DNA of 64,000 nucleotides from Bacteroidaceae bacterium (lineage in GTDB: Bacteria; Bacteroidota; Bacteroidia; Bacteroidales; Bacteroidaceae): assembly GCA_017548165.1 (NCBI GenBank), contig JAFYMW010000007.1:1720-65719 (forward strand), read 5' to 3'. Every line of letters starts with the position of its first letter. Position 1 is the first letter of the stretch. The notes under the pieces were generated by a model. The model did not search any database, had not been told where the DNA came from, and saw only the letters and a program-made list of their open reading frames with translations. The position numbers and the translations under genes were made by a program. Below, piece by piece: positions 1 to 64,000 of the stretch.

Positions 1-921
1 TGCCAACGATATCTCTCCTGGTTGTGGATTACTGCCACCGCCAACGAGAGCTGTTTGACTGATTGTGTGATGAGGACTACGGAAAGGACGAGTAGCGATG
101 AGCGAACAATGGCGCACACCATCGGCTCCTATGGGCGGAACTTGTAACTTGCCAGCGACACTATGTATCTGTGTGGTTTCCAAACTCTCCTGCAAGGTGA
201 GTGGAGGAAGGATACTGGGCAAACGCTTGGCCATCATGCTTTTGCCACTGCCTGGCGGACCTATCATAATGAGGTTGTGTCCTCCGGCAGCAGCTACCTC
301 TATAGCACGCTTTACGCTATCTTGCCCCTTGACATCGGCAAAATCCAGTTCAAATTCAGTCTGACGCTCGTAGAAATCCTTTCGTGTGTCTATCTGTACT
401 GGTTCAAGATGATGGGTTCCATTAAGAAAACCCACAACCTCTGCCAAATTACTGATACCATAGACCTTGAGCCGATCCACTACAGCTGCCTCTTGAATAT
501 TCTGCATTGGCACGAACAAAGATTCGTAACCCAACGCCCTGGCCTTTATGGCAATGGGAAGAGCACCGCAAATTGGTTGCAAAGAGCCATCAAGACTCAA
601 CTCGCCCACCATCATTATTTTTTCCAAACGGGCAATATCTACCTTCTGCTCTGTAGCAAGTATGCCTACGGCTATTGGCAAATCAAATCCACTACCCACC
701 TTACGCACATTGGCTGGTGCGAGATTTACTGTGATCTGTTTGCAAGGAAAGGAGAACCCACTATTTTCCAATGCTGCCATAATGCGCTCGTGACTCTCCT
801 TGACTGCATTGTCGGGCAGACCAACGAGAACAAAGCGTATGCCTCGCGAACTATTCACCTCTATGGTGACCTGCTGGGCATCCAGACCCTGTACAGATGC
901 ACTATATACTTTGGCAAGCAT
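1..921 (-). CDS. comM: Mg-chelatase-like AAA+ ATPase, YifB/ComM family (first ~307 codons; 3' end lies beyond window start)
   Basis: Not in the ORF track because it is open at the window edge. Reverse-strand reading from ATG (921-919) gives MLAKVYSASVQGLDAQQVTIEVN... A Walker A motif, LIMIGPPGSGKSMMA, is encoded near 220-265. The listed + ORF 163..939 is its antisense shadow. Confidence 0.85.
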   Translation of the reverse strand, partial: MLAKVYSASVQGLDAQQVTIEVNSSRGIRFVLVGLPDNAVKESHERIMAALENSGFSFPCKQITVNLAPANVRKVGSGFDLPIAVGILATEQKVDIARLEKIMMVGELSLDGSLQPICGALPIAIKARALGYESLFVPMQNIQEAAVVDRLKVYGISNLAEVVGFLNGTHHLEPVQIDTRKDFYERQTEFELDFADVKGQDSVKRAIEVAAAGGHNLIMIGPPGSGKSMMAKRLPSILPPLTLQESLETTQIHSVAGKLQVPPIGADGVRHCSLIATRPFRSPHHTISQTALVGGGSNPQPGEISLA

Positions 922-955
922 AGAAAAATAGTTTTTTAAAAGAATGCGTAATTGT

Positions 956-1288
956 TTATTTGAGCAATTCACCAATACGCTCGTCGTAATCAAGGCTATC
1001 GTCCACAAAGAACTTGAGTTCAGGAATGATACGAAGCTGCATACGCACGCGATTGCCCAATTCAAAGCGTACAGACTTTACGTTGGCATTGATATTACCA
1101 ACTATTTCCTCAGCCTTGTCACTAGGAAATACACTCAGATATGCACGACACATACTCATATCTGGGCTGATACGGCAAGCACTTACGCTTACCAACACAC
1201 CACGCATACCGGCGGTCTGCTTTTGAAACATGTCGCTAAGTTCCTTTTGTATTAGTCGGGATATCTTTTGTTGTCTTGTTGTTTCCAT
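956..1288 (-). CDS. rbfA: ribosome-binding factor A
   Basis: 110-aa ORF with full-length RbfA-like sequence (ISPDMSMCRAYLSVFP ... RIIPELKFFVDDSLDY). Confidence 0.9.
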   Translation of the reverse strand: METTRQQKISRLIQKELSDMFQKQTAGMRGVLVSVSACRISPDMSMCRAYLSVFPSDKAEEIVGNINANVKSVRFELGNRVRMQLRIIPELKFFVDDSLDYDERIGELLK

Positions 1289-1316
1289 AAAATAATAATC
1301 TATCTTCTAAACGTTG

Positions 1317-1946
1317 TTATTTTTTTCTTATTATTGTCAATCCATCTCTAAGAGGAAGCATAACCTTTTCCACCCTTGTATCAGTTGCCACCAAATCATT
1401 AAAGCGTTGCACTCCTATGGTTTGCAAATCACTCTCACGCGGTTGCTGAGTTATCCGACCATACCACAAGGTGTTGTCGGCCAAAATATACCCCCCAGGG
1501 CGCAGACGAGGTAAAATCATCTCGTAATACTCCACATACTCACGCTTGTCTGCATCTATAAAAGCCATGTCCCATTCCACGTCCATCTGCGGAACAAGTT
1601 CCTTGGCATCACCAATATGTATGTGCACAAAATGCCCATAGGGACTGCCCTCTATCCATGGACGAGCAAAGTCCTCCATCTCGTCAAAGACCTCAAAAGT
1701 GTGCAGTTCTGCACCCTCGTCCAAACCCTCTGCCATACTGAGAGCTGAGTAACCGCTGAACATTCCCAATTCAAGCACCCTCTGTGGACGAATCATACGG
1801 ACAAGCATCTTGAGCAAACGTCCCTGCAAATGTCCGCTAGCCATCTGACCATAGGAGAGTTTCAACTGCGTATCACGCCAAAGACGATGCAAATACTCGC
1901 CTTCGGGATCAATATGGGACAATATGTATGAATCTAAATCACTCAA
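1317..1946 (-). CDS. class I SAM-dependent O-methyltransferase (family 3, caffeoyl-CoA OMT-like)
   Basis: 209 aa with a SAM-binding block VLELGMFSGYSALSMAEGL and AFIDADKREYVEYYE. The first codon at 1946-1944 is TTG. Confidence 0.8.
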   Translation of the reverse strand: MSDLDSYILSHIDPEGEYLHRLWRDTQLKLSYGQMASGHLQGRLLKMLVRMIRPQRVLELGMFSGYSALSMAEGLDEGAELHTFEVFDEMEDFARPWIEGSPYGHFVHIHIGDAKELVPQMDVEWDMAFIDADKREYVEYYEMILPRLRPGGYILADNTLWYGRITQQPRESDLQTIGVQRFNDLVATDTRVEKVMLPLRDGLTIIRKK

Positions 1947-1995
1947 TGATAATCTCCTTTACTATTATATTTCGTTGCACTATCTATTTCCGATT

Positions 1996-2012
1996 TCAGC
2001 ATTCAGTTTTCA
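1996..2012 (-). repeat. 7-nt periodic stop array TGAAAAC-TGAATGC-TGAAATC starting at the aroQ stop
   Basis: TCA on the + strand at 1996, 2003 and 2010; the last is the aroQ stop codon. Confidence 0.85.
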
Positions 2013-2432
2013 CCTTTCTGCCACCAATGCTTCTATCGCAAGACGGTAACTATTTAATCCAAATCCACATATCACACCCACACATGCCGCACTAATAGCA
2101 CTATGGTGTCGAAATTCCTCGCGCTGATGTACATTACTTATATGAACTTCCACCACAGGAGAGGATATAGCCTTGATCGCATCGTGCAAGGCAATGCTAT
2201 AGTGCGTATAGGCACCTGCATTTAGAACGATGCCATCGCAAGAAAATCCCACTTCATGCAATTTGTTTATCAACTCGCCCTCTACATTACTTTGATAATA
2301 CTCTATCTGGACTTCTGGGTATGCACTACGCAATTCTTGAAGATAGCCATCAAAACCCTTATTACCATAGATTTCTGGTTCTCTCATCCCCAAGAGATTC
2401 AAATTAGGACCATTGATTATTTGGATTCTCAT
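2010..2432 (-). CDS. aroQ: type II 3-dehydroquinate dehydratase
   Basis: 140 aa: MRIQIINGPNLNLLGMREPEIYG ... NAGAYTHYSIALHDA ... EVHISNVHQREEFRHHS. Confidence 0.95.
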   Translation of the reverse strand: MRIQIINGPNLNLLGMREPEIYGNKGFDGYLQELRSAYPEVQIEYYQSNVEGELINKLHEVGFSCDGIVLNAGAYTHYSIALHDAIKAISSPVVEVHISNVHQREEFRHHSAISAACVGVICGFGLNSYRLAIEALVAER

Positions 2433-2456
2433 AATATTTCTTTACTTTTGCGACTT

Positions 2457-2464
2457 CAAAGATA
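2457..2464 (-). promoter_or_regulatory. -7 box TATCTTTG (Bacteroidota TAnnTTTG type) for aroQ
   Basis: Reverse complement of caaagata; 25 nt upstream of the aroQ ATG. It is the last unit of the repeat module 2457-2545. Confidence 0.5.
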
Positions 2465-2587
2465 CGATTAAGCGAGCGAAATACCAAATTTGCGATTAAG
2501 TGAGTGCAGAAAATTCTATTTTTATATGCCGAATGGAAGCAAATTCGACCATGAGGTCAAATATATTTAATAAAATCTGAGCGTGAG

Positions 2588-2595
2588 TACCTTTG
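2588..2595 (+). promoter_or_regulatory. -7 box TACCTTTG for xerD
   Basis: Exact TAnnTTTG in the context GAGTACCTTTGAG. Confidence 0.55.
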
Positions 2596-2608
2596 AGATA
2601 TAGTCTCA

Positions 2609-3583
2609 ATGATACGATTAAGCGAGCAAAAGCAAATTTCACACCTTCCAATGTCCACCATCAGCAACACAGGTAACATTTCCCTAGACATCATCAAGCG
2701 CTACATTCAGTACTTGCGTTTGGAACGTTCGTATAGTAAGAACACCTTGGATGCATACTGCAAAGATTTGCAAAAACTATTCAACTACTATGCCGACAAT
2801 GGAATAGACTACCGCACTGTCACTCTTCATGATTTCGACCTCTTTGCTGGCAGTTTGCGCGATAGCGGCATAGCACCACGCAGTCTCGCACGCATACTCA
2901 GCGGTGTGCGCTCCTTCTACAAATTCCTGGTCTTGGAGAAAGAGATAGAACAAAATCCTACAGAATTATTGGAGTCACCCAAAATAGGACGACGACTGCC
3001 AGAAGTCTTGTCTGTTGAGGAGATTGATAGAATACAATCAGCCATTGACCTAAGCAAGCTAGAAGGTATCAGAGACCATTGCATCATAGAAGTGCTCTAT
3101 AGTTGCGGCTTACGCATAAGCGAACTCACCGAACTACTGATTTCCAATCTTTTTCTTGATGAAGGATTTATGCGTATTCATGGTAAGGGTAACAAGGAAC
3201 GACTTGTACCCATATCAGGTAAAGCCATTAAAGAATTGCGTATGTGGTTAGAAGTCCGCAAGCACATTGACATCCAAAAAGGATTTGATGACCATGTCTT
3301 CGTGTCGCGCACCCGTGGCAAGGCCTTGTCGCGCATATCGCTCTTTGTTTTCATTCAAAGATATGCTGCACAGGCTGGCATCACCAAAGAAATCTCCCCG
3401 CATACCTTCCGACATAGTTTTGCCACACATCTATTGCAAGGCGGAGCCAATCTACGTGCCATACAGGACATGTTGGGACACGAAAGCCTATCAACAACAG
3501 AGATATATATGCATTTGGACACATCACATCTCAGAGAACAAGTTCTTACATGCCACCCGAGAAGCAAGAAGAAAAATAAGTAG
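2609..3583 (+). CDS. xerD: tyrosine recombinase XerD-like (true start probably ATG 2651)
   Basis: The C-terminal catalytic region reads HTFRHSFATHLLQGGANLRAIQDMLGHESLSTTEIYMH. A TACCTTTG box lies at 2588-2595, and codons 1-14 overlap a copy of an intergenic repeat, so the second Met (MSTISN) is favoured. Confidence 0.85.
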   Translation: MIRLSEQKQISHLPMSTISNTGNISLDIIKRYIQYLRLERSYSKNTLDAYCKDLQKLFNYYADNGIDYRTVTLHDFDLFAGSLRDSGIAPRSLARILSGVRSFYKFLVLEKEIEQNPTELLESPKIGRRLPEVLSVEEIDRIQSAIDLSKLEGIRDHCIIEVLYSCGLRISELTELLISNLFLDEGFMRIHGKGNKERLVPISGKAIKELRMWLEVRKHIDIQKGFDDHVFVSRTRGKALSRISLFVFIQRYAAQAGITKEISPHTFRHSFATHLLQGGANLRAIQDMLGHESLSTTEIYMHLDTSHLREQVLTCHPRSKKKNK

Positions 3584-3684
3584 CGAGATGTCAAGAGATT
3601 ATAAAAATTGTGTTTTTTACACTTTTTATGACTTTTTTTACTAGAGCACAATATATAACGTACTGATAATTTGCTTTTTTTTCG

Positions 3685-3692
3685 TACCTTTG
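3685..3692 (+). promoter_or_regulatory. -7 box TACCTTTG for the 3740 lipoprotein gene
   Basis: Context TTTTTTTTCGTACCTTTGCAC; 48 nt upstream of the ATG. Confidence 0.65.
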
Positions 3693-3739
3693 CACGCGGA
3701 ATTAGCATAGATGTAATATAAATCACTATTAAAACAACA

Positions 3740-5425
3740 ATGAAGAAGAACCTCTTTTTATTGATGACCGCTGCAGTTGCAGTTAGTTCATGTGGCAAAC
3801 TGGGTGACTTGAGCGAAGAGAATTTCAAGGTCAACCCCACTCCTCTCGTTGCCGTAGGCGGTGAAGTTCCAGCCACCATCAATGGTATTTTCCCCGAGAA
3901 GTATATGAAGAAGAAGGGTGTTGTCACCGTTATCCCCGTTTTGAAGTATGAAGGTGGCGAAACCGTAGGTCAGAGCGCAACATTCCAAGGTGAGAAAGTT
4001 GAAGGCAATGATACAGAAATAAACTACAAGGTTGGTGGTACCTACACCATGAAGACCAACTTCAAGTACGTTCCTGCAATGCAGAGCAGCGAGTTGTATG
4101 CTCGTTTCGAGGCAAAGTTGGGCAACAAGACTGTGTCCATTCCCGAAGTTAAAATTGGCTACGGTGTACTGTCTACCAGCGAGTTGGTAAAACGTTGTGC
4201 AATCACCGCTAGCACAGCTCCCGATGCATTCCAGCGCGTTATCGAGCAGAAGCAAGAAGCCAGCATCAAGTTCCTCATTGGTCAGGCCAACCTTCGTTCA
4301 AGCGAACTTTCCAACGTCAGCATCCAAGACTTGGTAAAGATCTTGAAGGAAATCAACGACATGCAGGAAGAGCGTGCATTGCAGAACATCGAGGTTAGCG
4401 CATATGCCAGCCCCGACGGCAGCTATGACATGAACGAGCGTCTTGCAGAAAAGCGTCAGGATGTTTCTTCGGCATATTTGAAGAAGGAGCTTAAGAAGAT
4501 AAAGATGGACGTTGACGTTGACACCCGCTTCACCGCAGAGGACTGGGAAGGCTTCCAGCAGCTCATCAGTCAGAGCAAGTTGCAGGACAAGGACGTTATC
4601 CTCCGTGTTCTTTCTATGTATCAGGATCCAGAAGAGCGCGAACAGCAGATTCGTAACATGAGCAGTGTATTCACAGAAATTGCTGAGGGCATCCTACCCG
4701 AATTGCGTCGTGCACGCCTCATCGTCAATTACGAGGTTATCGGTCGTAGCGATGATCAGATTCTTGACCAGTACAAGGAAGATGCAAGCAAACTCAGCAT
4801 TGAGGAACTTATCTATGGTGCCAATATGCTTGTAGAGGACGCAGCAACCCGCAAGCAGTGGTACGAGCAGATTATCAAGCTCTTCCCCAACGATTATCGC
4901 GCATACAACAACTTGGCTCAGATTGCTATCATGGAGGGCAACACAACTGCTGCTCAGGGATGGTTGCAAAAGGCTAAGAATGTAAATAGCAAGGGCGCTG
5001 AGGTAAATGCTAATATGGCTGTTTTGGCTCTTAAGAGCGGTGACGCTGACAAGGCAGAAATCTTGATGAGCCAGGCAAGTGGTAGCAACACCTTCAACGA
5101 GATTCTTGGTAACTTGAACATTGCCAAGGGTAACTACACACAGGCTCAACAGAATTTGGCTGACACACAGACCAATAGTGCTGCTTTGGCAATGATTCTT
5201 AACAACGACTACGCAAGTGCACAAAAGACTCTTGCTGCCGTTAAGACTCCAGATGCGACCACCTCTTACTTGAAGGCTATCTTGGCTGCACGTACCGGCG
5301 ACACAGGTGCTTTGAAGAGCAATCTTAAAGCAGCAGTAACCAGCGATTCTTCATTGAAGGCATATGCTGCCAAGGATTTGGAATTTGCCAAGTACCAGAA
5401 CACTATCGCTGATTTGGTAAAGTAA
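3740..5425 (+). CDS. lipoprotein with a degenerate OmpA-like motif and C-terminal TPR-like repeats
   Basis: Lipobox AVSSC|GKL. AYASPDGSYDMNERLAEKRQDVSSAYL resembles the OmpA-C motif. The Ala/Asn-rich helical repeats at the C-terminus (YNNLAQIAIMEGNTTAAQGWLQKA...) look TPR-like. Confidence 0.6.
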   Translation: MKKNLFLLMTAAVAVSSCGKLGDLSEENFKVNPTPLVAVGGEVPATINGIFPEKYMKKKGVVTVIPVLKYEGGETVGQSATFQGEKVEGNDTEINYKVGGTYTMKTNFKYVPAMQSSELYARFEAKLGNKTVSIPEVKIGYGVLSTSELVKRCAITASTAPDAFQRVIEQKQEASIKFLIGQANLRSSELSNVSIQDLVKILKEINDMQEERALQNIEVSAYASPDGSYDMNERLAEKRQDVSSAYLKKELKKIKMDVDVDTRFTAEDWEGFQQLISQSKLQDKDVILRVLSMYQDPEEREQQIRNMSSVFTEIAEGILPELRRARLIVNYEVIGRSDDQILDQYKEDASKLSIEELIYGANMLVEDAATRKQWYEQIIKLFPNDYRAYNNLAQIAIMEGNTTAAQGWLQKAKNVNSKGAEVNANMAVLALKSGDADKAEILMSQASGSNTFNEILGNLNIAKGNYTQAQQNLADTQTNSAALAMILNNDYASAQKTLAAVKTPDATTSYLKAILAARTGDTGALKSNLKAAVTSDSSLKAYAAKDLEFAKYQNTIADLVK

Positions 5426-5440
5426 TATAAATTTTGAACT

Positions 5441-6394
5441 ATGCGCTATGCATTAAGCATCAAGCATTGCATAATATCATTTTTCACCCTTCTTGTCTTC
5501 ATTTCATGTGGAGGCAAGAAGGGTGAATTGCGTATCACCGGAGAGATTAAAGGACTTAACAACGCTGCACTTACCATATACAGTCGCGACGGAGTATTTC
5601 AGGGCATAGACACACTCCACGTCACACAAGGCAAGATAGACTGGTCGTGTCCATACTCTAAAGTTGGTGGTAGCATTACCATCGTATATCCTACCTTTTC
5701 CACTCTAACCGTTTTTGGTAGTAGCGGTGATGTAATTGTTATTGAAGGAGACGCCAAACAACTCAGTGCAACAAAAGTAAAAGGCAATATAGACAACGAG
5801 GCATACACATTGCTCAGAACACAGATGGACAAGGCCAGCTCTACAACAAAAGATTCTTTGGCCAACGACTTTATAAGCAAGAATCCAGAATCTCCTGTTT
5901 CACGTTTCCTGCAATTAGAAAAACTTGCCAAACAAAAGCCTAATGCCATTAGTGTTGGAGAGAAATTACCAGACTTCTCTCTCGTTACTCGTCAAGGAGA
6001 TACTATAACAACAGACTCTTTTAACAAGAAATACACTCTTATTGCCTTTTGGGCTAATTGGCGTGGAGGCATAGGTACTATGAATACCCGCATACGCCGT
6101 CTGCGCAGACAGGCCAAGGCACCATTGGAATGTATATCTTACAATATGGACGTAAATGCCACTATTTTGGCATACATCGAACGTACAGACACCATCACAT
6201 GGCACAGCTATGCAGACCAACAAGTGTTTCAGTCCCCCCTTGCTTCCAAACTTGGCATAAGAGACATTCCGTATTATATACTGACAGACACCACATCTAC
6301 AATAATTGCTTCTGGTAAAGATTGGAAAACAGACATTGAACCATACCTACCCTTAATAACATCACCACAAGAGGAGGAAGTAAACAAAAAATGA
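5441..6394 (+). CDS. DUF4369-type N-domain + TlpA/AhpC-like thioredoxin-fold lipoprotein lacking the CxxC motif
   Basis: Lipobox FISC|GG. The Trx-fold block reads KYTLIAFWANWRGGIGT where redox-active homologues have FWASWCGPC, followed by IRDIPYYILTD. Confidence 0.7.
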   Translation: MRYALSIKHCIISFFTLLVFISCGGKKGELRITGEIKGLNNAALTIYSRDGVFQGIDTLHVTQGKIDWSCPYSKVGGSITIVYPTFSTLTVFGSSGDVIVIEGDAKQLSATKVKGNIDNEAYTLLRTQMDKASSTTKDSLANDFISKNPESPVSRFLQLEKLAKQKPNAISVGEKLPDFSLVTRQGDTITTDSFNKKYTLIAFWANWRGGIGTMNTRIRRLRRQAKAPLECISYNMDVNATILAYIERTDTITWHSYADQQVFQSPLASKLGIRDIPYYILTDTTSTIIASGKDWKTDIEPYLPLITSPQEEEVNKK

Positions 6395-7596
6395 AATACG
6401 AACTGCTCGTTTCTCGCCGATATCTCTTTTCTAAAAAGAGTCACAACGCTATCAACATAGTTTCTTCAATAGCCGTTGTTGGTGTTGCCGTGGCTACTAT
6501 GGCATTGGCGATTGTGATGAGTGTGTTCAATGGGTTTCAAGGTCTTGTTGCCGACCTATTCACTGGGTTTGATCCAGAACTTCGCATAACACCACGACTA
6601 GGCAATAGCATAGACCTCAGCGAAGAGAAAATAAATAAATTAAGACAAAGCAAATCTGTTGCCGTCTTTACCCCCGTAATGGAAGGACAGGCCTTGGTAA
6701 CAGCCGGCAACATACAAAAAGTAATAATGCTAAAAGGAGTTGACGACAACTTTCTTGAGCAATCCAACATACTTGATGCCCTATATGGTGATGCAGAACC
6801 AATATTGCATCTAGATGTACTGGAATACTGCATACCAGGTCTGACGTTATGCAACCAACTTGGACTTCCCCTTTATTTCGACCAACTACTTCAGGTCTAT
6901 GCCCCCAAGCGTGGTGAACGTGTCAATATGGCCAATCCCAAGGCAAGTTTTAACGTCAATGAACTACAAGCATCCGGACTTGTCTTTAACGTGCATCAAG
7001 CCAAATACGATGCAGAATACATTCTGTGCTCTTTGGGATTTGCACAAAGACTTTTTGAACAAGAAGGACGCGCCTCTGCCCTAGAAGTAAAACTTACTCC
7101 AAATGGTAGTCGTAAGGAAATTGAAACCATCCTCGGCAACGATTTCCATATACAAGATCGCTACGAACAACAAGAGGACGTTTTCCGTATCATGCAGGTA
7201 GAGAAACTCATTTCCTACGCCTTTCTATGCTTTATCTTGCTTGTCGCATGTCTCAATATCATTGGCAGTCTGAATATGCTAATCATTGAAAAACGTGACA
7301 ACATAAAGACACTAATAGCTCTTGGTTCCACCTCTAGTCAGATACGACGAATCTTCATGTCCGAAGGTCTTATGATTATTTTTGGAGGTGCCATAACAGG
7401 TATGATTCTCGGTGTTGTTCTATGTCTGCTTCAGCAACATTTTGGATTCATCAGTATGGGGCAAAGCGAAGGGAGTTTCATAATTGACGCATACCCTGTC
7501 GTTGTACATGCCACAGACCTTATCATCATCCTTATCACAGTCCTCCTACTCGGTACCACCAGCGTGCTTTTTGCAACAAGGAAGACATTTTTATAG
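6391..7596 (+). CDS. FtsX-like ABC transporter permease (LolC/E family)
   Basis: 401 aa with an N-terminal TM, a large periplasmic loop and three C-terminal TMs (LISYAFLCFILLVACLNIIGSLNMLIIEKRDNIKTLIALG). ATGA overlap with the upstream gene at 6391-6394. Confidence 0.85.
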   Translation: MKYELLVSRRYLFSKKSHNAINIVSSIAVVGVAVATMALAIVMSVFNGFQGLVADLFTGFDPELRITPRLGNSIDLSEEKINKLRQSKSVAVFTPVMEGQALVTAGNIQKVIMLKGVDDNFLEQSNILDALYGDAEPILHLDVLEYCIPGLTLCNQLGLPLYFDQLLQVYAPKRGERVNMANPKASFNVNELQASGLVFNVHQAKYDAEYILCSLGFAQRLFEQEGRASALEVKLTPNGSRKEIETILGNDFHIQDRYEQQEDVFRIMQVEKLISYAFLCFILLVACLNIIGSLNMLIIEKRDNIKTLIALGSTSSQIRRIFMSEGLMIIFGGAITGMILGVVLCLLQQHFGFISMGQSEGSFIIDAYPVVVHATDLIIILITVLLLGTTSVLFATRKTFL

Positions 7597-8262
7597 AATA
7601 GGTCATTTTCATAGAGATAATTTAAGACATCGGTTGGACAACCTATGGCTTAAAAGAATGCTCAATGTTGGACTAGGACTTGTTTCTTCCTATATATATG
7701 TGTATTGTTGATACAATCAACAACCTTGTCTTCATGCTACAACATAGCAGTGTTGTTAGTATAACACCATATATTTCTTACTATGACAAGGTGAGAAGTT
7801 AATGCCAACCTATATAAAATACACATAGTATTCAACTTGTATATTTTAATAAGGCGGAATAAATTGTTATACCTTAGCGGATAATAAGGCGGATGATTTT
7901 GCCATAGAATGAACTCGGTGTACAAGTCAGCAAAATATCCATAGGAGTAGTGCGACAGAGACGTTGAAGAATAAACCAATGAAGACCACGGACAAACCAT
8001 AAAATATGGAGTGTTTTGATGCGTTGACACAATTCTATCCTCAGTTGAGGTGCAAAGAATTGGTGGTGGGGATTGACTTCAGAATTGGACTCGAGTAGTA
8101 TAAACTGATAAAATTCCAAGACTGCGGATTGGCTGAGACGTAGACACCAAAAGTCCTTGTGCATTTCCCATAGGCGTACAAGGACAATATCATAAAAATT
8201 CCTGTCGTGATGTGCTAATCTTGATATCCGCATAAATGGACGAGTATTTTCTTTTTAAAAGA

Positions 8263-8296
8263 GTGCTGCCCTCCACCCGAAGGGAGAGAGCAGCAC
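8263..8296 (-). terminator. intrinsic terminator after pckA
   Basis: GTGCTGC...GCAGCAC stem with extension; a T-run follows on the minus strand (TCTTTT). Lies 30 nt after the stop. Confidence 0.7.
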
Positions 8297-8326
8297 ATAT
8301 TATGTTTTAATCTAGAAAGTCTAGGA

Positions 8327-9928
8327 TTACAACTGAGGACCAGCAGCAACGAGAGCCTTACCTGCCTCGTTGGTGGTGTACTTAGCGAAGTTCTTGATGA
8401 AGCGAGCAGCCAAGTCCTTTGCCTTCTCCTCCCACTCAGCAGCAGAAGCGTAAGTGTCGCGAGGATCGAGGATAGCAGGATTTACGTTGGGCAGAGCGGT
8501 GGGAACCTCGAAGTCGAACATAGGAATCTTCTTGGTCTCAGCCTTCAAGATGCTGCCATCGAGAATAGCATCGATGATACCACGTGTATCAGGAATTGAG
8601 ATACGCTTGCCAGTACCATTCCAACCAGTGTTAACCAAGTAAGCCTTAGCGCCAGAAACGTTCATCTTCTTAACCAACTCCTCAGCATACTTTGTGGGGT
8701 GCAACTCCAAGAATGCCTGACCGAAGCAAGCAGAGAAGGTGGGAGTGGGCTCAGTAATACCACGCTCTGTACCTGCCAACTTAGCGGTGAAGCCGCTCAA
8801 GAAGTAGTACTGACACTGCTCGGGAGTCAGGATAGATACGGGAGGCAATACGCCGAATGCATCAGCAGACAAGAAGATAACATTCTTAGCTGCGGGAGCA
8901 GAACCACCGGGCTGGATGTTAGCGATATGGTTGATGGGGTAAGAAACGCGAGTGTTCTCAGTTGCGCTCTTGTCGTTGAAGTCGATAGTACCATCCTCTG
9001 CAACAGTTACGTTCTCGAGAAGAGCGTTGCGCTTGATAGCACCATAGATGTCGGGCTCGTGCTCCTTAGAAAGGCCGATAACCTTAGCGTAGCAACCACC
9101 CTCGAAGTTGAACACACCGTTGTCATCCCAACCGTGCTCGTCATCACCAATAAGACGACGCTTGGGGTCAGTTGACAAAGTGGTCTTACCTGTACCAGAG
9201 AGACCGAAGAAGATAGCGGTGTTCTCACCGTTCATGTCGCAGTTTGCAGAACAGTGCATAGAAGCGATACCCTGGAGAGGCAAGTAGTAGTTCATCATAG
9301 AGAACATACCCTTCTTCATCTCACCACCGTACCATGTGTTGATGATAACCTGCTCGCGGCTGGTAATGTTGAAAGCTACACAAGTCTCAGAGTTGATACC
9401 GAGCTCCTTCCAGTTCTCAACCTTAGCCTTAGAAGCGTTGTAAACAACGAAGTTGGGCTCGAAGTTAGCCAACTCCTCAGCTGTGGGCTGGATGAACATA
9501 TTGGTAACGAAGTGAGCCTGCCAAGCAACCTCAACGATGAAACGAACAGCCATACGGGTGTCGGGGTTTGCACCGCAGAAGCAGTCAACAACATAAAGGT
9601 TCTTGTTAGAAAGCTCGTTCTTAGCGATATCCTTAAGAGCTGCCCAAGCCTCCTCAGTGATGGGCTTGTTGTCGTTCTTGTAATCCTCAGAAGTCCACCA
9701 TACGGTATCCTTTGAGTTCTCATCCATTACGATAAACTTATCCTTAGGTGAACGGCCGGTGTAAACGCCAGTCATTACGTTAACTGCATCCAACTCGGTG
9801 TTCTGACCCTTCTCGTAACCCTGAAGACACTCCTTGGTCTCCTCAGCGAACAACTGCTCATAAGAGGGGTTGTGTGCAATCACGGTAGAACCAGTGATGC
9901 CATACTGTGTCAAATCTAATGTTGCCAT
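8327..9928 (-). CDS. pckA: phosphoenolpyruvate carboxykinase (ATP)
   Basis: 533 aa with the kinase-1a motif [13 protein letters not shown], plus [23 protein letters not shown]. Confidence 0.97.
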
Positions 9929-9974
9929 TGTTGTTTGTTTATTAAAAGTTTGTTATCTTGTTTATTCTCGTTTG

Positions 9975-9982
9975 CAAATATA
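9975..9982 (-). promoter_or_regulatory. -7 box TATATTTG for pckA
   Basis: Reverse complement of caaatata; 47 nt upstream of the ATG at 9928. Confidence 0.6.
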
Positions 9983-10044
9983 ATAATTTCTATCGAAATA
10001 GCATCGAAGTTTTTAGGAAATATATCTGTGAAAGAAGGATTTTG

Positions 10045-10422
10045 CTATCTTAACATTGCAACAATTGCCTCCTTTTGTTCCTGTGTCAGTTCGTTGCGAT
10101 TGAGCAAGAAGCCAACAAAGTCTACAACATCACCCTGAAAATAATCCTCCAGAGCTTTTTCCATTACACGTTGACAATACTCTTCCTTAGATACCTTGGG
10201 AGTATAGTACTGCATTGATCCCACACGTTCTGCCTTGCAAAAACCTTTACGAGCAAGAATTTTCATAAAAGTTGCCGTTGTGGTATATGCCGGTTTGGGT
10301 TCTTCGAACACTTCCTGAATGTCACGAACAAAACCACCCTTGGCAGGGAGTGCCCATAAATTCAACATACACTGAAATTCTGAGCGGGTCATGAATCTAT
10401 TGTCCGTCATTTTTGTTTTCAT
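10045..10422 (-). CDS. BlaI/MecI/CopY-family winged-helix repressor
   Basis: 125 aa; size and pattern (EFQCMLNLW..., ...AYTTTATFMKILARKGF..., YYTPKVSKEEY) fit the Penicillinase_R family. Confidence 0.7.
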   Translation of the reverse strand: MKTKMTDNRFMTRSEFQCMLNLWALPAKGGFVRDIQEVFEEPKPAYTTTATFMKILARKGFCKAERVGSMQYYTPKVSKEEYCQRVMEKALEDYFQGDVVDFVGFLLNRNELTQEQKEAIVAMLR

Positions 10423-10552
10423 GCTTTTTATCTTAAACTTTTTGTTCTAGCTGCAAAGTTAACATATTCATAGCACATACAAAAACGGCAAAGTACACAA
10501 CTAAACACTATCTAAGGGTATTTAAGGATATTTCAGCAAAGTTTATCAGTTT

Positions 10553-12508
10553 TTAACGACCTTTATTCTTAGCCTTCTCTGCATCACGCTCTTTATTGCG
10601 TTCGCGAGGGGTCTTTACTCTATCCGCCTTTTGCTTGATGAGGTTACGAGGTTTCTGCTCCAAGACAGGGATGCCATATACATCCCATGCCTGCTCTACA
10701 TCCCAACCGGCACGCACATTCATTGGTTTAGGGAAATAATGCACCATTTCGGGTTGAGACAAAGTTCCATACTCACCCGTATCCCAAATACCATTAGCAT
10801 TGAAATCGGCAAAGCATCGCATGTAATACGTCTCTGGTCGCAGATAGTAGAACTCTGCCACACCAGTGTTTGAGGCACGTTGCGTGGCCACCACCTTATC
10901 CGAAGCATTAAGCAATTGCACCACCATACAGGTATCTGGACAGATGAGGTTTACTATCAAAGTACCATAGTCTTCGAGTTTCCTAACACGGAATTCAGTT
11001 TTTGACTTACGATTAACATGACCCATCACACCCACTATAGCGGCAGAGTCGACATGAAGAACATACCTCTGATCAGGCTTCCATTCGGCATATAAAGTAT
11101 ATACATTTGCCTTATGACTTGCTGGCAAAAGAATATGGGCTTCCTCGTACAAACTGGAATCCTTTGCAAGAAATAGGTGTATTCCAGCCGTATCTACACT
11201 TACAATAGGTTCATTAATCTGAATACTAATATTTTTATTGGGATCCAATGCTCCTATTGGGGTCACCCTCATTTCAAGGAACTCCTTTTCGTACGGATTG
11301 TCTTCGTGGGGAAGAGGTGTCTTGCTCCTTTTTATCTGTTTGGCACGCTCTTTGTTCCATTCCTCAATCCTCTTTTGACGTTCCTCGCTAACTTTTTTCC
11401 AACCCTTACGAGCGACAAGCATGAACGTATCTGTCCGCCATGACAATTCTCCCAAGGAATCAGTTTCCATACTGCGCATCTCAAACTCCAAACTATCAGT
11501 TCTATGAGTCAAGGTGGTGTCTGTTATCCAATATGTCAAGGTATCATTCTTCTCACTTGCCTCAAGTACAAGACAGGAATCGTCAAAATTCAAGCCTCTG
11601 ATTACAGGCAAGGTGTCCATTGGTGCGGTAAAATACAAACGAAACCAATCCACACCAGGACGTTCGTTTTTCAACAAATGCAAATCCTGCTTACCCTCTA
11701 GAAACGACCTGAGAAGTATGTTGTCTGGATAGTAATGAGTATAGGGAACCACCCTAATGGAGTCGTAGTATATCGTATCGCGCCAGCATGTATCCATCCT
11801 AAGGTCTGGCTTACTGCTAGGAATATAAATAGTGGTATCAAATGCCACCGCCTCTGACTTTTGGCTATATTTGAAGTCACCATCACCATCCTGTAGCGCA
11901 AAAGCCCTGTATCTACCTGGCGCAATGCCCTTAATAGTGAAAAAACCACTTCCATTAGTACGAGATATACGCATGAAAGGCTTGGTTCGAAACAGACTAT
12001 CGTTATAAAGACTATCTACAGGATAAAGTCCAACAAGCATACCCTTAACTGGTTCCAAATTCTCTGCGGCGAGTACATGCCCAGACATTTCCATCGTGTC
12101 AATAGTAGCACCTGTGCTAAAACTATAGGTATAAAAACCCATAGGGTTGCCCTCGTTGTTATCCTCAATGGCGTCGCTAAAATCTACGGTATAAGTGGTA
12201 TTGGCCTGCAAGGAATCATAAAGTGTTACCTTTATAATCTTTCCTGCAGCCCTGACATTAGCCACCTCCAATTGTGGAGGAGAGATGACAACCTTCTCAT
12301 TGGCATTGGCAAGCTTAACATATTCGTTGAAAAATATGTTGATATTCTTGCTCTTGACATTAACACCCTTGTCGGAAGGTGTTGCTCTGACGACCTCTGG
12401 TGGTTCCTCATCATAACGCCCACCATCGGGACTTCCGATATTGGCGCATGAAATAAAGGTGAGCAATATGATTAATAGCGAAAGAAACTGTTTCGTGGTT
12501 CTCTGCAT
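10553..12508 (-). CDS. Ig-like-domain lipoprotein (SbsA_Ig/Big_5-type N-domain), basic C-terminal tail
   Basis: Lipobox FISC|ANIGSPDGG. PPEVVRATPSDKGVNVKSKNINIFFNEYVKL is typical of the family. The C-terminus is KTPRERNKERDAEKAKNKGR. Confidence 0.6.
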   Translation of the reverse strand: MQRTTKQFLSLLIILLTFISCANIGSPDGGRYDEEPPEVVRATPSDKGVNVKSKNINIFFNEYVKLANANEKVVISPPQLEVANVRAAGKIIKVTLYDSLQANTTYTVDFSDAIEDNNEGNPMGFYTYSFSTGATIDTMEMSGHVLAAENLEPVKGMLVGLYPVDSLYNDSLFRTKPFMRISRTNGSGFFTIKGIAPGRYRAFALQDGDGDFKYSQKSEAVAFDTTIYIPSSKPDLRMDTCWRDTIYYDSIRVVPYTHYYPDNILLRSFLEGKQDLHLLKNERPGVDWFRLYFTAPMDTLPVIRGLNFDDSCLVLEASEKNDTLTYWITDTTLTHRTDSLEFEMRSMETDSLGELSWRTDTFMLVARKGWKKVSEERQKRIEEWNKERAKQIKRSKTPLPHEDNPYEKEFLEMRVTPIGALDPNKNISIQINEPIVSVDTAGIHLFLAKDSSLYEEAHILLPASHKANVYTLYAEWKPDQRYVLHVDSAAIVGVMGHVNRKSKTEFRVRKLEDYGTLIVNLICPDTCMVVQLLNASDKVVATQRASNTGVAEFYYLRPETYYMRCFADFNANGIWDTGEYGTLSQPEMVHYFPKPMNVRAGWDVEQAWDVYGIPVLEQKPRNLIKQKADRVKTPRERNKERDAEKAKNKGR

Positions 12509-12514
12509 CTTAGC

Positions 12515-14029
12515 TTATTGATTTCTGTTGAGTTTCAACATTTCTTCTATATATGCTCTACCATTGGAAAGTCTGGGAACCTTGTGTTGGCCTCCCAACT
12601 TGCCCTTGGAAGCAAGCCAATCGTGAAAAAGTCCTGGTCGAGCCACAACAAGCTCCAATGGCTGAAGCGTGATGTCCTTGTAGCGTTTTGCCTCATAGTC
12701 GGAATTTACTTGCTGTAGTGTTTGATCCAAGATGGTGGAGAAGAGTTGGACATCATCCGGTTTTTTGGCAAATTCCACCAACCATTGATGGCGGCACTTG
12801 CCATCGCCATCCATAAACACTGGAGCTGCCGTATATTCCTGAACCTGAGCACCCGTCTGTCGGCAAGCCTCGGCCAAACCAACTTCGGCATTGTCAACGA
12901 TGAGTTCCTCGCCAAAGGCATTGATAAAAAACTTTGTACGTCCAGTAATAACTATCTTGTATGGATTTAACGAAGTGAAACGTACGGTATCGCCAATCAT
13001 ATAGCGCCAAAGACCACTGGAAGTACTTATCACCATAGCATAGTTCTTGCCCTTCTCCACACCCCACAAAGGCACAACGTGAGGATTAGGGTTCTCTATC
13101 TCATCCATAGGTATGAATTCATAGAATACGCCATAGTCCACCATCAGGCTCATAGACACATCGGAAGGATCGTCTTGAATACCAAAAAAACCCTCACTGG
13201 CATTATACGTTTCCATATAGTGCATATTTGCAGAGGGGATTAATTTCTTATACTGCTCTCTATATGGAGTGAAAGCAACACCACCGTGAAAGAACATCTC
13301 AAGATTTGGCCATACCTCACAGAGGTTATCCTTTCCGGTAATCTCCAATACTCTGGTCATAACAGAGAGCATCCACGAAGGCACACCACTGAGATTGCTA
13401 ACATTCTCATTTATAGCTTCATGGGCTATCCTATCACGCTTTATCTCAAAATCCGACAATAATGCAGTGGATTTCTTGGGCACTCTAACGAGATTTACCA
13501 AAGGATTGATGTTTTCAATAAGAATAGCACTGAGGTCGCCCACCAAAGAATTCTTCAGATTATAATTGGGAGCATGACTTCCACCCAATATAAGTGCCTT
13601 GCCATCAAAAATCCTACTTTGGGGATTATTAGCCAGATACCATGCCACAGCATCCCTGCCACCAGCATAATGCGTATCCTTGAGCGCATCCTTACTTACG
13701 GGAATGAACTTACTCTTGTCGTTAGTCGTACCACTAGACTTTGCATACCATCGTACATGCCCAGGCCACAAAATATCTGTCTCGCCCTGACGCATACGAT
13801 CTATGGCATGCTTCAGGTCTTCATAAGTATTGACTGGCGATGTTGATGCAAAGTCTTCATAACTAAGCAAAGAGGCAAAACCATGCTCTCTTCCCCATTC
13901 AGTATCCTTAGCCTTACTGACCAGCTTCTGGAGCACCTCCATCTGCAGATGCTCTGCCTGACTCTGATATTTGTCCAGCGTCTTTTTTCTCTGCGCAAAT
14001 AATGGACGTAGTATCTGTGTTAGTGCCAT
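12515..14029 (-). CDS. GH3-family (acyl-acid amido synthetase-like) protein
   Basis: 504 aa; AKSSGTTNDKSKFIPVS adenylation motif and overall GH3 'auxin-responsive promoter' family layout. Confidence 0.8.
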   Translation of the reverse strand: MALTQILRPLFAQRKKTLDKYQSQAEHLQMEVLQKLVSKAKDTEWGREHGFASLLSYEDFASTSPVNTYEDLKHAIDRMRQGETDILWPGHVRWYAKSSGTTNDKSKFIPVSKDALKDTHYAGGRDAVAWYLANNPQSRIFDGKALILGGSHAPNYNLKNSLVGDLSAILIENINPLVNLVRVPKKSTALLSDFEIKRDRIAHEAINENVSNLSGVPSWMLSVMTRVLEITGKDNLCEVWPNLEMFFHGGVAFTPYREQYKKLIPSANMHYMETYNASEGFFGIQDDPSDVSMSLMVDYGVFYEFIPMDEIENPNPHVVPLWGVEKGKNYAMVISTSSGLWRYMIGDTVRFTSLNPYKIVITGRTKFFINAFGEELIVDNAEVGLAEACRQTGAQVQEYTAAPVFMDGDGKCRHQWLVEFAKKPDDVQLFSTILDQTLQQVNSDYEAKRYKDITLQPLELVVARPGLFHDWLASKGKLGGQHKVPRLSNGRAYIEEMLKLNRNQ

Positions 14030-14810
14030 TGTTTATCTTCTTAACCTCTTGTAATACTTTTTTCTTTAAAGAACTATTCTTCTTCAGCCTTGCCAAAGCC
14101 ATTTCTGCGGCCTTTTGGTGACTTTCCTTTTTACTATAACCCTGACCTCTGCCACATTCCACTCCCGAAACGAGTACTCGCGACAGAAATTGAGGTGACA
14201 TAGTGTCTTTATCTCTATTTTCTTCCAACAATTCGAACTTGGCCTCAACACGATACCTTTGACACCACTCAAGAAGTTTGCTCTTGAAGTTGGAATCTCT
14301 GTATGCTATTTTATCCAGGTTGATGTACTTGCCAAGTATACGATTTCTTACGAACCACTTACAATATTCATACCCTCTATCCAAATACACAGCTCCCACA
14401 AGAGCTTCAAAGGCATTACCTGCCATATAACTATTATGGGTTTTGGACATCAGGTTACTCTGAACCAAGTCGGTCAATCCCATTTGGTCGGCCAGACTAC
14501 CGAGTGTTTCGCGTTGCACCACCCTACTTCTAACGCTTGTGAGAAAGCCCTCCCTCTCTCCCTGAAAATGATTGTAAAGAATGTCTCCAACAACAGCATC
14601 CAAAATGGCATCACCAAGATATTCCAAACGCTCGTTATGGAGCACACCCTTACCCTCAGCTTTGACAGACAAACTTTTGTGGGTCAAAGCTTGTTGATAA
14701 AGTTCTATCCGTCGTGGATAGAAACCTAAAATACCATAAAAAGAGCGATAAAGCTGCCTGTCCTTACGGAAAGGCAACCTTATCGCATCTATTAAGTTTC
14801 CTGTTTTCAC
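13914..14810 (-). CDS. rnc: ribonuclease III (GTG start; ~50-aa C-terminal tail overlapping the next gene)
   Basis: RNase III signature HNERLEYLGDAILDAVV and a dsRBD ending ...KAAEMALARLKK. The first codon at 14810-14808 is GTG. Confidence 0.93.
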   Translation of the reverse strand: MKTGNLIDAIRLPFRKDRQLYRSFYGILGFYPRRIELYQQALTHKSLSVKAEGKGVLHNERLEYLGDAILDAVVGDILYNHFQGEREGFLTSVRSRVVQRETLGSLADQMGLTDLVQSNLMSKTHNSYMAGNAFEALVGAVYLDRGYEYCKWFVRNRILGKYINLDKIAYRDSNFKSKLLEWCQRYRVEAKFELLEENRDKDTMSPQFLSRVLVSGVECGRGQGYSKKESHQKAAEMALARLKKNSSLKKKVLQEVKKINNGTNTDTTSIICAEKKDAGQISESGRASADGGAPEAGQ

Positions 14811-14834
14811 AGTTTGAATGATAGCGTATTAAAT

Positions 14835-16100
14835 TCAGTCAACGTACTTCTTGAAGATGACACAAGCATTGTGGCCACCAAAACCGAAGGTGTTGCTTAA
14901 TGCAGCTCGCACCTCACGCTCTTGTGCCTTATTGAATGTGAAATTCAACTTGTAGTCAATCTCTGGATCCTCGTCACCCTCTTCATGATTGATAGTTGGA
15001 GGAACGACATTCTCCTTTATAGACATCACGCTAGCCATGGCCTCAACAGCTCCGGCGGCACCCAACAGATGACCTGTCATAGACTTGGTGCTGCTGATAT
15101 TGAGGTTGTAGGCATGCTCGCCAAACAACGTTTTGATGGCCTTAATCTCGCTGACATCGCCAACAGGAGTACTGGTACCATGCACGTTGATATAGTCAAT
15201 ATCCTCGGGTTGCATACCTGCATCGTCCAAAGCATTCTGCATTACCAGCACTGCACCCAATCCCTCGGGATGAGAGGCTGTGATGTGGTGTGCATCGGCA
15301 CTCATACCAGCACCCACCATCTCTGCATATATCTTGGCACCGCGTGCCTTGGCATGTTCCAGTTCTTCAAGAATCAGACAAGCTGCACCTTCGGCAATAA
15401 CGAAACCATCACGGCTGGCACTAAAGGGACGGCTGGCAGTTTCGGGACTTTCATTGCGTGTGCTCAATGCATGCATGGCGATAAAACCACCTACACCGGC
15501 TGTGGTAATTGCCGACTCGGCACCACCGCTGAGAACAATGTTGGCCTTACCAAGACGAATCAAATTGAAAGCATCCGCCAAGGCTGTTGTACTGCTGGCA
15601 CAAGCGCTTGAGGTGATATAATTGGGACCATGAAAACCATACTTGATACTTATGTGTCCAACACAAATATCTGCAATCATCTTTGGCACGAAGAAAGGAC
15701 TGAACTTAGGACCTACAGCATCTGCGGTCTTTGCATATGCTGTCACTTCCTCTTCAAAGGTTTTCATGCCACCGATACCCACACCCATTACCACACCAAC
15801 GCGGTTCTTGTCTAATGCATCAATATCCATTGCGCTATCCTCTACCGCCATCTGTGCGGCTGCCAAGGCATAGTGACAATATGGGTCCATCTTGCGTGCT
15901 TCCTTGCGGTCAATGTACATGTTTACATCAAAGTCCTTGACCTCGCAAGCAAACTGGGTTTTAAATTTCTCTGTATCGAATCGTGTTATAGAAGCAGCTC
16001 CGCTGACACCAGCCAGCATATTCTGCCATGTCTCCTCGGCAGTATTGCCGATGGGGGTTACAGCACCTAAACCTGTAACTACAACTCTCTTCAATTCCAT
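14835..16100 (-). CDS. fabF: beta-ketoacyl-ACP synthase II
   Basis: MELKRVVVTGLGAVTPIGN...; active-site contexts SSACASS, NVHGTSTPVGD and GHLLGAAG. I trimmed the track ORF (to 16148) to the conserved start at 16100. Confidence 0.95.
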   Translation of the reverse strand: MELKRVVVTGLGAVTPIGNTAEETWQNMLAGVSGAASITRFDTEKFKTQFACEVKDFDVNMYIDRKEARKMDPYCHYALAAAQMAVEDSAMDIDALDKNRVGVVMGVGIGGMKTFEEEVTAYAKTADAVGPKFSPFFVPKMIADICVGHISIKYGFHGPNYITSSACASSTTALADAFNLIRLGKANIVLSGGAESAITTAGVGGFIAMHALSTRNESPETASRPFSASRDGFVIAEGAACLILEELEHAKARGAKIYAEMVGAGMSADAHHITASHPEGLGAVLVMQNALDDAGMQPEDIDYINVHGTSTPVGDVSEIKAIKTLFGEHAYNLNISSTKSMTGHLLGAAGAVEAMASVMSIKENVVPPTINHEEGDEDPEIDYKLNFTFNKAQEREVRAALSNTFGFGGHNACVIFKKYVD

Positions 16101-16188
16101 ATATAAAGACAATAGTTGTCTGGCACTCTTCGAAAAACAGAAGAACACCCGACAACTATTATAAGTTTAAGCAGTAAAATACTTCGGA

Positions 16189-16425
16189 TTACTTGTTTTC
16201 GCTCTCAATGTATGCGATTGCATCAGCCACGGTTGAGATCTTCTCAGCCTTGTCATCGGGAATAGTAATGTTAAAGGTCTTCTCAAACTCCATGATCAAC
16301 TCAACGGTATCCAAAGAGTCTGCACCAAGATCGTTGGTGAAGCTTGCCTCGGGCACTACATCAGCCTCGTCAACACCCAACTTGTCTACAATAATCTCCT
16401 TTACTTTTACTTCAATTTCAGACAT
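16189..16425 (-). CDS. acpP: acyl carrier protein
   Basis: 78 aa with the phosphopantetheine site [16 protein letters not shown]. Confidence 0.97.
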
Positions 16426-16951
16426 ATTCTTTACTTTTTAGTTAATTGAATCTATTTGTCATTCTCTTTTCTGGGTGCAAAGTAAAGACATTTTGGCCAC
16501 ATTAACAAGAAAACAGAAAGAAATCTTGCGATATAGTGCTCATTTTGTGTTTTTTTGTGCATTTTAATTGAGGATTTAGCACAATGTGTGCTCAAAAACA
16601 ACAATCAAGCACATTCTATAAAGTTTGAAACTAAACGAGAGCAGGAACATTATTGCTTAAACTATACCGAGTGGAGGGCATTTCAAGAAAAACAAAGGAA
16701 AAACCAACACGAAACAAGCCTAAAATATGGCACGCCACAGACAATCCATTGTCCGAAGCCACACGATACATTGTCTCAAGACAGACAATACATCGTCTCG
16801 ATGCACACGACACATCGTCTGTCGACACACAAAACACAGTTTGCCGACAAATAAGGCGAAGAAGAAAGGGCAATTTTACACTTTTTAGTTATACATACTT
16901 AAAAAACAGCAGATTTCCAAGCATTTATTTTGTTATGCACGCACATATTCG

Positions 16952-16959
16952 TACCTTTG
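16952..16959 (+). promoter_or_regulatory. -7 box TACCTTTG for the dsbD-like gene
   Basis: Context ATTCGTACCTTTGCACC; 25 nt upstream of the ATG at 16984. Confidence 0.65.
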
Positions 16960-16983
16960 CACCCGAATTTAAAATACACTAAA

Positions 16984-18957
16984 ATGATAAAAAGACTTTA
17001 CACCTTATTTATTATTATAGGTGTAGCCTTAGGGGCTATGGCCCAAATGGCAGAACCTGTAAAGTTCTCTGTGTCTGAGAAGATCAACGACAAGGGACAG
17101 TTGGAAATCTCCTTCCGTGGTACTATTGAGGAAGGTTGGCACGTCTACGGCACCAACATTCCCGAAGGCGGCCCCACCGCCACCACCATCACTCTGGAGA
17201 AGCAGGATGGCGTGAAGCCTATTGATGGCATCAAGACCATTGGCGATGTGCATCGTGGTTTGGATCCTATGTTTGGAGTTGAGGTTGAGACCATCGAGAA
17301 AGAAGTAACCTTCGTTCAGACCTACGAGGTTGACAAAGAGGGCTACAACATCAGCGGTTACCTTACCTTTGGTGCATGCAACGACGAGAATTGTCTTCCC
17401 CCAACAACCGTTGACTTTAGTTTCAAGAGCGGCAACACAACAACCACTGAAGCAACAGAAACAAAAGCAGAGGCTGTAGCCGAAACAAACAACACCGCAT
17501 TCGGCAACGACTTGTGGGCACCTGTAACAGGACAGCTTAAGTCCGACGACGATGTTACCAGCCAAACCGATGCATCTCTACTTTGGATTTTCCTCATGGG
17601 TATGGGCGGTGGCCTGTTGGCTTTGCTCACTCCTTGCGTTTGGCCCATCATCCCTATGACCGTAAGCTTCTTCCTGAAGCGTAGCAAGGATAATCGTCGC
17701 AAGGGTGTACAAGATGCCATCACTTATGGTATCTCCATCATTGTGATTTATGTTGGCCTTGGTATGCTTGTTACCGTATGCTTCGGTGCAAGTGCACTGA
17801 ATGCAATGAGCACCAATGCCGTATTCAATATTCTATTCTTCTTACTCTTAGCAGTTTTCGGCTTGAGTTTCCTTGGTGGCTTCGAGCTGACCCTTCCCTC
17901 CTCATGGAGCAATGCCGTAGACTCAAAGGCTGAAAAGACAACCGGTTTGCTCAGCATCTTCCTGATGGCATTTACTCTGTCATTGGTAAGTTTCTCTTGC
18001 ACAGGTCCTATCATCGGTTTCTTGCTTGTTGAGGTTGCTACCAGCGGCTCTACGCTTGCACCTGCGATGGGTATGTTAGGTTTTGCCCTTGCATTGGCAT
18101 TGCCATTCACCCTGTTTGCTCTCTTCCCCACTATGCTGAAGAGCGCACCCCGTAGTGGTAACTGGATGAACAACATCAAGGTGATGCTCGGTTTCCTTGA
18201 GCTCGCTTTCTCTCTGAAGTTCCTCTCTGTTGCTGATTTGGCATACGGTTGGGGTATCCTCGACCGCGAGGTATTCCTTTGCTTGTGGATTCTGTTGTTT
18301 GCAATGATGGGTCTGTATATGCTCAATATCATCCGTCTGCCTCACGACGAGGATGAATACGACGAGGAAGGCAACATTGTTACAAGACCACGCACCGGCA
18401 TCACTCGCTTGCTTATAGGTATATTCTCACTTGCCTTTGCCTTGTATATGGTTCCCGGTTTGTGGGGTGCACCCTGTAAGGCAGTAAGTGCCTTCGCTCC
18501 TCCTATGAACACTCAGGACTTCAATCTACATAGTCAGGAAGTAACTCCCAAGTTCCACGACTACGACATGGCCATGGCTTATGCCAAGGAAAAGAATATG
18601 CCTGTAATGTTGGACTTTACCGGTTATGGTTGCGTGAACTGCCGTAAGATGGAGGCCGCAGTATGGACCGACCCCGAGGTTGCCGAAATCATCAACGACA
18701 AGTATGTATTGGTAACCCTGCACGTCGACGACAAGACTCCTCTGGCAGAACCTATCACGGTTGTGGAAAATGGTCAGGAGCGCAAGTTGCGTACTATTGG
18801 TGATCGTTGGAGCTATTTGCAACGCTACAAGTTTGGAGCCAATGCACAGCCCTTCTATGTACTGCTCACTCCCGAAGGCAAGCCCCTGGCACCAAGCTAT
18901 AGTTACAACGAGGATGTTGATGCCTATATCGAATGGCTCAATAGCGGACTTAAATAA
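16984..18957 (+). CDS. dsbD: DsbD-like thiol:disulfide interchange protein (N-domain + CcdA-type membrane core + C-terminal thioredoxin)
   Basis: Signal peptide ...GAMA|QMAE; membrane Cys motifs LTPCVWP and FSCTGP; C-terminal Trx GYGCVNCRKME. Start moved to ATG 16984, 25 nt after the TACCTTTG box. Confidence 0.85.
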   Translation: MIKRLYTLFIIIGVALGAMAQMAEPVKFSVSEKINDKGQLEISFRGTIEEGWHVYGTNIPEGGPTATTITLEKQDGVKPIDGIKTIGDVHRGLDPMFGVEVETIEKEVTFVQTYEVDKEGYNISGYLTFGACNDENCLPPTTVDFSFKSGNTTTTEATETKAEAVAETNNTAFGNDLWAPVTGQLKSDDDVTSQTDASLLWIFLMGMGGGLLALLTPCVWPIIPMTVSFFLKRSKDNRRKGVQDAITYGISIIVIYVGLGMLVTVCFGASALNAMSTNAVFNILFFLLLAVFGLSFLGGFELTLPSSWSNAVDSKAEKTTGLLSIFLMAFTLSLVSFSCTGPIIGFLLVEVATSGSTLAPAMGMLGFALALALPFTLFALFPTMLKSAPRSGNWMNNIKVMLGFLELAFSLKFLSVADLAYGWGILDREVFLCLWILLFAMMGLYMLNIIRLPHDEDEYDEEGNIVTRPRTGITRLLIGIFSLAFALYMVPGLWGAPCKAVSAFAPPMNTQDFNLHSQEVTPKFHDYDMAMAYAKEKNMPVMLDFTGYGCVNCRKMEAAVWTDPEVAEIINDKYVLVTLHVDDKTPLAEPITVVENGQERKLRTIGDRWSYLQRYKFGANAQPFYVLLTPEGKPLAPSYSYNEDVDAYIEWLNSGLK

Positions 18958-18968
18958 ATAAGTATAAG

Positions 18969-19003
18969 GAAGGGGATGTGAACTTATAGAACACATCCCC
19001 TTA
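18969..19003. terminator. bidirectional hairpin between the dsbD-like gene and hup
   Basis: AAGGGGATGTG - 11 nt - CACATCCCCTT. Confidence 0.7.
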
Positions 19004-19029
19004 TCTTAAATTATAGAAGAAACCTTAAA

Positions 19030-19293
19030 CTACAAGGTCAAATCTGCACCTGGTTTAAACTTAACAACCTTCTTTGCAGGAATCTCGATCATCTCACCTG
19101 TACGAGGATTCTTACCTGTACGAGCAGGACGCTCAGAAACAGAGAAAGTACCAAAACCAACAAGTGCAACCTTGTCATCGTTCTTAACAGCATTAGCGAT
19201 AGCTGCTGTAGTAGCATTCAACGCCTTTGTTGCATCAGCCTTAGTCAAGCCAGAAGCCTCGGCGATAGCATTGATTAAATCAGTCTTGTTCAT
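19030..19293 (-). CDS. hup: HU-family DNA-binding protein
   Basis: 87 aa: MNKTDLINAIAE...GFGTFSVSERPARTGKNPRTGEMIEIPAKKVVKFKPG. Confidence 0.92.
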   Translation of the reverse strand: MNKTDLINAIAEASGLTKADATKALNATTAAIANAVKNDDKVALVGFGTFSVSERPARTGKNPRTGEMIEIPAKKVVKFKPGADLTL

Positions 19294-19357
19294 AGAATTA
19301 GTATTTAATTAGGGTTTATAATGTTATCTTATTGACTATAAAACGTTTTTTGCATAG

Positions 19358-19365
19358 CAAATATA
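19358..19365 (-). promoter_or_regulatory. -7 box TATATTTG for hup
   Basis: Reverse complement of caaatata; 65 nt upstream of the ATG at 19293. Confidence 0.5.
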
Positions 19366-19523
19366 TATATTCTATACATCGTGGGCAAGTTTTAATAGAA
19401 AAAAATACAGTAATTGCATCAAAAGACACCATTATAGCACTAGACAGGCTATGAAAATAGGCCTACAACAATAAAAACATCCTCAAATTTAGCTGTTTCA
19501 ACAGTATAAATACCATCTGCATT

Positions 19524-20273
19524 ATGAATAACATGCCACCTGTAACCAAAAACCTGTTGATTATTAACGCTCTATTCTTCTTGAGCACATTTGTTGCTCC
19601 CAAATATGGCGTTGACTTAAACGGAGTATTGGGTCTTCATTTTTTCCTTGCCGACAATTTCATGCCATGGCAATTGTTGACATACATGTTCATGCATGCA
19701 AACTTTGAACACATTCTCTTCAACATGTTTGCCTTATGGATGTTCGGACGCATAATCGAACAAGTAATGGGAGCCAAGCGCTTTCTGTTCTACTATTTGG
19801 CATGCGGCATTGGCGCTGGTCTTGTACAAGAACTTGTGCAATGGTTCAACTACATTAGCCTTGAACATGTTGACGTGGCTCGTAGCGGAACAGAACTTGT
19901 TTATGGAAAATATGTTGTCCAGAACGGATTGGCAATGGATATCAACATGTGGAGAACAGTCGGAGCTTCTGGTTCGGTATACGGAATATTACTGGCCTTC
20001 GGCATGATATTCCCAAACGAGAAGATGTTTATCTTCCCGCTTCCCTTCCCCATTAAAGCAAAGCTATTTGTTATCGGATATGCACTAATAGAACTATTCA
20101 TGACCAAAAGCAACGATGGTATTGCACACTATGCACATCTTGGAGGCATGCTTTTCGGTCTAATTATCCTACTGATTTGGAAAGACGGAGGCAATAGCGG
20201 ACCTTTGGGCAAATTGCGCAATATGTTTAAGCGCAAACCCAAGAACAACATGCACATATATCGAAGAAACTAA
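19524..20273 (+). CDS. rhomboid-family intramembrane serine protease
   Basis: Multi-TM protein; catalytic Ser in GASGSVYGIL and His in AHLGGMLFG. Confidence 0.9.
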   Translation: MNNMPPVTKNLLIINALFFLSTFVAPKYGVDLNGVLGLHFFLADNFMPWQLLTYMFMHANFEHILFNMFALWMFGRIIEQVMGAKRFLFYYLACGIGAGLVQELVQWFNYISLEHVDVARSGTELVYGKYVVQNGLAMDINMWRTVGASGSVYGILLAFGMIFPNEKMFIFPLPFPIKAKLFVIGYALIELFMTKSNDGIAHYAHLGGMLFGLIILLIWKDGGNSGPLGKLRNMFKRKPKNNMHIYRRN

Positions 20274-20288
20274 AAAGATCAAAACATT

Positions 20289-21377
20289 ATGGATAGTATA
20301 AAGTCCAAACTCAAACACAGGATTCATGTGTTGTTTGTCAGCATACTGATTGGCGCAAACATTGCCACAATAGTGCTGATGTGGGCTTCGTGTCTAACCA
20401 CAGAACTATCCCCTATTATACACCCACGTCTGTCGCAAGCAGGGCTATTGTTTCCCGTTTTCCTCGCCATAGACATCGCTTTTCTGTTAGTTTGGCTTTT
20501 TGTTTCCTGGAGATGGTTGCTCTTGCCCGTAATAGGCATTATCGGATGTTGGAATTATGTAAGAGACTATTGTCCCTTGAACCTTGGCCGAGACAAAGAA
20601 GACGGAATCCTGGTACTTTCATACAATGTTGCCAACTTCTTTACCGAAGAGTCCAACGAAATGGACGGACAAAAGACAAAAGAATATATACTCAAAAGCA
20701 ATGCTGACATAATATGCCTTCAAGAATGCCCAAAACAGGGAAGTATTTTTCCTGAACTAAAGGAAACGTTGGAAGCCCAAGGATATAAGACCAAGTTTGC
20801 ACATGGTCTAAGGATATTCTCAAAATGGCCATTTGTAGGCAAAGCCATACACGAGGAAAAGAATGATACTGGCAATGGGGCATTGGCATGGATGATAAAC
20901 ATTGACGGAGATACTACTTTGGTTGTCAACTGCCATTTGCAAAGCAATGGTATCAGCGAAGAAGAAAAGGACGTATATGAGAATGCTATCGATAGTTACG
21001 ACCAGGAACAGATGAAAGCCACAGGTAAACTATTGCTCTCCCGACTATCCCAAGCTGCCTCTAAAAGAGCAGGCCAAACAGACACTCTGTGTTCAATAAT
21101 AAAGCAGTATGAAGGACGCAGTATCATTGTCACTGGTGACATGAACGACACCCCTATATCACACACATTCCAGAAACTAACCAAGCACCTCAACAGCGCC
21201 TTTACAGAAAGTGGAAACGGACTAGGAATCTCGTTCATTCGTAAGGGATTTCCCGTAAGAATTGATCACATCTTCGTAAGCAAAAACCTTAGAACTGGTT
21301 CTACCTATATTGATTCAGAGATAGAATCCTCCGACCACCACCCAATACTCACACGAGTGTATAAATCAGCAAAATAG
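20289..21377 (+). CDS. membrane-anchored endonuclease/exonuclease/phosphatase (EEP) family protein
   Basis: Three N-terminal TMs followed by EEP motifs (LSYNVANF, ICLQEC, GDMNDTP, SDHHPI). Confidence 0.8.
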   Translation: MDSIKSKLKHRIHVLFVSILIGANIATIVLMWASCLTTELSPIIHPRLSQAGLLFPVFLAIDIAFLLVWLFVSWRWLLLPVIGIIGCWNYVRDYCPLNLGRDKEDGILVLSYNVANFFTEESNEMDGQKTKEYILKSNADIICLQECPKQGSIFPELKETLEAQGYKTKFAHGLRIFSKWPFVGKAIHEEKNDTGNGALAWMINIDGDTTLVVNCHLQSNGISEEEKDVYENAIDSYDQEQMKATGKLLLSRLSQAASKRAGQTDTLCSIIKQYEGRSIIVTGDMNDTPISHTFQKLTKHLNSAFTESGNGLGISFIRKGFPVRIDHIFVSKNLRTGSTYIDSEIESSDHHPILTRVYKSAK

Positions 21378-21509
21378 ACACCTATGTGACTTTTTTCAGT
21401 ACATTACTTTGAGTTTTCAGAAAAAAAGTTATACATTTGCATGCTTTTATAGCATAAAGTCACTGGAATAATTAACTAAATCAAAACATAATTAACATCT
21501 AAAACAAAA

Positions 21510-24500
21510 ATGCAAAACAAAGGATTTGTTAGGTTTATTGCCGTTATGCTTACCTTGGTTAGTGCGTTTTATCTAAGCTTCTCTTTCTTCACAAACCATT
21601 GTGACAAGAAGTATCAGGAAAAGGTACAAACAGAGGGCAAGGAGGCTGCTGACCGTTACATGGACTCCCTGAACACCCACGACGTATACTTGTGGTCATG
21701 GAATTTGAAGGAGTGCCGAGAAATGGGTATCGGCCTGGGTCTTGACCTGAAGGGCGGTATGAATGTGATCCTGGAGGTTAGCGTTCCTGATGTGATCAAG
21801 GCTCTTGCCGACCACAAGGAGGAAAACGATGTGACCTTCCGTCAGGCAGTAGAACTCTCTGCTAAGCAGGCTACTGAAAGCCAGAGTGACTTTATTACCC
21901 TGTTCGTTAAAAACTTCAAGCAGATGGCTCCCGAGCGTAGCCTCGCAGAGTTGTTTGCAACACAGCAGTTGCGCGACAAGGTTAACCCCAAAAGCACCGA
22001 CAAGGAAGTAGAAAACATCCTCCGTGCTGAGGTTAAGAGCGCAATCGACAACAGTTATAATGTATTGCGCACACGTATAGACCGTTTCGGTGTGGTACAG
22101 CCCAATATTCAGGCATTGGAAGGCCAGGAAGGTCGTATCATGGTTGAAATGCCCGGTGTTAAGGAACCCGAGCGTGTTCGCAAACTGTTGCAGGGTTCTG
22201 CAAACCTTGAATTCTGGGAGACATACAATAGTCTTGAGATTGTACCTCTGTTGGCTCAACTTGACACCAAGTTGGCTTCTGTTGTAGCAGCAGAATCAAA
22301 CGAAGCAGAAGAAACTACCACCTCAACAACAGAAAACAGCGCTTCAACAGACACTGTTGCAAGCAATAACAAGAAAGGTGACCTTGCTGCAGCTATTGGC
22401 GAGCAAAAGACAACTGATGCCAGCTTGAGCAACGCCGAAAGGGAGCAGTTCAAGAAGCAACACCCCTTATTGTCTAAGTTGCAATTGGTACAAGGCAATG
22501 CAGGTTGCGTTGTTGGTTATGCACACAAGCGTGACATGGAAGCCATTAGCGAACTCCTTGCTACTGTAGATGCACAGGAAGTTCTTCCCACTGACTTGCA
22601 ACTCAAATGGGGTGTTAAGGGTATTGGCGAAGGCGAAAGTTCTGATTGGTACGAGTTGTATGCTATTCGTGTAACAGAGCGCAATGGTCGTGCACCATTG
22701 GAAGGTGATGTTATCACAGATGCCAAGGACTCTTATGACCAATATGGTCGTCCTTGCGTAAGCATGCAGATGAATGTTGATGGCGCACGTCGTTGGGCAG
22801 CCCTCACTAAGGCTAACTTGCATCGTTGCGTTGCCATTGTTTTGGACAACAACGTATATAGTGCTCCCACCGTACAGAGCGAGATTACTGGTGGTAATAG
22901 CGAAATTAATGGCAACTTCACTGCCGAGGACACACGCGACTTGGCAAATGTATTGAAGTCTGGTAAGATGCCTGCTCCTGCTAAGATAGTAAGTGAGGAG
23001 ATTGTTGGTCCTACTCTTGGTGCCGAATCTATTCGTTTGGGTGTTTGGAGTTGTGTTATCGCCTTCGTTGTGTTGATGGTATACATGATTGCCATGTATG
23101 GTTTCATTCCTGGTATGGTAGCCAACACAGCACTGTTGCTGAACTTGTTCTTCACAGTTGGTATCCTCACTAGTTTACAGGCATCTCTTACCATGAGCGG
23201 CATTGCTGGTATGGTTCTTACCTTAGGTATGGCTGTGGATGCTAACGTGCTTATCTACGAACGTACCAAGGAAGAGTTGAAAGCTGGCAAGAAGCTCCGC
23301 GAGGCTTTGGCTGCTGGTTATAGCAACGCATTCAGCGCAATCTTCGACTCTAACTTGACAAGTATCATCACTGGTATCATTCTGTACAATTTCGGTACAG
23401 GTCCTATCAAGGGCTTTGCCACAACATTGATCATCGGTATCGTAGTTAGCTTCTTCACCGCAGTATTCATGACTCGTCTGGTTTACACCGGCATGATGGC
23501 GAGAGGCAAGTGGCAGAACCTCAAGTTCAAGACTCCCGTTGGCAATTGGATTAGCTTCAAGGATCCCAAGTTCCAATTCATGGGTGCATACAAGAAGAGC
23601 TTTGCTATCTTTGGCACTCTTGCCTTGATTGCTGTTGGCGGCATGGTATTCCGTGGCTTCAGCAAGAGCATTGACTTCACTGGTGGTCGTAACTTCGTTG
23701 TCATGTTCGAGAAGCAGGTTTCTGCAGAACAGGCAAATGCGCTACTTGAAAACGCATTCGAAGGCAGCAATATCAATGCCATTGCCTTGGGTACAGATGG
23801 AAATACATTGCGTATCAGCACCAACTACCGCATCAACGAAGATGGTGTAGAAGTTGATAGCGAGATAGAAGCTAAATTGTTTGAAGTTCTTAAGAGCGGT
23901 GGTCTTTTGGCAGACGATTTGTCACTCGAAACCTTCATTAACCGCGATGTACGTACTGGTGGTTCTATCATCAGCAGTCAGAAGGTAGGTCCCTCTGTTG
24001 CAGAAGACATCACTTATGGAGCTATCTGGAGTGTAATTTTGGCAATTATCGCCATCTTTATCTACATCTTGGTTCGTTTCCGTAACGTAGCATTCTCTAT
24101 CGGTTCTATCGTAGCACTGGTATCTGACGTTCTCCTTATTCTTGGAGCATATGCACTACTTTGGGGTATCATGCCCTTCAGCATGGAGATTGACCAGACC
24201 TTCATCGGTGCTATCTTGACCGCTATCGGTTACTCAATCAACGACAAGGTGGTTGTATTCGATCGTATTCGCGAAGAGTTGGGCCTGCATCCCACACAGA
24301 GCCGTTTCGATTTGTTCAACCGTTCGGTAAACAAAACATTGAACCGTACAATCAATACATCAGTATCTACATTCATCGTATTGGCTGTTATCTTTATCAT
24401 CGGTATTGTTGGAGGTGGCGCAGGTAGCATTATCAGCTTTAGCTTTGCAATGATGTTGGGTGTTGTATTCGGTACATTCAGTTCAATCCTTGTTGCTGCT

Positions 24501-24542
24501 CCCACAGCTTTCTTGTTCTTGGACAAAAAGGCAAAGAAATAA
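21510..24542 (+). CDS. secDF: fused protein translocase subunit SecD/SecF
   Basis: 1010 aa. SecD block GLDLKGGMNVILEV...IVGPTLG, and two 6-TM RND-like modules (GMAVDANVLIYER; AIGYSINDKVVVFDRIRE). Confidence 0.95.
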   Translation: MQNKGFVRFIAVMLTLVSAFYLSFSFFTNHCDKKYQEKVQTEGKEAADRYMDSLNTHDVYLWSWNLKECREMGIGLGLDLKGGMNVILEVSVPDVIKALADHKEENDVTFRQAVELSAKQATESQSDFITLFVKNFKQMAPERSLAELFATQQLRDKVNPKSTDKEVENILRAEVKSAIDNSYNVLRTRIDRFGVVQPNIQALEGQEGRIMVEMPGVKEPERVRKLLQGSANLEFWETYNSLEIVPLLAQLDTKLASVVAAESNEAEETTTSTTENSASTDTVASNNKKGDLAAAIGEQKTTDASLSNAEREQFKKQHPLLSKLQLVQGNAGCVVGYAHKRDMEAISELLATVDAQEVLPTDLQLKWGVKGIGEGESSDWYELYAIRVTERNGRAPLEGDVITDAKDSYDQYGRPCVSMQMNVDGARRWAALTKANLHRCVAIVLDNNVYSAPTVQSEITGGNSEINGNFTAEDTRDLANVLKSGKMPAPAKIVSEEIVGPTLGAESIRLGVWSCVIAFVVLMVYMIAMYGFIPGMVANTALLLNLFFTVGILTSLQASLTMSGIAGMVLTLGMAVDANVLIYERTKEELKAGKKLREALAAGYSNAFSAIFDSNLTSIITGIILYNFGTGPIKGFATTLIIGIVVSFFTAVFMTRLVYTGMMARGKWQNLKFKTPVGNWISFKDPKFQFMGAYKKSFAIFGTLALIAVGGMVFRGFSKSIDFTGGRNFVVMFEKQVSAEQANALLENAFEGSNINAIALGTDGNTLRISTNYRINEDGVEVDSEIEAKLFEVLKSGGLLADDLSLETFINRDVRTGGSIISSQKVGPSVAEDITYGAIWSVILAIIAIFIYILVRFRNVAFSIGSIVALVSDVLLILGAYALLWGIMPFSMEIDQTFIGAILTAIGYSINDKVVVFDRIREELGLHPTQSRFDLFNRSVNKTLNRTINTSVSTFIVLAVIFIIGIVGGGAGSIISFSFAMMLGVVFGTFSSILVAAPTAFLFLDKKAKK

Positions 24543-24575
24543 GCGTATAGAATATATACCTTATATATATTATTA

Positions 24576-24608
24576 CTATCACCCGCTGGGTGAGCCTTCG
24601 GGTGATAG
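24576..24608 (+). terminator. hairpin after secDF, 4 nt before tRNA-Arg (terminator or processing structure)
   Basis: CTATCACCC - 15 nt - GGGTGATAG. No T-run follows. Confidence 0.4.
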
Positions 24609-24612
24609 TGAT

Positions 24613-24687
24613 GCCCCTGTAGTTAAATGGATAGAACGAAGGTTTCCTAAACCTTTGATCCGGGTTCGATTCCCGGCGGGGGTACCA
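24613..24687 (+). tRNA. tRNA-Arg (anticodon CCT), CCA encoded
   Basis: Hand-folded cloverleaf. Acceptor GCCCCTG/CGGGGGT has two G-T wobbles (1-72 and 6-67). D loop AATGGATA. Anticodon stem AAGGT/ACCTT with loop TTCCTAA. T arm CCGGG-TTCGATT-CCCGG, then A-CCA. Confidence 0.8.
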
Positions 24688-24705
24688 ATTTTATTACTTT
24701 TCGAT

Positions 24706-26541
24706 ATGAACATAACTGAAAGAGAATCAGTCGTTGTTCGCTTTTCTGGCGACTCCGGTGACGGCATGCAGCTTGCAGGCAATATATTTTCCACCGTATC
24801 CGCAACAGTGGGAAATAGTATAAGTACTTTCCCAGATTACCCCGCAGACATTCGTGCTCCGCAAGGTTCGTTAACTGGTGTTAGCGGATTTCAGGTGCAC
24901 ATCGGTGCTTCTCAGGTATACACTCCTGGTGATCAGTGTGATGTCTTGGTTGCAATGAATGCAGCTGCACTCAAAACACAATACCGATATGCCAAGCCCG
25001 ATGCTGCAATCATCATAGATACAGACAGTTTCGGACCCAAGGATTTGGAAAAAGCACAGTTCCAAACTGAAGACTATTTGGGCGAAATGGGCATTGATGC
25101 AGATCGTGTGATAGCATGTCCTCTGACCACTATGGTCAAAGATTGTCTGGCAGATACTGGTATGGACATCAAGAGCATCAACAAGTGTCGCAATATGTTT
25201 GCACTTGGTCTTGTATGCTGGTTGTTCGACCGCGATTTGGAGATTGCATTCAACTATCTTAAAGAGAAATTCGCAAAGAAACCTGCAATTGCCGAAGCTA
25301 ATATGAAAGTTGTGCAGGCAGGTTACGACTATGGACACAACACCCACTCTAGCGTTTCAAATGTTTATCGTATAGAGACAAAGAACAAGGTACCTGGTCG
25401 TTATATGGACATCACTGGCAATAAAGCTACTGCCTATGGTTTCATAGCAGCTGCTGAAAAAGCAGGTCTGAAACTGTTCCTCGGATCTTACCCCATCACT
25501 CCTGCTACAGACGTTCTGCACGAATTATCCAAGCACAAGAGTCTTGGTGTAACCACAGTTCAGTGCGAAGACGAAATTTCTGGTTGCGCATCAAGTGTCG
25601 GTGCATCATTTGCTGGTGCATTGGCAGTAACAAGCACCTCTGGTCCTGGTATGTGCCTAAAGAGCGAAGCAATGAACTTGGCAGTAATAATGGAATTGCC
25701 ATTAGTAATTCTTGACGTTCAGCGTGGCGGTCCTGCAACAGGTCTTCCTACAAAGAGTGAACAAACCGATTTGCTTCAAGCACTCTTTGGCCGCAATGGT
25801 GAGAGTCCCATGCCTGTACTCGCAGCAACATCTCCTACCGATTGTTTCGAGGCTGCATTCGAGGCATCAAAGATAGCGCTTGAGCACATGACACCTGTCA
25901 TCCTGCTTACCGATGCTTATGTAGCAAATGGTTCTGGTGCTTTCCGCCTACCCAATCTGGCAGAATACCCATCCATCAATCCTCCCTATGTACCAGAGGA
26001 AATGAAGGGAACATGGACTCCTTATATGCGCAAGGAAAATGGCACACGCTATTGGGCAGTACCTGGTCGTGAAGGATTTGAGCATATTCTTGGAGGTCTG
26101 GAAAAAGACGACAAGACTGGTGCCATAAGCACAAATCCAGAGAATCACGATTTGATGACACGCAAACGTGCACAGAAGATTGCCAATATTCCCGTACCCG
26201 AACTTGAGGTTCTGGGCGACAAGGACGATGCAGAGTTATTGATTGTTGGCTTTGGTGGTACTTACGGACACCTTCGTGCTGCTATGGACGAGATGCGAGC
26301 AGACGGTAAGAAAGTTGCAATGACACACTTCCGCTACATCAATCCCCTTCCTGCAAACACTGCCGAGATAATGAAAAAATATCCCAATGTTGTTGTTGCA
26401 GAGCAGAATATGGGTCAGTTGGCCGGTTGGCTTCGCATGAAGGTAGATGGTTTCTGTCCCAAGCAATACAACGAAGTAAAGGGTCAGCCCTTCAAGGTAG
26501 CAGAACTGGTAGAGGCATTCAACGCAATTCTTAACAAATAA
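24706..26541 (+). CDS. korA: 2-oxoacid (2-oxoglutarate):ferredoxin oxidoreductase, alpha subunit
   Basis: MNITERESVVVRFSGDSGDGMQLAGN... is a typical KorA N-terminus. The track ORF from 24460 reads through the tRNA, so I trimmed it to ATG 24706. Confidence 0.9.
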   Translation: MNITERESVVVRFSGDSGDGMQLAGNIFSTVSATVGNSISTFPDYPADIRAPQGSLTGVSGFQVHIGASQVYTPGDQCDVLVAMNAAALKTQYRYAKPDAAIIIDTDSFGPKDLEKAQFQTEDYLGEMGIDADRVIACPLTTMVKDCLADTGMDIKSINKCRNMFALGLVCWLFDRDLEIAFNYLKEKFAKKPAIAEANMKVVQAGYDYGHNTHSSVSNVYRIETKNKVPGRYMDITGNKATAYGFIAAAEKAGLKLFLGSYPITPATDVLHELSKHKSLGVTTVQCEDEISGCASSVGASFAGALAVTSTSGPGMCLKSEAMNLAVIMELPLVILDVQRGGPATGLPTKSEQTDLLQALFGRNGESPMPVLAATSPTDCFEAAFEASKIALEHMTPVILLTDAYVANGSGAFRLPNLAEYPSINPPYVPEEMKGTWTPYMRKENGTRYWAVPGREGFEHILGGLEKDDKTGAISTNPENHDLMTRKRAQKIANIPVPELEVLGDKDDAELLIVGFGGTYGHLRAAMDEMRADGKKVAMTHFRYINPLPANTAEIMKKYPNVVVAEQNMGQLAGWLRMKVDGFCPKQYNEVKGQPFKVAELVEAFNAILNK

Positions 26542-26557
26542 ACTCAAGGACATTATC

Positions 26558-27565
26558 ATGGCAACATATACAGCTCAAGATTACAAAAAGGGACAGCCAA
26601 GATGGTGCCCCGGATGTGGTGACCATTTCTTTCTCGCCTCTCTGCACAAAGCTATGGCAGAAATTGGCGTAGCACCATCAGACATTGCCGTAATATCCGG
26701 TATTGGCTGTTCAAGTCGTTTACCTCACTATATGGCCACTTATGGCATGAACACCATCCATGGTCGTGCCGCAGCAATTGCTACCGGATGCAAGGTAGCT
26801 AACTCTAAACTTTCTGTATGGCAAGTCAGTGGTGATGGTGATGGATTGGCTATCGGTGGTAACCACTTCATACATGCCAATCGTCGCAATATCGACCTTA
26901 ATATGATTCTCTTGAACAATCGTATTTATGGTCTCACAAAGGGTCAGTATTCGCCCACCAGTCCTCGCGGCTTTGTTAGTAAGAGTAGCCCCTACGGTAC
27001 TGTTGAGGATCCCTTCCGTCCAGCAGAACTCTGTTTCGGTGCACGCGGACACTTCTTCGCTCGTGCCGTAGCCACAGATGCTCCTGGCACAATAGAGATA
27101 CTCAAAGCTGCTTACAATCATAAGGGTGCTTCTGTATGTGAGATTATGCAGGATTGTGTCATTTTCAACCATGGCACACACGATGGCATCTACGACAAAG
27201 CTGGTCGTGCAAAGAATGCCATCTACGTGAAGCACGGACAACCACTTGTTTTTGGCGAGAACAATGAGTTTGGACTTGTACAGGAAGGATTTGGATTGAA
27301 GATTGTTGAAATAGGCAAAGATGGTATAACTATCGACGATATTCTTGTACACGATGCCAAGTGTCAGGACAACACACTTCAACTAAAGCTTGCTCTTATG
27401 GGCGATGGCGATGGTTTCCCCATAGCATTGGGTGTTATCCGCGATGTTGAAGCACCAACATACAACGATGCCGTTGAAGCACAGATAGAAGAAGTGAAGG
27501 CACAGAAGAAATACCACAATTTTGCAGAACTTCTGGAGACCAACGACATCTGGGAGGTAAAATAA
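26558..27565 (+). CDS. korB: 2-oxoacid:ferredoxin oxidoreductase, beta (TPP-binding) subunit
   Basis: WCPGCGDH...GIGCSSR...VSGDGDGLAIGGNHFIHANRRN is the TPP motif. Confidence 0.9.
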   Translation: MATYTAQDYKKGQPRWCPGCGDHFFLASLHKAMAEIGVAPSDIAVISGIGCSSRLPHYMATYGMNTIHGRAAAIATGCKVANSKLSVWQVSGDGDGLAIGGNHFIHANRRNIDLNMILLNNRIYGLTKGQYSPTSPRGFVSKSSPYGTVEDPFRPAELCFGARGHFFARAVATDAPGTIEILKAAYNHKGASVCEIMQDCVIFNHGTHDGIYDKAGRAKNAIYVKHGQPLVFGENNEFGLVQEGFGLKIVEIGKDGITIDDILVHDAKCQDNTLQLKLALMGDGDGFPIALGVIRDVEAPTYNDAVEAQIEEVKAQKKYHNFAELLETNDIWEVK

Positions 27566-27652
27566 CTACTGAAAAGATATATTATAATCTCCGCTATTTC
27601 ATTGGACTATACACAAAATGGATACGCGGAGATTTTAAAAAGATAATATTAG

Positions 27653-28954
27653 ATGAATTTTGTTGAAGAACTGAAATGGAGAGGTATGCTCCATCAAATG
27701 ATGCCTGGCACAGAAGAAATGCTTGCATCAGGACAACAGACAGCATATTTGGGTATTGACCCCACAGCCGATTCGTTACATATCGGACACTTGTGTGGTG
27801 TAATGATGTTGCGCCACTTCCAACGTTGCGGCCACAAACCCTTGGCGCTAATTGGTGGTGCTACAGGTATGATAGGCGACCCCAGCGGAAAGAGTCAAGA
27901 GCGCAACCTGTTGAATGAAGAAACATTGCGCCACAATGTCGCTTGCATCAAGGAGCAGCTAGCACGCTTCCTTGATTTTGATAGTGATGCCCCCAACAAG
28001 GCAGAATTGGTGAACAACTATGACTGGATGAAGAACTACACTTTCCTTGACTTCGCTCGCGAGATTGGCAAGTGCATCACAGTCAACTACATGATGGCAA
28101 AGGATAGCGTAAAGCGTCGCTTGAATGGTGAGTTTCAGGATGGTATGTCCTTTACTGAGTTCACATATCAGCTTCTTCAGGGTTATGACTTCCTCCATCT
28201 TTATCAAGAGAAGAATTGTCGTTTGCAGATGGGCGGTTCCGACCAATGGGGTAATATCACCACTGGTACTGAGCTCATACGCCGTAAGCTTGGTGGTGAG
28301 AACAGCGCCTTTGCATTGACATGCCCACTTATCACAAAGGCTGACGGCAAGAAGTTTGGTAAAACCGAGAAAGGCAATATCTGGCTTGATCGCAACCGTA
28401 CCACTCCCTATGCTTTCTATCAGTTCTGGTTGAATGTAGGCGACGAGGATGCAGAACGCTATATAAAGATCTTCACATCTCTGGATAAGGAAACCATCGA
28501 CGCTCTTGTTGCAGAACATAGTCAGGATCCTGGTATGCGTGTTCTCCAGAAGCGTCTGGCAGAAGAAGTAACCTGCATGGTTCACTCTCGTGAGGACTAT
28601 GAGGCAGCAGTTGAGGCAAGCAACATTCTCTTTGGCAAGGCAACAAAAGAAAGTCTTTCAAAATTGGACGAGACCACTTTGCTTGATGTTTTTGCTGGTG
28701 TGCCCCAGTATGAAGTAAGCAGAGAACTATTTGCTGGCGATGGTATCAAGGCTGTAGACCTCCTTGCTGGTGAGACTGCATGTTTCCCATCAAAAGGCGA
28801 GATGCGCAAGCTAACACAAGGCGGTGGTGTTTCTATGAACAAGGAGAAACTTAATGCCTTTGACCAGTTAGTTACTGTAGAGGATTTGTTGAACGACAAA
28901 TACATCCTTGCCCAACAAGGTAAGAAAAAATATTTCTTGATTATCGTCAAGTAA
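27653..28954 (+). CDS. tyrS: tyrosine--tRNA ligase
   Basis: HIGH motif (DSLHIGHL), KMSKS-like KFGKTEKG, and a C-terminal S4-like domain. Confidence 0.95.
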
Positions 28955-29087
28955 GTGGCATCACTTATCACCTCTTACTCCCTTAGAGGCATGCCAACAA
29001 ACAAAAAGACAATGGTACAAGTAATGTTTTTGCCGTCAGCAGACAAAATTATTAGAGCAATTCGGCAATGAAATAAATATTTTTTTG

Positions 29088-29095
29088 TACCTTTG
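29088..29095 (+). promoter_or_regulatory. -7 box TACCTTTG upstream of tRNA-Gln
   Basis: Context TTCGGCAATGAAATAAATATTTTTTTGTACCTTTGCAG; 42 nt before the tRNA 5' end. Confidence 0.65.
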
Positions 29096-29136
29096 CAGCG
29101 CAAATGTAAGCCGCATGGCTATGATTTGTATAGGAT

Positions 29137-29210
29137 TGGGCTATGGTGTAATGGTAGCACAAGACATTTTGGTCGTCTTTGTTCTGGTTCGAGCCCGGAT
29201 AGCCCAACCA
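29137..29210 (+). tRNA. tRNA-Gln (anticodon TTG), CCA encoded
   Basis: Hand-folded. Acceptor TGGGCTA/TAGCCCA. D arm GTG-TAATGGTAG-CAC. Anticodon loop TTTTGGT, with one A-C mismatch at 31-39. T arm TCTGG-TTCGAGC-CCGGA, then A-CCA. Confidence 0.8.
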
Positions 29211-29215
29211 TCACT

Positions 29216-29246
29216 AAGGGAGGTCGCCCCAAGGCGAACCTCCCTT
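29216..29246 (+). terminator. hairpin after tRNA-Gln
   Basis: AAGGGAGGTCGCC - CCAA - GGCGAACCTCCCTT with one bulge. Confidence 0.5.
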
Positions 29247-29265
29247 AATTACTTAAAAACGAAAC

Positions 29266-30585
29266 ATGAAGAAACTCCTGATAGAGACATACGGTTGTCA
29301 GATGAATGTAGCTGACAGCGAAGTTGTAGCCTCCGTTATGGGAATGGCAGGATACGAAGTATGCGAACAGTTGGAAGAGGCAGATGCAATATTCCTCAAT
29401 ACCTGTAGCGTACGCGACAACGCCGAGCAGAAAATTCTATCTCGCATAGAATTCCTACATAGCATACAGAAAAAACGCGACGTCAGCAATCGCCTCATCA
29501 TTGGTGTTATCGGTTGTATGGCCGAACGTGTCAAGGAGCAACTAATCCAAGATTACGGTGTGGATCTTGTTGCTGGCCCAGATAGTTATATGGCATTGCC
29601 CGACCTCATTGCACAAGCAGAATGCGGACACAAGGCCATCAACGTGGAACTATCAATGACAGAGACATACAGCGATGTCATACCACAGCGTCTGCACACA
29701 GGACATATCGGAGGCTTTGTTAGCATCATGCGTGGTTGCAATAACTTCTGCCACTACTGTATTGTCCCCTACACCCGAGGTCGAGAGCGTAGCCGCGATG
29801 TGGAGAGCATACTAAAAGAATGCCTTGACCTGCAGCAAAGAGGATTCAAAGAGGTCACACTATTGGGACAGAATGTCAATAGTTACAAATACGAAGACAC
29901 TGACTTCCCCAAACTGCTCCGACTCGTTGCACAAACAGTACCCAGCATGCGTGTGCGTTTCACCACCTCACACCCCAAGGACATGAGCAACGAAACCCTC
30001 CAAGTCATTGCCGAGGAGCCTAATGTGTGCAAACACATACATTTGCCTGTGCAAAGCGGTAGCAATCGCATTCTCAAACTAATGAACCGCAAATACACTC
30101 GCGAATGGTATCTCGACCGTGTGGCAGCAATACGACGTATAGTGCCCGAATGTGCTATCACCACCGATATTTTTGCTGGTTATTGTAGCGAAACAGAGGA
30201 AGAGCACCAGGAAAGTCTCAGCCTGATGCGCGAGTGCCACTACGACTCATCCTTTATGTTCAAATATAGCGAGCGCCCTGGTACTTATGCCAGCAAACAC
30301 TTCCCCGACGACATCCCAGAGGAAGTAAAGATACGTCGCCTAAACGAACTCATCACCTTGCAAAACGAACTTTCTGCCGAGTGCAACAAACTTTGTGAAG
30401 GCAAAGAATATGAAGTTCTCTTGGAAGGAGTAAGCAAACGCAGTCGTGAACAGTTGTTTGGTCGCACCGAGCAAAACAAGGTAGTAATTGTGAATCGTGG
30501 CAACCACCACATTGGAGACATTGTGAGAGTAAGGATAACAGAAAGTTCCAGCGCCACACTCAAAGGCATAGAAGTAACACAATAA
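29266..30585 (+). CDS. miaB: tRNA (i6A37) methylthiotransferase
   Basis: UPF0004 N-domain (ETYGCQMN), radical-SAM CNNFCHYCIVPYTRG, and a C-terminal TRAM domain. Confidence 0.95.
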   Translation: MKKLLIETYGCQMNVADSEVVASVMGMAGYEVCEQLEEADAIFLNTCSVRDNAEQKILSRIEFLHSIQKKRDVSNRLIIGVIGCMAERVKEQLIQDYGVDLVAGPDSYMALPDLIAQAECGHKAINVELSMTETYSDVIPQRLHTGHIGGFVSIMRGCNNFCHYCIVPYTRGRERSRDVESILKECLDLQQRGFKEVTLLGQNVNSYKYEDTDFPKLLRLVAQTVPSMRVRFTTSHPKDMSNETLQVIAEEPNVCKHIHLPVQSGSNRILKLMNRKYTREWYLDRVAAIRRIVPECAITTDIFAGYCSETEEEHQESLSLMRECHYDSSFMFKYSERPGTYASKHFPDDIPEEVKIRRLNELITLQNELSAECNKLCEGKEYEVLLEGVSKRSREQLFGRTEQNKVVIVNRGNHHIGDIVRVRITESSSATLKGIEVTQ

Positions 30586-30586
30586 T

Positions 30587-31447
30587 ATGGGAAAAAGGGG
30601 TATACTCCGTTGGCAATTTCTTACCAGCACCATCAGCACCACAATGGTATTACTATTGTTGGGAGCACTCGTTCTCTTTGTTCTTACAGCCAGAGAGATA
30701 CGCAACTATGTACACCAGAATCTTACCGTCACCATAGTGATGGCAGATGGAACTACCCCAACTGCTGCTCGCGACATAGAACATCAGATTGCTCGCAAGA
30801 CCTACATTCACCATGTCAATTACATCAGCAGCGAACAAGCACTTCAGGAACAAGTTAAAGCAATGGGAATAGACCCACGCGATTTGCTGGACAAGAATCC
30901 TTTCAGCATATCCATGGAGTTAAAGTTGGAGGCCCCATATGTCTGTGCTGATAGTTTGCAATGGATTGTAGAAGATCTTCGTCAGGAAAAAGCCATCATT
31001 GATGTCATTTATCAAAAGGAATTGGTAGATAGTCTTAACCGCAACCTGAACACCATCACTATCATCCTGTTGGCCATCACAATTGTACTTTCGGTTATCA
31101 GCATCAGCCTCATCAATAACACAGTGCACATGAGCGTCTATAGCCGTAGATTCATCATCAACAACATGAAACTTATTGGTGCCCGCAGAAGTTTCATACG
31201 TCGACCATTTATGCTCAGAAGTTTAGGTATAGGACTTATTTCAACAATAATTGCAGATGGTATATTAGTAGGATTATTGCATTGGGCCACCCAATTTGAT
31301 CAAGCCCTTTTGCAGTTCATTCCACAGCAAAATGTTCTCATTATGGCTGCAAGTGTTTTGGGCTTTGCCCTCATCATCACCTTGGTATGTACCTATATCA
31401 GCGTAACACGCTTCATTGCTATGGGTGAAACAGATTTATACAGGTAA
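30587..31447 (+). CDS. ftsX: cell-division FtsX-like permease
   Basis: 286 aa with 4 TMs and an extracytoplasmic loop. Begins 1 nt after the miaB stop. Confidence 0.8.
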   Translation: MGKRGILRWQFLTSTISTTMVLLLLGALVLFVLTAREIRNYVHQNLTVTIVMADGTTPTAARDIEHQIARKTYIHHVNYISSEQALQEQVKAMGIDPRDLLDKNPFSISMELKLEAPYVCADSLQWIVEDLRQEKAIIDVIYQKELVDSLNRNLNTITIILLAITIVLSVISISLINNTVHMSVYSRRFIINNMKLIGARRSFIRRPFMLRSLGIGLISTIIADGILVGLLHWATQFDQALLQFIPQQNVLIMAASVLGFALIITLVCTYISVTRFIAMGETDLYR

Positions 31448-31480
31448 ACAAAATAATACAGACCACACACATACAACACT

Positions 31481-31735
31481 ATGAACAATTTGGCATTCAC
31501 CAAGAAGAATTACATCCTTTTGGCCATCGGCATGGTCATAATAATTCTAGGATTCGTACTCATGAGCGGAAGCGGCAGTACTGAAGAGTATTTCAATCCC
31601 GACATCTTCAGTGCACGACGCATCAAAGTTGCACCAGCCGTTTGCTTTGCAGGCTTCATCTTCATCATCTTCGGTATAATGTACCGTCCCAAGCAGAATA
31701 GCCAACAAGACAAAACCTGCAACAACAAGAATTAA
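31481..31735 (+). CDS. small 2-TM membrane protein (DUF3098-like)
   Basis: 84 aa with two hydrophobic helices. Its position between ftsX and uppP is the usual Bacteroidota arrangement. Confidence 0.65.
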   Translation: MNNLAFTKKNYILLAIGMVIIILGFVLMSGSGSTEEYFNPDIFSARRIKVAPAVCFAGFIFIIFGIMYRPKQNSQQDKTCNNKN

Positions 31736-31762
31736 ACACCTAACCACACAAATATTAAGGAC

Positions 31763-32575
31763 ATGACAGAACTTCAAGCCCTCCTTATGGGATTGCTGCA
31801 AGGTCTCACAGAGTACCTTCCTGTAAGCAGCAGTGGTCATCTGACCATCGCCGGATCACTCTTCGGCATTGAAAGCGAAGAAAATCTCACCTTCACAATC
31901 GCAGTACACGTAGCCACCGTGCTCAGTACTCTAGTGATTCTGTGGCGCGAAATTTCGTGGCTCCTCAAAGGTCTTGTCGACACCAAGGCACCACTGCTCA
32001 GTCCCGAGCGTCGCTACATTATGGCTATCATCGTCAGCATGATTCCCATTGGCATCGTAGGTGTATTCTTCAAAGACTATGTCGAAGCCATCTTTGGTAG
32101 TGGACTGCTCATCGTAGGTCTATGCCTTATCGTCACAGCGGCTCTGCTCACACTGAGTTATTATGCTCGTCCACGCGAAAAAGAAAATATAAGTCTTGGT
32201 CAAGCCTTCATCATCGGTCTGGCCCAATCTGTTGCCGTCCTCCCAGGTCTCAGCCGTAGCGGTAGCACTATAGCCACTGGTCTGCTACTTGGAGTAAAGA
32301 AGGAGAAGATGGCACAATTTTCTTTCCTTATGGTCATACCTCCCATACTTGGAGAAGCCTTACTCAGCCTCATCAAAGCCGCCAAAGACGGAACAGCTGC
32401 AGCATCGGGCGACATATCCCTCACTGCCTTGATAATTGGTTTCATGGCTGCCTTTATAAGTGGCTGTCTGGCATGTAAATGGATGATAGCAATGGTGAAA
32501 AAGGGCAAGATGATTTATTTTGGCATATACTGCGCCATCGTGGGCAGCATCATTTTGGCCACCCACCTTTTTTAA
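31763..32575 (+). CDS. uppP: undecaprenyl-diphosphate phosphatase
   Basis: [16 protein letters not shown]... and [10 protein letters not shown] are BacA/UppP signatures. Confidence 0.95.
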
Positions 32576-32611
32576 ATTATCATCATTCCCCTGACATACT
32601 CATATTGACAT

Positions 32612-33319
32612 ATGGATTTCAAGAACGGTACAATACTATCTTTCGACAAACCACTCAACTGGACCTCCTTCGGTCTAGTGAGCAAGGTACGATATCTCTT
32701 ATGCAAACACATAGGGGAGAAAAAACTAAAGGTAGGTCACGCCGGCACTCTCGACCCTCTGGCCACAGGTGTATTGATTATCTGCACAGGCAAAGCCACA
32801 AAACAGATAGACACTCTACAAGCCAAGACCAAGGAATACATCGCCACCCTGCAATTGGGAGCCACCACCCCAAGTTTCGATCTTGAAACAGAAATAGATG
32901 CAACATTCCCCACCGAGCACATCAGCAAGGCAAGCATAGAAGAGGTTCTGACACAATTTCTGGGACGCATCGAACAGGTGCCACCATCCTATTCTGCATG
33001 CAAGGTCGACGGCAAACGAGCATACGACCTGGCCCGACAAGGCAAGGAGGTAGAACTAAAACCCAAAGTGCTTGTCATTGACGAGATCGAGCTACAAGAC
33101 TTCCAGCCAGAGACGATGCTAATGACCATACGCGTGGTATGCAGCAAGGGAACCTACATCAGAGCTTTGGCACGCGACATCGGCCTGGCCCTTGGCTCCG
33201 GTGCACATCTCACCGCACTACGACGCACACGCATCGGAGATTATAAAGTAGAAGATTGCTACACTTTGGAAACCTTCCAGCAATGGTTGGAAACCATACC
33301 TAAAGAAACAAAACAATAA
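32612..33319 (+). CDS. truB: tRNA pseudouridine(55) synthase
   Basis: Catalytic Asp motif KVGHAGTLDPLATGVLI. Confidence 0.95.
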   Translation: MDFKNGTILSFDKPLNWTSFGLVSKVRYLLCKHIGEKKLKVGHAGTLDPLATGVLIICTGKATKQIDTLQAKTKEYIATLQLGATTPSFDLETEIDATFPTEHISKASIEEVLTQFLGRIEQVPPSYSACKVDGKRAYDLARQGKEVELKPKVLVIDEIELQDFQPETMLMTIRVVCSKGTYIRALARDIGLALGSGAHLTALRRTRIGDYKVEDCYTLETFQQWLETIPKETKQ

Positions 33320-33334
33320 CACCATACAACATAC

Positions 33335-34447
33335 ATGAAACTTTCACAATTCAAATACCGCTTGGCGGAAGAGCGCATAGCACAATACCCCAGTGAGTTC
33401 GGTCCAGAGGAAGAACGTCCATTCTACCACCGCGACGATTGCAAACTGATGGTAGTGCACACCAAGAGCGGTGTCATAGAGCACCGCGAGTCCTTCCGAG
33501 ACATTATCAACTTCTTTGACGAGAAGGATGTCTTTGTTTTCAACGACACCAAGGTGTTCCCCGCTCGCCTCTATGGCAACAAGGAAAAGACTGGTGCGAG
33601 AATTGAAGTATTCCTGCTCCGCGAACTCAATGCCGAAATGCGCCTGTGGGATGTACTTGTAGATCCTGCACGAAAGATAAGAATAGGCAATAAACTCTAT
33701 TTTGGTGAGGACGACAGCATGGTGGCAGAAGTTATTGACAACACAACAAGCCGTGGACGCACACTACGTTTCCTCTACGATGGTCCCCACGACGAATTCA
33801 AGCACGCCCTCCTTTCCTTAGGCGAATCTCCACTTCCCAAGGAAATTATCAAACGTCCATCAGAACCCGAGGATATGGAGGATTTCCAAACTGTCTTCGC
33901 TAAAAATGAGGGTGCTGTTACTGCACCAACATCGGGCATGCACTTCTCTCCCCTACTGCTCAAAATGATGGAAATCAAGGGCATCGAACAGGCTTTTGTC
34001 ACCCTACATTGCGGTTTGGGATGTTTCCGCACCATCGATGTAGAAGACTTGACCAAGCATAAAACCGATAGCGAAGAGATGCACGTAACACAGGAAGCCT
34101 GCGACATCATCAATCGTGCAAAAAACAATGGACACAGAGTTGTTGCTGTAGGTACAACAGTACAACGCGTACTTGAAACTGCAGTCAGTGCAGACAACAA
34201 CCTTAAGCCCTTTGATGGATGGACAAACAAGTTCATTTTCCCTCCCTACGACTTCCATATAGCTGATGCCATGGTAGCCAATTTCTACACACCAATGAGC
34301 ACCTTGCTCATGCTCACAGCAGCCTATGGTGGTTATGAACTCATCATGAGAGCCTATAAGGAAGCCTTGCGCTATAATGAAACCGACCCAGAACGTCGCT
34401 ATAAGTTCGGTCCTTTTGGCGATGCCATGCTCATCCTCAACGACTAA
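33335..34447 (+). CDS. queA: S-adenosylmethionine:tRNA ribosyltransferase-isomerase
   Basis: [19 protein letters not shown]..., [13 protein letters not shown] and [10 protein letters not shown]. Confidence 0.95.
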
Positions 34448-34467
34448 ACAAAAATAAAACAATAATA

Positions 34468-34887
34468 ATGACACATAAGCTATACCTTGGCCTTGGTTCC
34501 AACCTTGGCAATAGGGAAGCCAACATACGCAGAGCCCTGGCACTCATTGACGAGCGTCTGGGCTCTGTTTATAGAGTTTCCTCCTTAGTGGAAACAGAAC
34601 CCGTAGACTTCTGTTCCCCCCATCGTTTTCTCAATGCCGTATGTCTAGTGCACACAATGATGTCGCCAGAAGCATGTCTGCGTGAAACACAGAAAATAGA
34701 ACGGGATTTAGGACGTACACAAAAGAGTACATTAGTAGATGGGGAGCTATGTCACTACGATCGTATTATAGATATAGACCTACTAACCTACGACGACCTA
34801 CATGTCACTACTCCAGAACTTACCCTTCCGCACCCTCGCATGAAGGAGAGAGACTTCGTTATGCGCCCGCTGGAGGAAATTTCCTGA
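34468..34887 (+). CDS. folK: 2-amino-4-hydroxy-6-hydroxymethyldihydropteridine diphosphokinase
   Basis: YLGLGSNLGNREANI..., IIDIDLL and LTLPHPRMKERDFVMRPL. Confidence 0.9.
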   Translation: MTHKLYLGLGSNLGNREANIRRALALIDERLGSVYRVSSLVETEPVDFCSPHRFLNAVCLVHTMMSPEACLRETQKIERDLGRTQKSTLVDGELCHYDRIIDIDLLTYDDLHVTTPELTLPHPRMKERDFVMRPLEEIS

Positions 34888-35160
34888 GACAAACAGGAGG
34901 GTGCAGAGTGCTTCAAGCATTAGGTCACTTCAAAGTCATGCAACCGCAAGGAGGGAGGCCTGAGGTTTGACATCCAACTGAAAAGCATCGGCAAACAATA
35001 ACCGCCACACAAACGTATTCCGCAAGTTTACCGCCCACCAAACGATAATTTCCCTAAGGGCTTAATATGATATTATTGAACCCAGCCTATTTAGTTGGGG
35101 GTAATTAGAAAAGCCAATCTGCCCCGCCATTCGGATGTACACTCCATTGGTAATAAAGAT

Positions 35161-35211
35161 AAACCCGAATCAGCCATTAGCGCATAACAGTCTAATGGCC
35201 GATTCGGGTTT
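35161..35211. repeat. 20-bp-stem hairpin / inverted repeat
   Basis: AAACCCGAATCAGCCATTAG - 11 nt - CTAATGGCCGATTCGGGTTT, with one mismatch. Confidence 0.85.
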
Positions 35212-35290
35212 AATCAGAACTACACTATGCAAAAGTTACAAGAACTATACGCATAAGCAAAAAGAACACTTCCTATAAAATAAATCCAAT

Positions 35291-35378
35291 ATTGTGGAGT
35301 ATTGTACCAAGCATTGCGGAGCATTGTACTAAATATTAAGTATAATCGTACTCAATATTGGGTACAATTTTATAAACA
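35291..35378 (+). repeat. four degenerate tandem 22-bp repeats
   Basis: ATTGTGGAGTATTGTACCAAGC / ATTGCGGAGCATTGTACTAAAT / ATTAAGTATAATCGTACTCAAT / ATTGGGTACAATTTTATAAACA. Repeats 1 and 2 match at 17/22. Confidence 0.75.
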
Positions 35379-35667
35379 CGTATTTCACATATTTATTTCC
35401 TTGTCTTAATACTTTTAGTAAGCGTACTTAATGCTTTTAGGACAGAGTTGCGTTTGTACTCAAATTGCTCATTAGAATGTAAGATTTTGGGGTACATATC
35501 GTATCTGTTGTAGGTTTGACCTGATGGTCTTAGCCTACATTCAAGATAGAATTACGTCAGTTCGGGATAATTTGACACAACGGTCGAAATTGCTCCCGTT
35601 CGGCATAAAAAGTAAACTTTTTCTGCTCTCTCTTAATCGCAAATTTGGTAAATCTCTCACTTATTCG

Positions 35668-35675
35668 TACCTTTG
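35668..35675 (+). promoter_or_regulatory. -7 box TACCTTTG (upstream copy of a tandem promoter module)
   Basis: Context CACTTATTCGTACCTTTGG. Confidence 0.45.
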
Positions 35676-35746
35676 GCTTTCGGCCTAAATTACTCACGTT
35701 CGGAAATAAAAATAAAGATTTATTTTGTATTTCGCTCACTTATTCG

Positions 35747-35754
35747 TAATTTTG
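35747..35754 (+). promoter_or_regulatory. -7 box TAATTTTG, probable metK promoter
   Basis: Context CACTTATTCGTAATTTTGCAC; leaves a ~160-nt leader before the metK ATG. Confidence 0.55.
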
Positions 35755-35923
35755 CACACGATTTAAATAACATGTGGATAGATTTGGGCTGCTTGCAACC
35801 ACAGAAAAAAATGCTAAAATAAAAGTTCTGCTCTTCGTGCCATACGGACAGGACTTTGACGCATTCCGCCCTATTTCTTTCCCCATACATTATTAATTAA
35901 TAACTTATTTAATTATTAAAACT

Positions 35924-37183
35924 ATGGGTTACCTTTTTACTTCAGAATCCGTTTCAGAAGGCCATCCCGACAAGGTGGCAGACCAGATCAGCGATGCCGT
36001 TTTAGACAAAATCCTTGCATTCGACCCCGAATCAAAGGTGGCATGCGAAACTCTCGTAACCACTGGTCAAGTGGTTCTTGCTGGTGAAATCAAAACACAG
36101 GCCTATGTTGACCTACAGCGCATTGCCCGCGAGGTGATTAACCGCATAGGTTACACCAAGAGCGAGTATATGTTCGAGGGCAATTCATGTGGCGTATTCA
36201 GTGCCATCCACGAACAGAGTGGCGACATCAACCGTGGTGTAGAGCGCGAAGAGCGCGAGAACCAAGGTGCAGGCGACCAGGGTATGATGTTCGGTTATGC
36301 CACCAACGAGACAGAGAACTACATGCCCCTGAGTCTTGACCTGAGCCATCGCTTGTTGCGCGTACTGGCCGACATACGCCGCGAGGGCAAAGTAATGACC
36401 TATCTGCGCCCCGACTCCAAGAGTCAGGTTACCATCGAATATAGCGACGAGAACGTGCCTGTGCGCATAGACACCATTGTGGTGAGCACCCAGCACGACG
36501 AGTTTGCAAGCGACGAAGCCATGCAACAACAGATACGCCACGACGTAATCAATATTCTCATACCTCGCGTCAAGGAGACAATCACAAGTGATAAGATATT
36601 GGCACTCTTCAACGACAATATCATCTATCATGTGAACCCCACTGGCAAGTTCGTCATCGGTGGTCCTCATGGCGATACAGGTCTTACCGGCCGCAAGATT
36701 ATCGTAGACACCTATGGTGGCAAGGGTGCACACGGTGGTGGTGCATTCAGTGGCAAGGATCCCTCTAAGGTAGACCGCTCTGCAGCATACGCTGCACGCC
36801 ACATAGCCAAGAATTTGGTTGCTGCAGGTGTGGCAGACGAAATGCTGGTACAAATTTCATACGCCATCGGTGTGGCAGAACCTGTAAGCATCTGTGTAGA
36901 CACCTATGGTCGCTCTAAGGTACAGATGACCGACGGTGAGATAGCCGATAAGATTAAAGGCATATTCGATCTTCGCCCCTATGCTATAGAACAACGTCTG
37001 AAACTTCGCAATCCCATTTACGAGGAGACTGCAGCCTATGGTCATATGGGTCGCGAACCTCAGGTAGTGACAAAGACCTTCGACTCCAACTACAATTGTG
37101 GCAAGAAAACCATAGAGGTGGAGCTCTTCACCTGGGAGAAACTCGACTATGTAGAGCAGGTTCGCAAGGCTTTCGGCTTGTAA
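35924..37183 (+). CDS. metK: methionine adenosyltransferase
   Basis: [48 protein letters not shown]. Confidence 0.97.
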
Positions 37184-37206
37184 TTTAATCACAAGAACAT
37201 ATCAAG

Positions 37207-37243
37207 TTTCCTTTCCATCTCCAACAGATGGAAGGGAAACACT
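37207..37243 (+). terminator. intrinsic terminator after metK
   Basis: TTTCCTTTCCATCT - 5 nt - AGATGGAAGGGAAA, then CACTTTT. Confidence 0.6.
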
Positions 37244-37263
37244 TTTAATCAGATATCTCTAAT

Positions 37264-37842
37264 ATGAACAGCATTTGCATATACTGCGCCAGTAGCGACC
37301 AGATAGATAAAAAATATTTCGAAGCAGCCCGTGAACTGGGCAGACTGATGGGCGAGCGTGGCATGACACTGGTCAATGGTGCTGGCAACATGGGACTGAT
37401 GCGCGCCGGAGCCGATGCATGCATGGAAGCAGGAGGCAAGGCCATTGGCATCATCCCTACCTTTATGATAGCAGAAAACTGGCACCACACAGGTATGACA
37501 GAGCTCATCGAGACACCAGACATGCACACTAGACAGCAAAAGATGGCCGAGTTATCGGATGCTGGCATAGTGCTGGCAGGAGGTTTCGGCACACTGGCCG
37601 AACTGAGCGAATTGGTCACATGGAAGCAATTGGGCATACACCTCAAGCCAATCGTTTTGCTCAATACCGATGGTTACTACGACGAGTTAATCGCCTTCCT
37701 ACACAAGGGAATGAAAGAAAATTTCCTTCGTCAAGAACATCTAAACACCTTTGCCATAGCCTCCACACCACAGGAAGCTTTAGATTTGGCAATGAGCACT
37801 CCCATGTGGGATGCTAATGTGCGTCGTTTTGCCAAGCTCTAA
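37264..37842 (+). CDS. LOG-family (TIGR00730) nucleotide N-glycosidase-like protein
   Basis: 192 aa; LAGGFGTLAELSE matches the PGGxGTxxE motif. Confidence 0.85.
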   Translation: MNSICIYCASSDQIDKKYFEAARELGRLMGERGMTLVNGAGNMGLMRAGADACMEAGGKAIGIIPTFMIAENWHHTGMTELIETPDMHTRQQKMAELSDAGIVLAGGFGTLAELSELVTWKQLGIHLKPIVLLNTDGYYDELIAFLHKGMKENFLRQEHLNTFAIASTPQEALDLAMSTPMWDANVRRFAKL

Positions 37843-37886
37843 TCAGCAATCACATTTCTCGCTACAAGCTCAGCTCTACACCACAA

Positions 37887-38879
37887 ATGAGAATACCCAA
37901 CGATAGCATCACACAAAATACACCCAGTACTGGAGAATCAAACTCAGAGTACTGGGTAACTCGTGTTGTGGAGCGAATGAAAGGGTGCTCGCCTTCAAAG
38001 ATAGACTCGGTAATACAAGCCAATCTGCCACCAGTTAGGATTAGATGGAGCCAACGCTTGGACACATTAGAGATTCCAGGGCTGAAGGGACACAAAGCAT
38101 ATTGTGTGGATAGTATCCCCAACTGCTATGAGATGGGATACTTCCAACAATCTTCTCTGTTGCATAGTGAACTGAAGCACCCAACCTCAATCTCCGAAAC
38201 ATACGAAAATACATACACTCTACAGAACGATAGCATTGTAGGATGTCTGTTGCTCTTTTGCGTGATAACACTATCTGTAGTTATAAGTCGCACTCGTGTC
38301 TTTCTACAAACACAATGGCAAAATTTTCTCAACACCAAACGTAGCGAGAATTTGTCCGACATACAGAAGACAGCAGGTGTGGACAATATGCTTTGGGCCT
38401 ACATAATACTCTCTGTTTCAGGTAGCATCTTGTATTTTTCCTATGCTCAGAGCCATTTCAATCTATTCATACTCCACATACCACAACACCTATGGTTAGG
38501 GATATATGCACCCATCATTGCCTTATTTCTGTGCATACAAAGAATTCTTATCCATTTTACAAACTGGATATTTTTTGATAAAACAAGCAGACAAGAATGG
38601 AGTATTTTCTACAACTTCCACATCATCCTCAACACCATTGTCTTGCTTGCAACCCTCATAGTGTCCATATACTCGGATTTTACTGCAACCACGATGCTAA
38701 ACCTAAGCATATTAGTTGTTTTTCTCCTCAAAATTACATTATTATATAAGGCCTACACCATATTTTCATTCAAAATATATGGCATTATGCATTTATTGTC
38801 GTACCTTTGTGCCCTTGAAATACTCCCCCTGATGGGATTGTGGGTATTGTTGGCAAACATTACCGACAGTTTGGTATAA
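37887..38879 (+). CDS. polytopic membrane protein (DUF4271-like)
   Basis: 330 aa with six or more TMs in the C-terminal two-thirds. Sits directly upstream of hemD, as is usual in Bacteroidota. Confidence 0.7.
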   Translation: MRIPNDSITQNTPSTGESNSEYWVTRVVERMKGCSPSKIDSVIQANLPPVRIRWSQRLDTLEIPGLKGHKAYCVDSIPNCYEMGYFQQSSLLHSELKHPTSISETYENTYTLQNDSIVGCLLLFCVITLSVVISRTRVFLQTQWQNFLNTKRSENLSDIQKTAGVDNMLWAYIILSVSGSILYFSYAQSHFNLFILHIPQHLWLGIYAPIIALFLCIQRILIHFTNWIFFDKTSRQEWSIFYNFHIILNTIVLLATLIVSIYSDFTATTMLNLSILVVFLLKITLLYKAYTIFSFKIYGIMHLLSYLCALEILPLMGLWVLLANITDSLV

Positions 38880-38899
38880 CATTTTGACATAGAAAAATT

Positions 38900-39643
38900 A
38901 TGATAAAGAAGATTCTGATATCACAGCCCAAACCTTCAACAGAGAAGTCACCCTACTTCGATATCATGCGCAAGCATAATGTAGAGTTGGAGTTCCGTCC
39001 CTTCATCAGGGTAGAAAGCGTCACACCTCGCGAATTCAGAGCTCAGCGTATCAATATTTTGGACCACACTGCAGTGATTTTCACCAGTCGCCATGCCATA
39101 GACAATTTCTTTATGCTATGCCAAGAAATGCGCATTGAGATACCCGAGGATTTAAAGTATTTCTGCATCACCGAAACCATCTCACACTACATACAGAAGT
39201 ATGTTCAATACCGCAAACGCAAAGTCTTTTTTGGTGAAACAGGCAAGATGAGCGACCTGCTCCCTCTGGTACTGAAACACAAAAACGACAAGTACTTTAT
39301 CCCACAAAGCGATGTACACAGCACCGAGTTCACCGATATGCTCGATGCCAAGGGTATAAGTTATACCAATGGTATAATGTACCGCACTGTGAGCACAACC
39401 ATCAGCAAGGAAGAGGTTTCTAACTACGATATGCTTGTGTTCTTTAGTCCCAGCGGCATACAGTCACTACTCACAAACATCCCCGACTTTGAGCAGAACG
39501 AGACAGTCATTGCCACCTTCGGCCCTGCCACCGCCAAGAGCGTATCAGATGCAGGTTTGAGACTGGATCTTCAGGCTCCCACACCCGAGTTTCCAAGCAT
39601 CACCGCAGCATTGGATGCATATTTGAAAGAACATAATGGATAA
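38900..39643 (+). CDS. hemD: uroporphyrinogen-III synthase-like (HemD family)
   Basis: 247 aa; ILISQPKP...FRPFI...TAVIFTSRHAID...FFSPSGI is the two-lobe HEM4 pattern. Confidence 0.75.
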   Translation: MIKKILISQPKPSTEKSPYFDIMRKHNVELEFRPFIRVESVTPREFRAQRINILDHTAVIFTSRHAIDNFFMLCQEMRIEIPEDLKYFCITETISHYIQKYVQYRKRKVFFGETGKMSDLLPLVLKHKNDKYFIPQSDVHSTEFTDMLDAKGISYTNGIMYRTVSTTISKEEVSNYDMLVFFSPSGIQSLLTNIPDFEQNETVIATFGPATAKSVSDAGLRLDLQAPTPEFPSITAALDAYLKEHNG

Positions 39644-40013
39644 TGGCTTTGGCCTGAAAAAGGAAGAAAGGCTCTGTAGCAAGAAGGCCATCGACGCACT
39701 TTTTGCAGGTACTGGCAGCAAATCCCTGTCAGCGTATCCCATACGTGCCGTATTCAGACATACCGAGGAGGCGGGAATCCGCATCCTCGTTTCTGTTTCA
39801 AAGAGACGTTTTCGCCATGCTGTGGACCGCAACAGAGTAAAACGCCAGCTACGCGAGGCCTATCGCCTGAACAAACACCTGCTACATAGCACGGACAACG
39901 ACAAGGGTATGGACATTGCCTTCATCTGGCTAACCGACCAACACAAGGAGAGCACCCTAGTGACAACAAAAATGATTGCATTGCTCAACAAGATAGCCCA
40001 GTCAGAAATTTAA
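39636..40013 (+). CDS. rnpA: ribonuclease P protein component
   Basis: 125 aa, basic; [24 protein letters not shown] is the RnpA signature. 8-nt overlap with hemD. Confidence 0.9.
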
Positions 40014-40042
40014 CAGAGAAACAAAGACACACACATACCACC

Positions 40043-40273
40043 ATGAATCCCATACTCCGATTTCTCAGCAATGTATTGATTCTCCCCATACGCTTCTACC
40101 AGACATGCATATCTCCGCTCACTCCCCCGGCATGCAGGTTCACCCCCACTTGTAGCCAATATGCTATAGAAGCTCTACGCAAGCATGGTCCCATCAAAGG
40201 TATGTATCTGGCCATACGCCGCATACTACGATGCCATCCTTGGGGAGGACATGGTTACGATCCGGTTCCATGA
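40043..40273 (+). CDS. yidD: membrane protein insertion efficiency factor
   Basis: [19 protein letters not shown]...[17 protein letters not shown]. Confidence 0.95.
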
Positions 40274-40303
40274 AAACGGAAAACTGAAAACGGAAAACTG
40301 AAC
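40271..40303 (+). repeat. TGAAAACGGAAAAC x2 + TGAAC, starting at the yidD stop
   Basis: TGA at 40271 (the stop), 40285 and 40299; GGA at 40278 and 40292. Confidence 0.9.
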
Positions 40304-40368
40304 CAAAGGTCGACGCCCGAAGGGGCTGAAGTCAAAGGTGAAAACGGAAAAGTGAGAGGGAACGAAAA

Positions 40369-40392
40369 GATAACTGCTTTAGCTTGATGAGC
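40369..40392 (+). repeat. GATAACTGCTTTAGCTTGATGAGC word (copy 1 of 3)
   Basis: The 16-mer CTGCTTTAGCTTGATG recurs at 45561-45576 and 45591-45606. Confidence 0.85.
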
Positions 40393-40483
40393 TTTAGTAA
40401 ATAAAAACAGAAAAACGAACTTGCTTTAGAAAAGACAAAGCAATCGGATTAACAGACAACATATAAATAAAATACAATATAAC

Positions 40484-41995
40484 ATGGAATTCAACAAGAT
40501 TACAGCTGCCGAAGCAGCAGCTCTCATTGAAAACGGTCAGACCATTGGTCTCAGCGGTTTCACTCCTGCAGGTACTCCCAAGTGCACCCCTGCAGAAATA
40601 GCAGTGAAGGCTGAAGCAGAGCACACCGCTGGTCGTCCTTTCAAAATCAGCATCATCTCTGGTGCTAGCACAGGCCAGAGTTGCGACGGTGCCTTGGCAA
40701 ATGCACAGGCCATAGACTTCCGTACACCATACACCACCAATGCTGACTTCCGCAAGCGTGTTAACATGAACGAGATCAACTATCACGATCTCAACCTAAG
40801 CAATCTTGCCACCCAGATGCGTCAGGGCTATCTTGGCGAACTTGATTGGGGTATCATCGAAGCATGCGCCATCGAAAAGGTTGGTTCAAAAGCACACATC
40901 TATCTCACCGCTGCTGGTGGTATCAGCCCCACCGTATGCCGTTTGGCAAAGCGTGGTATAATCGTTGAGCTCAATGCCTTCCACTCTCCTCAGAGCAAGG
41001 GCATCCACGACGTGTACGAGATTGAGGACCACCCCTTCCGCACTCCCATCATGATCACCAAGGCTTCCGACCGTATTGGTAAACCCTACATCGAGGTTGA
41101 TGCCGATCGTATCGTTGGTGTTGTAGAGTGTAACATTCCCGACGAAGCTCGTGGTTTCAAGGATGCAGACCCCATCACCAACCAGATTGGTCAGAATGTG
41201 GCAGACTTCCTTTTGGACAACATGCGCAAGGGCCTCATCCCCAAAACTTTCCTCAACCTCCAGAGTGGTGTAGGTAGCGGTGCCAACGCAGTACTTGGTG
41301 CTCTGGGTCAGTGCCCCGAGGTTCCCAACTTCAACATCTATACCGAAGTTCTCCAGGATGCTCCCGTTCAGCTTATGCGCGATGGTCGTGTACTCAGTGC
41401 CAGCTCTTGCTCACTCACCGTTACCAACGAGTGCCTCGAAGGTATCTACCGCGATATCGACTTCTTCAAGGACAAATTGGTTCTTCGTCCCTCCGAGATA
41501 AGCAACTGCCCCGAGGTTATCAGCCGTATCGGCGTTTGCTCTTTGAACACAGCCATCGAGTGCGACATCTATGGTCATGTCAATAGCACCAAGATATGCG
41601 GTACCAAGATGATGAATGGTTTGGGTGGCAGTGCCGACTTCACCAACAATGCATACCTGAGTATCTTCACCTGTGGTTCAACACAGAAAGGTGGTGCCAT
41701 CAGTAGCATCGTTCCCTTTGCCAGCCACATCGACCACACCAACCACTTCATCGATGCTGTCATCACAGAATATGGTGTTGCCGATTTGCGCCGCAAGAGT
41801 GACATGCAGAAAGCACAGGAACTCATCAAGGTGGCACACCCCGACTATCGCCCCATGCTGCAAGACTATCTTCGTTTGGCACAGAAGGGTGGCGGTCACA
41901 CACAGCACTGCCTGTCAGCTGCTTTCGCTATGCACGACACATTCCTTCGCACTGGCGACATGCGCAACACAAATTTGGCTGAATACATCAAGTAA
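40484..41995 (+). CDS. acetyl-CoA hydrolase/transferase family protein (succinate/acetate CoA-transferase-like)
   Basis: 503 aa; TIGLSGFTPAGTPK, GGISPT, LQSGVGSGANAV and GLGGSADF are typical of the Cat1/ASCT family. Confidence 0.85.
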   Translation: MEFNKITAAEAAALIENGQTIGLSGFTPAGTPKCTPAEIAVKAEAEHTAGRPFKISIISGASTGQSCDGALANAQAIDFRTPYTTNADFRKRVNMNEINYHDLNLSNLATQMRQGYLGELDWGIIEACAIEKVGSKAHIYLTAAGGISPTVCRLAKRGIIVELNAFHSPQSKGIHDVYEIEDHPFRTPIMITKASDRIGKPYIEVDADRIVGVVECNIPDEARGFKDADPITNQIGQNVADFLLDNMRKGLIPKTFLNLQSGVGSGANAVLGALGQCPEVPNFNIYTEVLQDAPVQLMRDGRVLSASSCSLTVTNECLEGIYRDIDFFKDKLVLRPSEISNCPEVISRIGVCSLNTAIECDIYGHVNSTKICGTKMMNGLGGSADFTNNAYLSIFTCGSTQKGGAISSIVPFASHIDHTNHFIDAVITEYGVADLRRKSDMQKAQELIKVAHPDYRPMLQDYLRLAQKGGGHTQHCLSAAFAMHDTFLRTGDMRNTNLAEYIK

Positions 41996-42026
41996 TCACT
42001 TCCCCACAAGGGACATAAATAGCACG

Positions 42027-42057
42027 ATGGCGGATTCCTTTGCGAATCCGCCATTTT
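42027..42057 (+). terminator. intrinsic terminator after the CoA-transferase gene
   Basis: ATGGCGGATTC - CTTTGC - GAATCCGCCAT followed by TTTT. Confidence 0.8.
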
Positions 42058-42264
42058 CTGTTATAATGCTGATACTTAGACTATAAACAAGTACGCAGCC
42101 ACACCTACCCCTTCGGCAATTCAATGCATATTCTCAATATCCATCTGACATACAAACACGCACTATGGATTGCTATTTGTCAATAGGTTTTGATATAAGT
42201 CAATAAATAAGTGTATTTTTTTACATTTATTTTCATCAGCTATTGCAAGTAATCAAAAAAGGCG

Positions 42265-42272
42265 TACCTTTG
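42265..42272 (+). promoter_or_regulatory. -7 box TACCTTTG driving the ORF-less unit
   Basis: Context AAAAAAGGCGTACCTTTGCACTG; lies downstream of the 42027-42057 terminator. Confidence 0.55.
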
Positions 42273-42279
42273 CACTGTC

Positions 42280-42504
42280 TTCCGTGAGGAACACATGAGA
42301 AAAGATAAAAAAGATTTGTTTTAGGTTTTTCATAATATTAGATTAGGTTAAGTTTGTTTAGGTTTACACCACTCGGCTGATACTTGTTTAAGGTAAGAAA
42401 AACAGATTGATTTCAGGAATTAAAAGTAGAAGTTTGAGAGATTAATCATAACATTAGTCATGGTGTGAAGGGCGCTTGGTTCGTGAGAATCGGCGCTCTT
42501 TTTT
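42280..42504 (+). ncRNA. candidate small RNA (promoter-to-terminator unit without ORF); family unknown
   Basis: A canonical GTACCTTTGCA promoter core sits at 42264-42274 and a strong intrinsic terminator at 42468-42504. The longest ATG ORF inside is 9 codons. A separate promoter for mutS follows at 42541-42548. Confidence 0.3.
42468..42504 (+). terminator. intrinsic terminator ending the candidate sRNA
   Basis: AAGGGCGC-TT-GGTTC-GTGA-GAATC-G-GCGCTCTT, running into a T6 run. Confidence 0.7.
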
Positions 42505-42540
42505 GTGTGCCCCTTGCTTGGTGTAGTAAACTTTTTTCAG

Positions 42541-42548
42541 TACCTTTG
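42541..42548 (+). promoter_or_regulatory. -7 box TACCTTTG for mutS
   Basis: Context TTTTTTCAGTACCTTTGCG; 32 nt upstream of the ATG at 42580. Confidence 0.65.
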
Positions 42549-42579
42549 CGTCAATATTCACCTTATATATATACTCTGT

Positions 42580-45195
42580 ATGGCAAAGGAAGCACTCACA
42601 CCGATGATGAAACAGTTTTACGACCTCAAGGACAAGCACCCCGATTGTGTGCTTTTGTTCAGGTGCGGTGACTTCTACGAGACCTACGGAGAGGATGCTG
42701 TGATAGCATCGGGTATTCTGGGCATCACACTTACTCGACGCAATAATGGTGCTGGTGGAACTGGACAGCTGGAGATGGCAGGCTTCCCCTATCATGCTCT
42801 GGACACCTATCTGCCACGTCTTGTGAGGGCTGGTCGACGAGTAGCCATCTGCGACCAGTTGGAAGACCCCAAACTGGCCAAGAAGCTGGTCAAGCGTGGC
42901 ATCACAGAACTTGTCACCCCTGGTGTTGCCATGCAAGACAATGTGCTCTCGTGCAAGGAGAACAACTTCCTCTCTGCCGTACATTTTGGCAAGGGAGTAT
43001 GTGGCGTGGCCTTCCTTGATATCTCCACTGGCGAATTCATGACCAGCGAAGGCAGCATTTCCCATGTTGGTTCACTGCTTGCCAACTTCTCCCCCAAGGA
43101 GGTTCTCTACGAGCGTGGCAAGGGCGACCTTTTCCGCACTTCATTTCAGGAAAAATTTGTCACCTTCGAAATGGAGGACTGGGTTTTCAACGAGCAGACG
43201 GCACGCGGAAAGATCCTCAAACACTTCGGTGTGAAGAATCTCAAGGGCTACGGCATAGAGCACCTGAAGGCTGGAACCATAGCCTGTGGCGCCATAATGC
43301 AATACCTCGAAAACACCCAGCACACCCAACTGGGACACATCCGCCAGGTGGCACGCATCGAAGAAGACCGCTTCGTGCATATGGACAACTTCACCATGCG
43401 CTCTCTGGAACTTCTACACCCCATGAACCACGATGGCAAGTCGCTCATGGATGTCATGGGCCGTACCACCACTCCCATGGGTGCACGCATGCTGAGCCGC
43501 TGGATGGTATTCCCTCTGAAAGACCCCAAAGCCATTAACAATCGTCTGGATGTGGTGGATTATTTCTTCCGCGACCTCGACACTCGGGATATCGTGTGCG
43601 AACAACTTCAGTACATAGGAGATATGGAGCGTATCGTGTCGCGCATCAGCACCGGGCGTGTCTCACCGCGCGACCTTCTCACTCTCGCCACAGCATTGAG
43701 AGCCTTGCAACCCATCCACGAAGCACTCGTACACACCGATTCACCCGTACTCAAGGAAATAGGAGAGAAGATAGACCTTTGCGAAGAGATGCGTGAAAGA
43801 CTCTCGCATACCATCTCACCCAATGCCCCTTTGCTGGTTGCCAAAGGCGGAGTGATAGCAAATGGTGTCGACAAGGATCTCGACGAACTTCGCGCCCTCT
43901 CCACTGGTGGCAAGGAGTATTTGCTCCAGTTGCAACAGCGCGAGGCTGAGCGAACCGGCATACAGAGTCTGAAGATTGGCTACAACAATGTCTTCGGCTA
44001 CTACCTCGAGGTAAGAAACACATACAAAGAACAAGTTCCCACCGAGTGGATAAGAAAGCAGACCCTTGTCTCTGCCGAACGATATATCACCCAGGAACTC
44101 AAGGAATACGAAGAAAAGATTGTCAATGCCGAGGAACGCATTGCCATATTGGAAAACAAACTCTTCTCCGACCTGGTGATGTGGTGCACCAAGTTCATCC
44201 CTGCCATTCAGGCAGATGCCACTCTCGTAGCACGTCTGGATTGCCTTATGAGCTTTGCCATCCTGGCACGCGAGAACAAGTATATACGTCCCGTTGTCGA
44301 CGATTCCATGCTACTGAGTATCAGGCAAGGACGTCATCCTGTCATCGAAACGCAGATGGCTGCCGGAGAACATTATGTGCCCAACGACATCAACCTCGAC
44401 ACAGAAAACCAGCAGATAGTCATCATCACTGGTCCCAATATGGCTGGTAAGAGTGCACTGCTACGACAGACAGCCCTCATCACCCTCATGGCACAGATGG
44501 GCAGCTTCGTTCCTGCCGAGAATGCACACATCGGATATGTCGACAAGATATTCACCCGTGTTGGTGCCAGCGACAACATCTCCCTTGGCGAATCCACCTT
44601 CATGGTAGAGATGAACGAGGCCTCGTCCATCCTCAACAACATATCACCACGTTCATTGGTATTGTTCGACGAGTTGGGACGTGGCACCAGCACCTACGAC
44701 GGCATCAGCATAGCATGGAGCATAGTAGAGTACATCCACGAGAACAACCGCGGCAAGGCACGCACACTCTTTGCCACACATTACCACGAACTCAACGAGA
44801 TGGAAAAGACCTTCCCACGCATACACAATTACAACGTGAGCGTGTTGGAAAAGGACGGAGGCATCATCTTCCTGCGCAAGCTCGAACCAGGTGGCACAGC
44901 CCATTCCTTTGGTATTCATGTGGCACGCCTCTCTGGTATGCCTCAGAGCATTGTCTCTCGCGCCGAAATCATCCTTCGCCAGTTGGAGCAAGAAAAGAAC
45001 CACGAAGATGTGGGCAATGGTATAGCAGCTGGGAGCAAGAAAGAGTGCGACAATGGCACCCAACTCAACTTCTTCCAACTCGACGACCCCATCCTCGACG
45101 ACATCCGCCAGCAACTCCTCGACCTCGACATCAACAGCCTCACCCCCCTCCAGGCCCTCAACAAGCTAAACGACATCAAGAAGCTGGTGAAGTGA
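42580..45195 (+). CDS. mutS: DNA mismatch repair protein MutS
   Basis: [22 protein letters not shown]..., Walker [10 protein letters not shown], and [13 protein letters not shown] trimmed the track ORF (from 42505) because its extension covers the promoter box. Confidence 0.97.
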
Positions 45196-45237
45196 GTGTT
45201 TAGCGTTTAGCGATGAACGGTGAGAGATGAACAGTGA
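45193..45237 (+). repeat. stop-codon array after mutS (TAG x2, then TGA x4 at 7-nt spacing)
   Basis: TGA stop at 45193; TAG at 45201 and 45208; TGA at 45214, 45221, 45228 and 45235. Confidence 0.85.
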
Positions 45238-45332
45238 GCTCACCCCACCTTTGAGAACATCCACCTTTCTTCATAGCGGGGGTACCCAAAACGCGGGAGA
45301 TCCTCTTTGTTCCCACACCTGAAAACGCCAAT

Positions 45333-45353
45333 GGTTTACGGTTTACGGTTTAC
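45333..45353. repeat. GGTTTAC x3 perfect heptamer repeat
   Basis: Read directly from the sequence. On the minus strand it gives TAA every 7 nt. Confidence 0.95.
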
Positions 45354-45484
45354 AGTTATTATTTGCGCTATTTGTTGCACCAGCTCAGTTAGCTCAGTTT
45401 CAGTTTAAATTCTGCACACAGCACTGTTTGGGAACCTGTTCGGAAAAGATTATATGAATATGATAATATTTACTAAATAATTAG

Positions 45485-45508
45485 TTATATTATATATATA
45501 TAATATAA
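45485..45508. repeat. perfect 24-bp A/T-only palindrome
   Basis: TTATATTATATATATATAATATAA equals its own reverse complement. Confidence 0.95.
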
Positions 45509-45555
45509 AATTTTTATGTAGGAGCATAGGGAGGGTATGATGGTAAAATAGGATA

Positions 45556-45606
45556 ACTGACTGCTTTAGCTTGATGGGCGAATGCGACGACTGCTTTAGC
45601 TTGATG
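45556..45606 (+). repeat. two 30-nt-spaced copies of (GA)CTGCTTTAGCTTGATG
   Basis: 45561-45576 and 45591-45606 are identical 16-mers. Confidence 0.9.
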
Positions 45607-45739
45607 AACCTTGGTGAGTAATAATAATACTGAAACTGAGCTATCTGAGCTACTAAAACAAAAGGAAGGCTGCGGGTAGGCGTCATTATTTTTCGCAAAT
45701 AAGACCACTCTATCACATTTAGAATTGTCCCTATGCAAC

Positions 45740-46010
45740 CAGATCATAATCCAACCTCTACACCCTCTCTTGTTGAGCACCTATCCTCCTGATAATCAAC
45801 ACTAAACCGCCCCCAAACTGGCCATTCACACCCCAAAACCTATCACCTTCCACCCCCAAAAACACCCTCTTTCACCCCTCGACATATCGTCCACACCAAC
45901 GCGCCACATTGCCAAACCCCACGCACCACATCGTCCCACTCCACACAAAACACCGCCCCACCCCACACAACACTACGATTCCCAGACCCAAAACACCCAC
46001 TTTTACTTGT
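45740..46010 (+). other. C/A-rich, G-depleted tract (G-rich on the minus strand)
   Basis: My count is about 15 G in the 230 nt from 45781 to 46010. The 60-nt line starting at 45841 is 29/60 C. CCCC(A)n words recur. Confidence 0.9.
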
Positions 46011-46037
46011 CATGATTTTTTACCAACACAACAAATA

Positions 46038-46100
46038 CAAAGGTATTCGGTACTCAGTATTCAGTTATGGATTTGGGGCGAAAAGGAACTATCATCTGCA
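46038..46100 (+). repeat. direct repeat copy A (downstream flank of the five-gene cluster)
   Basis: CAAAGGTATTCGGTACTCAGTATTCAGTTATGGATTTGG ... TATCATCTGC. Confidence 0.8.
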
Positions 46101-46210
46101 CCTCGATTCCTTCCGAAAGCTGTTTCCGAGTCTCGTCCCTCGCCTCTGCATTCACCTTTCTTCACGAATCTCGCCCCCTATTTGCTTAGGATGTATGAGC
46201 GGAGCTCATT

Positions 46211-47977
46211 TTAGCGTTGTGAAACTGGGAGAAGGAGGCGGAGGCCATGGGAGTAAAAGCGGGCACCAGAAAGGCGGCAGCCACGGGCAGAGACACGGCT
46301 ACCCTTGGGTTCAAAGTACCAACAGCCACCGCGCATCACACGCTCGACGCCAGAATCACGCCCCTGCGGATTGACTTGAGGAGAGTTGGAATAGTAGTTT
46401 TTTGAATACCAATCCTGGCACCATTCCAATATATTACCACTCATATCATACAAACCCAACTCGTTAGGCTGCTTGGTGGCGACTGGATGAGTTTTTCGAT
46501 CGCTATTTTCTGCATACCAAGCCACTGAACCCAAATCGTTGCTCCCACTATATTTATATCCTTTACTCTTCTTGCCTCCACGAGCTGCATACTCCCATTC
46601 CGCTTCTGTGGGCAGACGGAAGTTGGCTCCTGTCATGGCATTTAGCTTCTCTATGAAATTTTGACAATTCTTCCATGAAACATTATCTACTGGGAGATCA
46701 TCTCCCTTGAATTTCGACGGATTTTTACCCATAACAGCCGTCCACAGGGCCTGTGTCACTTCGGTTTTGCCTATGCAGAAATCGCTCAGTGTTACATTGT
46801 GTACTGGTTTCTCATCATCATAAGATTCGCTTCCTTGCTCGCTGGTTGCACCCATCTTGAAGGTTCCTCCCTCGACAAACACCATCTCGAACGACACACC
46901 ATTGACCGTAAAAGTGCGATTGTCAGTAGATAATCCCTCCTCAAGCTTTGCCACCTCTGTTTCAGTTTCTCCCTCGGTAATAGTAATAGTTTTGATGTAG
47001 CTTTGGAAACCATTTTTTATCACCTTTATCTCGTGCTCGCCAACGAGGCATTCGGACAGGAACAAGGGCGTGGTGCCGACTTGCTTGCCGTCGAGCCACA
47101 CCTCGGCATCGGCGGGGGAACTATTGATATCGAGCGAACCATAAATGGGTGTTGGGGGGACAAGGGGGATGGGGGTGCTGGCATTTTCTGCGCTTATCAC
47201 TATCTCCTTCTGCGAGGCTCTGTGACCAGGCAAACGGCATTCCACCACATAGGTACCATAACCCAATTCGATAGTGCAATTGCCTGTGCCCTGCTTCTTA
47301 TCGTCAATCCATATCTCGGCATTGTTCTCGACCTGGAATTGGACGTTGGCAAACTGAGGACGGAGATTGACGGTGACGATGTGCTTGTTCTTGGGGTCGT
47401 TGACCACAATGGTTCCCACCTCTGGGGCATGGCGTGGTGCCTGGATGCGGTAGTTGTATGTACCGAAAGGCATGCGCTTGGTGGCAGTACCACCTATTGT
47501 TTCGATGGCCTGTCCGTCCAACTCGACAAAGGCATTGGCTGGAGTAAGACGGAACAATACATATTGCGAGGTGACGGCATTGGTGACAATGGTGCGAACC
47601 TGTCCGGAGATAAGCTTCATCTGGTAGGTGCGAGCCTTGGCGATGGGCACGGGAATGCTGTATTCCAAGCGTTCGAACACAGGATGCGACAGCACTATCT
47701 TCTTGATACCGAAAGGCACATAAACCCATATCTCGCCCACCTTCTGCTCTGTCTTCACCACTCCCAAAGAACCAACATCAAAACTGAAACCAGTCTCGGT
47801 GGTGAATATCTTGATCAGTGCACACTTCTCGCCATTCTGGTCCAAAACAGTAGTCCCAGCAAGATTGGACGTCAAATCGCTCTCGTCAAGCTTAAAGTAT
47901 TCCACAGACACCTTCTGGGAATAAAGTGAAAGCGAGGAAATGAAGAAAAATACGTAGAGAAATAGTCGTTGTAACAT
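46211..47977 (-). CDS. secreted PEGA-repeat protein with C-terminal SUMF1/FGE-sulfatase-fold domain (paralogue 1)
   Basis: Signal peptide ...LSLYS|QK. PEGA-type repeat INSSPADAEVWLDGKQVGTTPLFL. FGE-fold blocks FEMVFVEGGTFKMG, FRLPTEAEWEYAARGG, YDMSGNILEWCQDWY, RVMRGG...GLRLL. Confidence 0.8.
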   Translation of the reverse strand: MLQRLFLYVFFFISSLSLYSQKVSVEYFKLDESDLTSNLAGTTVLDQNGEKCALIKIFTTETGFSFDVGSLGVVKTEQKVGEIWVYVPFGIKKIVLSHPVFERLEYSIPVPIAKARTYQMKLISGQVRTIVTNAVTSQYVLFRLTPANAFVELDGQAIETIGGTATKRMPFGTYNYRIQAPRHAPEVGTIVVNDPKNKHIVTVNLRPQFANVQFQVENNAEIWIDDKKQGTGNCTIELGYGTYVVECRLPGHRASQKEIVISAENASTPIPLVPPTPIYGSLDINSSPADAEVWLDGKQVGTTPLFLSECLVGEHEIKVIKNGFQSYIKTITITEGETETEVAKLEEGLSTDNRTFTVNGVSFEMVFVEGGTFKMGATSEQGSESYDDEKPVHNVTLSDFCIGKTEVTQALWTAVMGKNPSKFKGDDLPVDNVSWKNCQNFIEKLNAMTGANFRLPTEAEWEYAARGGKKSKGYKYSGSNDLGSVAWYAENSDRKTHPVATKQPNELGLYDMSGNILEWCQDWYSKNYYSNSPQVNPQGRDSGVERVMRGGCWYFEPKGSRVSARGCRLSGARFYSHGLRLLLPVSQR

Positions 47978-48010
47978 GAATGATATATGTATGGTGCGTA
48001 TGTATGGGGG

Positions 48011-49576
48011 TTATTGCCAAAGTTCTACCTTGGGAGATTCGGTTTGGAATTGGGGCATGCAGACGCCTATCTCGGCATCGACATAGGTGGGGTCGCAGAT
48101 AATGTATTTCTTGTCGTTATAGATATATGCATCGCCATCTACAGAGTTGTCTGTAAAGTTGATGGCTGTACATTCATGACCAGGGAAGTGCACCAGATGA
48201 ACATCCAGGCCCAGGAGGTTGTGCACCAGATAGGCATAGAAGATGGAGCGGTCCTCGCAATCGTTCTGGGGGTAGTAGAAATTCTCCTCCAGGAAATAGG
48301 GCTTCTCATAGCCGTGCTGCTCGTCGTCGGTGGCATAGCCAAAGGCATGCTGAACAAAGTGAATCAACTTGTTTGCTGCATCCTTTTGCGAAAGTCCCTG
48401 AATCTGTGGTCGTATCTGCTCCAGGAGATCCTTACGGAAGGCAGGCACAAGGTTGGACTTGGCATACTCTGGAATATCGGTCTGGGGATAGTGTCTGAGC
48501 ATCTCCATAAGGTTCTCGTTTACCTCGCCCTGAACAGTTATCACACCATCCGTCAGGGTACGCTGTATGGCTTTGCCCGAGTTGACACCTGTATTGTTGA
48601 GAATCAGACTAAGCCCCTTGCCACAATCCACATTGTTGGGCAGGTTGCAGGTGTATATTCCCTCGTTCTTCATGCGTCTGCTATCGTCATTGAAAAACAA
48701 GAAATACTTCTTATTGTCCATAGTCAGATATTCGCGTCCATAGACCATCTCCTCGAACGGAATCAAGAGGAAGAGCCTGTTCTCTGTTCTTGCCAGACGC
48801 ACATCGTACTTCATATTTGCCAGGATATAGTGCTGCAATATCACTTTGTCGAAATCGCTGGCATTTGACAAGGCAGAGTTGACATAGGCACGAACCAATC
48901 TGAACCTGAACCAATCGTTGAAAACATATTTTACCGCCAAAGCATTCAGATGTTCTATCAGCACCTTGGTGTCCTTGTTGTTATAGAACTTCCATGCCTT
49001 GCCATAGGCATCGTTTGCATTGGGAGTGAAGGTATAAGCCTTGACCTTGGGAGCCTGCAACAACATGCCATAGAAATCAAAGTCGTGCATATTCTCGGCC
49101 TTTGGAGCAGGTGCAGGGGTTGGAGTTGGAGTAGGAACTGTTGGCACCGCAGGAACCTTGGGAGTCTGGGGTGTTGCAGGAACCTTGGGAGTTTCCTTGA
49201 CAGGAGACGCAGGAGGAGTCACTACGGGCTTCTCCTTGGCAGGGGTCTCGGGAGTCTCGGGGTTCTTTGGTTTCTCGGGTGCCTTCACCGTCTCTGGTTC
49301 TGGTATTACCACAGGAGCCGCAGGCTTCTCCACAGCCTTGGGGAGTGTTGCTGGCTTGGGAGTGTTGTCACGCTTGGCAACCTTAAATTCATCATACCTC
49401 TTCCACACACCATCGAGATATTGGGCATAGTCGTCAAGTACCGACTTTCTGAAACCCTGATACCTGCCCAGCATACCCTGTCTGAACTGCTGAAACGAAT
49501 CGTCCGTTCCCTGAGCAAAAATGGTGTTGGAACAGAAGAATATAAAGAATAGAGAATAAGCTAGACGGTATTTCAT
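48011..49576 (-). CDS. secreted protein: ~90-aa Pro-rich linker + C-terminal transglutaminase-like (Cys-His-Asp) fold
   Basis: Signal ...TIFA|QG. Pro-rich run PKPATLPKAVEKPAAP...PTPTPTPAPAPK. The C-terminal pattern NDCEDRSIFYAYLVHNLLGLDVHLVHFPGHECTAINF...YIICDPTY mirrors the transglutaminase-core C / H / D arrangement. Confidence 0.55.
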   Translation of the reverse strand: MKYRLAYSLFFIFFCSNTIFAQGTDDSFQQFRQGMLGRYQGFRKSVLDDYAQYLDGVWKRYDEFKVAKRDNTPKPATLPKAVEKPAAPVVIPEPETVKAPEKPKNPETPETPAKEKPVVTPPASPVKETPKVPATPQTPKVPAVPTVPTPTPTPAPAPKAENMHDFDFYGMLLQAPKVKAYTFTPNANDAYGKAWKFYNNKDTKVLIEHLNALAVKYVFNDWFRFRLVRAYVNSALSNASDFDKVILQHYILANMKYDVRLARTENRLFLLIPFEEMVYGREYLTMDNKKYFLFFNDDSRRMKNEGIYTCNLPNNVDCGKGLSLILNNTGVNSGKAIQRTLTDGVITVQGEVNENLMEMLRHYPQTDIPEYAKSNLVPAFRKDLLEQIRPQIQGLSQKDAANKLIHFVQHAFGYATDDEQHGYEKPYFLEENFYYPQNDCEDRSIFYAYLVHNLLGLDVHLVHFPGHECTAINFTDNSVDGDAYIYNDKKYIICDPTYVDAEIGVCMPQFQTESPKVELWQ

Positions 49577-49633
49577 AAGGTATTATTTTTTTTGGGGGGA
49601 GTTAGAGGTAGATTTATTAAATGAGCTTCCTAA

Positions 49634-51397
49634 CTAATGTTGTAGCACAGGCAGGCACAGGCGCAGACCGAAACTATTGCTTCTAATCTCAGGTTTGCTA
49701 TTGCCACGGAAAGACACGCGACAACTCTTGGTGTCGTCGCCACCACCACCACCGCGCAACACACGATAGTCGCCAAACGTGGGTCCCATGGGATTGGTCT
49801 GTGCATCGTTGGCATAATTGCCATACCAGTCATTGCACAATTCCCATACATTACCGCTCATATCATAGATGCCCAACTCATTGGGTTGCTTGGAGGCTAC
49901 GGGATGCATCTTGCTCTTGCTGTTGGAGTAAAACCATGCCACAGAAGGCAGGGTGTCGTTTCCGGAATAGATATAACCCTTGCTATTCTTACCGCCACGA
50001 GCAGCATACTCCCACTCGGCTTCGGTGGGCAGACGGAAATTGGCACCAGTGACCTTGTTAAGTTTCTCTATGAAAACCTGGCAATCCTCCCACGACACAC
50101 TCTCCACGGGCAGACTGTCGCCCTTGAAATGCGAAGGATTCTTGCCCATCACGGCCTTCCACATAGCCTGAGTAACCTCGGTCTTACCTATATAGTATTC
50201 ACTCAGAGTGACACTGTGCACTGGCACCTCGTCGCTCGAAGCAGCATTTCCCTGCTCGCTGGTGGCACCCATCTGGAAGGTTCCTCCCTCGACAGGAATC
50301 ATCTCAAAAGCAACATCCTTGACTTTGAAGATACGCACACCATTAGAGAAACCCTTCTCCAGGTTGATCATAGCGTTCTCGGTCTTTCCCTCTGATATGG
50401 TCACTGTCTGGGTATAATCGCTATATCCCCATTTGGTAATCTTGATGTTATACTCACCGATAAGGCAGTTGGACAGGAACAAGGGTGTGGTACCCACCTG
50501 CTTGCCATCTATCCACACATCGGCATCGGCAGGATGACTATTGATATCCAAGGAACCATACACTGGTATGGGCTCTTTAAGAACTAGGGGCACATTAACA
50601 GCATTTTCGTCGATGACCACCTCCAGCTGCGAAGGACTATGACCAGGCAAACGGCACTCTGCCATATATGTACCATAACCCAATTCCACGAGGCAAGAAT
50701 CCTTGCCATACTTCTTATTGTCAATCCATATCTCACCATTGTTGGGAGCATAGAACTTGACATTGACAAACTGAGATTCGAGCTCGATATTCACAACGTG
50801 CTTGTTCTTGGGGTCCTTCACCTGCACGGTACCACTTTGGGGAGTGTGGCGTGGAGCATGCACACGATAACTATAAGAACCAAATGGCAAACGCTTGGTA
50901 GCAGTGCCATCATATACTTCAACAATTTCTCCCTCAAGCTCAACAACAGCATTCGCTGGGATTACACGAAACAGCACATACTGCGATGTTACGGCCTGTT
51001 TAACGATAGTCTGTATCTCGCCTGCTGTAAGTTTCATCTCATAAGTGCGAGCCTTCTGGATATTAACAGGAAAGGCATATTCCAAACTGCCCAAATGCTT
51101 GTGGCGTATCTTTATCTTTCTCACGCCATGAGGCACATACACCCACACCTCGCCAGTCTTGTACTCTACCTTGCTTATGCCCAGCGAACCCACATCGAAG
51201 GTGAAGTCGGAATGTGTGGTCTCTATTCGGATAAGGGCACACTTCTCGCCGTTCTGATCAAAGACAATGGTACCCTGCTGGTTGGCGGTGAGATCGGTTT
51301 CATTCATTTTGAACGACTCCACAGACATCTTATTCTGCGCAACAGCCATCAGTGCAGAACAAAGGAACATCAAAAGAAAAAGGATTCTATTCTTCAT
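49634..51397 (-). CDS. secreted PEGA-repeat protein with C-terminal SUMF1/FGE-sulfatase-fold domain (paralogue 2)
   Basis: Collinear with 46211..47977 over the whole length. By eye, identity is roughly 60% overall and above 70% in the FGE-fold part. Signal ...MAVA|QN. Confidence 0.8.
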   Translation of the reverse strand: MKNRILFLLMFLCSALMAVAQNKMSVESFKMNETDLTANQQGTIVFDQNGEKCALIRIETTHSDFTFDVGSLGISKVEYKTGEVWVYVPHGVRKIKIRHKHLGSLEYAFPVNIQKARTYEMKLTAGEIQTIVKQAVTSQYVLFRVIPANAVVELEGEIVEVYDGTATKRLPFGSYSYRVHAPRHTPQSGTVQVKDPKNKHVVNIELESQFVNVKFYAPNNGEIWIDNKKYGKDSCLVELGYGTYMAECRLPGHSPSQLEVVIDENAVNVPLVLKEPIPVYGSLDINSHPADADVWIDGKQVGTTPLFLSNCLIGEYNIKITKWGYSDYTQTVTISEGKTENAMINLEKGFSNGVRIFKVKDVAFEMIPVEGGTFQMGATSEQGNAASSDEVPVHSVTLSEYYIGKTEVTQAMWKAVMGKNPSHFKGDSLPVESVSWEDCQVFIEKLNKVTGANFRLPTEAEWEYAARGGKNSKGYIYSGNDTLPSVAWFYSNSKSKMHPVASKQPNELGIYDMSGNVWELCNDWYGNYANDAQTNPMGPTFGDYRVLRGGGGGDDTKSCRVSFRGNSKPEIRSNSFGLRLCLPVLQH

Positions 51398-51432
51398 TTC
51401 GAGGATATATATATTATAATATGTGTGTCAGG

Positions 51433-53289
51433 TTAAAAATCACCAGGACCATACAGACCGAAATTGGGGTCCTTGTCGGGTTGCCATGTGCGCACCTTGA
51501 TAATGGGCTTCTCGGGATCGTTGATGTCCACAATCAGGAACAGATAACCCTTATCGCCATAGGTTGTGGAGTAATAGTCCTGTGCTATCTGTATAGCATA
51601 TAGTTCACCTCCCTTGGCCAGCTTGATGACATCGTTGTTGGCAAAACGGATGTTGATGTATTCCTGACTGCCAAAACACTTCTTCAGATTGTCCAGATAC
51701 TGGTCCTTGGTGTATCGGTTCTTTTTGATGATAGTATTGTTGCTGGTGGTTGCCACTCCGGTTTCGGGGTTGATGGTCATCTTGGCCTGACGCACAATAT
51801 TACCCACGATTATCACAGCATCGTCGTCGAAGATGGACCTGATATAGTCCAGACGCTTCAGACCATAGGCTGTCTTGTAGTTCTCCAAGAAGTTCATTAT
51901 GCTCAGTCGTGCCTGTTCGCTCCATACACCCTTGTTCAGGATGTCGTCGGCAGCTGTGTTGCCCAGACCGAAAGCCAGGTTATAGATAAGACCCTCTTGG
52001 TTGAAGGAGAAGACAATATCCTCGACAAACGACTTTCTCAAACCGCGCTGGAACGAGAACGACATCTGCACGCCACGACCTATGACATAGTCACCATTCT
52101 TGTAAAACTGCATTGATGGAGTGCCTACAATCTTTGCCTTGCCATATCGTACTATCTTCTGATATATGTCCCAGCCCTCTTGGGTGAAGTGCTGCTTGAC
52201 GGCATCATAGTTAAGAGTTCGGATAGAATTGAGAACAGAATCCACCACCTTGCTATATGCCGCGCTATCTGCTACCTGCGTTGGCGCCTTCTTAATCTCT
52301 GCAGCAGTAGTGGAGAAGGACGATGTCGACTGACACTGCATAGAAGTAGAAGTAGTCTGACCCTGCACAGATGTAGCTGCCGCCTGGCTATCCTCTACGG
52401 CTTGCAGGTTGGCATAAGCACCACGCATAGGAGTGCTCTTGACAACATTCAGTACAGATTCCAGTTCGCGGTCGATCTGAGCCTGTCCGCGATACTCAAA
52501 CTCGAACTTCAGCTGATATGTCGCGCTGGTGTTTCCTGGGGCAAGTTCCAATACGCCACGGCCATCCTTGGCACTATATATATTGCTCCATCCACGACCA
52601 TCAAAATAGGTGTAGTCCACACTATTGACAGGTTTGTCCTTATAGGTTATATATAATTCCACATCGTCGCCATTGCGCTTTACCACACTGGCAGACATAC
52701 TTTGGAACACATCGTTCATCTTTTCGGGAATCCATACAGTAAGCATATGTGCCTGTCCATCTTCATCTGTATATGAAACCTCGTTGGGGCGCTGCAAGGA
52801 TTTCAGCAGAGTCAGCGCCCAATAATAGTTGCGCAAAGCATCATCGGCCTTGCCCTTCGCCTCTGCCTTTATGGCTGCCTCAACCATCGTCTGGACCTTG
52901 GCTATTCGAGAAGCAAAGATTTTCTCTATCTCGGCACGCCTTATCCATCTGCCCACATGAGCATCAGGCTCGTTCTGGATGATAACACGCTCGGTATTGG
53001 TCAACGTAGCCTGAGAGTATGTGTGAACAGAAGACGAAAACTGCGACACCTCGTCCAGTTGTCCATTGGTAATGGTTGAATTGTCCTTGTTTTCCGATGT
53101 AGAAGATATATTTACAGCAATCTTGCTGATCAAGGCTGCCAGAGCCTGCTTATCCGCTTCATCTATGGAATTTCCCCATCCCTCTCCGTATAAATATTCT
53201 GTAGTATTATTTTTTACACTCTCCCAACTCTGTGCAGAGAGGAAGAGTGTAAAGAATGATGCAAAAGATATAACTATTAATCTTTTCAT
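51433..53289 (-). CDS. secreted protein with LPP20-like N-terminal domain and large uncharacterised C-terminal region
   Basis: Start set at MKRLIVISF (53289). Signal ...FLSA|QS. YLYGEGWGNSIDEADKQALAALISKIAVNISS resembles the LPP20 lipoprotein fold (tentative). There is a Ser/Thr/Gln-rich linker in the middle. Confidence 0.5.
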   Translation of the reverse strand: MKRLIVISFASFFTLFLSAQSWESVKNNTTEYLYGEGWGNSIDEADKQALAALISKIAVNISSTSENKDNSTITNGQLDEVSQFSSSVHTYSQATLTNTERVIIQNEPDAHVGRWIRRAEIEKIFASRIAKVQTMVEAAIKAEAKGKADDALRNYYWALTLLKSLQRPNEVSYTDEDGQAHMLTVWIPEKMNDVFQSMSASVVKRNGDDVELYITYKDKPVNSVDYTYFDGRGWSNIYSAKDGRGVLELAPGNTSATYQLKFEFEYRGQAQIDRELESVLNVVKSTPMRGAYANLQAVEDSQAAATSVQGQTTSTSMQCQSTSSFSTTAAEIKKAPTQVADSAAYSKVVDSVLNSIRTLNYDAVKQHFTQEGWDIYQKIVRYGKAKIVGTPSMQFYKNGDYVIGRGVQMSFSFQRGLRKSFVEDIVFSFNQEGLIYNLAFGLGNTAADDILNKGVWSEQARLSIMNFLENYKTAYGLKRLDYIRSIFDDDAVIIVGNIVRQAKMTINPETGVATTSNNTIIKKNRYTKDQYLDNLKKCFGSQEYINIRFANNDVIKLAKGGELYAIQIAQDYYSTTYGDKGYLFLIVDINDPEKPIIKVRTWQPDKDPNFGLYGPGDF

Positions 53290-53380
53290 ATCGTTCAATA
53301 TGAATGTCTGTGCATTCAATAGCAACGTCTAAGGCAAACATCATAGGAAATGCCTCAGACTCATCTGGAAAATAAACAAG

Positions 53381-54019
53381 TTACTTGGCTCCCTGCTCGA
53401 AACCTTCTCTAACGAATGAACTTACCTTCTCGGCATACTTCTGGGCTGCCTCGCTCTCCTTCAGTGCATTCTCATAAGCTCTGATGCGAGCCTTTGTTGC
53501 TGCATCCTCGTTGATGATGAAATACACCTGCATGGTCTTTTCACCATTGCCCAGTTCGCGATAAATAGCGTATGACTCTATCATCTCACCCTTGATCTCC
53601 TTCTCAACGAGAGTCTCGTATGCAGCATAGAATTTGTCGAACTCCGACTCGGTATTATCACCATCAGATGCCATATCGCCTACAATACGACCCTTGACAT
53701 GACTACCTGCGCTACGTGCATAGGTGTTGCAAGCATTGTTTATAGCAGCCTGATGACCAACGTTGTCCGACTTGTACTTGGCACAAATACCAACAATCTC
53801 GTAACCATTTTCACCAAGTGTCTCCAACTTGTCGTAGTGCTTCAACAGAGCAACATCAAGACTTCTTGAAGAAGCAAAAAGCTTCCAACCCTCTTTCTTG
53901 TACTGCTTCATTTTTGCCTTGTACTCCTTCTTCAGCGCCTTTTCCATAGCCTTACTCTGAGCATTAACCACAGGCACCATCAAAACCAGTGCCAACAGGA
54001 ACATGATAATTCTTTTCAT
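53381..54019 (-). CDS. small secreted LPP20-like protein
   Basis: Start set at MKRIIMFLL (54019), 53 nt downstream of the TATATTTG box at 54079-54072. Signal ...VVNA|QS. GHQAAINNACNTYARSAGSHVKGRIVG resembles the LPP20 family (tentative). Confidence 0.5.
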   Translation of the reverse strand: MKRIIMFLLALVLMVPVVNAQSKAMEKALKKEYKAKMKQYKKEGWKLFASSRSLDVALLKHYDKLETLGENGYEIVGICAKYKSDNVGHQAAINNACNTYARSAGSHVKGRIVGDMASDGDNTESEFDKFYAAYETLVEKEIKGEMIESYAIYRELGNGEKTMQVYFIINEDAATKARIRAYENALKESEAAQKYAEKVSSFVREGFEQGAK

Positions 54020-54071
54020 AACATTTAGATTTTTGAATTGATAATATGTTATAAGTTTTGTAAATTCTTGG

Positions 54072-54079
54072 CAAATATA
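54072..54079 (-). promoter_or_regulatory. -7 box TATATTTG for the five-gene cluster
   Basis: Reverse complement of caaatata; 53 nt upstream of the ATG at 54019. It is the only such box between the U32 terminator and the first cluster gene. Confidence 0.55.
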
Positions 54080-54174
54080 AGCATTTTGTATTAAAAAGTC
54101 GAAAAAACACATAAAATTTGTTAGATATTACAGGATTTAGATTATAATGTGTACGATTTCTAATTATTTTTTAG

Positions 54175-54243
54175 CAAAGGTATTCAGTACTCAGTTATGG
54201 ATTTTGCCTTATTTATCCCTTAAAAACACAGCATATCATCCGC
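54175..54243 (+). repeat. direct repeat copy B (upstream flank of the five-gene cluster)
   Basis: CAAAGGTATTCAGTACTCAGTTATGGATTTTG ... TATCATCCGC. Relative to copy A it lacks one 7-nt unit. Confidence 0.8.
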
Positions 54244-54268
54244 TCTACATCATGTAGGGCAATAAAAA

Positions 54269-54296
54269 AGGAAACCTCAGTGGTGCGAGGTTTCCT
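54269..54296 (-). terminator. intrinsic terminator after the U32 peptidase gene
   Basis: AGGAAACCTC - 8 nt - GAGGTTTCCT. On the minus strand it is followed by TTTTTTATT. Confidence 0.8.
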
Positions 54297-54328
54297 TTTA
54301 TGATTATATGGGTGGGAATTGGTGTTTC

Positions 54329-55576
54329 CTATTGTCTAGCGTTTTCCACAACGATGTAGAGTTTGTCATTGCGGCGTACCTTGCGAGGCATGGCGATGCT
54401 GATGTGCTGACCCTTCTTGGCGAGGTCGACAGGACCAAGGTCGAAGCGTATCTCGTCGGCCGTGGAGTAGAGGGCACCAGTGGTGGGACCTGTGATGAGA
54501 ATCTTGTCGCCCTTGTTGAGTTCGCAAGCCTCGATCTTGAACTCTGCCACACCTAGTTTGGAGAAATAGCGCACTACCTTGCCACAATACACTTTCTTCT
54601 CTGTGGCAGCACTACCATGGACTTCGCTCCATTCACCAAGACTCTTACCCTGGTAGTATCCATCCCAGAAACCACGATTGAAGACGGTGGCAAGTTTCTT
54701 GTCCAGTTCATCCTTCAATTCCTCGGTAAATTTATCCTCGAGCACGGCATTTATTGCCTCGTTGTAGCACGACACTACGGTGCCGACATATTCTGGACCA
54801 CGAGCACGACCCTCGATTTTGAACACACGCACACCCGATTGCATCATAACATCCATGAAACGGAGAGTCTTGAGGTCTTTGGGCGACATGATATACTTGT
54901 TGTCGATGTCGAGTTCGGTACCTGTTTCACGGTCGCGCACGGTATAGGAGCGACGACATATCTGCATGCACTCGCCACGATTGGCCGACTTACCGACATT
55001 GTTGAGCGAGAGATAACACTTACCACTCACCGCCATGCAGAGAGCGCCATGACAGAACATCTCTATGCGGATGAGCTCGCCACGAGGACCACAGATGTTC
55101 TCTTCTACTATCTGACGATAAATGTCTGCCACTTGGTCCATATTAAGTTCGCGTGCCAATACCACAACATCGGCAAACTGGGCATAGAAGCGCAGTGCCT
55201 CGATATTGGAAATGTTGAGCTGTGTGGAGAGATGCACCTCTTGACCTATCTTGTTGCAATAGGACATCACCGCCACATCGCTGGCAATGACGGCACTGAT
55301 ATCGGCCTCTTTGGCGGCATCCAGAATCTTGCGCATAAGGGGAAGGTCCTCGCCATAGATAATGGTATTGACGGTGAGATAACTCTTCACACCGCATATC
55401 CTACACTGATGAGCCATCTCCTTGAGGTCGTTGATGGTGAAAGCCGAGGCCGAGTGCGACCTCATGTTCAGGTTCTCTATACCAAAGTATATACTATCTG
55501 CTCCGGCACGCAATGCTGCGGCAAAAGACTCTCTTGAGCCTACTGGAGCCATTATTTCAAAATCTTTACGTGTCAT
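54329..55576 (-). CDS. peptidase U32 family protein
   Basis: 415 aa; EIMAPVGS...AGADSIYFG...RELNMDQV... and a C-terminal beta-barrel domain, as in the PrtC/YegQ-like family. Confidence 0.9.
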   Translation of the reverse strand: MTRKDFEIMAPVGSRESFAAALRAGADSIYFGIENLNMRSHSASAFTINDLKEMAHQCRICGVKSYLTVNTIIYGEDLPLMRKILDAAKEADISAVIASDVAVMSYCNKIGQEVHLSTQLNISNIEALRFYAQFADVVVLARELNMDQVADIYRQIVEENICGPRGELIRIEMFCHGALCMAVSGKCYLSLNNVGKSANRGECMQICRRSYTVRDRETGTELDIDNKYIMSPKDLKTLRFMDVMMQSGVRVFKIEGRARGPEYVGTVVSCYNEAINAVLEDKFTEELKDELDKKLATVFNRGFWDGYYQGKSLGEWSEVHGSAATEKKVYCGKVVRYFSKLGVAEFKIEACELNKGDKILITGPTTGALYSTADEIRFDLGPVDLAKKGQHISIAMPRKVRRNDKLYIVVENARQ

Positions 55577-55584
55577 TTTTTTTA

Positions 55585-55654
55585 CGGAAAGGGGAAAGGG
55601 GAAAACTAATCCGCTTTTTACAGTAGTTTTTCAGATTTCACATTTCAGATTTCA
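55585..55654 (-). repeat. heptamer arrays across the dusB stop and the dusB-U32 spacer
   Basis: TCA on the + strand at 55631, 55638 (the stop), 55645 and 55652. (C/G)GGAAA(G/A) x3 at 55585-55605. Confidence 0.85.
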
Positions 55655-56630
55655 ACAGTGCTCGTATCTCTTCTATAATGGTAAACAGTTCTTCTACCGT
55701 TTCGGCACGCAACATACGGATGCGGGTTTCGCGGAAATTGGGGATACCTTTGAATACTGGCGAAGCGGCAAGATGGCGGCGAACATGCAAGATGCCACGA
55801 TATTCGTCGATGCGCTCCACCGAGGTGATAACCTGCTGCTTGAGGATGTCAAGTTTCTCGTCCAAAGTGAGGCTGTCTCCCTGTAATTCGCGGAATATCC
55901 AAGGACGGCCAAAAGTGGCACGACCTACCATCACGGCATCCACACCATAGCGGTCGAAGCATTCGCGAACACGTTCCTTGGTGGCAATATCGCCATTGCC
56001 AATAATAGGGATGTGCATACGAGGATTATTTTTCACCTCGCCAATGAGGGTCCAGTCTGCCTCGCCTTGATACATCTGCGCACGGGTGCGACCATGTATG
56101 GTGAGTGCCTGTATACCAACATCCTGCAAACGCTCGGCAAGGTCAACAATAAATGGAGTGCCATCTGGCAGATACAGGCTGGGAGTGTCCCAACCCAGAC
56201 GAGTCTTTACCGTTACAGGAGTATCGGGTACTGCCTCGACAACTGCTTTGGTGATGTCGAGCAGCAGGGGAACGTTTTGCAACATACCACTTCCGGCACC
56301 CTTGCCTGCTACCTTGCGAACAGGGCAACCGAAATTAAGGTCAAGCACATCGGGGTGTGCCTGGTCTACGACTATCTTTGCCGCCTCGCGCATGGCATCT
56401 ACATCCTTACCATAGATTTGTATTGCCACAGGGCGCTCGTCTTGACAAACCTGCAACTTGGCAAGGCTTTTGTTGACCATGCGTATGAGTGCATCTGAAC
56501 TGACAAACTCGGAGTACACCATAGCTGCACCCATCTGCTTGCATAACAGACGGAAGCCTATGTCGGTGACATCCTCCATAGGAGCAAGGAAGATGGGTTC
56601 GTGTCCAAGGTCGATGTTTCCTATTTTCAT
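55638..56630 (-). CDS. dusB: tRNA-dihydrouridine synthase
   Basis: LAPMEDVTD..., LNFGCPVRKV (catalytic Cys), TIHGRTRAQMY. Confidence 0.95.
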   Translation of the reverse strand: MKIGNIDLGHEPIFLAPMEDVTDIGFRLLCKQMGAAMVYSEFVSSDALIRMVNKSLAKLQVCQDERPVAIQIYGKDVDAMREAAKIVVDQAHPDVLDLNFGCPVRKVAGKGAGSGMLQNVPLLLDITKAVVEAVPDTPVTVKTRLGWDTPSLYLPDGTPFIVDLAERLQDVGIQALTIHGRTRAQMYQGEADWTLIGEVKNNPRMHIPIIGNGDIATKERVRECFDRYGVDAVMVGRATFGRPWIFRELQGDSLTLDEKLDILKQQVITSVERIDEYRGILHVRRHLAASPVFKGIPNFRETRIRMLRAETVEELFTIIEEIRALLKSEM

Positions 56631-56666
56631 ATATCTTATAATAATTGAAGGAATCCTTTTGGGGGG

Positions 56667-56795
56667 TTATTCCTCCTTGTCTTGGTTGGGGTCGGGATAG
56701 CGCCGGTCACCATTACCAACATGCTCCGTCCAAGGACATACGGTACGCTCGTCCTTGTCCTCCTGATCTCCCTTTCTTGTCCAGTATTGTCCCAT
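56667..56795 (-). CDS. candidate 42-aa small protein (MGQYWTRKGDQEDKDERTVCPWTEHVGNGDRRYPDPNQDKEE)
   Basis: Below the ORF-track cutoff; found by hand. The ATG is 30 nt after the sufE stop, with an A/T-rich leader. Its TAA is followed directly by the same C6 tract seen after three other stop codons in this window. Confidence 0.25.
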   Translation of the reverse strand: MGQYWTRKGDQEDKDERTVCPWTEHVGNGDRRYPDPNQDKEE

Positions 56796-56825
56796 ACAAT
56801 GAAAATTATAATGTTAAGTGAGGTT

Positions 56826-57248
56826 TCATCCTTGCCTCTGGCTGAACACCAGGGCATACATCTTCATCTGCTTGAGCATGGCCAGAAGACCATTGGAGCG
56901 TGTGGGCGAAAGATGCTCGCGCAAGCCTATCTGCTCAATGAAATAAAGGTCGGCATCCAATATATCCTTGGGCGACTGGTTGTTGAACACACGCACCAAC
57001 AATGCCACTATGCCCTTTACAATCAAGGCATCGCTCTCGGCTTGAAACTGTACCTTACCATCTACGAGGTCTGCCTGAAGCCATACACGACTTTGGCAAC
57101 CATCGATAAGGTTCTGCTCGGTCTTGTACTGAACAGGGAGTTCGGGCTGATCGCTACCCATATCTATGAGCAACTGGTAGCGGTCAATCCAGTCGTCAAA
57201 GTCCTGGAATTCCTCAATTATCTGGTCTTGTATTTCGTTGATTGTCAT
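56826..57248 (-). CDS. sufE: SufE-family sulfur acceptor protein
   Basis: 140 aa with the conserved Cys context LIDGCQSRVWL. Confidence 0.9.
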   Translation of the reverse strand: MTINEIQDQIIEEFQDFDDWIDRYQLLIDMGSDQPELPVQYKTEQNLIDGCQSRVWLQADLVDGKVQFQAESDALIVKGIVALLVRVFNNQSPKDILDADLYFIEQIGLREHLSPTRSNGLLAMLKQMKMYALVFSQRQG

Positions 57249-57285
57249 AAGTTTTGTATCTAGATAGTCTATATGCTATGGGTAA

Positions 57286-58293
57286 TTATTTTTGTTCGTT
57301 GTATAGGAGCTGCAATACAGTTTGTCCTACGGCCTCAAGAACATTCTTGTCGATATTCTCGGGGGTGTCGTTGACAGTATGCCATGTGGGACCAAAGCTG
57401 CTGGGACCATCACTGAAATATGGCACGATGTCGATACATGGAATACGTGCAATGGTGTTGACATTAATGTGATCGTCAATCAGCGAACCACCATCCTTGT
57501 GAGGGAAGAACTGGGCATAGCCAAGACTGGCAGCAAGATTCCAAACCTTCTTGACAAGATGGTTGGCAAAATAGACACTCACCTCTTCGCGAGCAAATGT
57601 GGCACCACGACCGCCAACCATGTCAAGCAAAATGCCATAGTGAGGTTTGTAGCCTGTGGAAGCAGCATTCTCTGCCCATACCTTGCTACCCAAACACCAG
57701 GTGTCCTGATCGTTCTCTAAAGGTTCTGCCCATTCGGGAGTACCCATATCCTCGGCATCAAAACAGATGAAGTCTACACCAACACCCTGCAAAGGGGTCT
57801 GTTGTATCTGACGTGCTATCTCTATCATCACCGCCACACCACTGGCACCATCGTTGGCACCAAGAACGGGGGTTTTGTGGTTTGCCTCGTCGGGATCGTT
57901 ATCTGCCCAGGGACGAGTGTCCCAATGAGCACAAAGCATAATGCGATGTGTGGCCTCGATATTGGTACTGGCAATGATATTACGACATGGCATGCGCGTA
58001 CCATCCCATACCGTGACTTCTGACTTCTGCTCGCCTACGGCACATCCCATTTCAGAGAACTTTGCCTTGATCCATTCGGCACAAAGATTGGCCTCGTTAG
58101 TTCCCAACAGACGAGGTCCAAATGCACACTGGTCTTCGATATACTGGAAAGCACTATCGGCAACGAAAATAGGACACTCCTTGTTGGCAGAAGTCTGGGT
58201 GGTCTGCGACTTGTTACCCGACGAACCCGAACAGGCAACCATCGCCAACAAGGTGGCAAGTATCATTAAAATATAGAATGTATGTTTCATCAT
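57286..58293 (-). CDS. glutaminyl-peptide cyclotransferase-like M28-family lipoprotein
   Basis: Start MMKHTF; lipobox AMVAC|SGS. Metal-site blocks CAHWDTRPWAD, GANDGASGV, FDAEDMG, LLDMVGG, DDHINV match animal-type glutaminyl cyclases known from oral Bacteroidota. Confidence 0.8.
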   Translation of the reverse strand: MMKHTFYILMILATLLAMVACSGSSGNKSQTTQTSANKECPIFVADSAFQYIEDQCAFGPRLLGTNEANLCAEWIKAKFSEMGCAVGEQKSEVTVWDGTRMPCRNIIASTNIEATHRIMLCAHWDTRPWADNDPDEANHKTPVLGANDGASGVAVMIEIARQIQQTPLQGVGVDFICFDAEDMGTPEWAEPLENDQDTWCLGSKVWAENAASTGYKPHYGILLDMVGGRGATFAREEVSVYFANHLVKKVWNLAASLGYAQFFPHKDGGSLIDDHINVNTIARIPCIDIVPYFSDGPSSFGPTWHTVNDTPENIDKNVLEAVGQTVLQLLYNEQK

Positions 58294-60035
58294 AATGGTT
58301 TGTATTGTGTGAGACGACCGGACTGGTCGTTTGTGGCATATTCCTGTGCCTGACGCATGACACGAAGGAAGTTCTCTCCCCATAGCATACGCAAATCGTT
58401 CTCGGAGTAACCCTCGCGCAAGAGAGCACGAGTGAGGTTGATGAGTTCGCCGGCATGTGCCAACCCTGGCACTCCACCATCGCCGTCAAAATCGGTTCCT
58501 ATACCCACATGCTCTATACCCATGACACGCACGGCATGGTTGATATGTCTGACAGCATGAACAATAGAGGCATCGGCATCCTCGCTGAGGAAACCCTCGT
58601 AGAAGGTAACCTGCATCACTCCCCCACTCTTGGCAAGACGACGCATCTGTTCGTCGCTGAGATTACGGGGATGGTTGCACAATGTCTTGCAACTGGAATG
58701 GCTGCACACTATAGGCACCTTGGACATCACTATGGCATCGAAGAAACTCTTCTCGGAGGCATGACTCAGGTCCACCATCATTCCCACCCTATTCATCTCG
58801 CCAATCACCTCGGCACCGAACTTGCTGACACCACCATGCTCTTCATTGCTTTTACGAGCCGAGTCGCAAATGTCGTTATCGCCATTGTGGCAAAGTGTCA
58901 TATACACCACACCACGCTCGCGAAGTTTCTGAATAAGGGAAATATCATGTCCGATGGCATAACCATTCTCCACGCCCAGAATGATGGCTTTCTTGCCTTC
59001 TCGTTTAAGGTTGTAAAGTTGATCGACATTAGCAGCAATCTCTACTTCCGAATGATGAACAGAAACCATGTCCTCTATTTGGGAAAGAATATTCTCTGCT
59101 GTATCTGTTGCCATCTTATGAGCCTCGTCGGTTCGCTCTCCCTGAGGGAGATATGCCACCATGATGGTAGCATCAAGATGTCCATCGTGCATACGAGGAA
59201 GAGTAACCAGACGCTCCTCGCCTGTTGCAAACTTCATAGGTGTGTCGCAATGCGAGTCGAGAGTAAGGATGCGAGAATGTATGCGCTTGGCCTGAGCAAA
59301 GTTCTGCGACTCGTCCACAAGCCAACGGAATATAGGCATATGACTCTTGTCGCCAGCCATAATAAAACATTCAGGATGCCATTGCACACCAATGATACTC
59401 TTGTACTCGGTGCTCTCTATAGCTTCGATGACACCATCTGAAGAATGAGCAGAAACACGGAACCTGCTACCGCACTCGCGCACTGCCTGATGGTGGAAAG
59501 AGTTAACGGGCAACAACCACTCACCCTTTCTGTTTTCATTCAATCCAGCATCATCGAAAATATGCCCAAGCATACTGTTCTTACTGATGAAAGCCGTATG
59601 TGATGCATATTCGCGTGCCAAGTCCTGACTATGCTTGATGAGGGGAGAATCGGTATACTGCACTCCAAGGTCTTGGTACACACTACCTCCCAGTGCCGAT
59701 GCCAACATCTGCACACCACGACATATACCAAGCATGGGAATCTGTAACTGGTATGCCCTACGGATAAGCATGAGTTCGGGCATATCGCGCTCGGGATTGA
59801 TGCCACGCAACTGTGGGATAGGTTCTTCGCCAACGAGAAGTGGATTCATATCTCCACCTCCGCTGAGCAATATGCCATCCAGTTGTGAAAGAAGAGCCTC
59901 GAGGGCCTGTTCGTCTATATACGGAGGAATGACAACAGGACTGCCCCCTGCCTCAAGGATACTTTGATAATATCCTTTTGCCAGTTCGCAGCCCTTGTCT
60001 CCGAAGTTGCCGGTTATACCAATAAGGGGCTTCAT
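58290..60035 (-). CDS. fusion protein: peptidase C26 / class-I glutamine amidotransferase-like gamma-glutamyl hydrolase + M19 membrane-dipeptidase-like domain
   Basis: N-terminal half: GICRGVQML (Cys nucleophile) and VQWHPE. C-terminal half: LDSHCDTP, GVENGYAIG, VDLSHAS, CSHSS, GIGTDFDG. No signal peptide. Confidence 0.85.
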   Translation of the reverse strand: MKPLIGITGNFGDKGCELAKGYYQSILEAGGSPVVIPPYIDEQALEALLSQLDGILLSGGGDMNPLLVGEEPIPQLRGINPERDMPELMLIRRAYQLQIPMLGICRGVQMLASALGGSVYQDLGVQYTDSPLIKHSQDLAREYASHTAFISKNSMLGHIFDDAGLNENRKGEWLLPVNSFHHQAVRECGSRFRVSAHSSDGVIEAIESTEYKSIIGVQWHPECFIMAGDKSHMPIFRWLVDESQNFAQAKRIHSRILTLDSHCDTPMKFATGEERLVTLPRMHDGHLDATIMVAYLPQGERTDEAHKMATDTAENILSQIEDMVSVHHSEVEIAANVDQLYNLKREGKKAIILGVENGYAIGHDISLIQKLRERGVVYMTLCHNGDNDICDSARKSNEEHGGVSKFGAEVIGEMNRVGMMVDLSHASEKSFFDAIVMSKVPIVCSHSSCKTLCNHPRNLSDEQMRRLAKSGGVMQVTFYEGFLSEDADASIVHAVRHINHAVRVMGIEHVGIGTDFDGDGGVPGLAHAGELINLTRALLREGYSENDLRMLWGENFLRVMRQAQEYATNDQSGRLTQYKPL

Positions 60036-60102
60036 TAGCGGTGAGTGATTAACGATGAGCTTTTAATGATGAGCGGTAAAAAAAAGAAGAGGGGATGGGC
60101 CA

Positions 60103-60615
60103 TTAGTCGAGAATCTTCTTCCAGTCCTCCTCCATCATTGGCTTCTCCTCGGCGTGCAAACCACCGATAGGCAACTCCTTCTTAATGCTCTGGGTGAGAG
60201 AAATCAATGTCTCTGTGCTCACAACACCGTTAATCTGTTGCAACTTGCCATTGAGCAACTCCATCAAATGCGAATTGTCCTTGGCATAAAGCTTAATCAA
60301 CATTGTGTAGGGACCTGTGGTATAGTGACACTCCACTATCTCTGGAATTTTCTCGAACTCCTTCACCACATTATTATACATACTACCCTTTTCCAAGGTG
60401 ATACCAATATAAGTACTGGTATTGTATCCCAGACTGGCTGGATTCACATGATAACCGCTACCAACGATAACGTTCATGTCAATCAATCTTTGTACGCGCT
60501 GATGTATAGCAGCACGACTCACACCACACTTTGATGCAACATCTTTAAATGGTATACGTGCGTTATTGGATATAATTTCCAATATCTTTTTGTCGAGAGA
60601 ATCAATTTTTTCCAT
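60103..60615 (-). CDS. Lrp/AsnC-family transcriptional regulator
   Basis: MEKIDSLDKKILEIISNNARIPFKDVASKCGVSRAAIHQRVQRL (HTH) plus a RAM domain. Start trimmed to 60615. Confidence 0.9.
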   Translation of the reverse strand: MEKIDSLDKKILEIISNNARIPFKDVASKCGVSRAAIHQRVQRLIDMNVIVGSGYHVNPASLGYNTSTYIGITLEKGSMYNNVVKEFEKIPEIVECHYTTGPYTMLIKLYAKDNSHLMELLNGKLQQINGVVSTETLISLTQSIKKELPIGGLHAEEKPMMEEDWKKILD

Positions 60616-60856
60616 GGTTTCATTAACATTTTGACACACAAAGTTACGAATAAGCTGGCATTTTTCCAAGGTTTTACTGACTTTTTTTATAAAATATTAA
60701 GTATTCAATGCTATCATAAAGACATTTAACACACCTGTTTCAAGCATTCTACTTTACAAAATGTCAAAATGTTAGCTAACTTCAAACGGGTTTGAGTCCG
60801 CTCAATTGGCTTAACGAAAAGGTTCAAAAATAAGGATATTATCATCATAACGCTAA

Positions 60857-61579
60857 TCACCGATTTGGGTTTAATAAAGGGGCAGGGAGAGAGGTTTTCA
60901 TCAAAGCATGCCACATACTTTGCCTTGCCTCTGGATGAAGATTACAAAGGTTACTCAACGTGTCTTCCATTACAGAACGACGTGTTGTGTCTTCGTAGGG
61001 ACAAGGTTGTATCTGACGTACCAATTCTGCCTCCTGAGCAAAAGTGGCTATCTCATGCTCGGAAACAAGGCATAAAGGGCGTATCATGGTGAGCGGATAG
61101 TGCTCCATTGGCATCGAAGGCCTCATCGAATGAAAAGAACCCTCGTAGAGCATATTCATGAGCATAGTGGCAAGGAAGTCGTCTTGATGATGTCCAAGGG
61201 CAACCTTGTTGAAACTATTATCACGCGCAAAATCAAACAAGGCCTTGCGACGGTAGCGTGCACAGAGGAAGCAACGTGTCTTGCGTTTGTCTGTGCTTTC
61301 GTCAAATGAAGTACGAAGGATGTGCAACCGCACCCCTATGCTCTTACAAAATTCCTGCAGATAGGCAACATCTGTTACATAGGGAATATTCTCCATCACT
61401 ACATGAACAGCCTCGACCTGTATTGATGGTTTGAAAATACGTGCACGCTCTGCCATCAGTTGTGCCATGACAAGCGAATCCTTACCACCAGAAATGGCAA
61501 GCAATATTCTGTCGCCATCGCATAGCAACTCATATTCGGTACAAGCCTTATTGAACTGACGTCTGATTTTGCGTATCAT
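60857..61579 (-). CDS. ttcA: PP-loop ATPase, TtcA-like tRNA thiolation protein
   Basis: PP-loop LLAISGGKDSLVMA and a Cys pair CFLCARYRRKALF. Start trimmed to MIRKIRRQF (61579). Confidence 0.8.
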   Translation of the reverse strand: MIRKIRRQFNKACTEYELLCDGDRILLAISGGKDSLVMAQLMAERARIFKPSIQVEAVHVVMENIPYVTDVAYLQEFCKSIGVRLHILRTSFDESTDKRKTRCFLCARYRRKALFDFARDNSFNKVALGHHQDDFLATMLMNMLYEGSFHSMRPSMPMEHYPLTMIRPLCLVSEHEIATFAQEAELVRQIQPCPYEDTTRRSVMEDTLSNLCNLHPEARQSMWHALMKTSLPAPLLNPNR

Positions 61580-61595
61580 TATATATATAATAGCA

Positions 61596-62162
61596 CTATT
61601 GTGAAAGCATGCGCAGATAATGGTGACCGAAGATAAAGAGGTCGCCTTCGTGTTTGAAACCAAGAGACTCATAGAGAGTCTTGGCACTGAGATTGTTGGG
61701 ATCGCAAGCAAGTATGACAGGCAAGTGCATTTCTCGAGCGACTTCTATGCCATATTGTAGTAATCGTCTGGCAATTCCCTTACCACGAACATGTGGCATC
61801 ACTGCTATGCTGTCTATGTACAGTTCTCCTGGCTGTGCCTCGGCATCCATGCTTTCTACATCAAAGGTAATGAGTTCGTCAAGCATGGCAAACGTACGCT
61901 TACGCATCTGCATATAATCATCTCCCTTGTATGCAACCAGTGCAGCAAGTGGTTTTCCATCCTCGTCTTGTGCAATGATGGTATGTCGCCAAGAGTATAG
62001 TGTGTCGTCCTGAGAAATAGATTCGGCGAGCAGTTCAAGCTTACGCCTGTCCTGCTCGCCAATATGTTCGGGATATCTTTCCATGATGTCATCGCCTAAA
62101 GCCTCCACAACCACAAGGGCAATGAAAGGGACATCGGATATGGTAGCTTTGCGAATTATCAT
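61596..62162 (-). CDS. GNAT-family N-acetyltransferase
   Basis: 188 aa with the acetyl-CoA motif VMPHVRGKGIARRLLQYGIEVA. Confidence 0.85.
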   Translation of the reverse strand: MIIRKATISDVPFIALVVVEALGDDIMERYPEHIGEQDRRKLELLAESISQDDTLYSWRHTIIAQDEDGKPLAALVAYKGDDYMQMRKRTFAMLDELITFDVESMDAEAQPGELYIDSIAVMPHVRGKGIARRLLQYGIEVAREMHLPVILACDPNNLSAKTLYESLGFKHEGDLFIFGHHYLRMLSQ

Positions 62163-62221
62163 AGCTTACTTCGTTAGCTAAACGGAAAGGTTAACGGTGA
62201 GCAAGTGAAACGTATTAGTTT

Positions 62222-62238
62222 TCCGTTTTCATCTTTCA
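62222..62238 (-). repeat. TGAAAGA-TGAAAAC-GGAAAAC starting at the ispG stop
   Basis: TCA on the + strand at 62236 (the stop) and 62229; TCC at 62222. Confidence 0.85.
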
Positions 62239-63615
62239 CCTTTTCAAATCCTCCTCAATGAAACGAAGCAGTCGTTCTACGGCTTCTTCCTCGGGGATGT
62301 TCTTTTCAATACACTCCTTAGCCTTGTAAAGAGACACCTTACCACGAGCAGCACCAACATAACCATAGTCGGCATCGGCCATTTCACCAGGACCATTGAC
62401 AATACATCCCATGATGGCTATCTTGAGTCCTTTCAAATGAGCTGTAGCCGCCTTGATGCGATGTATGGTGCCTTCGAGGTCGTAGAGGGTACGGCCACAA
62501 CCAGGGCAAGAAATATATTCTGTCTTGACAAACTTTATGCGTGCAGCCTGAAGGATAGAATCGGCAAGGTCGCGCAAGACATCTTCAGCAAAACCATCTG
62601 CTTCGATGTTCAGTTCGTGTGCCTTCTTGTCGATAAACAAACCACCCACTGCCATGGAGGCCTTCAGCTGAAGTTCTTCCAGAGATGAGGCTTGCAGACG
62701 CAAGGTTACTGTATCGTCCTTGATACTCTCCTCCGCCTCCTGACGCAGACGATGACACTCGGGAATCATATCCACCAGTTGGAGTGCCACAGGAATCTCC
62801 TTCTCGGGTGCCTCGGAAAGACTCACACGAATAGTATCTCCGATACCCTCTGTGAGCAAAGCTCCGATGCCCACGGCACTCTTGATACGACCATCCTCGC
62901 CTTCGCCAGCCTCGGTAACACCAAGGTGCAGGGGGAAGGTCATGCCTTCCTTTTCCATCTCCTGTACCAAAAGGCGCATGCTCTGCACCATCACCACAGT
63001 GTTGCTGGCTTTGATGGAGATAACGACATTCATGAACTGTTGACGCACACAGATGCGTAAAAACTCCATACAACTTTCCACTATGCCTGCTGGTGTATCG
63101 CCATAGCGCGACATGATGCGATCGGAGAGAGAACCATGGTTCACACCTATTCTCACCGCAGTACCATGCTCGCGACATATATTGAGGAAGGGAATCAAGC
63201 GATCTTCTATCTTCTGAAGTTCTTGAGCATACTGCTCGTCGGTATACTCCAATTGTTTGAACTGACGTGCGGCATCGACATAGTTACCTGGGTTGATACG
63301 CACCTTCTCGCAATAAAGGGCTGCCACATCTGCCACATTGGGATTGAAATGTACATCAGCAACCAAGGGTACAGCACAACCAGACTCACGAACAGCCTTA
63401 CTGATGGCATCCATATTCTCAGCCTCGCGTGTGCCCTGAGTGGTGAGACGTACCAACTCGCCTCCTGCCTCAGCAATGCGCAATATCTGTGCCACACTGG
63501 CATCGGTGTCCATAGTGCTGGTATTGGTCATCGACTGAACACGGATGGGGCTATTGCCACCGATAGTGATGTTTCCCACTCTTATCTCGTGGGACTTACG
63601 ACGTGTGTATGTCAT
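62236..63615 (-). CDS. ispG: 4-hydroxy-3-methylbut-2-enyl diphosphate synthase
   Basis: IRVQSMTNT..., RINPGN, and the 4Fe-4S ligand pair ISCPGCGRT (a third Cys, in MGCIVNGPGE, is consistent with the cluster). Carries a ~90-aa insert domain. Confidence 0.95.
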   Translation of the reverse strand: MTYTRRKSHEIRVGNITIGGNSPIRVQSMTNTSTMDTDASVAQILRIAEAGGELVRLTTQGTREAENMDAISKAVRESGCAVPLVADVHFNPNVADVAALYCEKVRINPGNYVDAARQFKQLEYTDEQYAQELQKIEDRLIPFLNICREHGTAVRIGVNHGSLSDRIMSRYGDTPAGIVESCMEFLRICVRQQFMNVVISIKASNTVVMVQSMRLLVQEMEKEGMTFPLHLGVTEAGEGEDGRIKSAVGIGALLTEGIGDTIRVSLSEAPEKEIPVALQLVDMIPECHRLRQEAEESIKDDTVTLRLQASSLEELQLKASMAVGGLFIDKKAHELNIEADGFAEDVLRDLADSILQAARIKFVKTEYISCPGCGRTLYDLEGTIHRIKAATAHLKGLKIAIMGCIVNGPGEMADADYGYVGAARGKVSLYKAKECIEKNIPEEEAVERLLRFIEEDLKR

Positions 63616-63633
63616 AAGTTTGGATTGGGGGGA

Positions 63634-64000
63634 TTAGTTTACCTTGAACTTATACTTCACCTGCGATAGTTCGGCATTGGCCTTCACAATCTTCTCCTTC
63701 AAGCCCTGCTTGTAGGCTTTCAGTTTTGCGGCAAGCTCGTTGTCGGAGAGTGCCATCATCTCTGCTGCCAGAATAGCGGCATTCAAGGCACCATTAACAC
63801 CAACGGTTGCCACGGGAATACCAGGAGGCATCTGTATGATGGAGAGCATAGCATCCAGACCGTCAAGCATACCCTTGATGGGCACACCGATAACGGGAAG
63901 TGTGGTGCTTGCAGCAATGACACCAGGCAAAGCTGCCGCCATACCAGCACCTGCAATGATTACCTTCACTCCTCTACCCTCTGCTTCGCGTGCAAACTGT
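63634..64000 (-). CDS. purE: 5-(carboxyamino)imidazole ribonucleotide mutase (3' part; 5' end beyond window end)
   Basis: ...[34 protein letters not shown]...[13 protein letters not shown]. The reading frame stays open to position 64000. Confidence 0.9.

Follow-up and report, generated by a model that had tools for sequence, protein, structure and literature searches.

Five consecutive genes on the minus strand of the window (the whole 64,000-nucleotide stretch of Bacteroidaceae DNA analysed here) constitute a member of a widespread, undescribed family of exported-protein gene clusters in gut Bacteroidales. The cluster encodes three unannotated core proteins (E, D, and B), one of which has a protease-like fold, and two non-enzymatic binding proteins (A and C) with a highly variable tip. 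We tentatively read it, with a probability of about 0.4, as an exported scaffold and a tethered cysteine enzyme that would serve variable-headed binding proteins. The sequence-only reading of this DNA had proposed an undescribed system, and our searches agreed: no known system or paper covers this cluster, and no PADLOC defence model matched any of the five proteins.

The ORF list confirmed five consecutive minus-strand ORFs in the order E, D, C, B, and A, at the coordinates given to them by the sequence-only reading. Gene E (53381–54019, 212 aa) starts at ATG 54019 according to a 46-sequence homologue alignment (A3), and gene D (51433–53289, 618 aa) starts at ATG 53289 according to an alignment of its homologues. 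These genes are followed by C (49634–51397, 587 aa), B (48011–49576, 521 aa), and A (46211–47977, 588 aa). The intergenic gaps of 33–57 nt described earlier hold for D–C (35 nt), C–B (57 nt), and B–A (33 nt); with the aligned starts, however, the E–D gap is 91 nt. A TAnnTTTG box (TATATTTG, 54072–54079, minus strand), a candidate −7 promoter element, lies 53 nt 5′ of the conserved E start. This box had been noted as the only one upstream, but a second box (TACCTTTG, 54175–54182) ends the upstream copy (54175–54205, minus strand) of a direct repeat of ~31–38 nt, whose downstream copy (46038–46075, minus strand) begins 136 nt past the stop codon of A. No such flanking copies are expected by chance. 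Within the cluster, no TAnnTTTG box was found on the minus strand; since ~1.3 boxes would be expected there by chance, this absence is not significant. Terminator-like matches within the cluster were at chance level (10 versus 8.1 expected). The upstream boundary is the intrinsic terminator of a U32 peptidase gene (54261–54298, minus strand), a hairpin (ΔG −18.5 kcal/mol, z −5.85) followed by a U-run, and this strong hairpin sets the cluster apart from upstream transcription. Housekeeping genes surround the locus. By inspection, all five proteins carry the N-terminal signals that had been predicted for them, each a hydrophobic stretch ending in A/S and followed by Gln; these signals appear to fit the signal peptidase I 'Q-rule' of Bacteroidetes (PMC5837995).

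B consists of an N-terminal helix, a Pro-rich spacer (49103–49369, minus strand; ~residues 70–158), an alpha/beta middle domain, and a C-terminal Cys-His-Asp domain (48014–48439, minus strand). The spacer corresponds to the ~90-aa Pro-rich linker already seen in this 521-aa protein, and residues 100–154 are disordered in the AlphaFold model (pLDDT 80). The B family comprises 3304 representatives at 50% identity and has a conserved Gln-rich N-terminal helix; Cys440, His467, and Asp495 of B are invariant in 67 homologues. The proposed transglutaminase core was borne out by the predicted fold and this triad but not by HMM searches, in which no Pfam model, transglutaminase models included, matched B. 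The modelled C-terminal domain is predicted to resemble LapG, transglutaminase, and PNGase, at a weak E-value: the best Foldseek match was LapG (4fgp; probability 0.96, E 0.06, ~155 residues only), and further best matches were TG2, PNGase, Rad4, and vasohibin. LapG is a bacterial transglutaminase-like cysteine protease in the LapA/LapD/LapE adhesin-release system. Like LapG, B is exported, possesses a Cys-His-Asp domain, and is encoded beside candidate adhesin-like proteins. Unlike LapG, it shows no membership at the sequence level and has extra N-terminal, Pro-rich, and middle domains. The cluster contains no LapD-type c-di-GMP receptor, RTX adhesin, or type I secretion pore, and B occurs in Bacteroidales, whereas the Lap system belongs to Proteobacteria.

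D and E had both been considered LPP20-like. For D this assignment is borderline: Pfam LPP20 scored 25.3 bits, just under the cut-off of 25.9, the match to PDB 4kzs ('LPP20 lipofamily protein') had an E-value of 0.002, and among the matches listed for its more than 3000 homologues, PF02169 was precomputed for 18 of 120. The LPP20-like N-terminus of D is followed by a helical hairpin, a beta-sandwich, a disordered Ser/Thr/Gln linker, and an NTF2-like C-terminal region, modelled as two tandem NTF2-like domains (AlphaFold pLDDT 80). D also matched Pfam Cds6_C (NTF2-like) weakly and retrieved NTF2-like folds in Foldseek with a probability of 1.0. Thus resembling LPP20/FlgP/LpoB proteins at its N-terminus, D differs from them in having no lipobox and in its added beta-sandwich and NTF2-like domains. 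E, in contrast, showed no detectable kinship with LPP20 and no match to PDB, Pfam, or D. It is exported by an N-terminal signal, as judged by inspection, and has a Lys-rich N-terminal helix; its 2052 homologue clusters are all 'hypothetical' and have no Pfam match.

Relatives of B were found in at least 581 genomes at species level, and these belong essentially all to Bacteroidales. We surveyed the neighbourhoods of 80 species-level B loci. E was the most constant partner of B, lying within 10 kb of it in 51 of the 80 loci. The arrangement E-D-B or E-B recurred in 52 of them, with flanking genes that differ between families, and 26 had E-D-B as a core. Conservation thus concerns E-D-B, or only E-B, and the PEGA/FGE genes are variable accessories: PEGA, FGE, or BACON genes accompanied E-D-B in 19/26 loci, and their number and order varied among the 80 loci. 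Seven of the 26 E-D-B loci had none of these genes and 28/80 B loci (16 short solo B and 12 others) had no E within 10 kb; therefore, the partnership is not obligatory. The N-terminal module of B co-occurred with E (counts 47/11/2/13, Fisher p 2e-6, phylogeny ignored). The accessory genes of S. copri-type loci encode surface proteins, namely BspA-type LRR proteins with sorting domains for type IX secretion (T9SS). A survey of Bacteroidales had been proposed to see whether the five genes co-occur in this order; homologues are co-localised in many genomes, but the five-gene order is not conserved. The sequence-only reading had also named outcomes that would speak against it (failed domain calls, homologues scattered and never co-localised, or separate transcription with unrelated expression), and none of these was encountered.

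In a second, Muribaculaceae-type architecture (22/80 loci), E-B is found with secreted TPR-caspase, WD40 propeller, CHASE2, and DUF4384 proteins. This arrangement argues for an extracytoplasmic surveillance or conflict system, in which the variable heads would sense foreign molecules (for example toxins, host factors, or proteins of phages) and B would be the protease that acts as effector or signal generator. Its counterpart would be the bacterial caspase modules in which FGE, WD40, or TPR sensor domains are fused to the protease. Caspases fused with FGE-sulfatase, WD40, TPR, and CHASE2 have been described (PMC3501461), the same accessory domains surround E-B in the Muribaculaceae-type clusters, and in both cases a cysteine protease is placed beside putative sensor domains. 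Diversification by a retroelement (DGR) in one relative and the AbiEii or RloB genes near some relatives' loci point in the same direction. However, the five proteins have no PADLOC counterpart, the window locus lies amid housekeeping genes, and the cluster has neither an output domain reaching the cytoplasm nor a toxin-like effector. Unlike orthocaspase systems, it encodes no caspase but a transglutaminase-like protease, and all its parts are extracytoplasmic. We regard this explanation as somewhat unlikely.

A structural envelope scaffold is an unlikely reading of the cluster. In it, D, as an LPP20/LpoB/FlgP-type protein, and possibly E would assemble into a lattice or ring in the periplasm, beneath the outer membrane, with B cross-linking it as a transglutaminase and the PEGA proteins serving as structural layers instead of receptors. 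The LPP20-like N-terminus of D is consistent with this, as are the Lys-rich N-terminus of E and the Gln-rich helix of the B family. In Bacteroides finegoldii, moreover, a B homologue is located beside two clearer LPP20 proteins (46.5 and 25.8 bits), an LpoB-like protein, and DUF6175. Yet a structural role leaves unexplained the hypervariable lectin-type heads, DGR targeting, and the swap of D for caspase and WD40 genes; a lipobox is absent, and transglutaminase over protease chemistry is not established for B. A mere adjacency of five genes without common function would accord with the unfixed gene order and with the many B genes found alone or without E. It appears quite improbable given that E-D-B and E-B recur across families with differing flanks and that the window genes share one strand, gaps of 33–91 nt, and a terminator bounding the upstream side.

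A and C are collinear paralogues, as had been described, with 61% identity over 588/587 aa, and Pfam recovered both PEGA (E 5e-22 and 5e-21) and FGE-sulfatase domains (E 1e-49 and 5e-48) in them. The conserved N-terminal domain of C (~105 aa) is common to 59/59 PEGA-type ORFs of related loci. The earlier comparison of the C-terminal domains with FGE or GldJ/GldK/PorK holds for the fold, but the closest type is TvpA of Treponema denticola, the best solved relative of the A head (2y3c, E 2.8e-37; FGE 1.6e-23; PorK 2.5e-11). In an alignment with S. coelicolor FGE, 'RGGSYLCH' pairs with 'RGGCWYFE' of A, showing the first catalytic Cys to be absent, and the copper-binding cysteine pair of FGE is missing from the A and C heads. 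Both heads have a non-catalytic, C-type-lectin-like FGE-sulfatase fold. A gliding/T9SS role of the GldJ/GldK/PorK type is very improbable: the fold is shared and NCBIfam GldK gave an E-value of 7e-26, but this identity is contradicted by scores (91 and 53 bits) that fall well short of the cut-offs (350 and 458), by a PorK match far weaker than that of TvpA, and by the lack of a lipoprotein cysteine and of any por or gld gene within 10 kb. That A and C act as genuine formylglycine-generating enzymes maturing sulfatases, despite the Pfam E-value of 1e-49, is almost certainly wrong, since the FGE cysteines are missing, no sulfatase gene is nearby (as already noted), and PEGA-FGE proteins without catalytic function are already recognised as a class (PMC5915273).

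The heads contain variable-region-like segments in C (R545–L580, 49658–49765, minus strand; scaffold RVxRGG...CRV..R...GLRL, with hypervariable positions between the scaffold residues) and A (R546–L581, 46235–46342, minus strand). Among 29 family members, the FGE domain varies most in this segment, around a conserved RVxRGG...CR...GLRL scaffold, and the segment occupies the same position as the DGR variable regions in a relative, L008. L008 carries a true DGR, in which a reverse transcriptase and template repeat target four FGE-domain genes of its cluster and every mismatch sits at template adenines. That DGR targets can carry PEGA domains was reported earlier (bioRxiv 10.1101/2020.04.01.020958). 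A and C share with DGR-diversified TvpA the RVxRGG...CR...G(L/F)RL scaffold with hypervariable positions, and their homologues in L008 are real DGR targets. In contrast to these systems, the 64-kb window contains no reverse transcriptase, template repeat, or DGR accessory gene, the A and C heads are identical across four same-species contigs, and A and C are not lipoproteins and share a conserved cluster with E, D, and B, a setting not previously described for DGR targets. In L011, a same-species contig, the N-terminal three-quarters of C (the part of the gene upstream of ~50090 in the window) has given way to a divergent allele; such a replacement would be expected if the protein is exposed and under diversifying selection. 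Some PEGA-type proteins of related loci that bear the N-terminal handle end in an autotransporter beta-barrel (30.7 bits, cut-off 26), which points to outer-membrane anchoring. The cluster in the window encodes no such barrel, no T9SS sorting domain, and no lipobox, so that A and C are at most putatively surface-exposed and may be retained in the periplasm.

In our preferred reading of a scaffold with a tethered cysteine enzyme, all five proteins would be exported via Sec and signal peptidase I. The constant core is E and B, with D added in Prevotellaceae and Bacteroidaceae, and D and E would form a periplasmic or outer-membrane scaffold. The N-terminal helix of B would dock onto this scaffold and hold the transglutaminase/LapG-like domain on its Pro-rich spacer. 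A and C are accessory 'stalk-and-head' proteins: a conserved handle at the N-terminus is followed by beta-sandwich repeats of the PEGA type and by a non-catalytic, TvpA-like head with a C-type-lectin/FGE fold and a hypervariable binding face. B would cleave or cross-link these stalk proteins and so control their maturation, anchoring, or release, and the heads would take variable ligands, for example glycans or proteins from phages, other bacteria, or the host.

The analysis supports viewing the minus-strand genes at 46211-54112, encoded in the order E, D, C, B, A, as a conserved, exported, and functionally linked gene set in which an unannotated core is joined by accessories that are variable-headed binding proteins. 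ORF calling in the window recovered all five reading frames where the sequence-only reading had placed them: genes A (46211-47977) and C (49634-51397), which are PEGA/FGE-sulfatase paralogues, gene B (48011-49576), which encodes a Pro-rich protein with a Cys-His-Asp domain, gene D (open frame 51433-53325), and gene E (open frame 53381-54112), which encodes a small exported protein. Homologue alignment placed the conserved start of D at ATG 53289 (618 aa; identical from there to the database protein P0121) and that of E at ATG 54019 (212 aa), the E family consensus beginning with MKKII. With these starts, the E-D, D-C, C-B, and B-A gaps are 91, 35, 57, and 33 nt, respectively. By inspection, all five proteins carry the predicted N-terminal signal peptide, a hydrophobic signal whose last residue is A or S and after which comes Gln (...LYS-QK in A, ...IFA-QG in B, ...AVA-QN in C, ...LSA-QS in D, and ...VNA-QS in E), and none of the five has a lipobox. 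Substrates of Bacteroidetes signal peptidase I show this pattern (PMC5837995).

The TAnnTTTG box reported upstream of the cluster is present at 54072-54079, but it is not the only one, since a second lies at 54175-54182. No such box was found on the minus strand inside the cluster, which weighs little because only ca. 1.3 would be expected by chance. Terminator-like matches inside the cluster were at chance level, and no Rfam family was found in or adjoining the cluster. A strong hairpin with a U-run (54261-54298; dG -18.5 kcal/mol, z -5.85) terminates the U32 peptidase gene that lies upstream. Therefore, the cluster is probably under its own promoter.

A direct repeat of ca. 31-38 nt flanks the cluster (54175-54205 and 46038-46075, both on the minus strand; AAATCCATAACTGA[A/G]TACTGA...TACCTTTG). 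It contains TACTGAR heptads and has a TAnnTTTG box at its end, and no copies are expected by chance. The repeat is restricted to same-species contigs; a search of metagenomes with its motif gave a single chance match, within an MFS transporter gene. Possible origins are the duplication of a promoter or operator, or insertion of the cluster, which would have left an att-like scar. Between the stop codon of A and the convergent mutS lies ca. 1 kb of non-coding DNA (45196-46210), with a G/T-rich stretch (minus strand) at ca. 45800-46010; neither an Rfam match nor a convincing ORF was found in it, and transcription into it could start at the downstream copy of the repeat. Within ca. 10 kb, the cluster is surrounded by metK, a LOG-like gene, DUF4271, hemD, acetyl-CoA hydrolase, mutS, and U32 peptidase genes, together with dusB, sufE, M28 and M19 peptidase genes, an AsnC regulator gene, a PP-loop protein gene, and gcpE. 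A SAM-II (long-loop) riboswitch (35768-35827, 60.6 bits) is located directly 5' of the S-adenosylmethionine synthetase gene (35924-37183), which is an ordinary arrangement.

The domain assignments of A and C, which share 61% identity over their full length, held in Pfam searches for both the FGE-sulfatase domain (PF03781; E 1.1e-49 for A and 4.9e-48 for C) and PEGA (PF08308; 78 and 74.9 bits, respectively, against a gathering score of 20.8). The nearest solved structure to the C-terminal domain, or head, of A was by a wide margin TvpA (2y3c, E 2.8e-37); bacterial FGE (1.6e-23), human SUMF1 (ca. 5e-14), and PorK (2.5e-11) matched more weakly. In FGE, the catalytic, copper-binding cysteines (human C336/C341) lie in the motif GGS-x-x-C-x-x-x-x-C. 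When 'RGGSYLCH' of FGE was aligned to 'RGGCWYFE' of A, the first catalytic Cys position was Phe in A; A has neither cysteine of the pair, and C has the second position only. No gene for a sulfatase substrate was found within ca. 10 kb. A and C are thus not formylglycine-generating enzymes, because the catalytic cysteine pair is missing. Identity with the gliding/secretion proteins GldK/PorK or GldJ was likewise ruled out: A and C scored 91.4 and 73.1 bits with NCBIfam GldK (cut-off 350) and 53.3 and 45.4 bits with GldJ (cut-off 458), neither has a lipobox cysteine, and no porL/M/N or gld genes occur within 10 kb. NCBIfam PvdO and EgtB also scored far under their cut-offs. Non-catalytic FGE-fold proteins with PEGA extensions were known earlier with no function assigned, and this is an acknowledged open question (PMC5915273).

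Two features of TvpA-type proteins, a C-type-lectin/FGE fold and a C-terminal variable-region scaffold, are present in A and C. TvpA itself is a variable protein of Treponema denticola diversified by a diversity-generating retroelement (DGR), and non-catalytic FGE/C-type-lectin binding heads are preferred DGR targets. In 29 FGE-domain proteins from the clusters, the scaffold RVxRGG...CRV..R...GLRL is retained over the final ca. 40 residues, and the positions between the scaffold residues are the most variable of the domain. One related locus, L008, contains a complete DGR (HRDC accessory gene, reverse transcriptase, and template repeat, 5145-6816) inside a related cluster, with variable regions in four FGE-domain genes (1362-1513, 4905-5059, 13875-14015, and 15304-15349). 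Its template repeat follows the reverse transcriptase gene, every mismatch between it and the main variable region is at a template adenine, and the variable region is the same segment as the C-terminal scaffold region of A and C. No B gene was found in the 17 kb of L008 that were covered. PEGA domains on DGR targets have been mentioned earlier (bioRxiv 10.1101/2020.04.01.020958).

A DGR acting from within the window was ruled out: the 64 kb contain no reverse transcriptase and no template repeat, and the 3' ends of A and C matched only each other when compared with the whole window (73% over 74 nt). Reverse transcriptase occurred in 1 of 92 loci, namely L008, and tblastn with this protein gave no match in the window or the 91 other loci. 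Ongoing diversification of the heads was not supported either. The variable-region-like segments of A and C were identical in four same-species contigs (L009-L012), a small sample possibly from related samples. Three of these (L009, L010, and L012) showed 100% identity to the window over the cluster stretch that each covers, and L011 differs only by an allelic replacement in gene C upstream of ca. 50090, with its heads unchanged. The L011 allele (1948-3921, against 49634-51397 in the window) encodes 657 aa with an extra PEGA repeat; its N-terminal three-quarters are divergent, while the DNA from ca. 50090 onward is almost identical, and this indicates recombination inside gene C.

In both A and C, the first ca. 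105 residues of the mature protein make up a conserved N-terminal domain, here called the handle, which was present in all 59 surveyed PEGA-type ORFs (E ca. 1e-50) and absent from the stand-alone FGE proteins of the survey. In the commonest clusters with the E-D-B core, the product of the first gene starts with the handle, continues with two PEGA repeats, and ends in an autotransporter beta-domain (30.7 bits; cut-off 26), which argues that at least one member of the family is anchored in the outer membrane.

B gave no match in Pfam, NCBIfam, or PDB sequences except in its Pro-rich low-complexity region. The transglutaminase-like core proposed for it was borne out by triad and fold, but the window protein has no Pfam Transglut_core match. 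The triad, C440 (NDCEDR), H467 (PGHEC), and D495 (CDPT), was invariant in 67 homologues. In the AlphaFold model (pLDDT 80, pTM 0.77), the Pro-rich spacer is disordered and an alpha/beta domain forms the C-terminus. Foldseek matched this domain best to LapG (probability 0.96, TM to target 0.46), and its top matches also included TG2, PNGase, Rad4, vasohibin, and menin; we take all six to be transglutaminase-like fold proteins. The E-value of the LapG match was only 0.06 because ca. 155 of the 521 residues of B align. Among the 67 homologues, Pfam found DUF553 in four (best E 0.006) and Transglut_core in two (best E 0.099). Unlike the Lap adhesin-release system, neither the cluster nor its relatives contain a LapD-type receptor, an RTX adhesin, or a type I secretion pore. 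The B family comprises more than 711 clusters at 90% identity and 3304 representatives at 50% identity, and at least 581 species-level genomes carry a relative.

The LPP20-like character proposed for D and E fared differently in the two proteins. The N-terminus of D scored 25.3 bits with PF02169 (LPP20), just under the gathering cut-off of 25.9, its family profile matched the 'LPP20 lipofamily protein' 4kzs (E 0.002), and precomputed PF02169 matches occur on 18 of the 120 D homologues listed; the N-terminal likeness is borderline. The lipobox Cys is absent, the family consensus at the end of the signal peptide being ...AQxWES. Besides the N-terminus, the model of D (pLDDT 80) contains a helical hairpin, a beta-sandwich, and a disordered Ser/Thr/Gln linker; the C-terminal region matches NTF2-like folds and in the model may be read as two tandem domains. 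The D family exceeds 3000 clusters. For E, the LPP20 assignment was not borne out. Pfam gave no match with E itself and a faint FlgT_N match in 2 of 46 family members, a PDB profile search found nothing, and hhalign of E against D gave a probability below 1%; profile comparisons thus gave no signal for E as a paralogue of the D N-terminus or of LPP20. The 221-aa gene adjoining E in one locus (L001) was also considered as an E paralogue, and no relation was found. The E family comprises 2052 clusters at 90% identity.

To survey gene neighborhoods, ORFs were called in 80 species-level and 12 metagenomic loci and labelled by profiles from the window proteins. The 80 retained loci came from Prevotellaceae, Bacteroidaceae, Muribaculaceae, Paludibacteraceae, Alistipes, and a few bins labelled as non-Bacteroidales, which are probably mis-binned. 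Nearly all members of the B, D, and E families were named 'hypothetical protein'. The five genes had been suggested as a set to be sought in this order in other genomes: E-D-B does recur, but the full order (E, D, PEGA-FGE, B, PEGA-FGE) was found only in the same species (L009-L012), with close variants in L007, L078, L084, and L092. Type I clusters, with E-D-B in the window order, accounted for 26 of the 80 loci. Their companions, located upstream, downstream, or interleaved, were PEGA proteins (17 loci), FGE-domain proteins (12), and BACON proteins (11), and the commonest form was PEGA-barrel, BACON, FGE, (u221), E, D, B. Seven type I loci, that of Segatella copri among them, were without PEGA, FGE, and BACON genes; in two of these (L071 and L031), the upstream genes encode proteins of the BspA-type LRR or CHB_HEX kind that carry T9SS sorting domains. 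What looked like a fusion of D and B in L073 arose from a masked N run. In 16 loci, a short B lacking the N-terminal module stands alone.

Type II clusters, in 22 of the 80 loci (Muribaculaceae and relatives), encode, in this order, CHASE2, an unknown 281-aa protein, a WD40 propeller, a TPR-caspase, DUF4384, E, and B, each with a signal peptide or membrane anchor. In the example of L077 (1002-11452) and 21 similar loci, the caspase domain is Peptidase_C14 and all parts appear to be extracytoplasmic. The caspase, WD40, CHASE2, and DUF4384 partners suggest the main rival explanation, that the cluster is an envelope surveillance system, as do the documented bacterial caspase fusions to FGE, WD40, TPR, and CHASE2 domains (PMC3501461). 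PADLOC anti-phage defence models matched 0 of the 5 proteins, and we regard this explanation as rather unlikely.

In Bacteroides finegoldii (L094, NZ_OY725910.1, 93830-101055), the genes preceding a full-length B homologue encode an LpoB-like protein, DUF6175, a protein of 625 aa whose N-terminus is of the LPP20 family, an LPP20 protein of 193 aa, and a hypothetical protein; a U32 peptidase gene lies a few genes off, which is also the case in the window. With its LPP20 and LpoB content, this version suggests that the cluster might be a structural scaffold, an explanation that we consider improbable. A search of plasmids and phages gave this one B. finegoldii record and one 'Bacteriophage sp.' contig, and no evidence for mobility. 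NZ_OY725910.1 is labelled as a plasmid, yet it carries housekeeping genes and looks like a chromosomal fragment; the other record, MT839828.1, is a 4-kb unannotated contig from human faeces, probably a bacterial fragment that was misclassified, and the B-like protein that it encodes shows 36.7% identity over residues 194-517.

Together, the surveyed architectures show that what stays constant is B, accompanied either by E or by LPP20-type proteins. The N-terminal module of B co-occurred with E (47/11/2/13, Fisher p 2e-6), a test that is not phylogeny-independent because the short B proteins form one clade. In our preferred reading, to which we assign a probability of roughly 0.4 as a whole, D and E would together build a scaffold, located either in the periplasm or at the outer membrane. 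The N-terminal helix of B would dock the enzyme there, an idea that derives from the co-occurrence of this module with E, and the Pro-rich spacer would let B reach its substrates. The Cys-His-Asp domain might then cleave or cross-link the stalk proteins A and C, whose TvpA-like heads would bind variable ligands.

More broadly, we tentatively propose, while regarding it as doubtful, that E-B, with either D or the secreted caspase/WD40/CHASE2/DUF4384 set, is the chassis of an unrecognized Bacteroidales-specific envelope system of hundreds of gut species, in which a tethered extracytoplasmic cysteine enzyme is combined with interchangeable recognition modules, some of them DGR-diversified. If so, it would be a programmable device for surface recognition or envelope immunity, for which no counterpart has been described. 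That the cluster constitutes a separate system of its own is similarly a speculative claim. It resembles two known kinds, variable lectin-fold proteins and LapG-like extracytoplasmic cysteine enzymes, and the folds of its parts, PEGA-FGE proteins, and PEGA-bearing DGR targets are already known. Our literature search found nothing on the E-D-B or E-B core, its association with PEGA-FGE proteins, or the caspase architecture.

Prevotellaceae, Bacteroidaceae, and Muribaculaceae dominate the gut communities of mammals, yet the three core families E, D, and B are without any annotation. The cluster joins three themes that are usually studied apart from one another, namely non-catalytic FGE/C-type-lectin heads, transglutaminase/LapG-like extracytoplasmic cysteine enzymes, and the caspase-associated domain set. 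If the core processes or displays variable binding proteins, it would assign a role to the many PEGA-FGE proteins (PMC5915273) and offer a genetically tractable handle on how gut Bacteroidales vary their recognition of hosts, phages, or neighboring bacteria.
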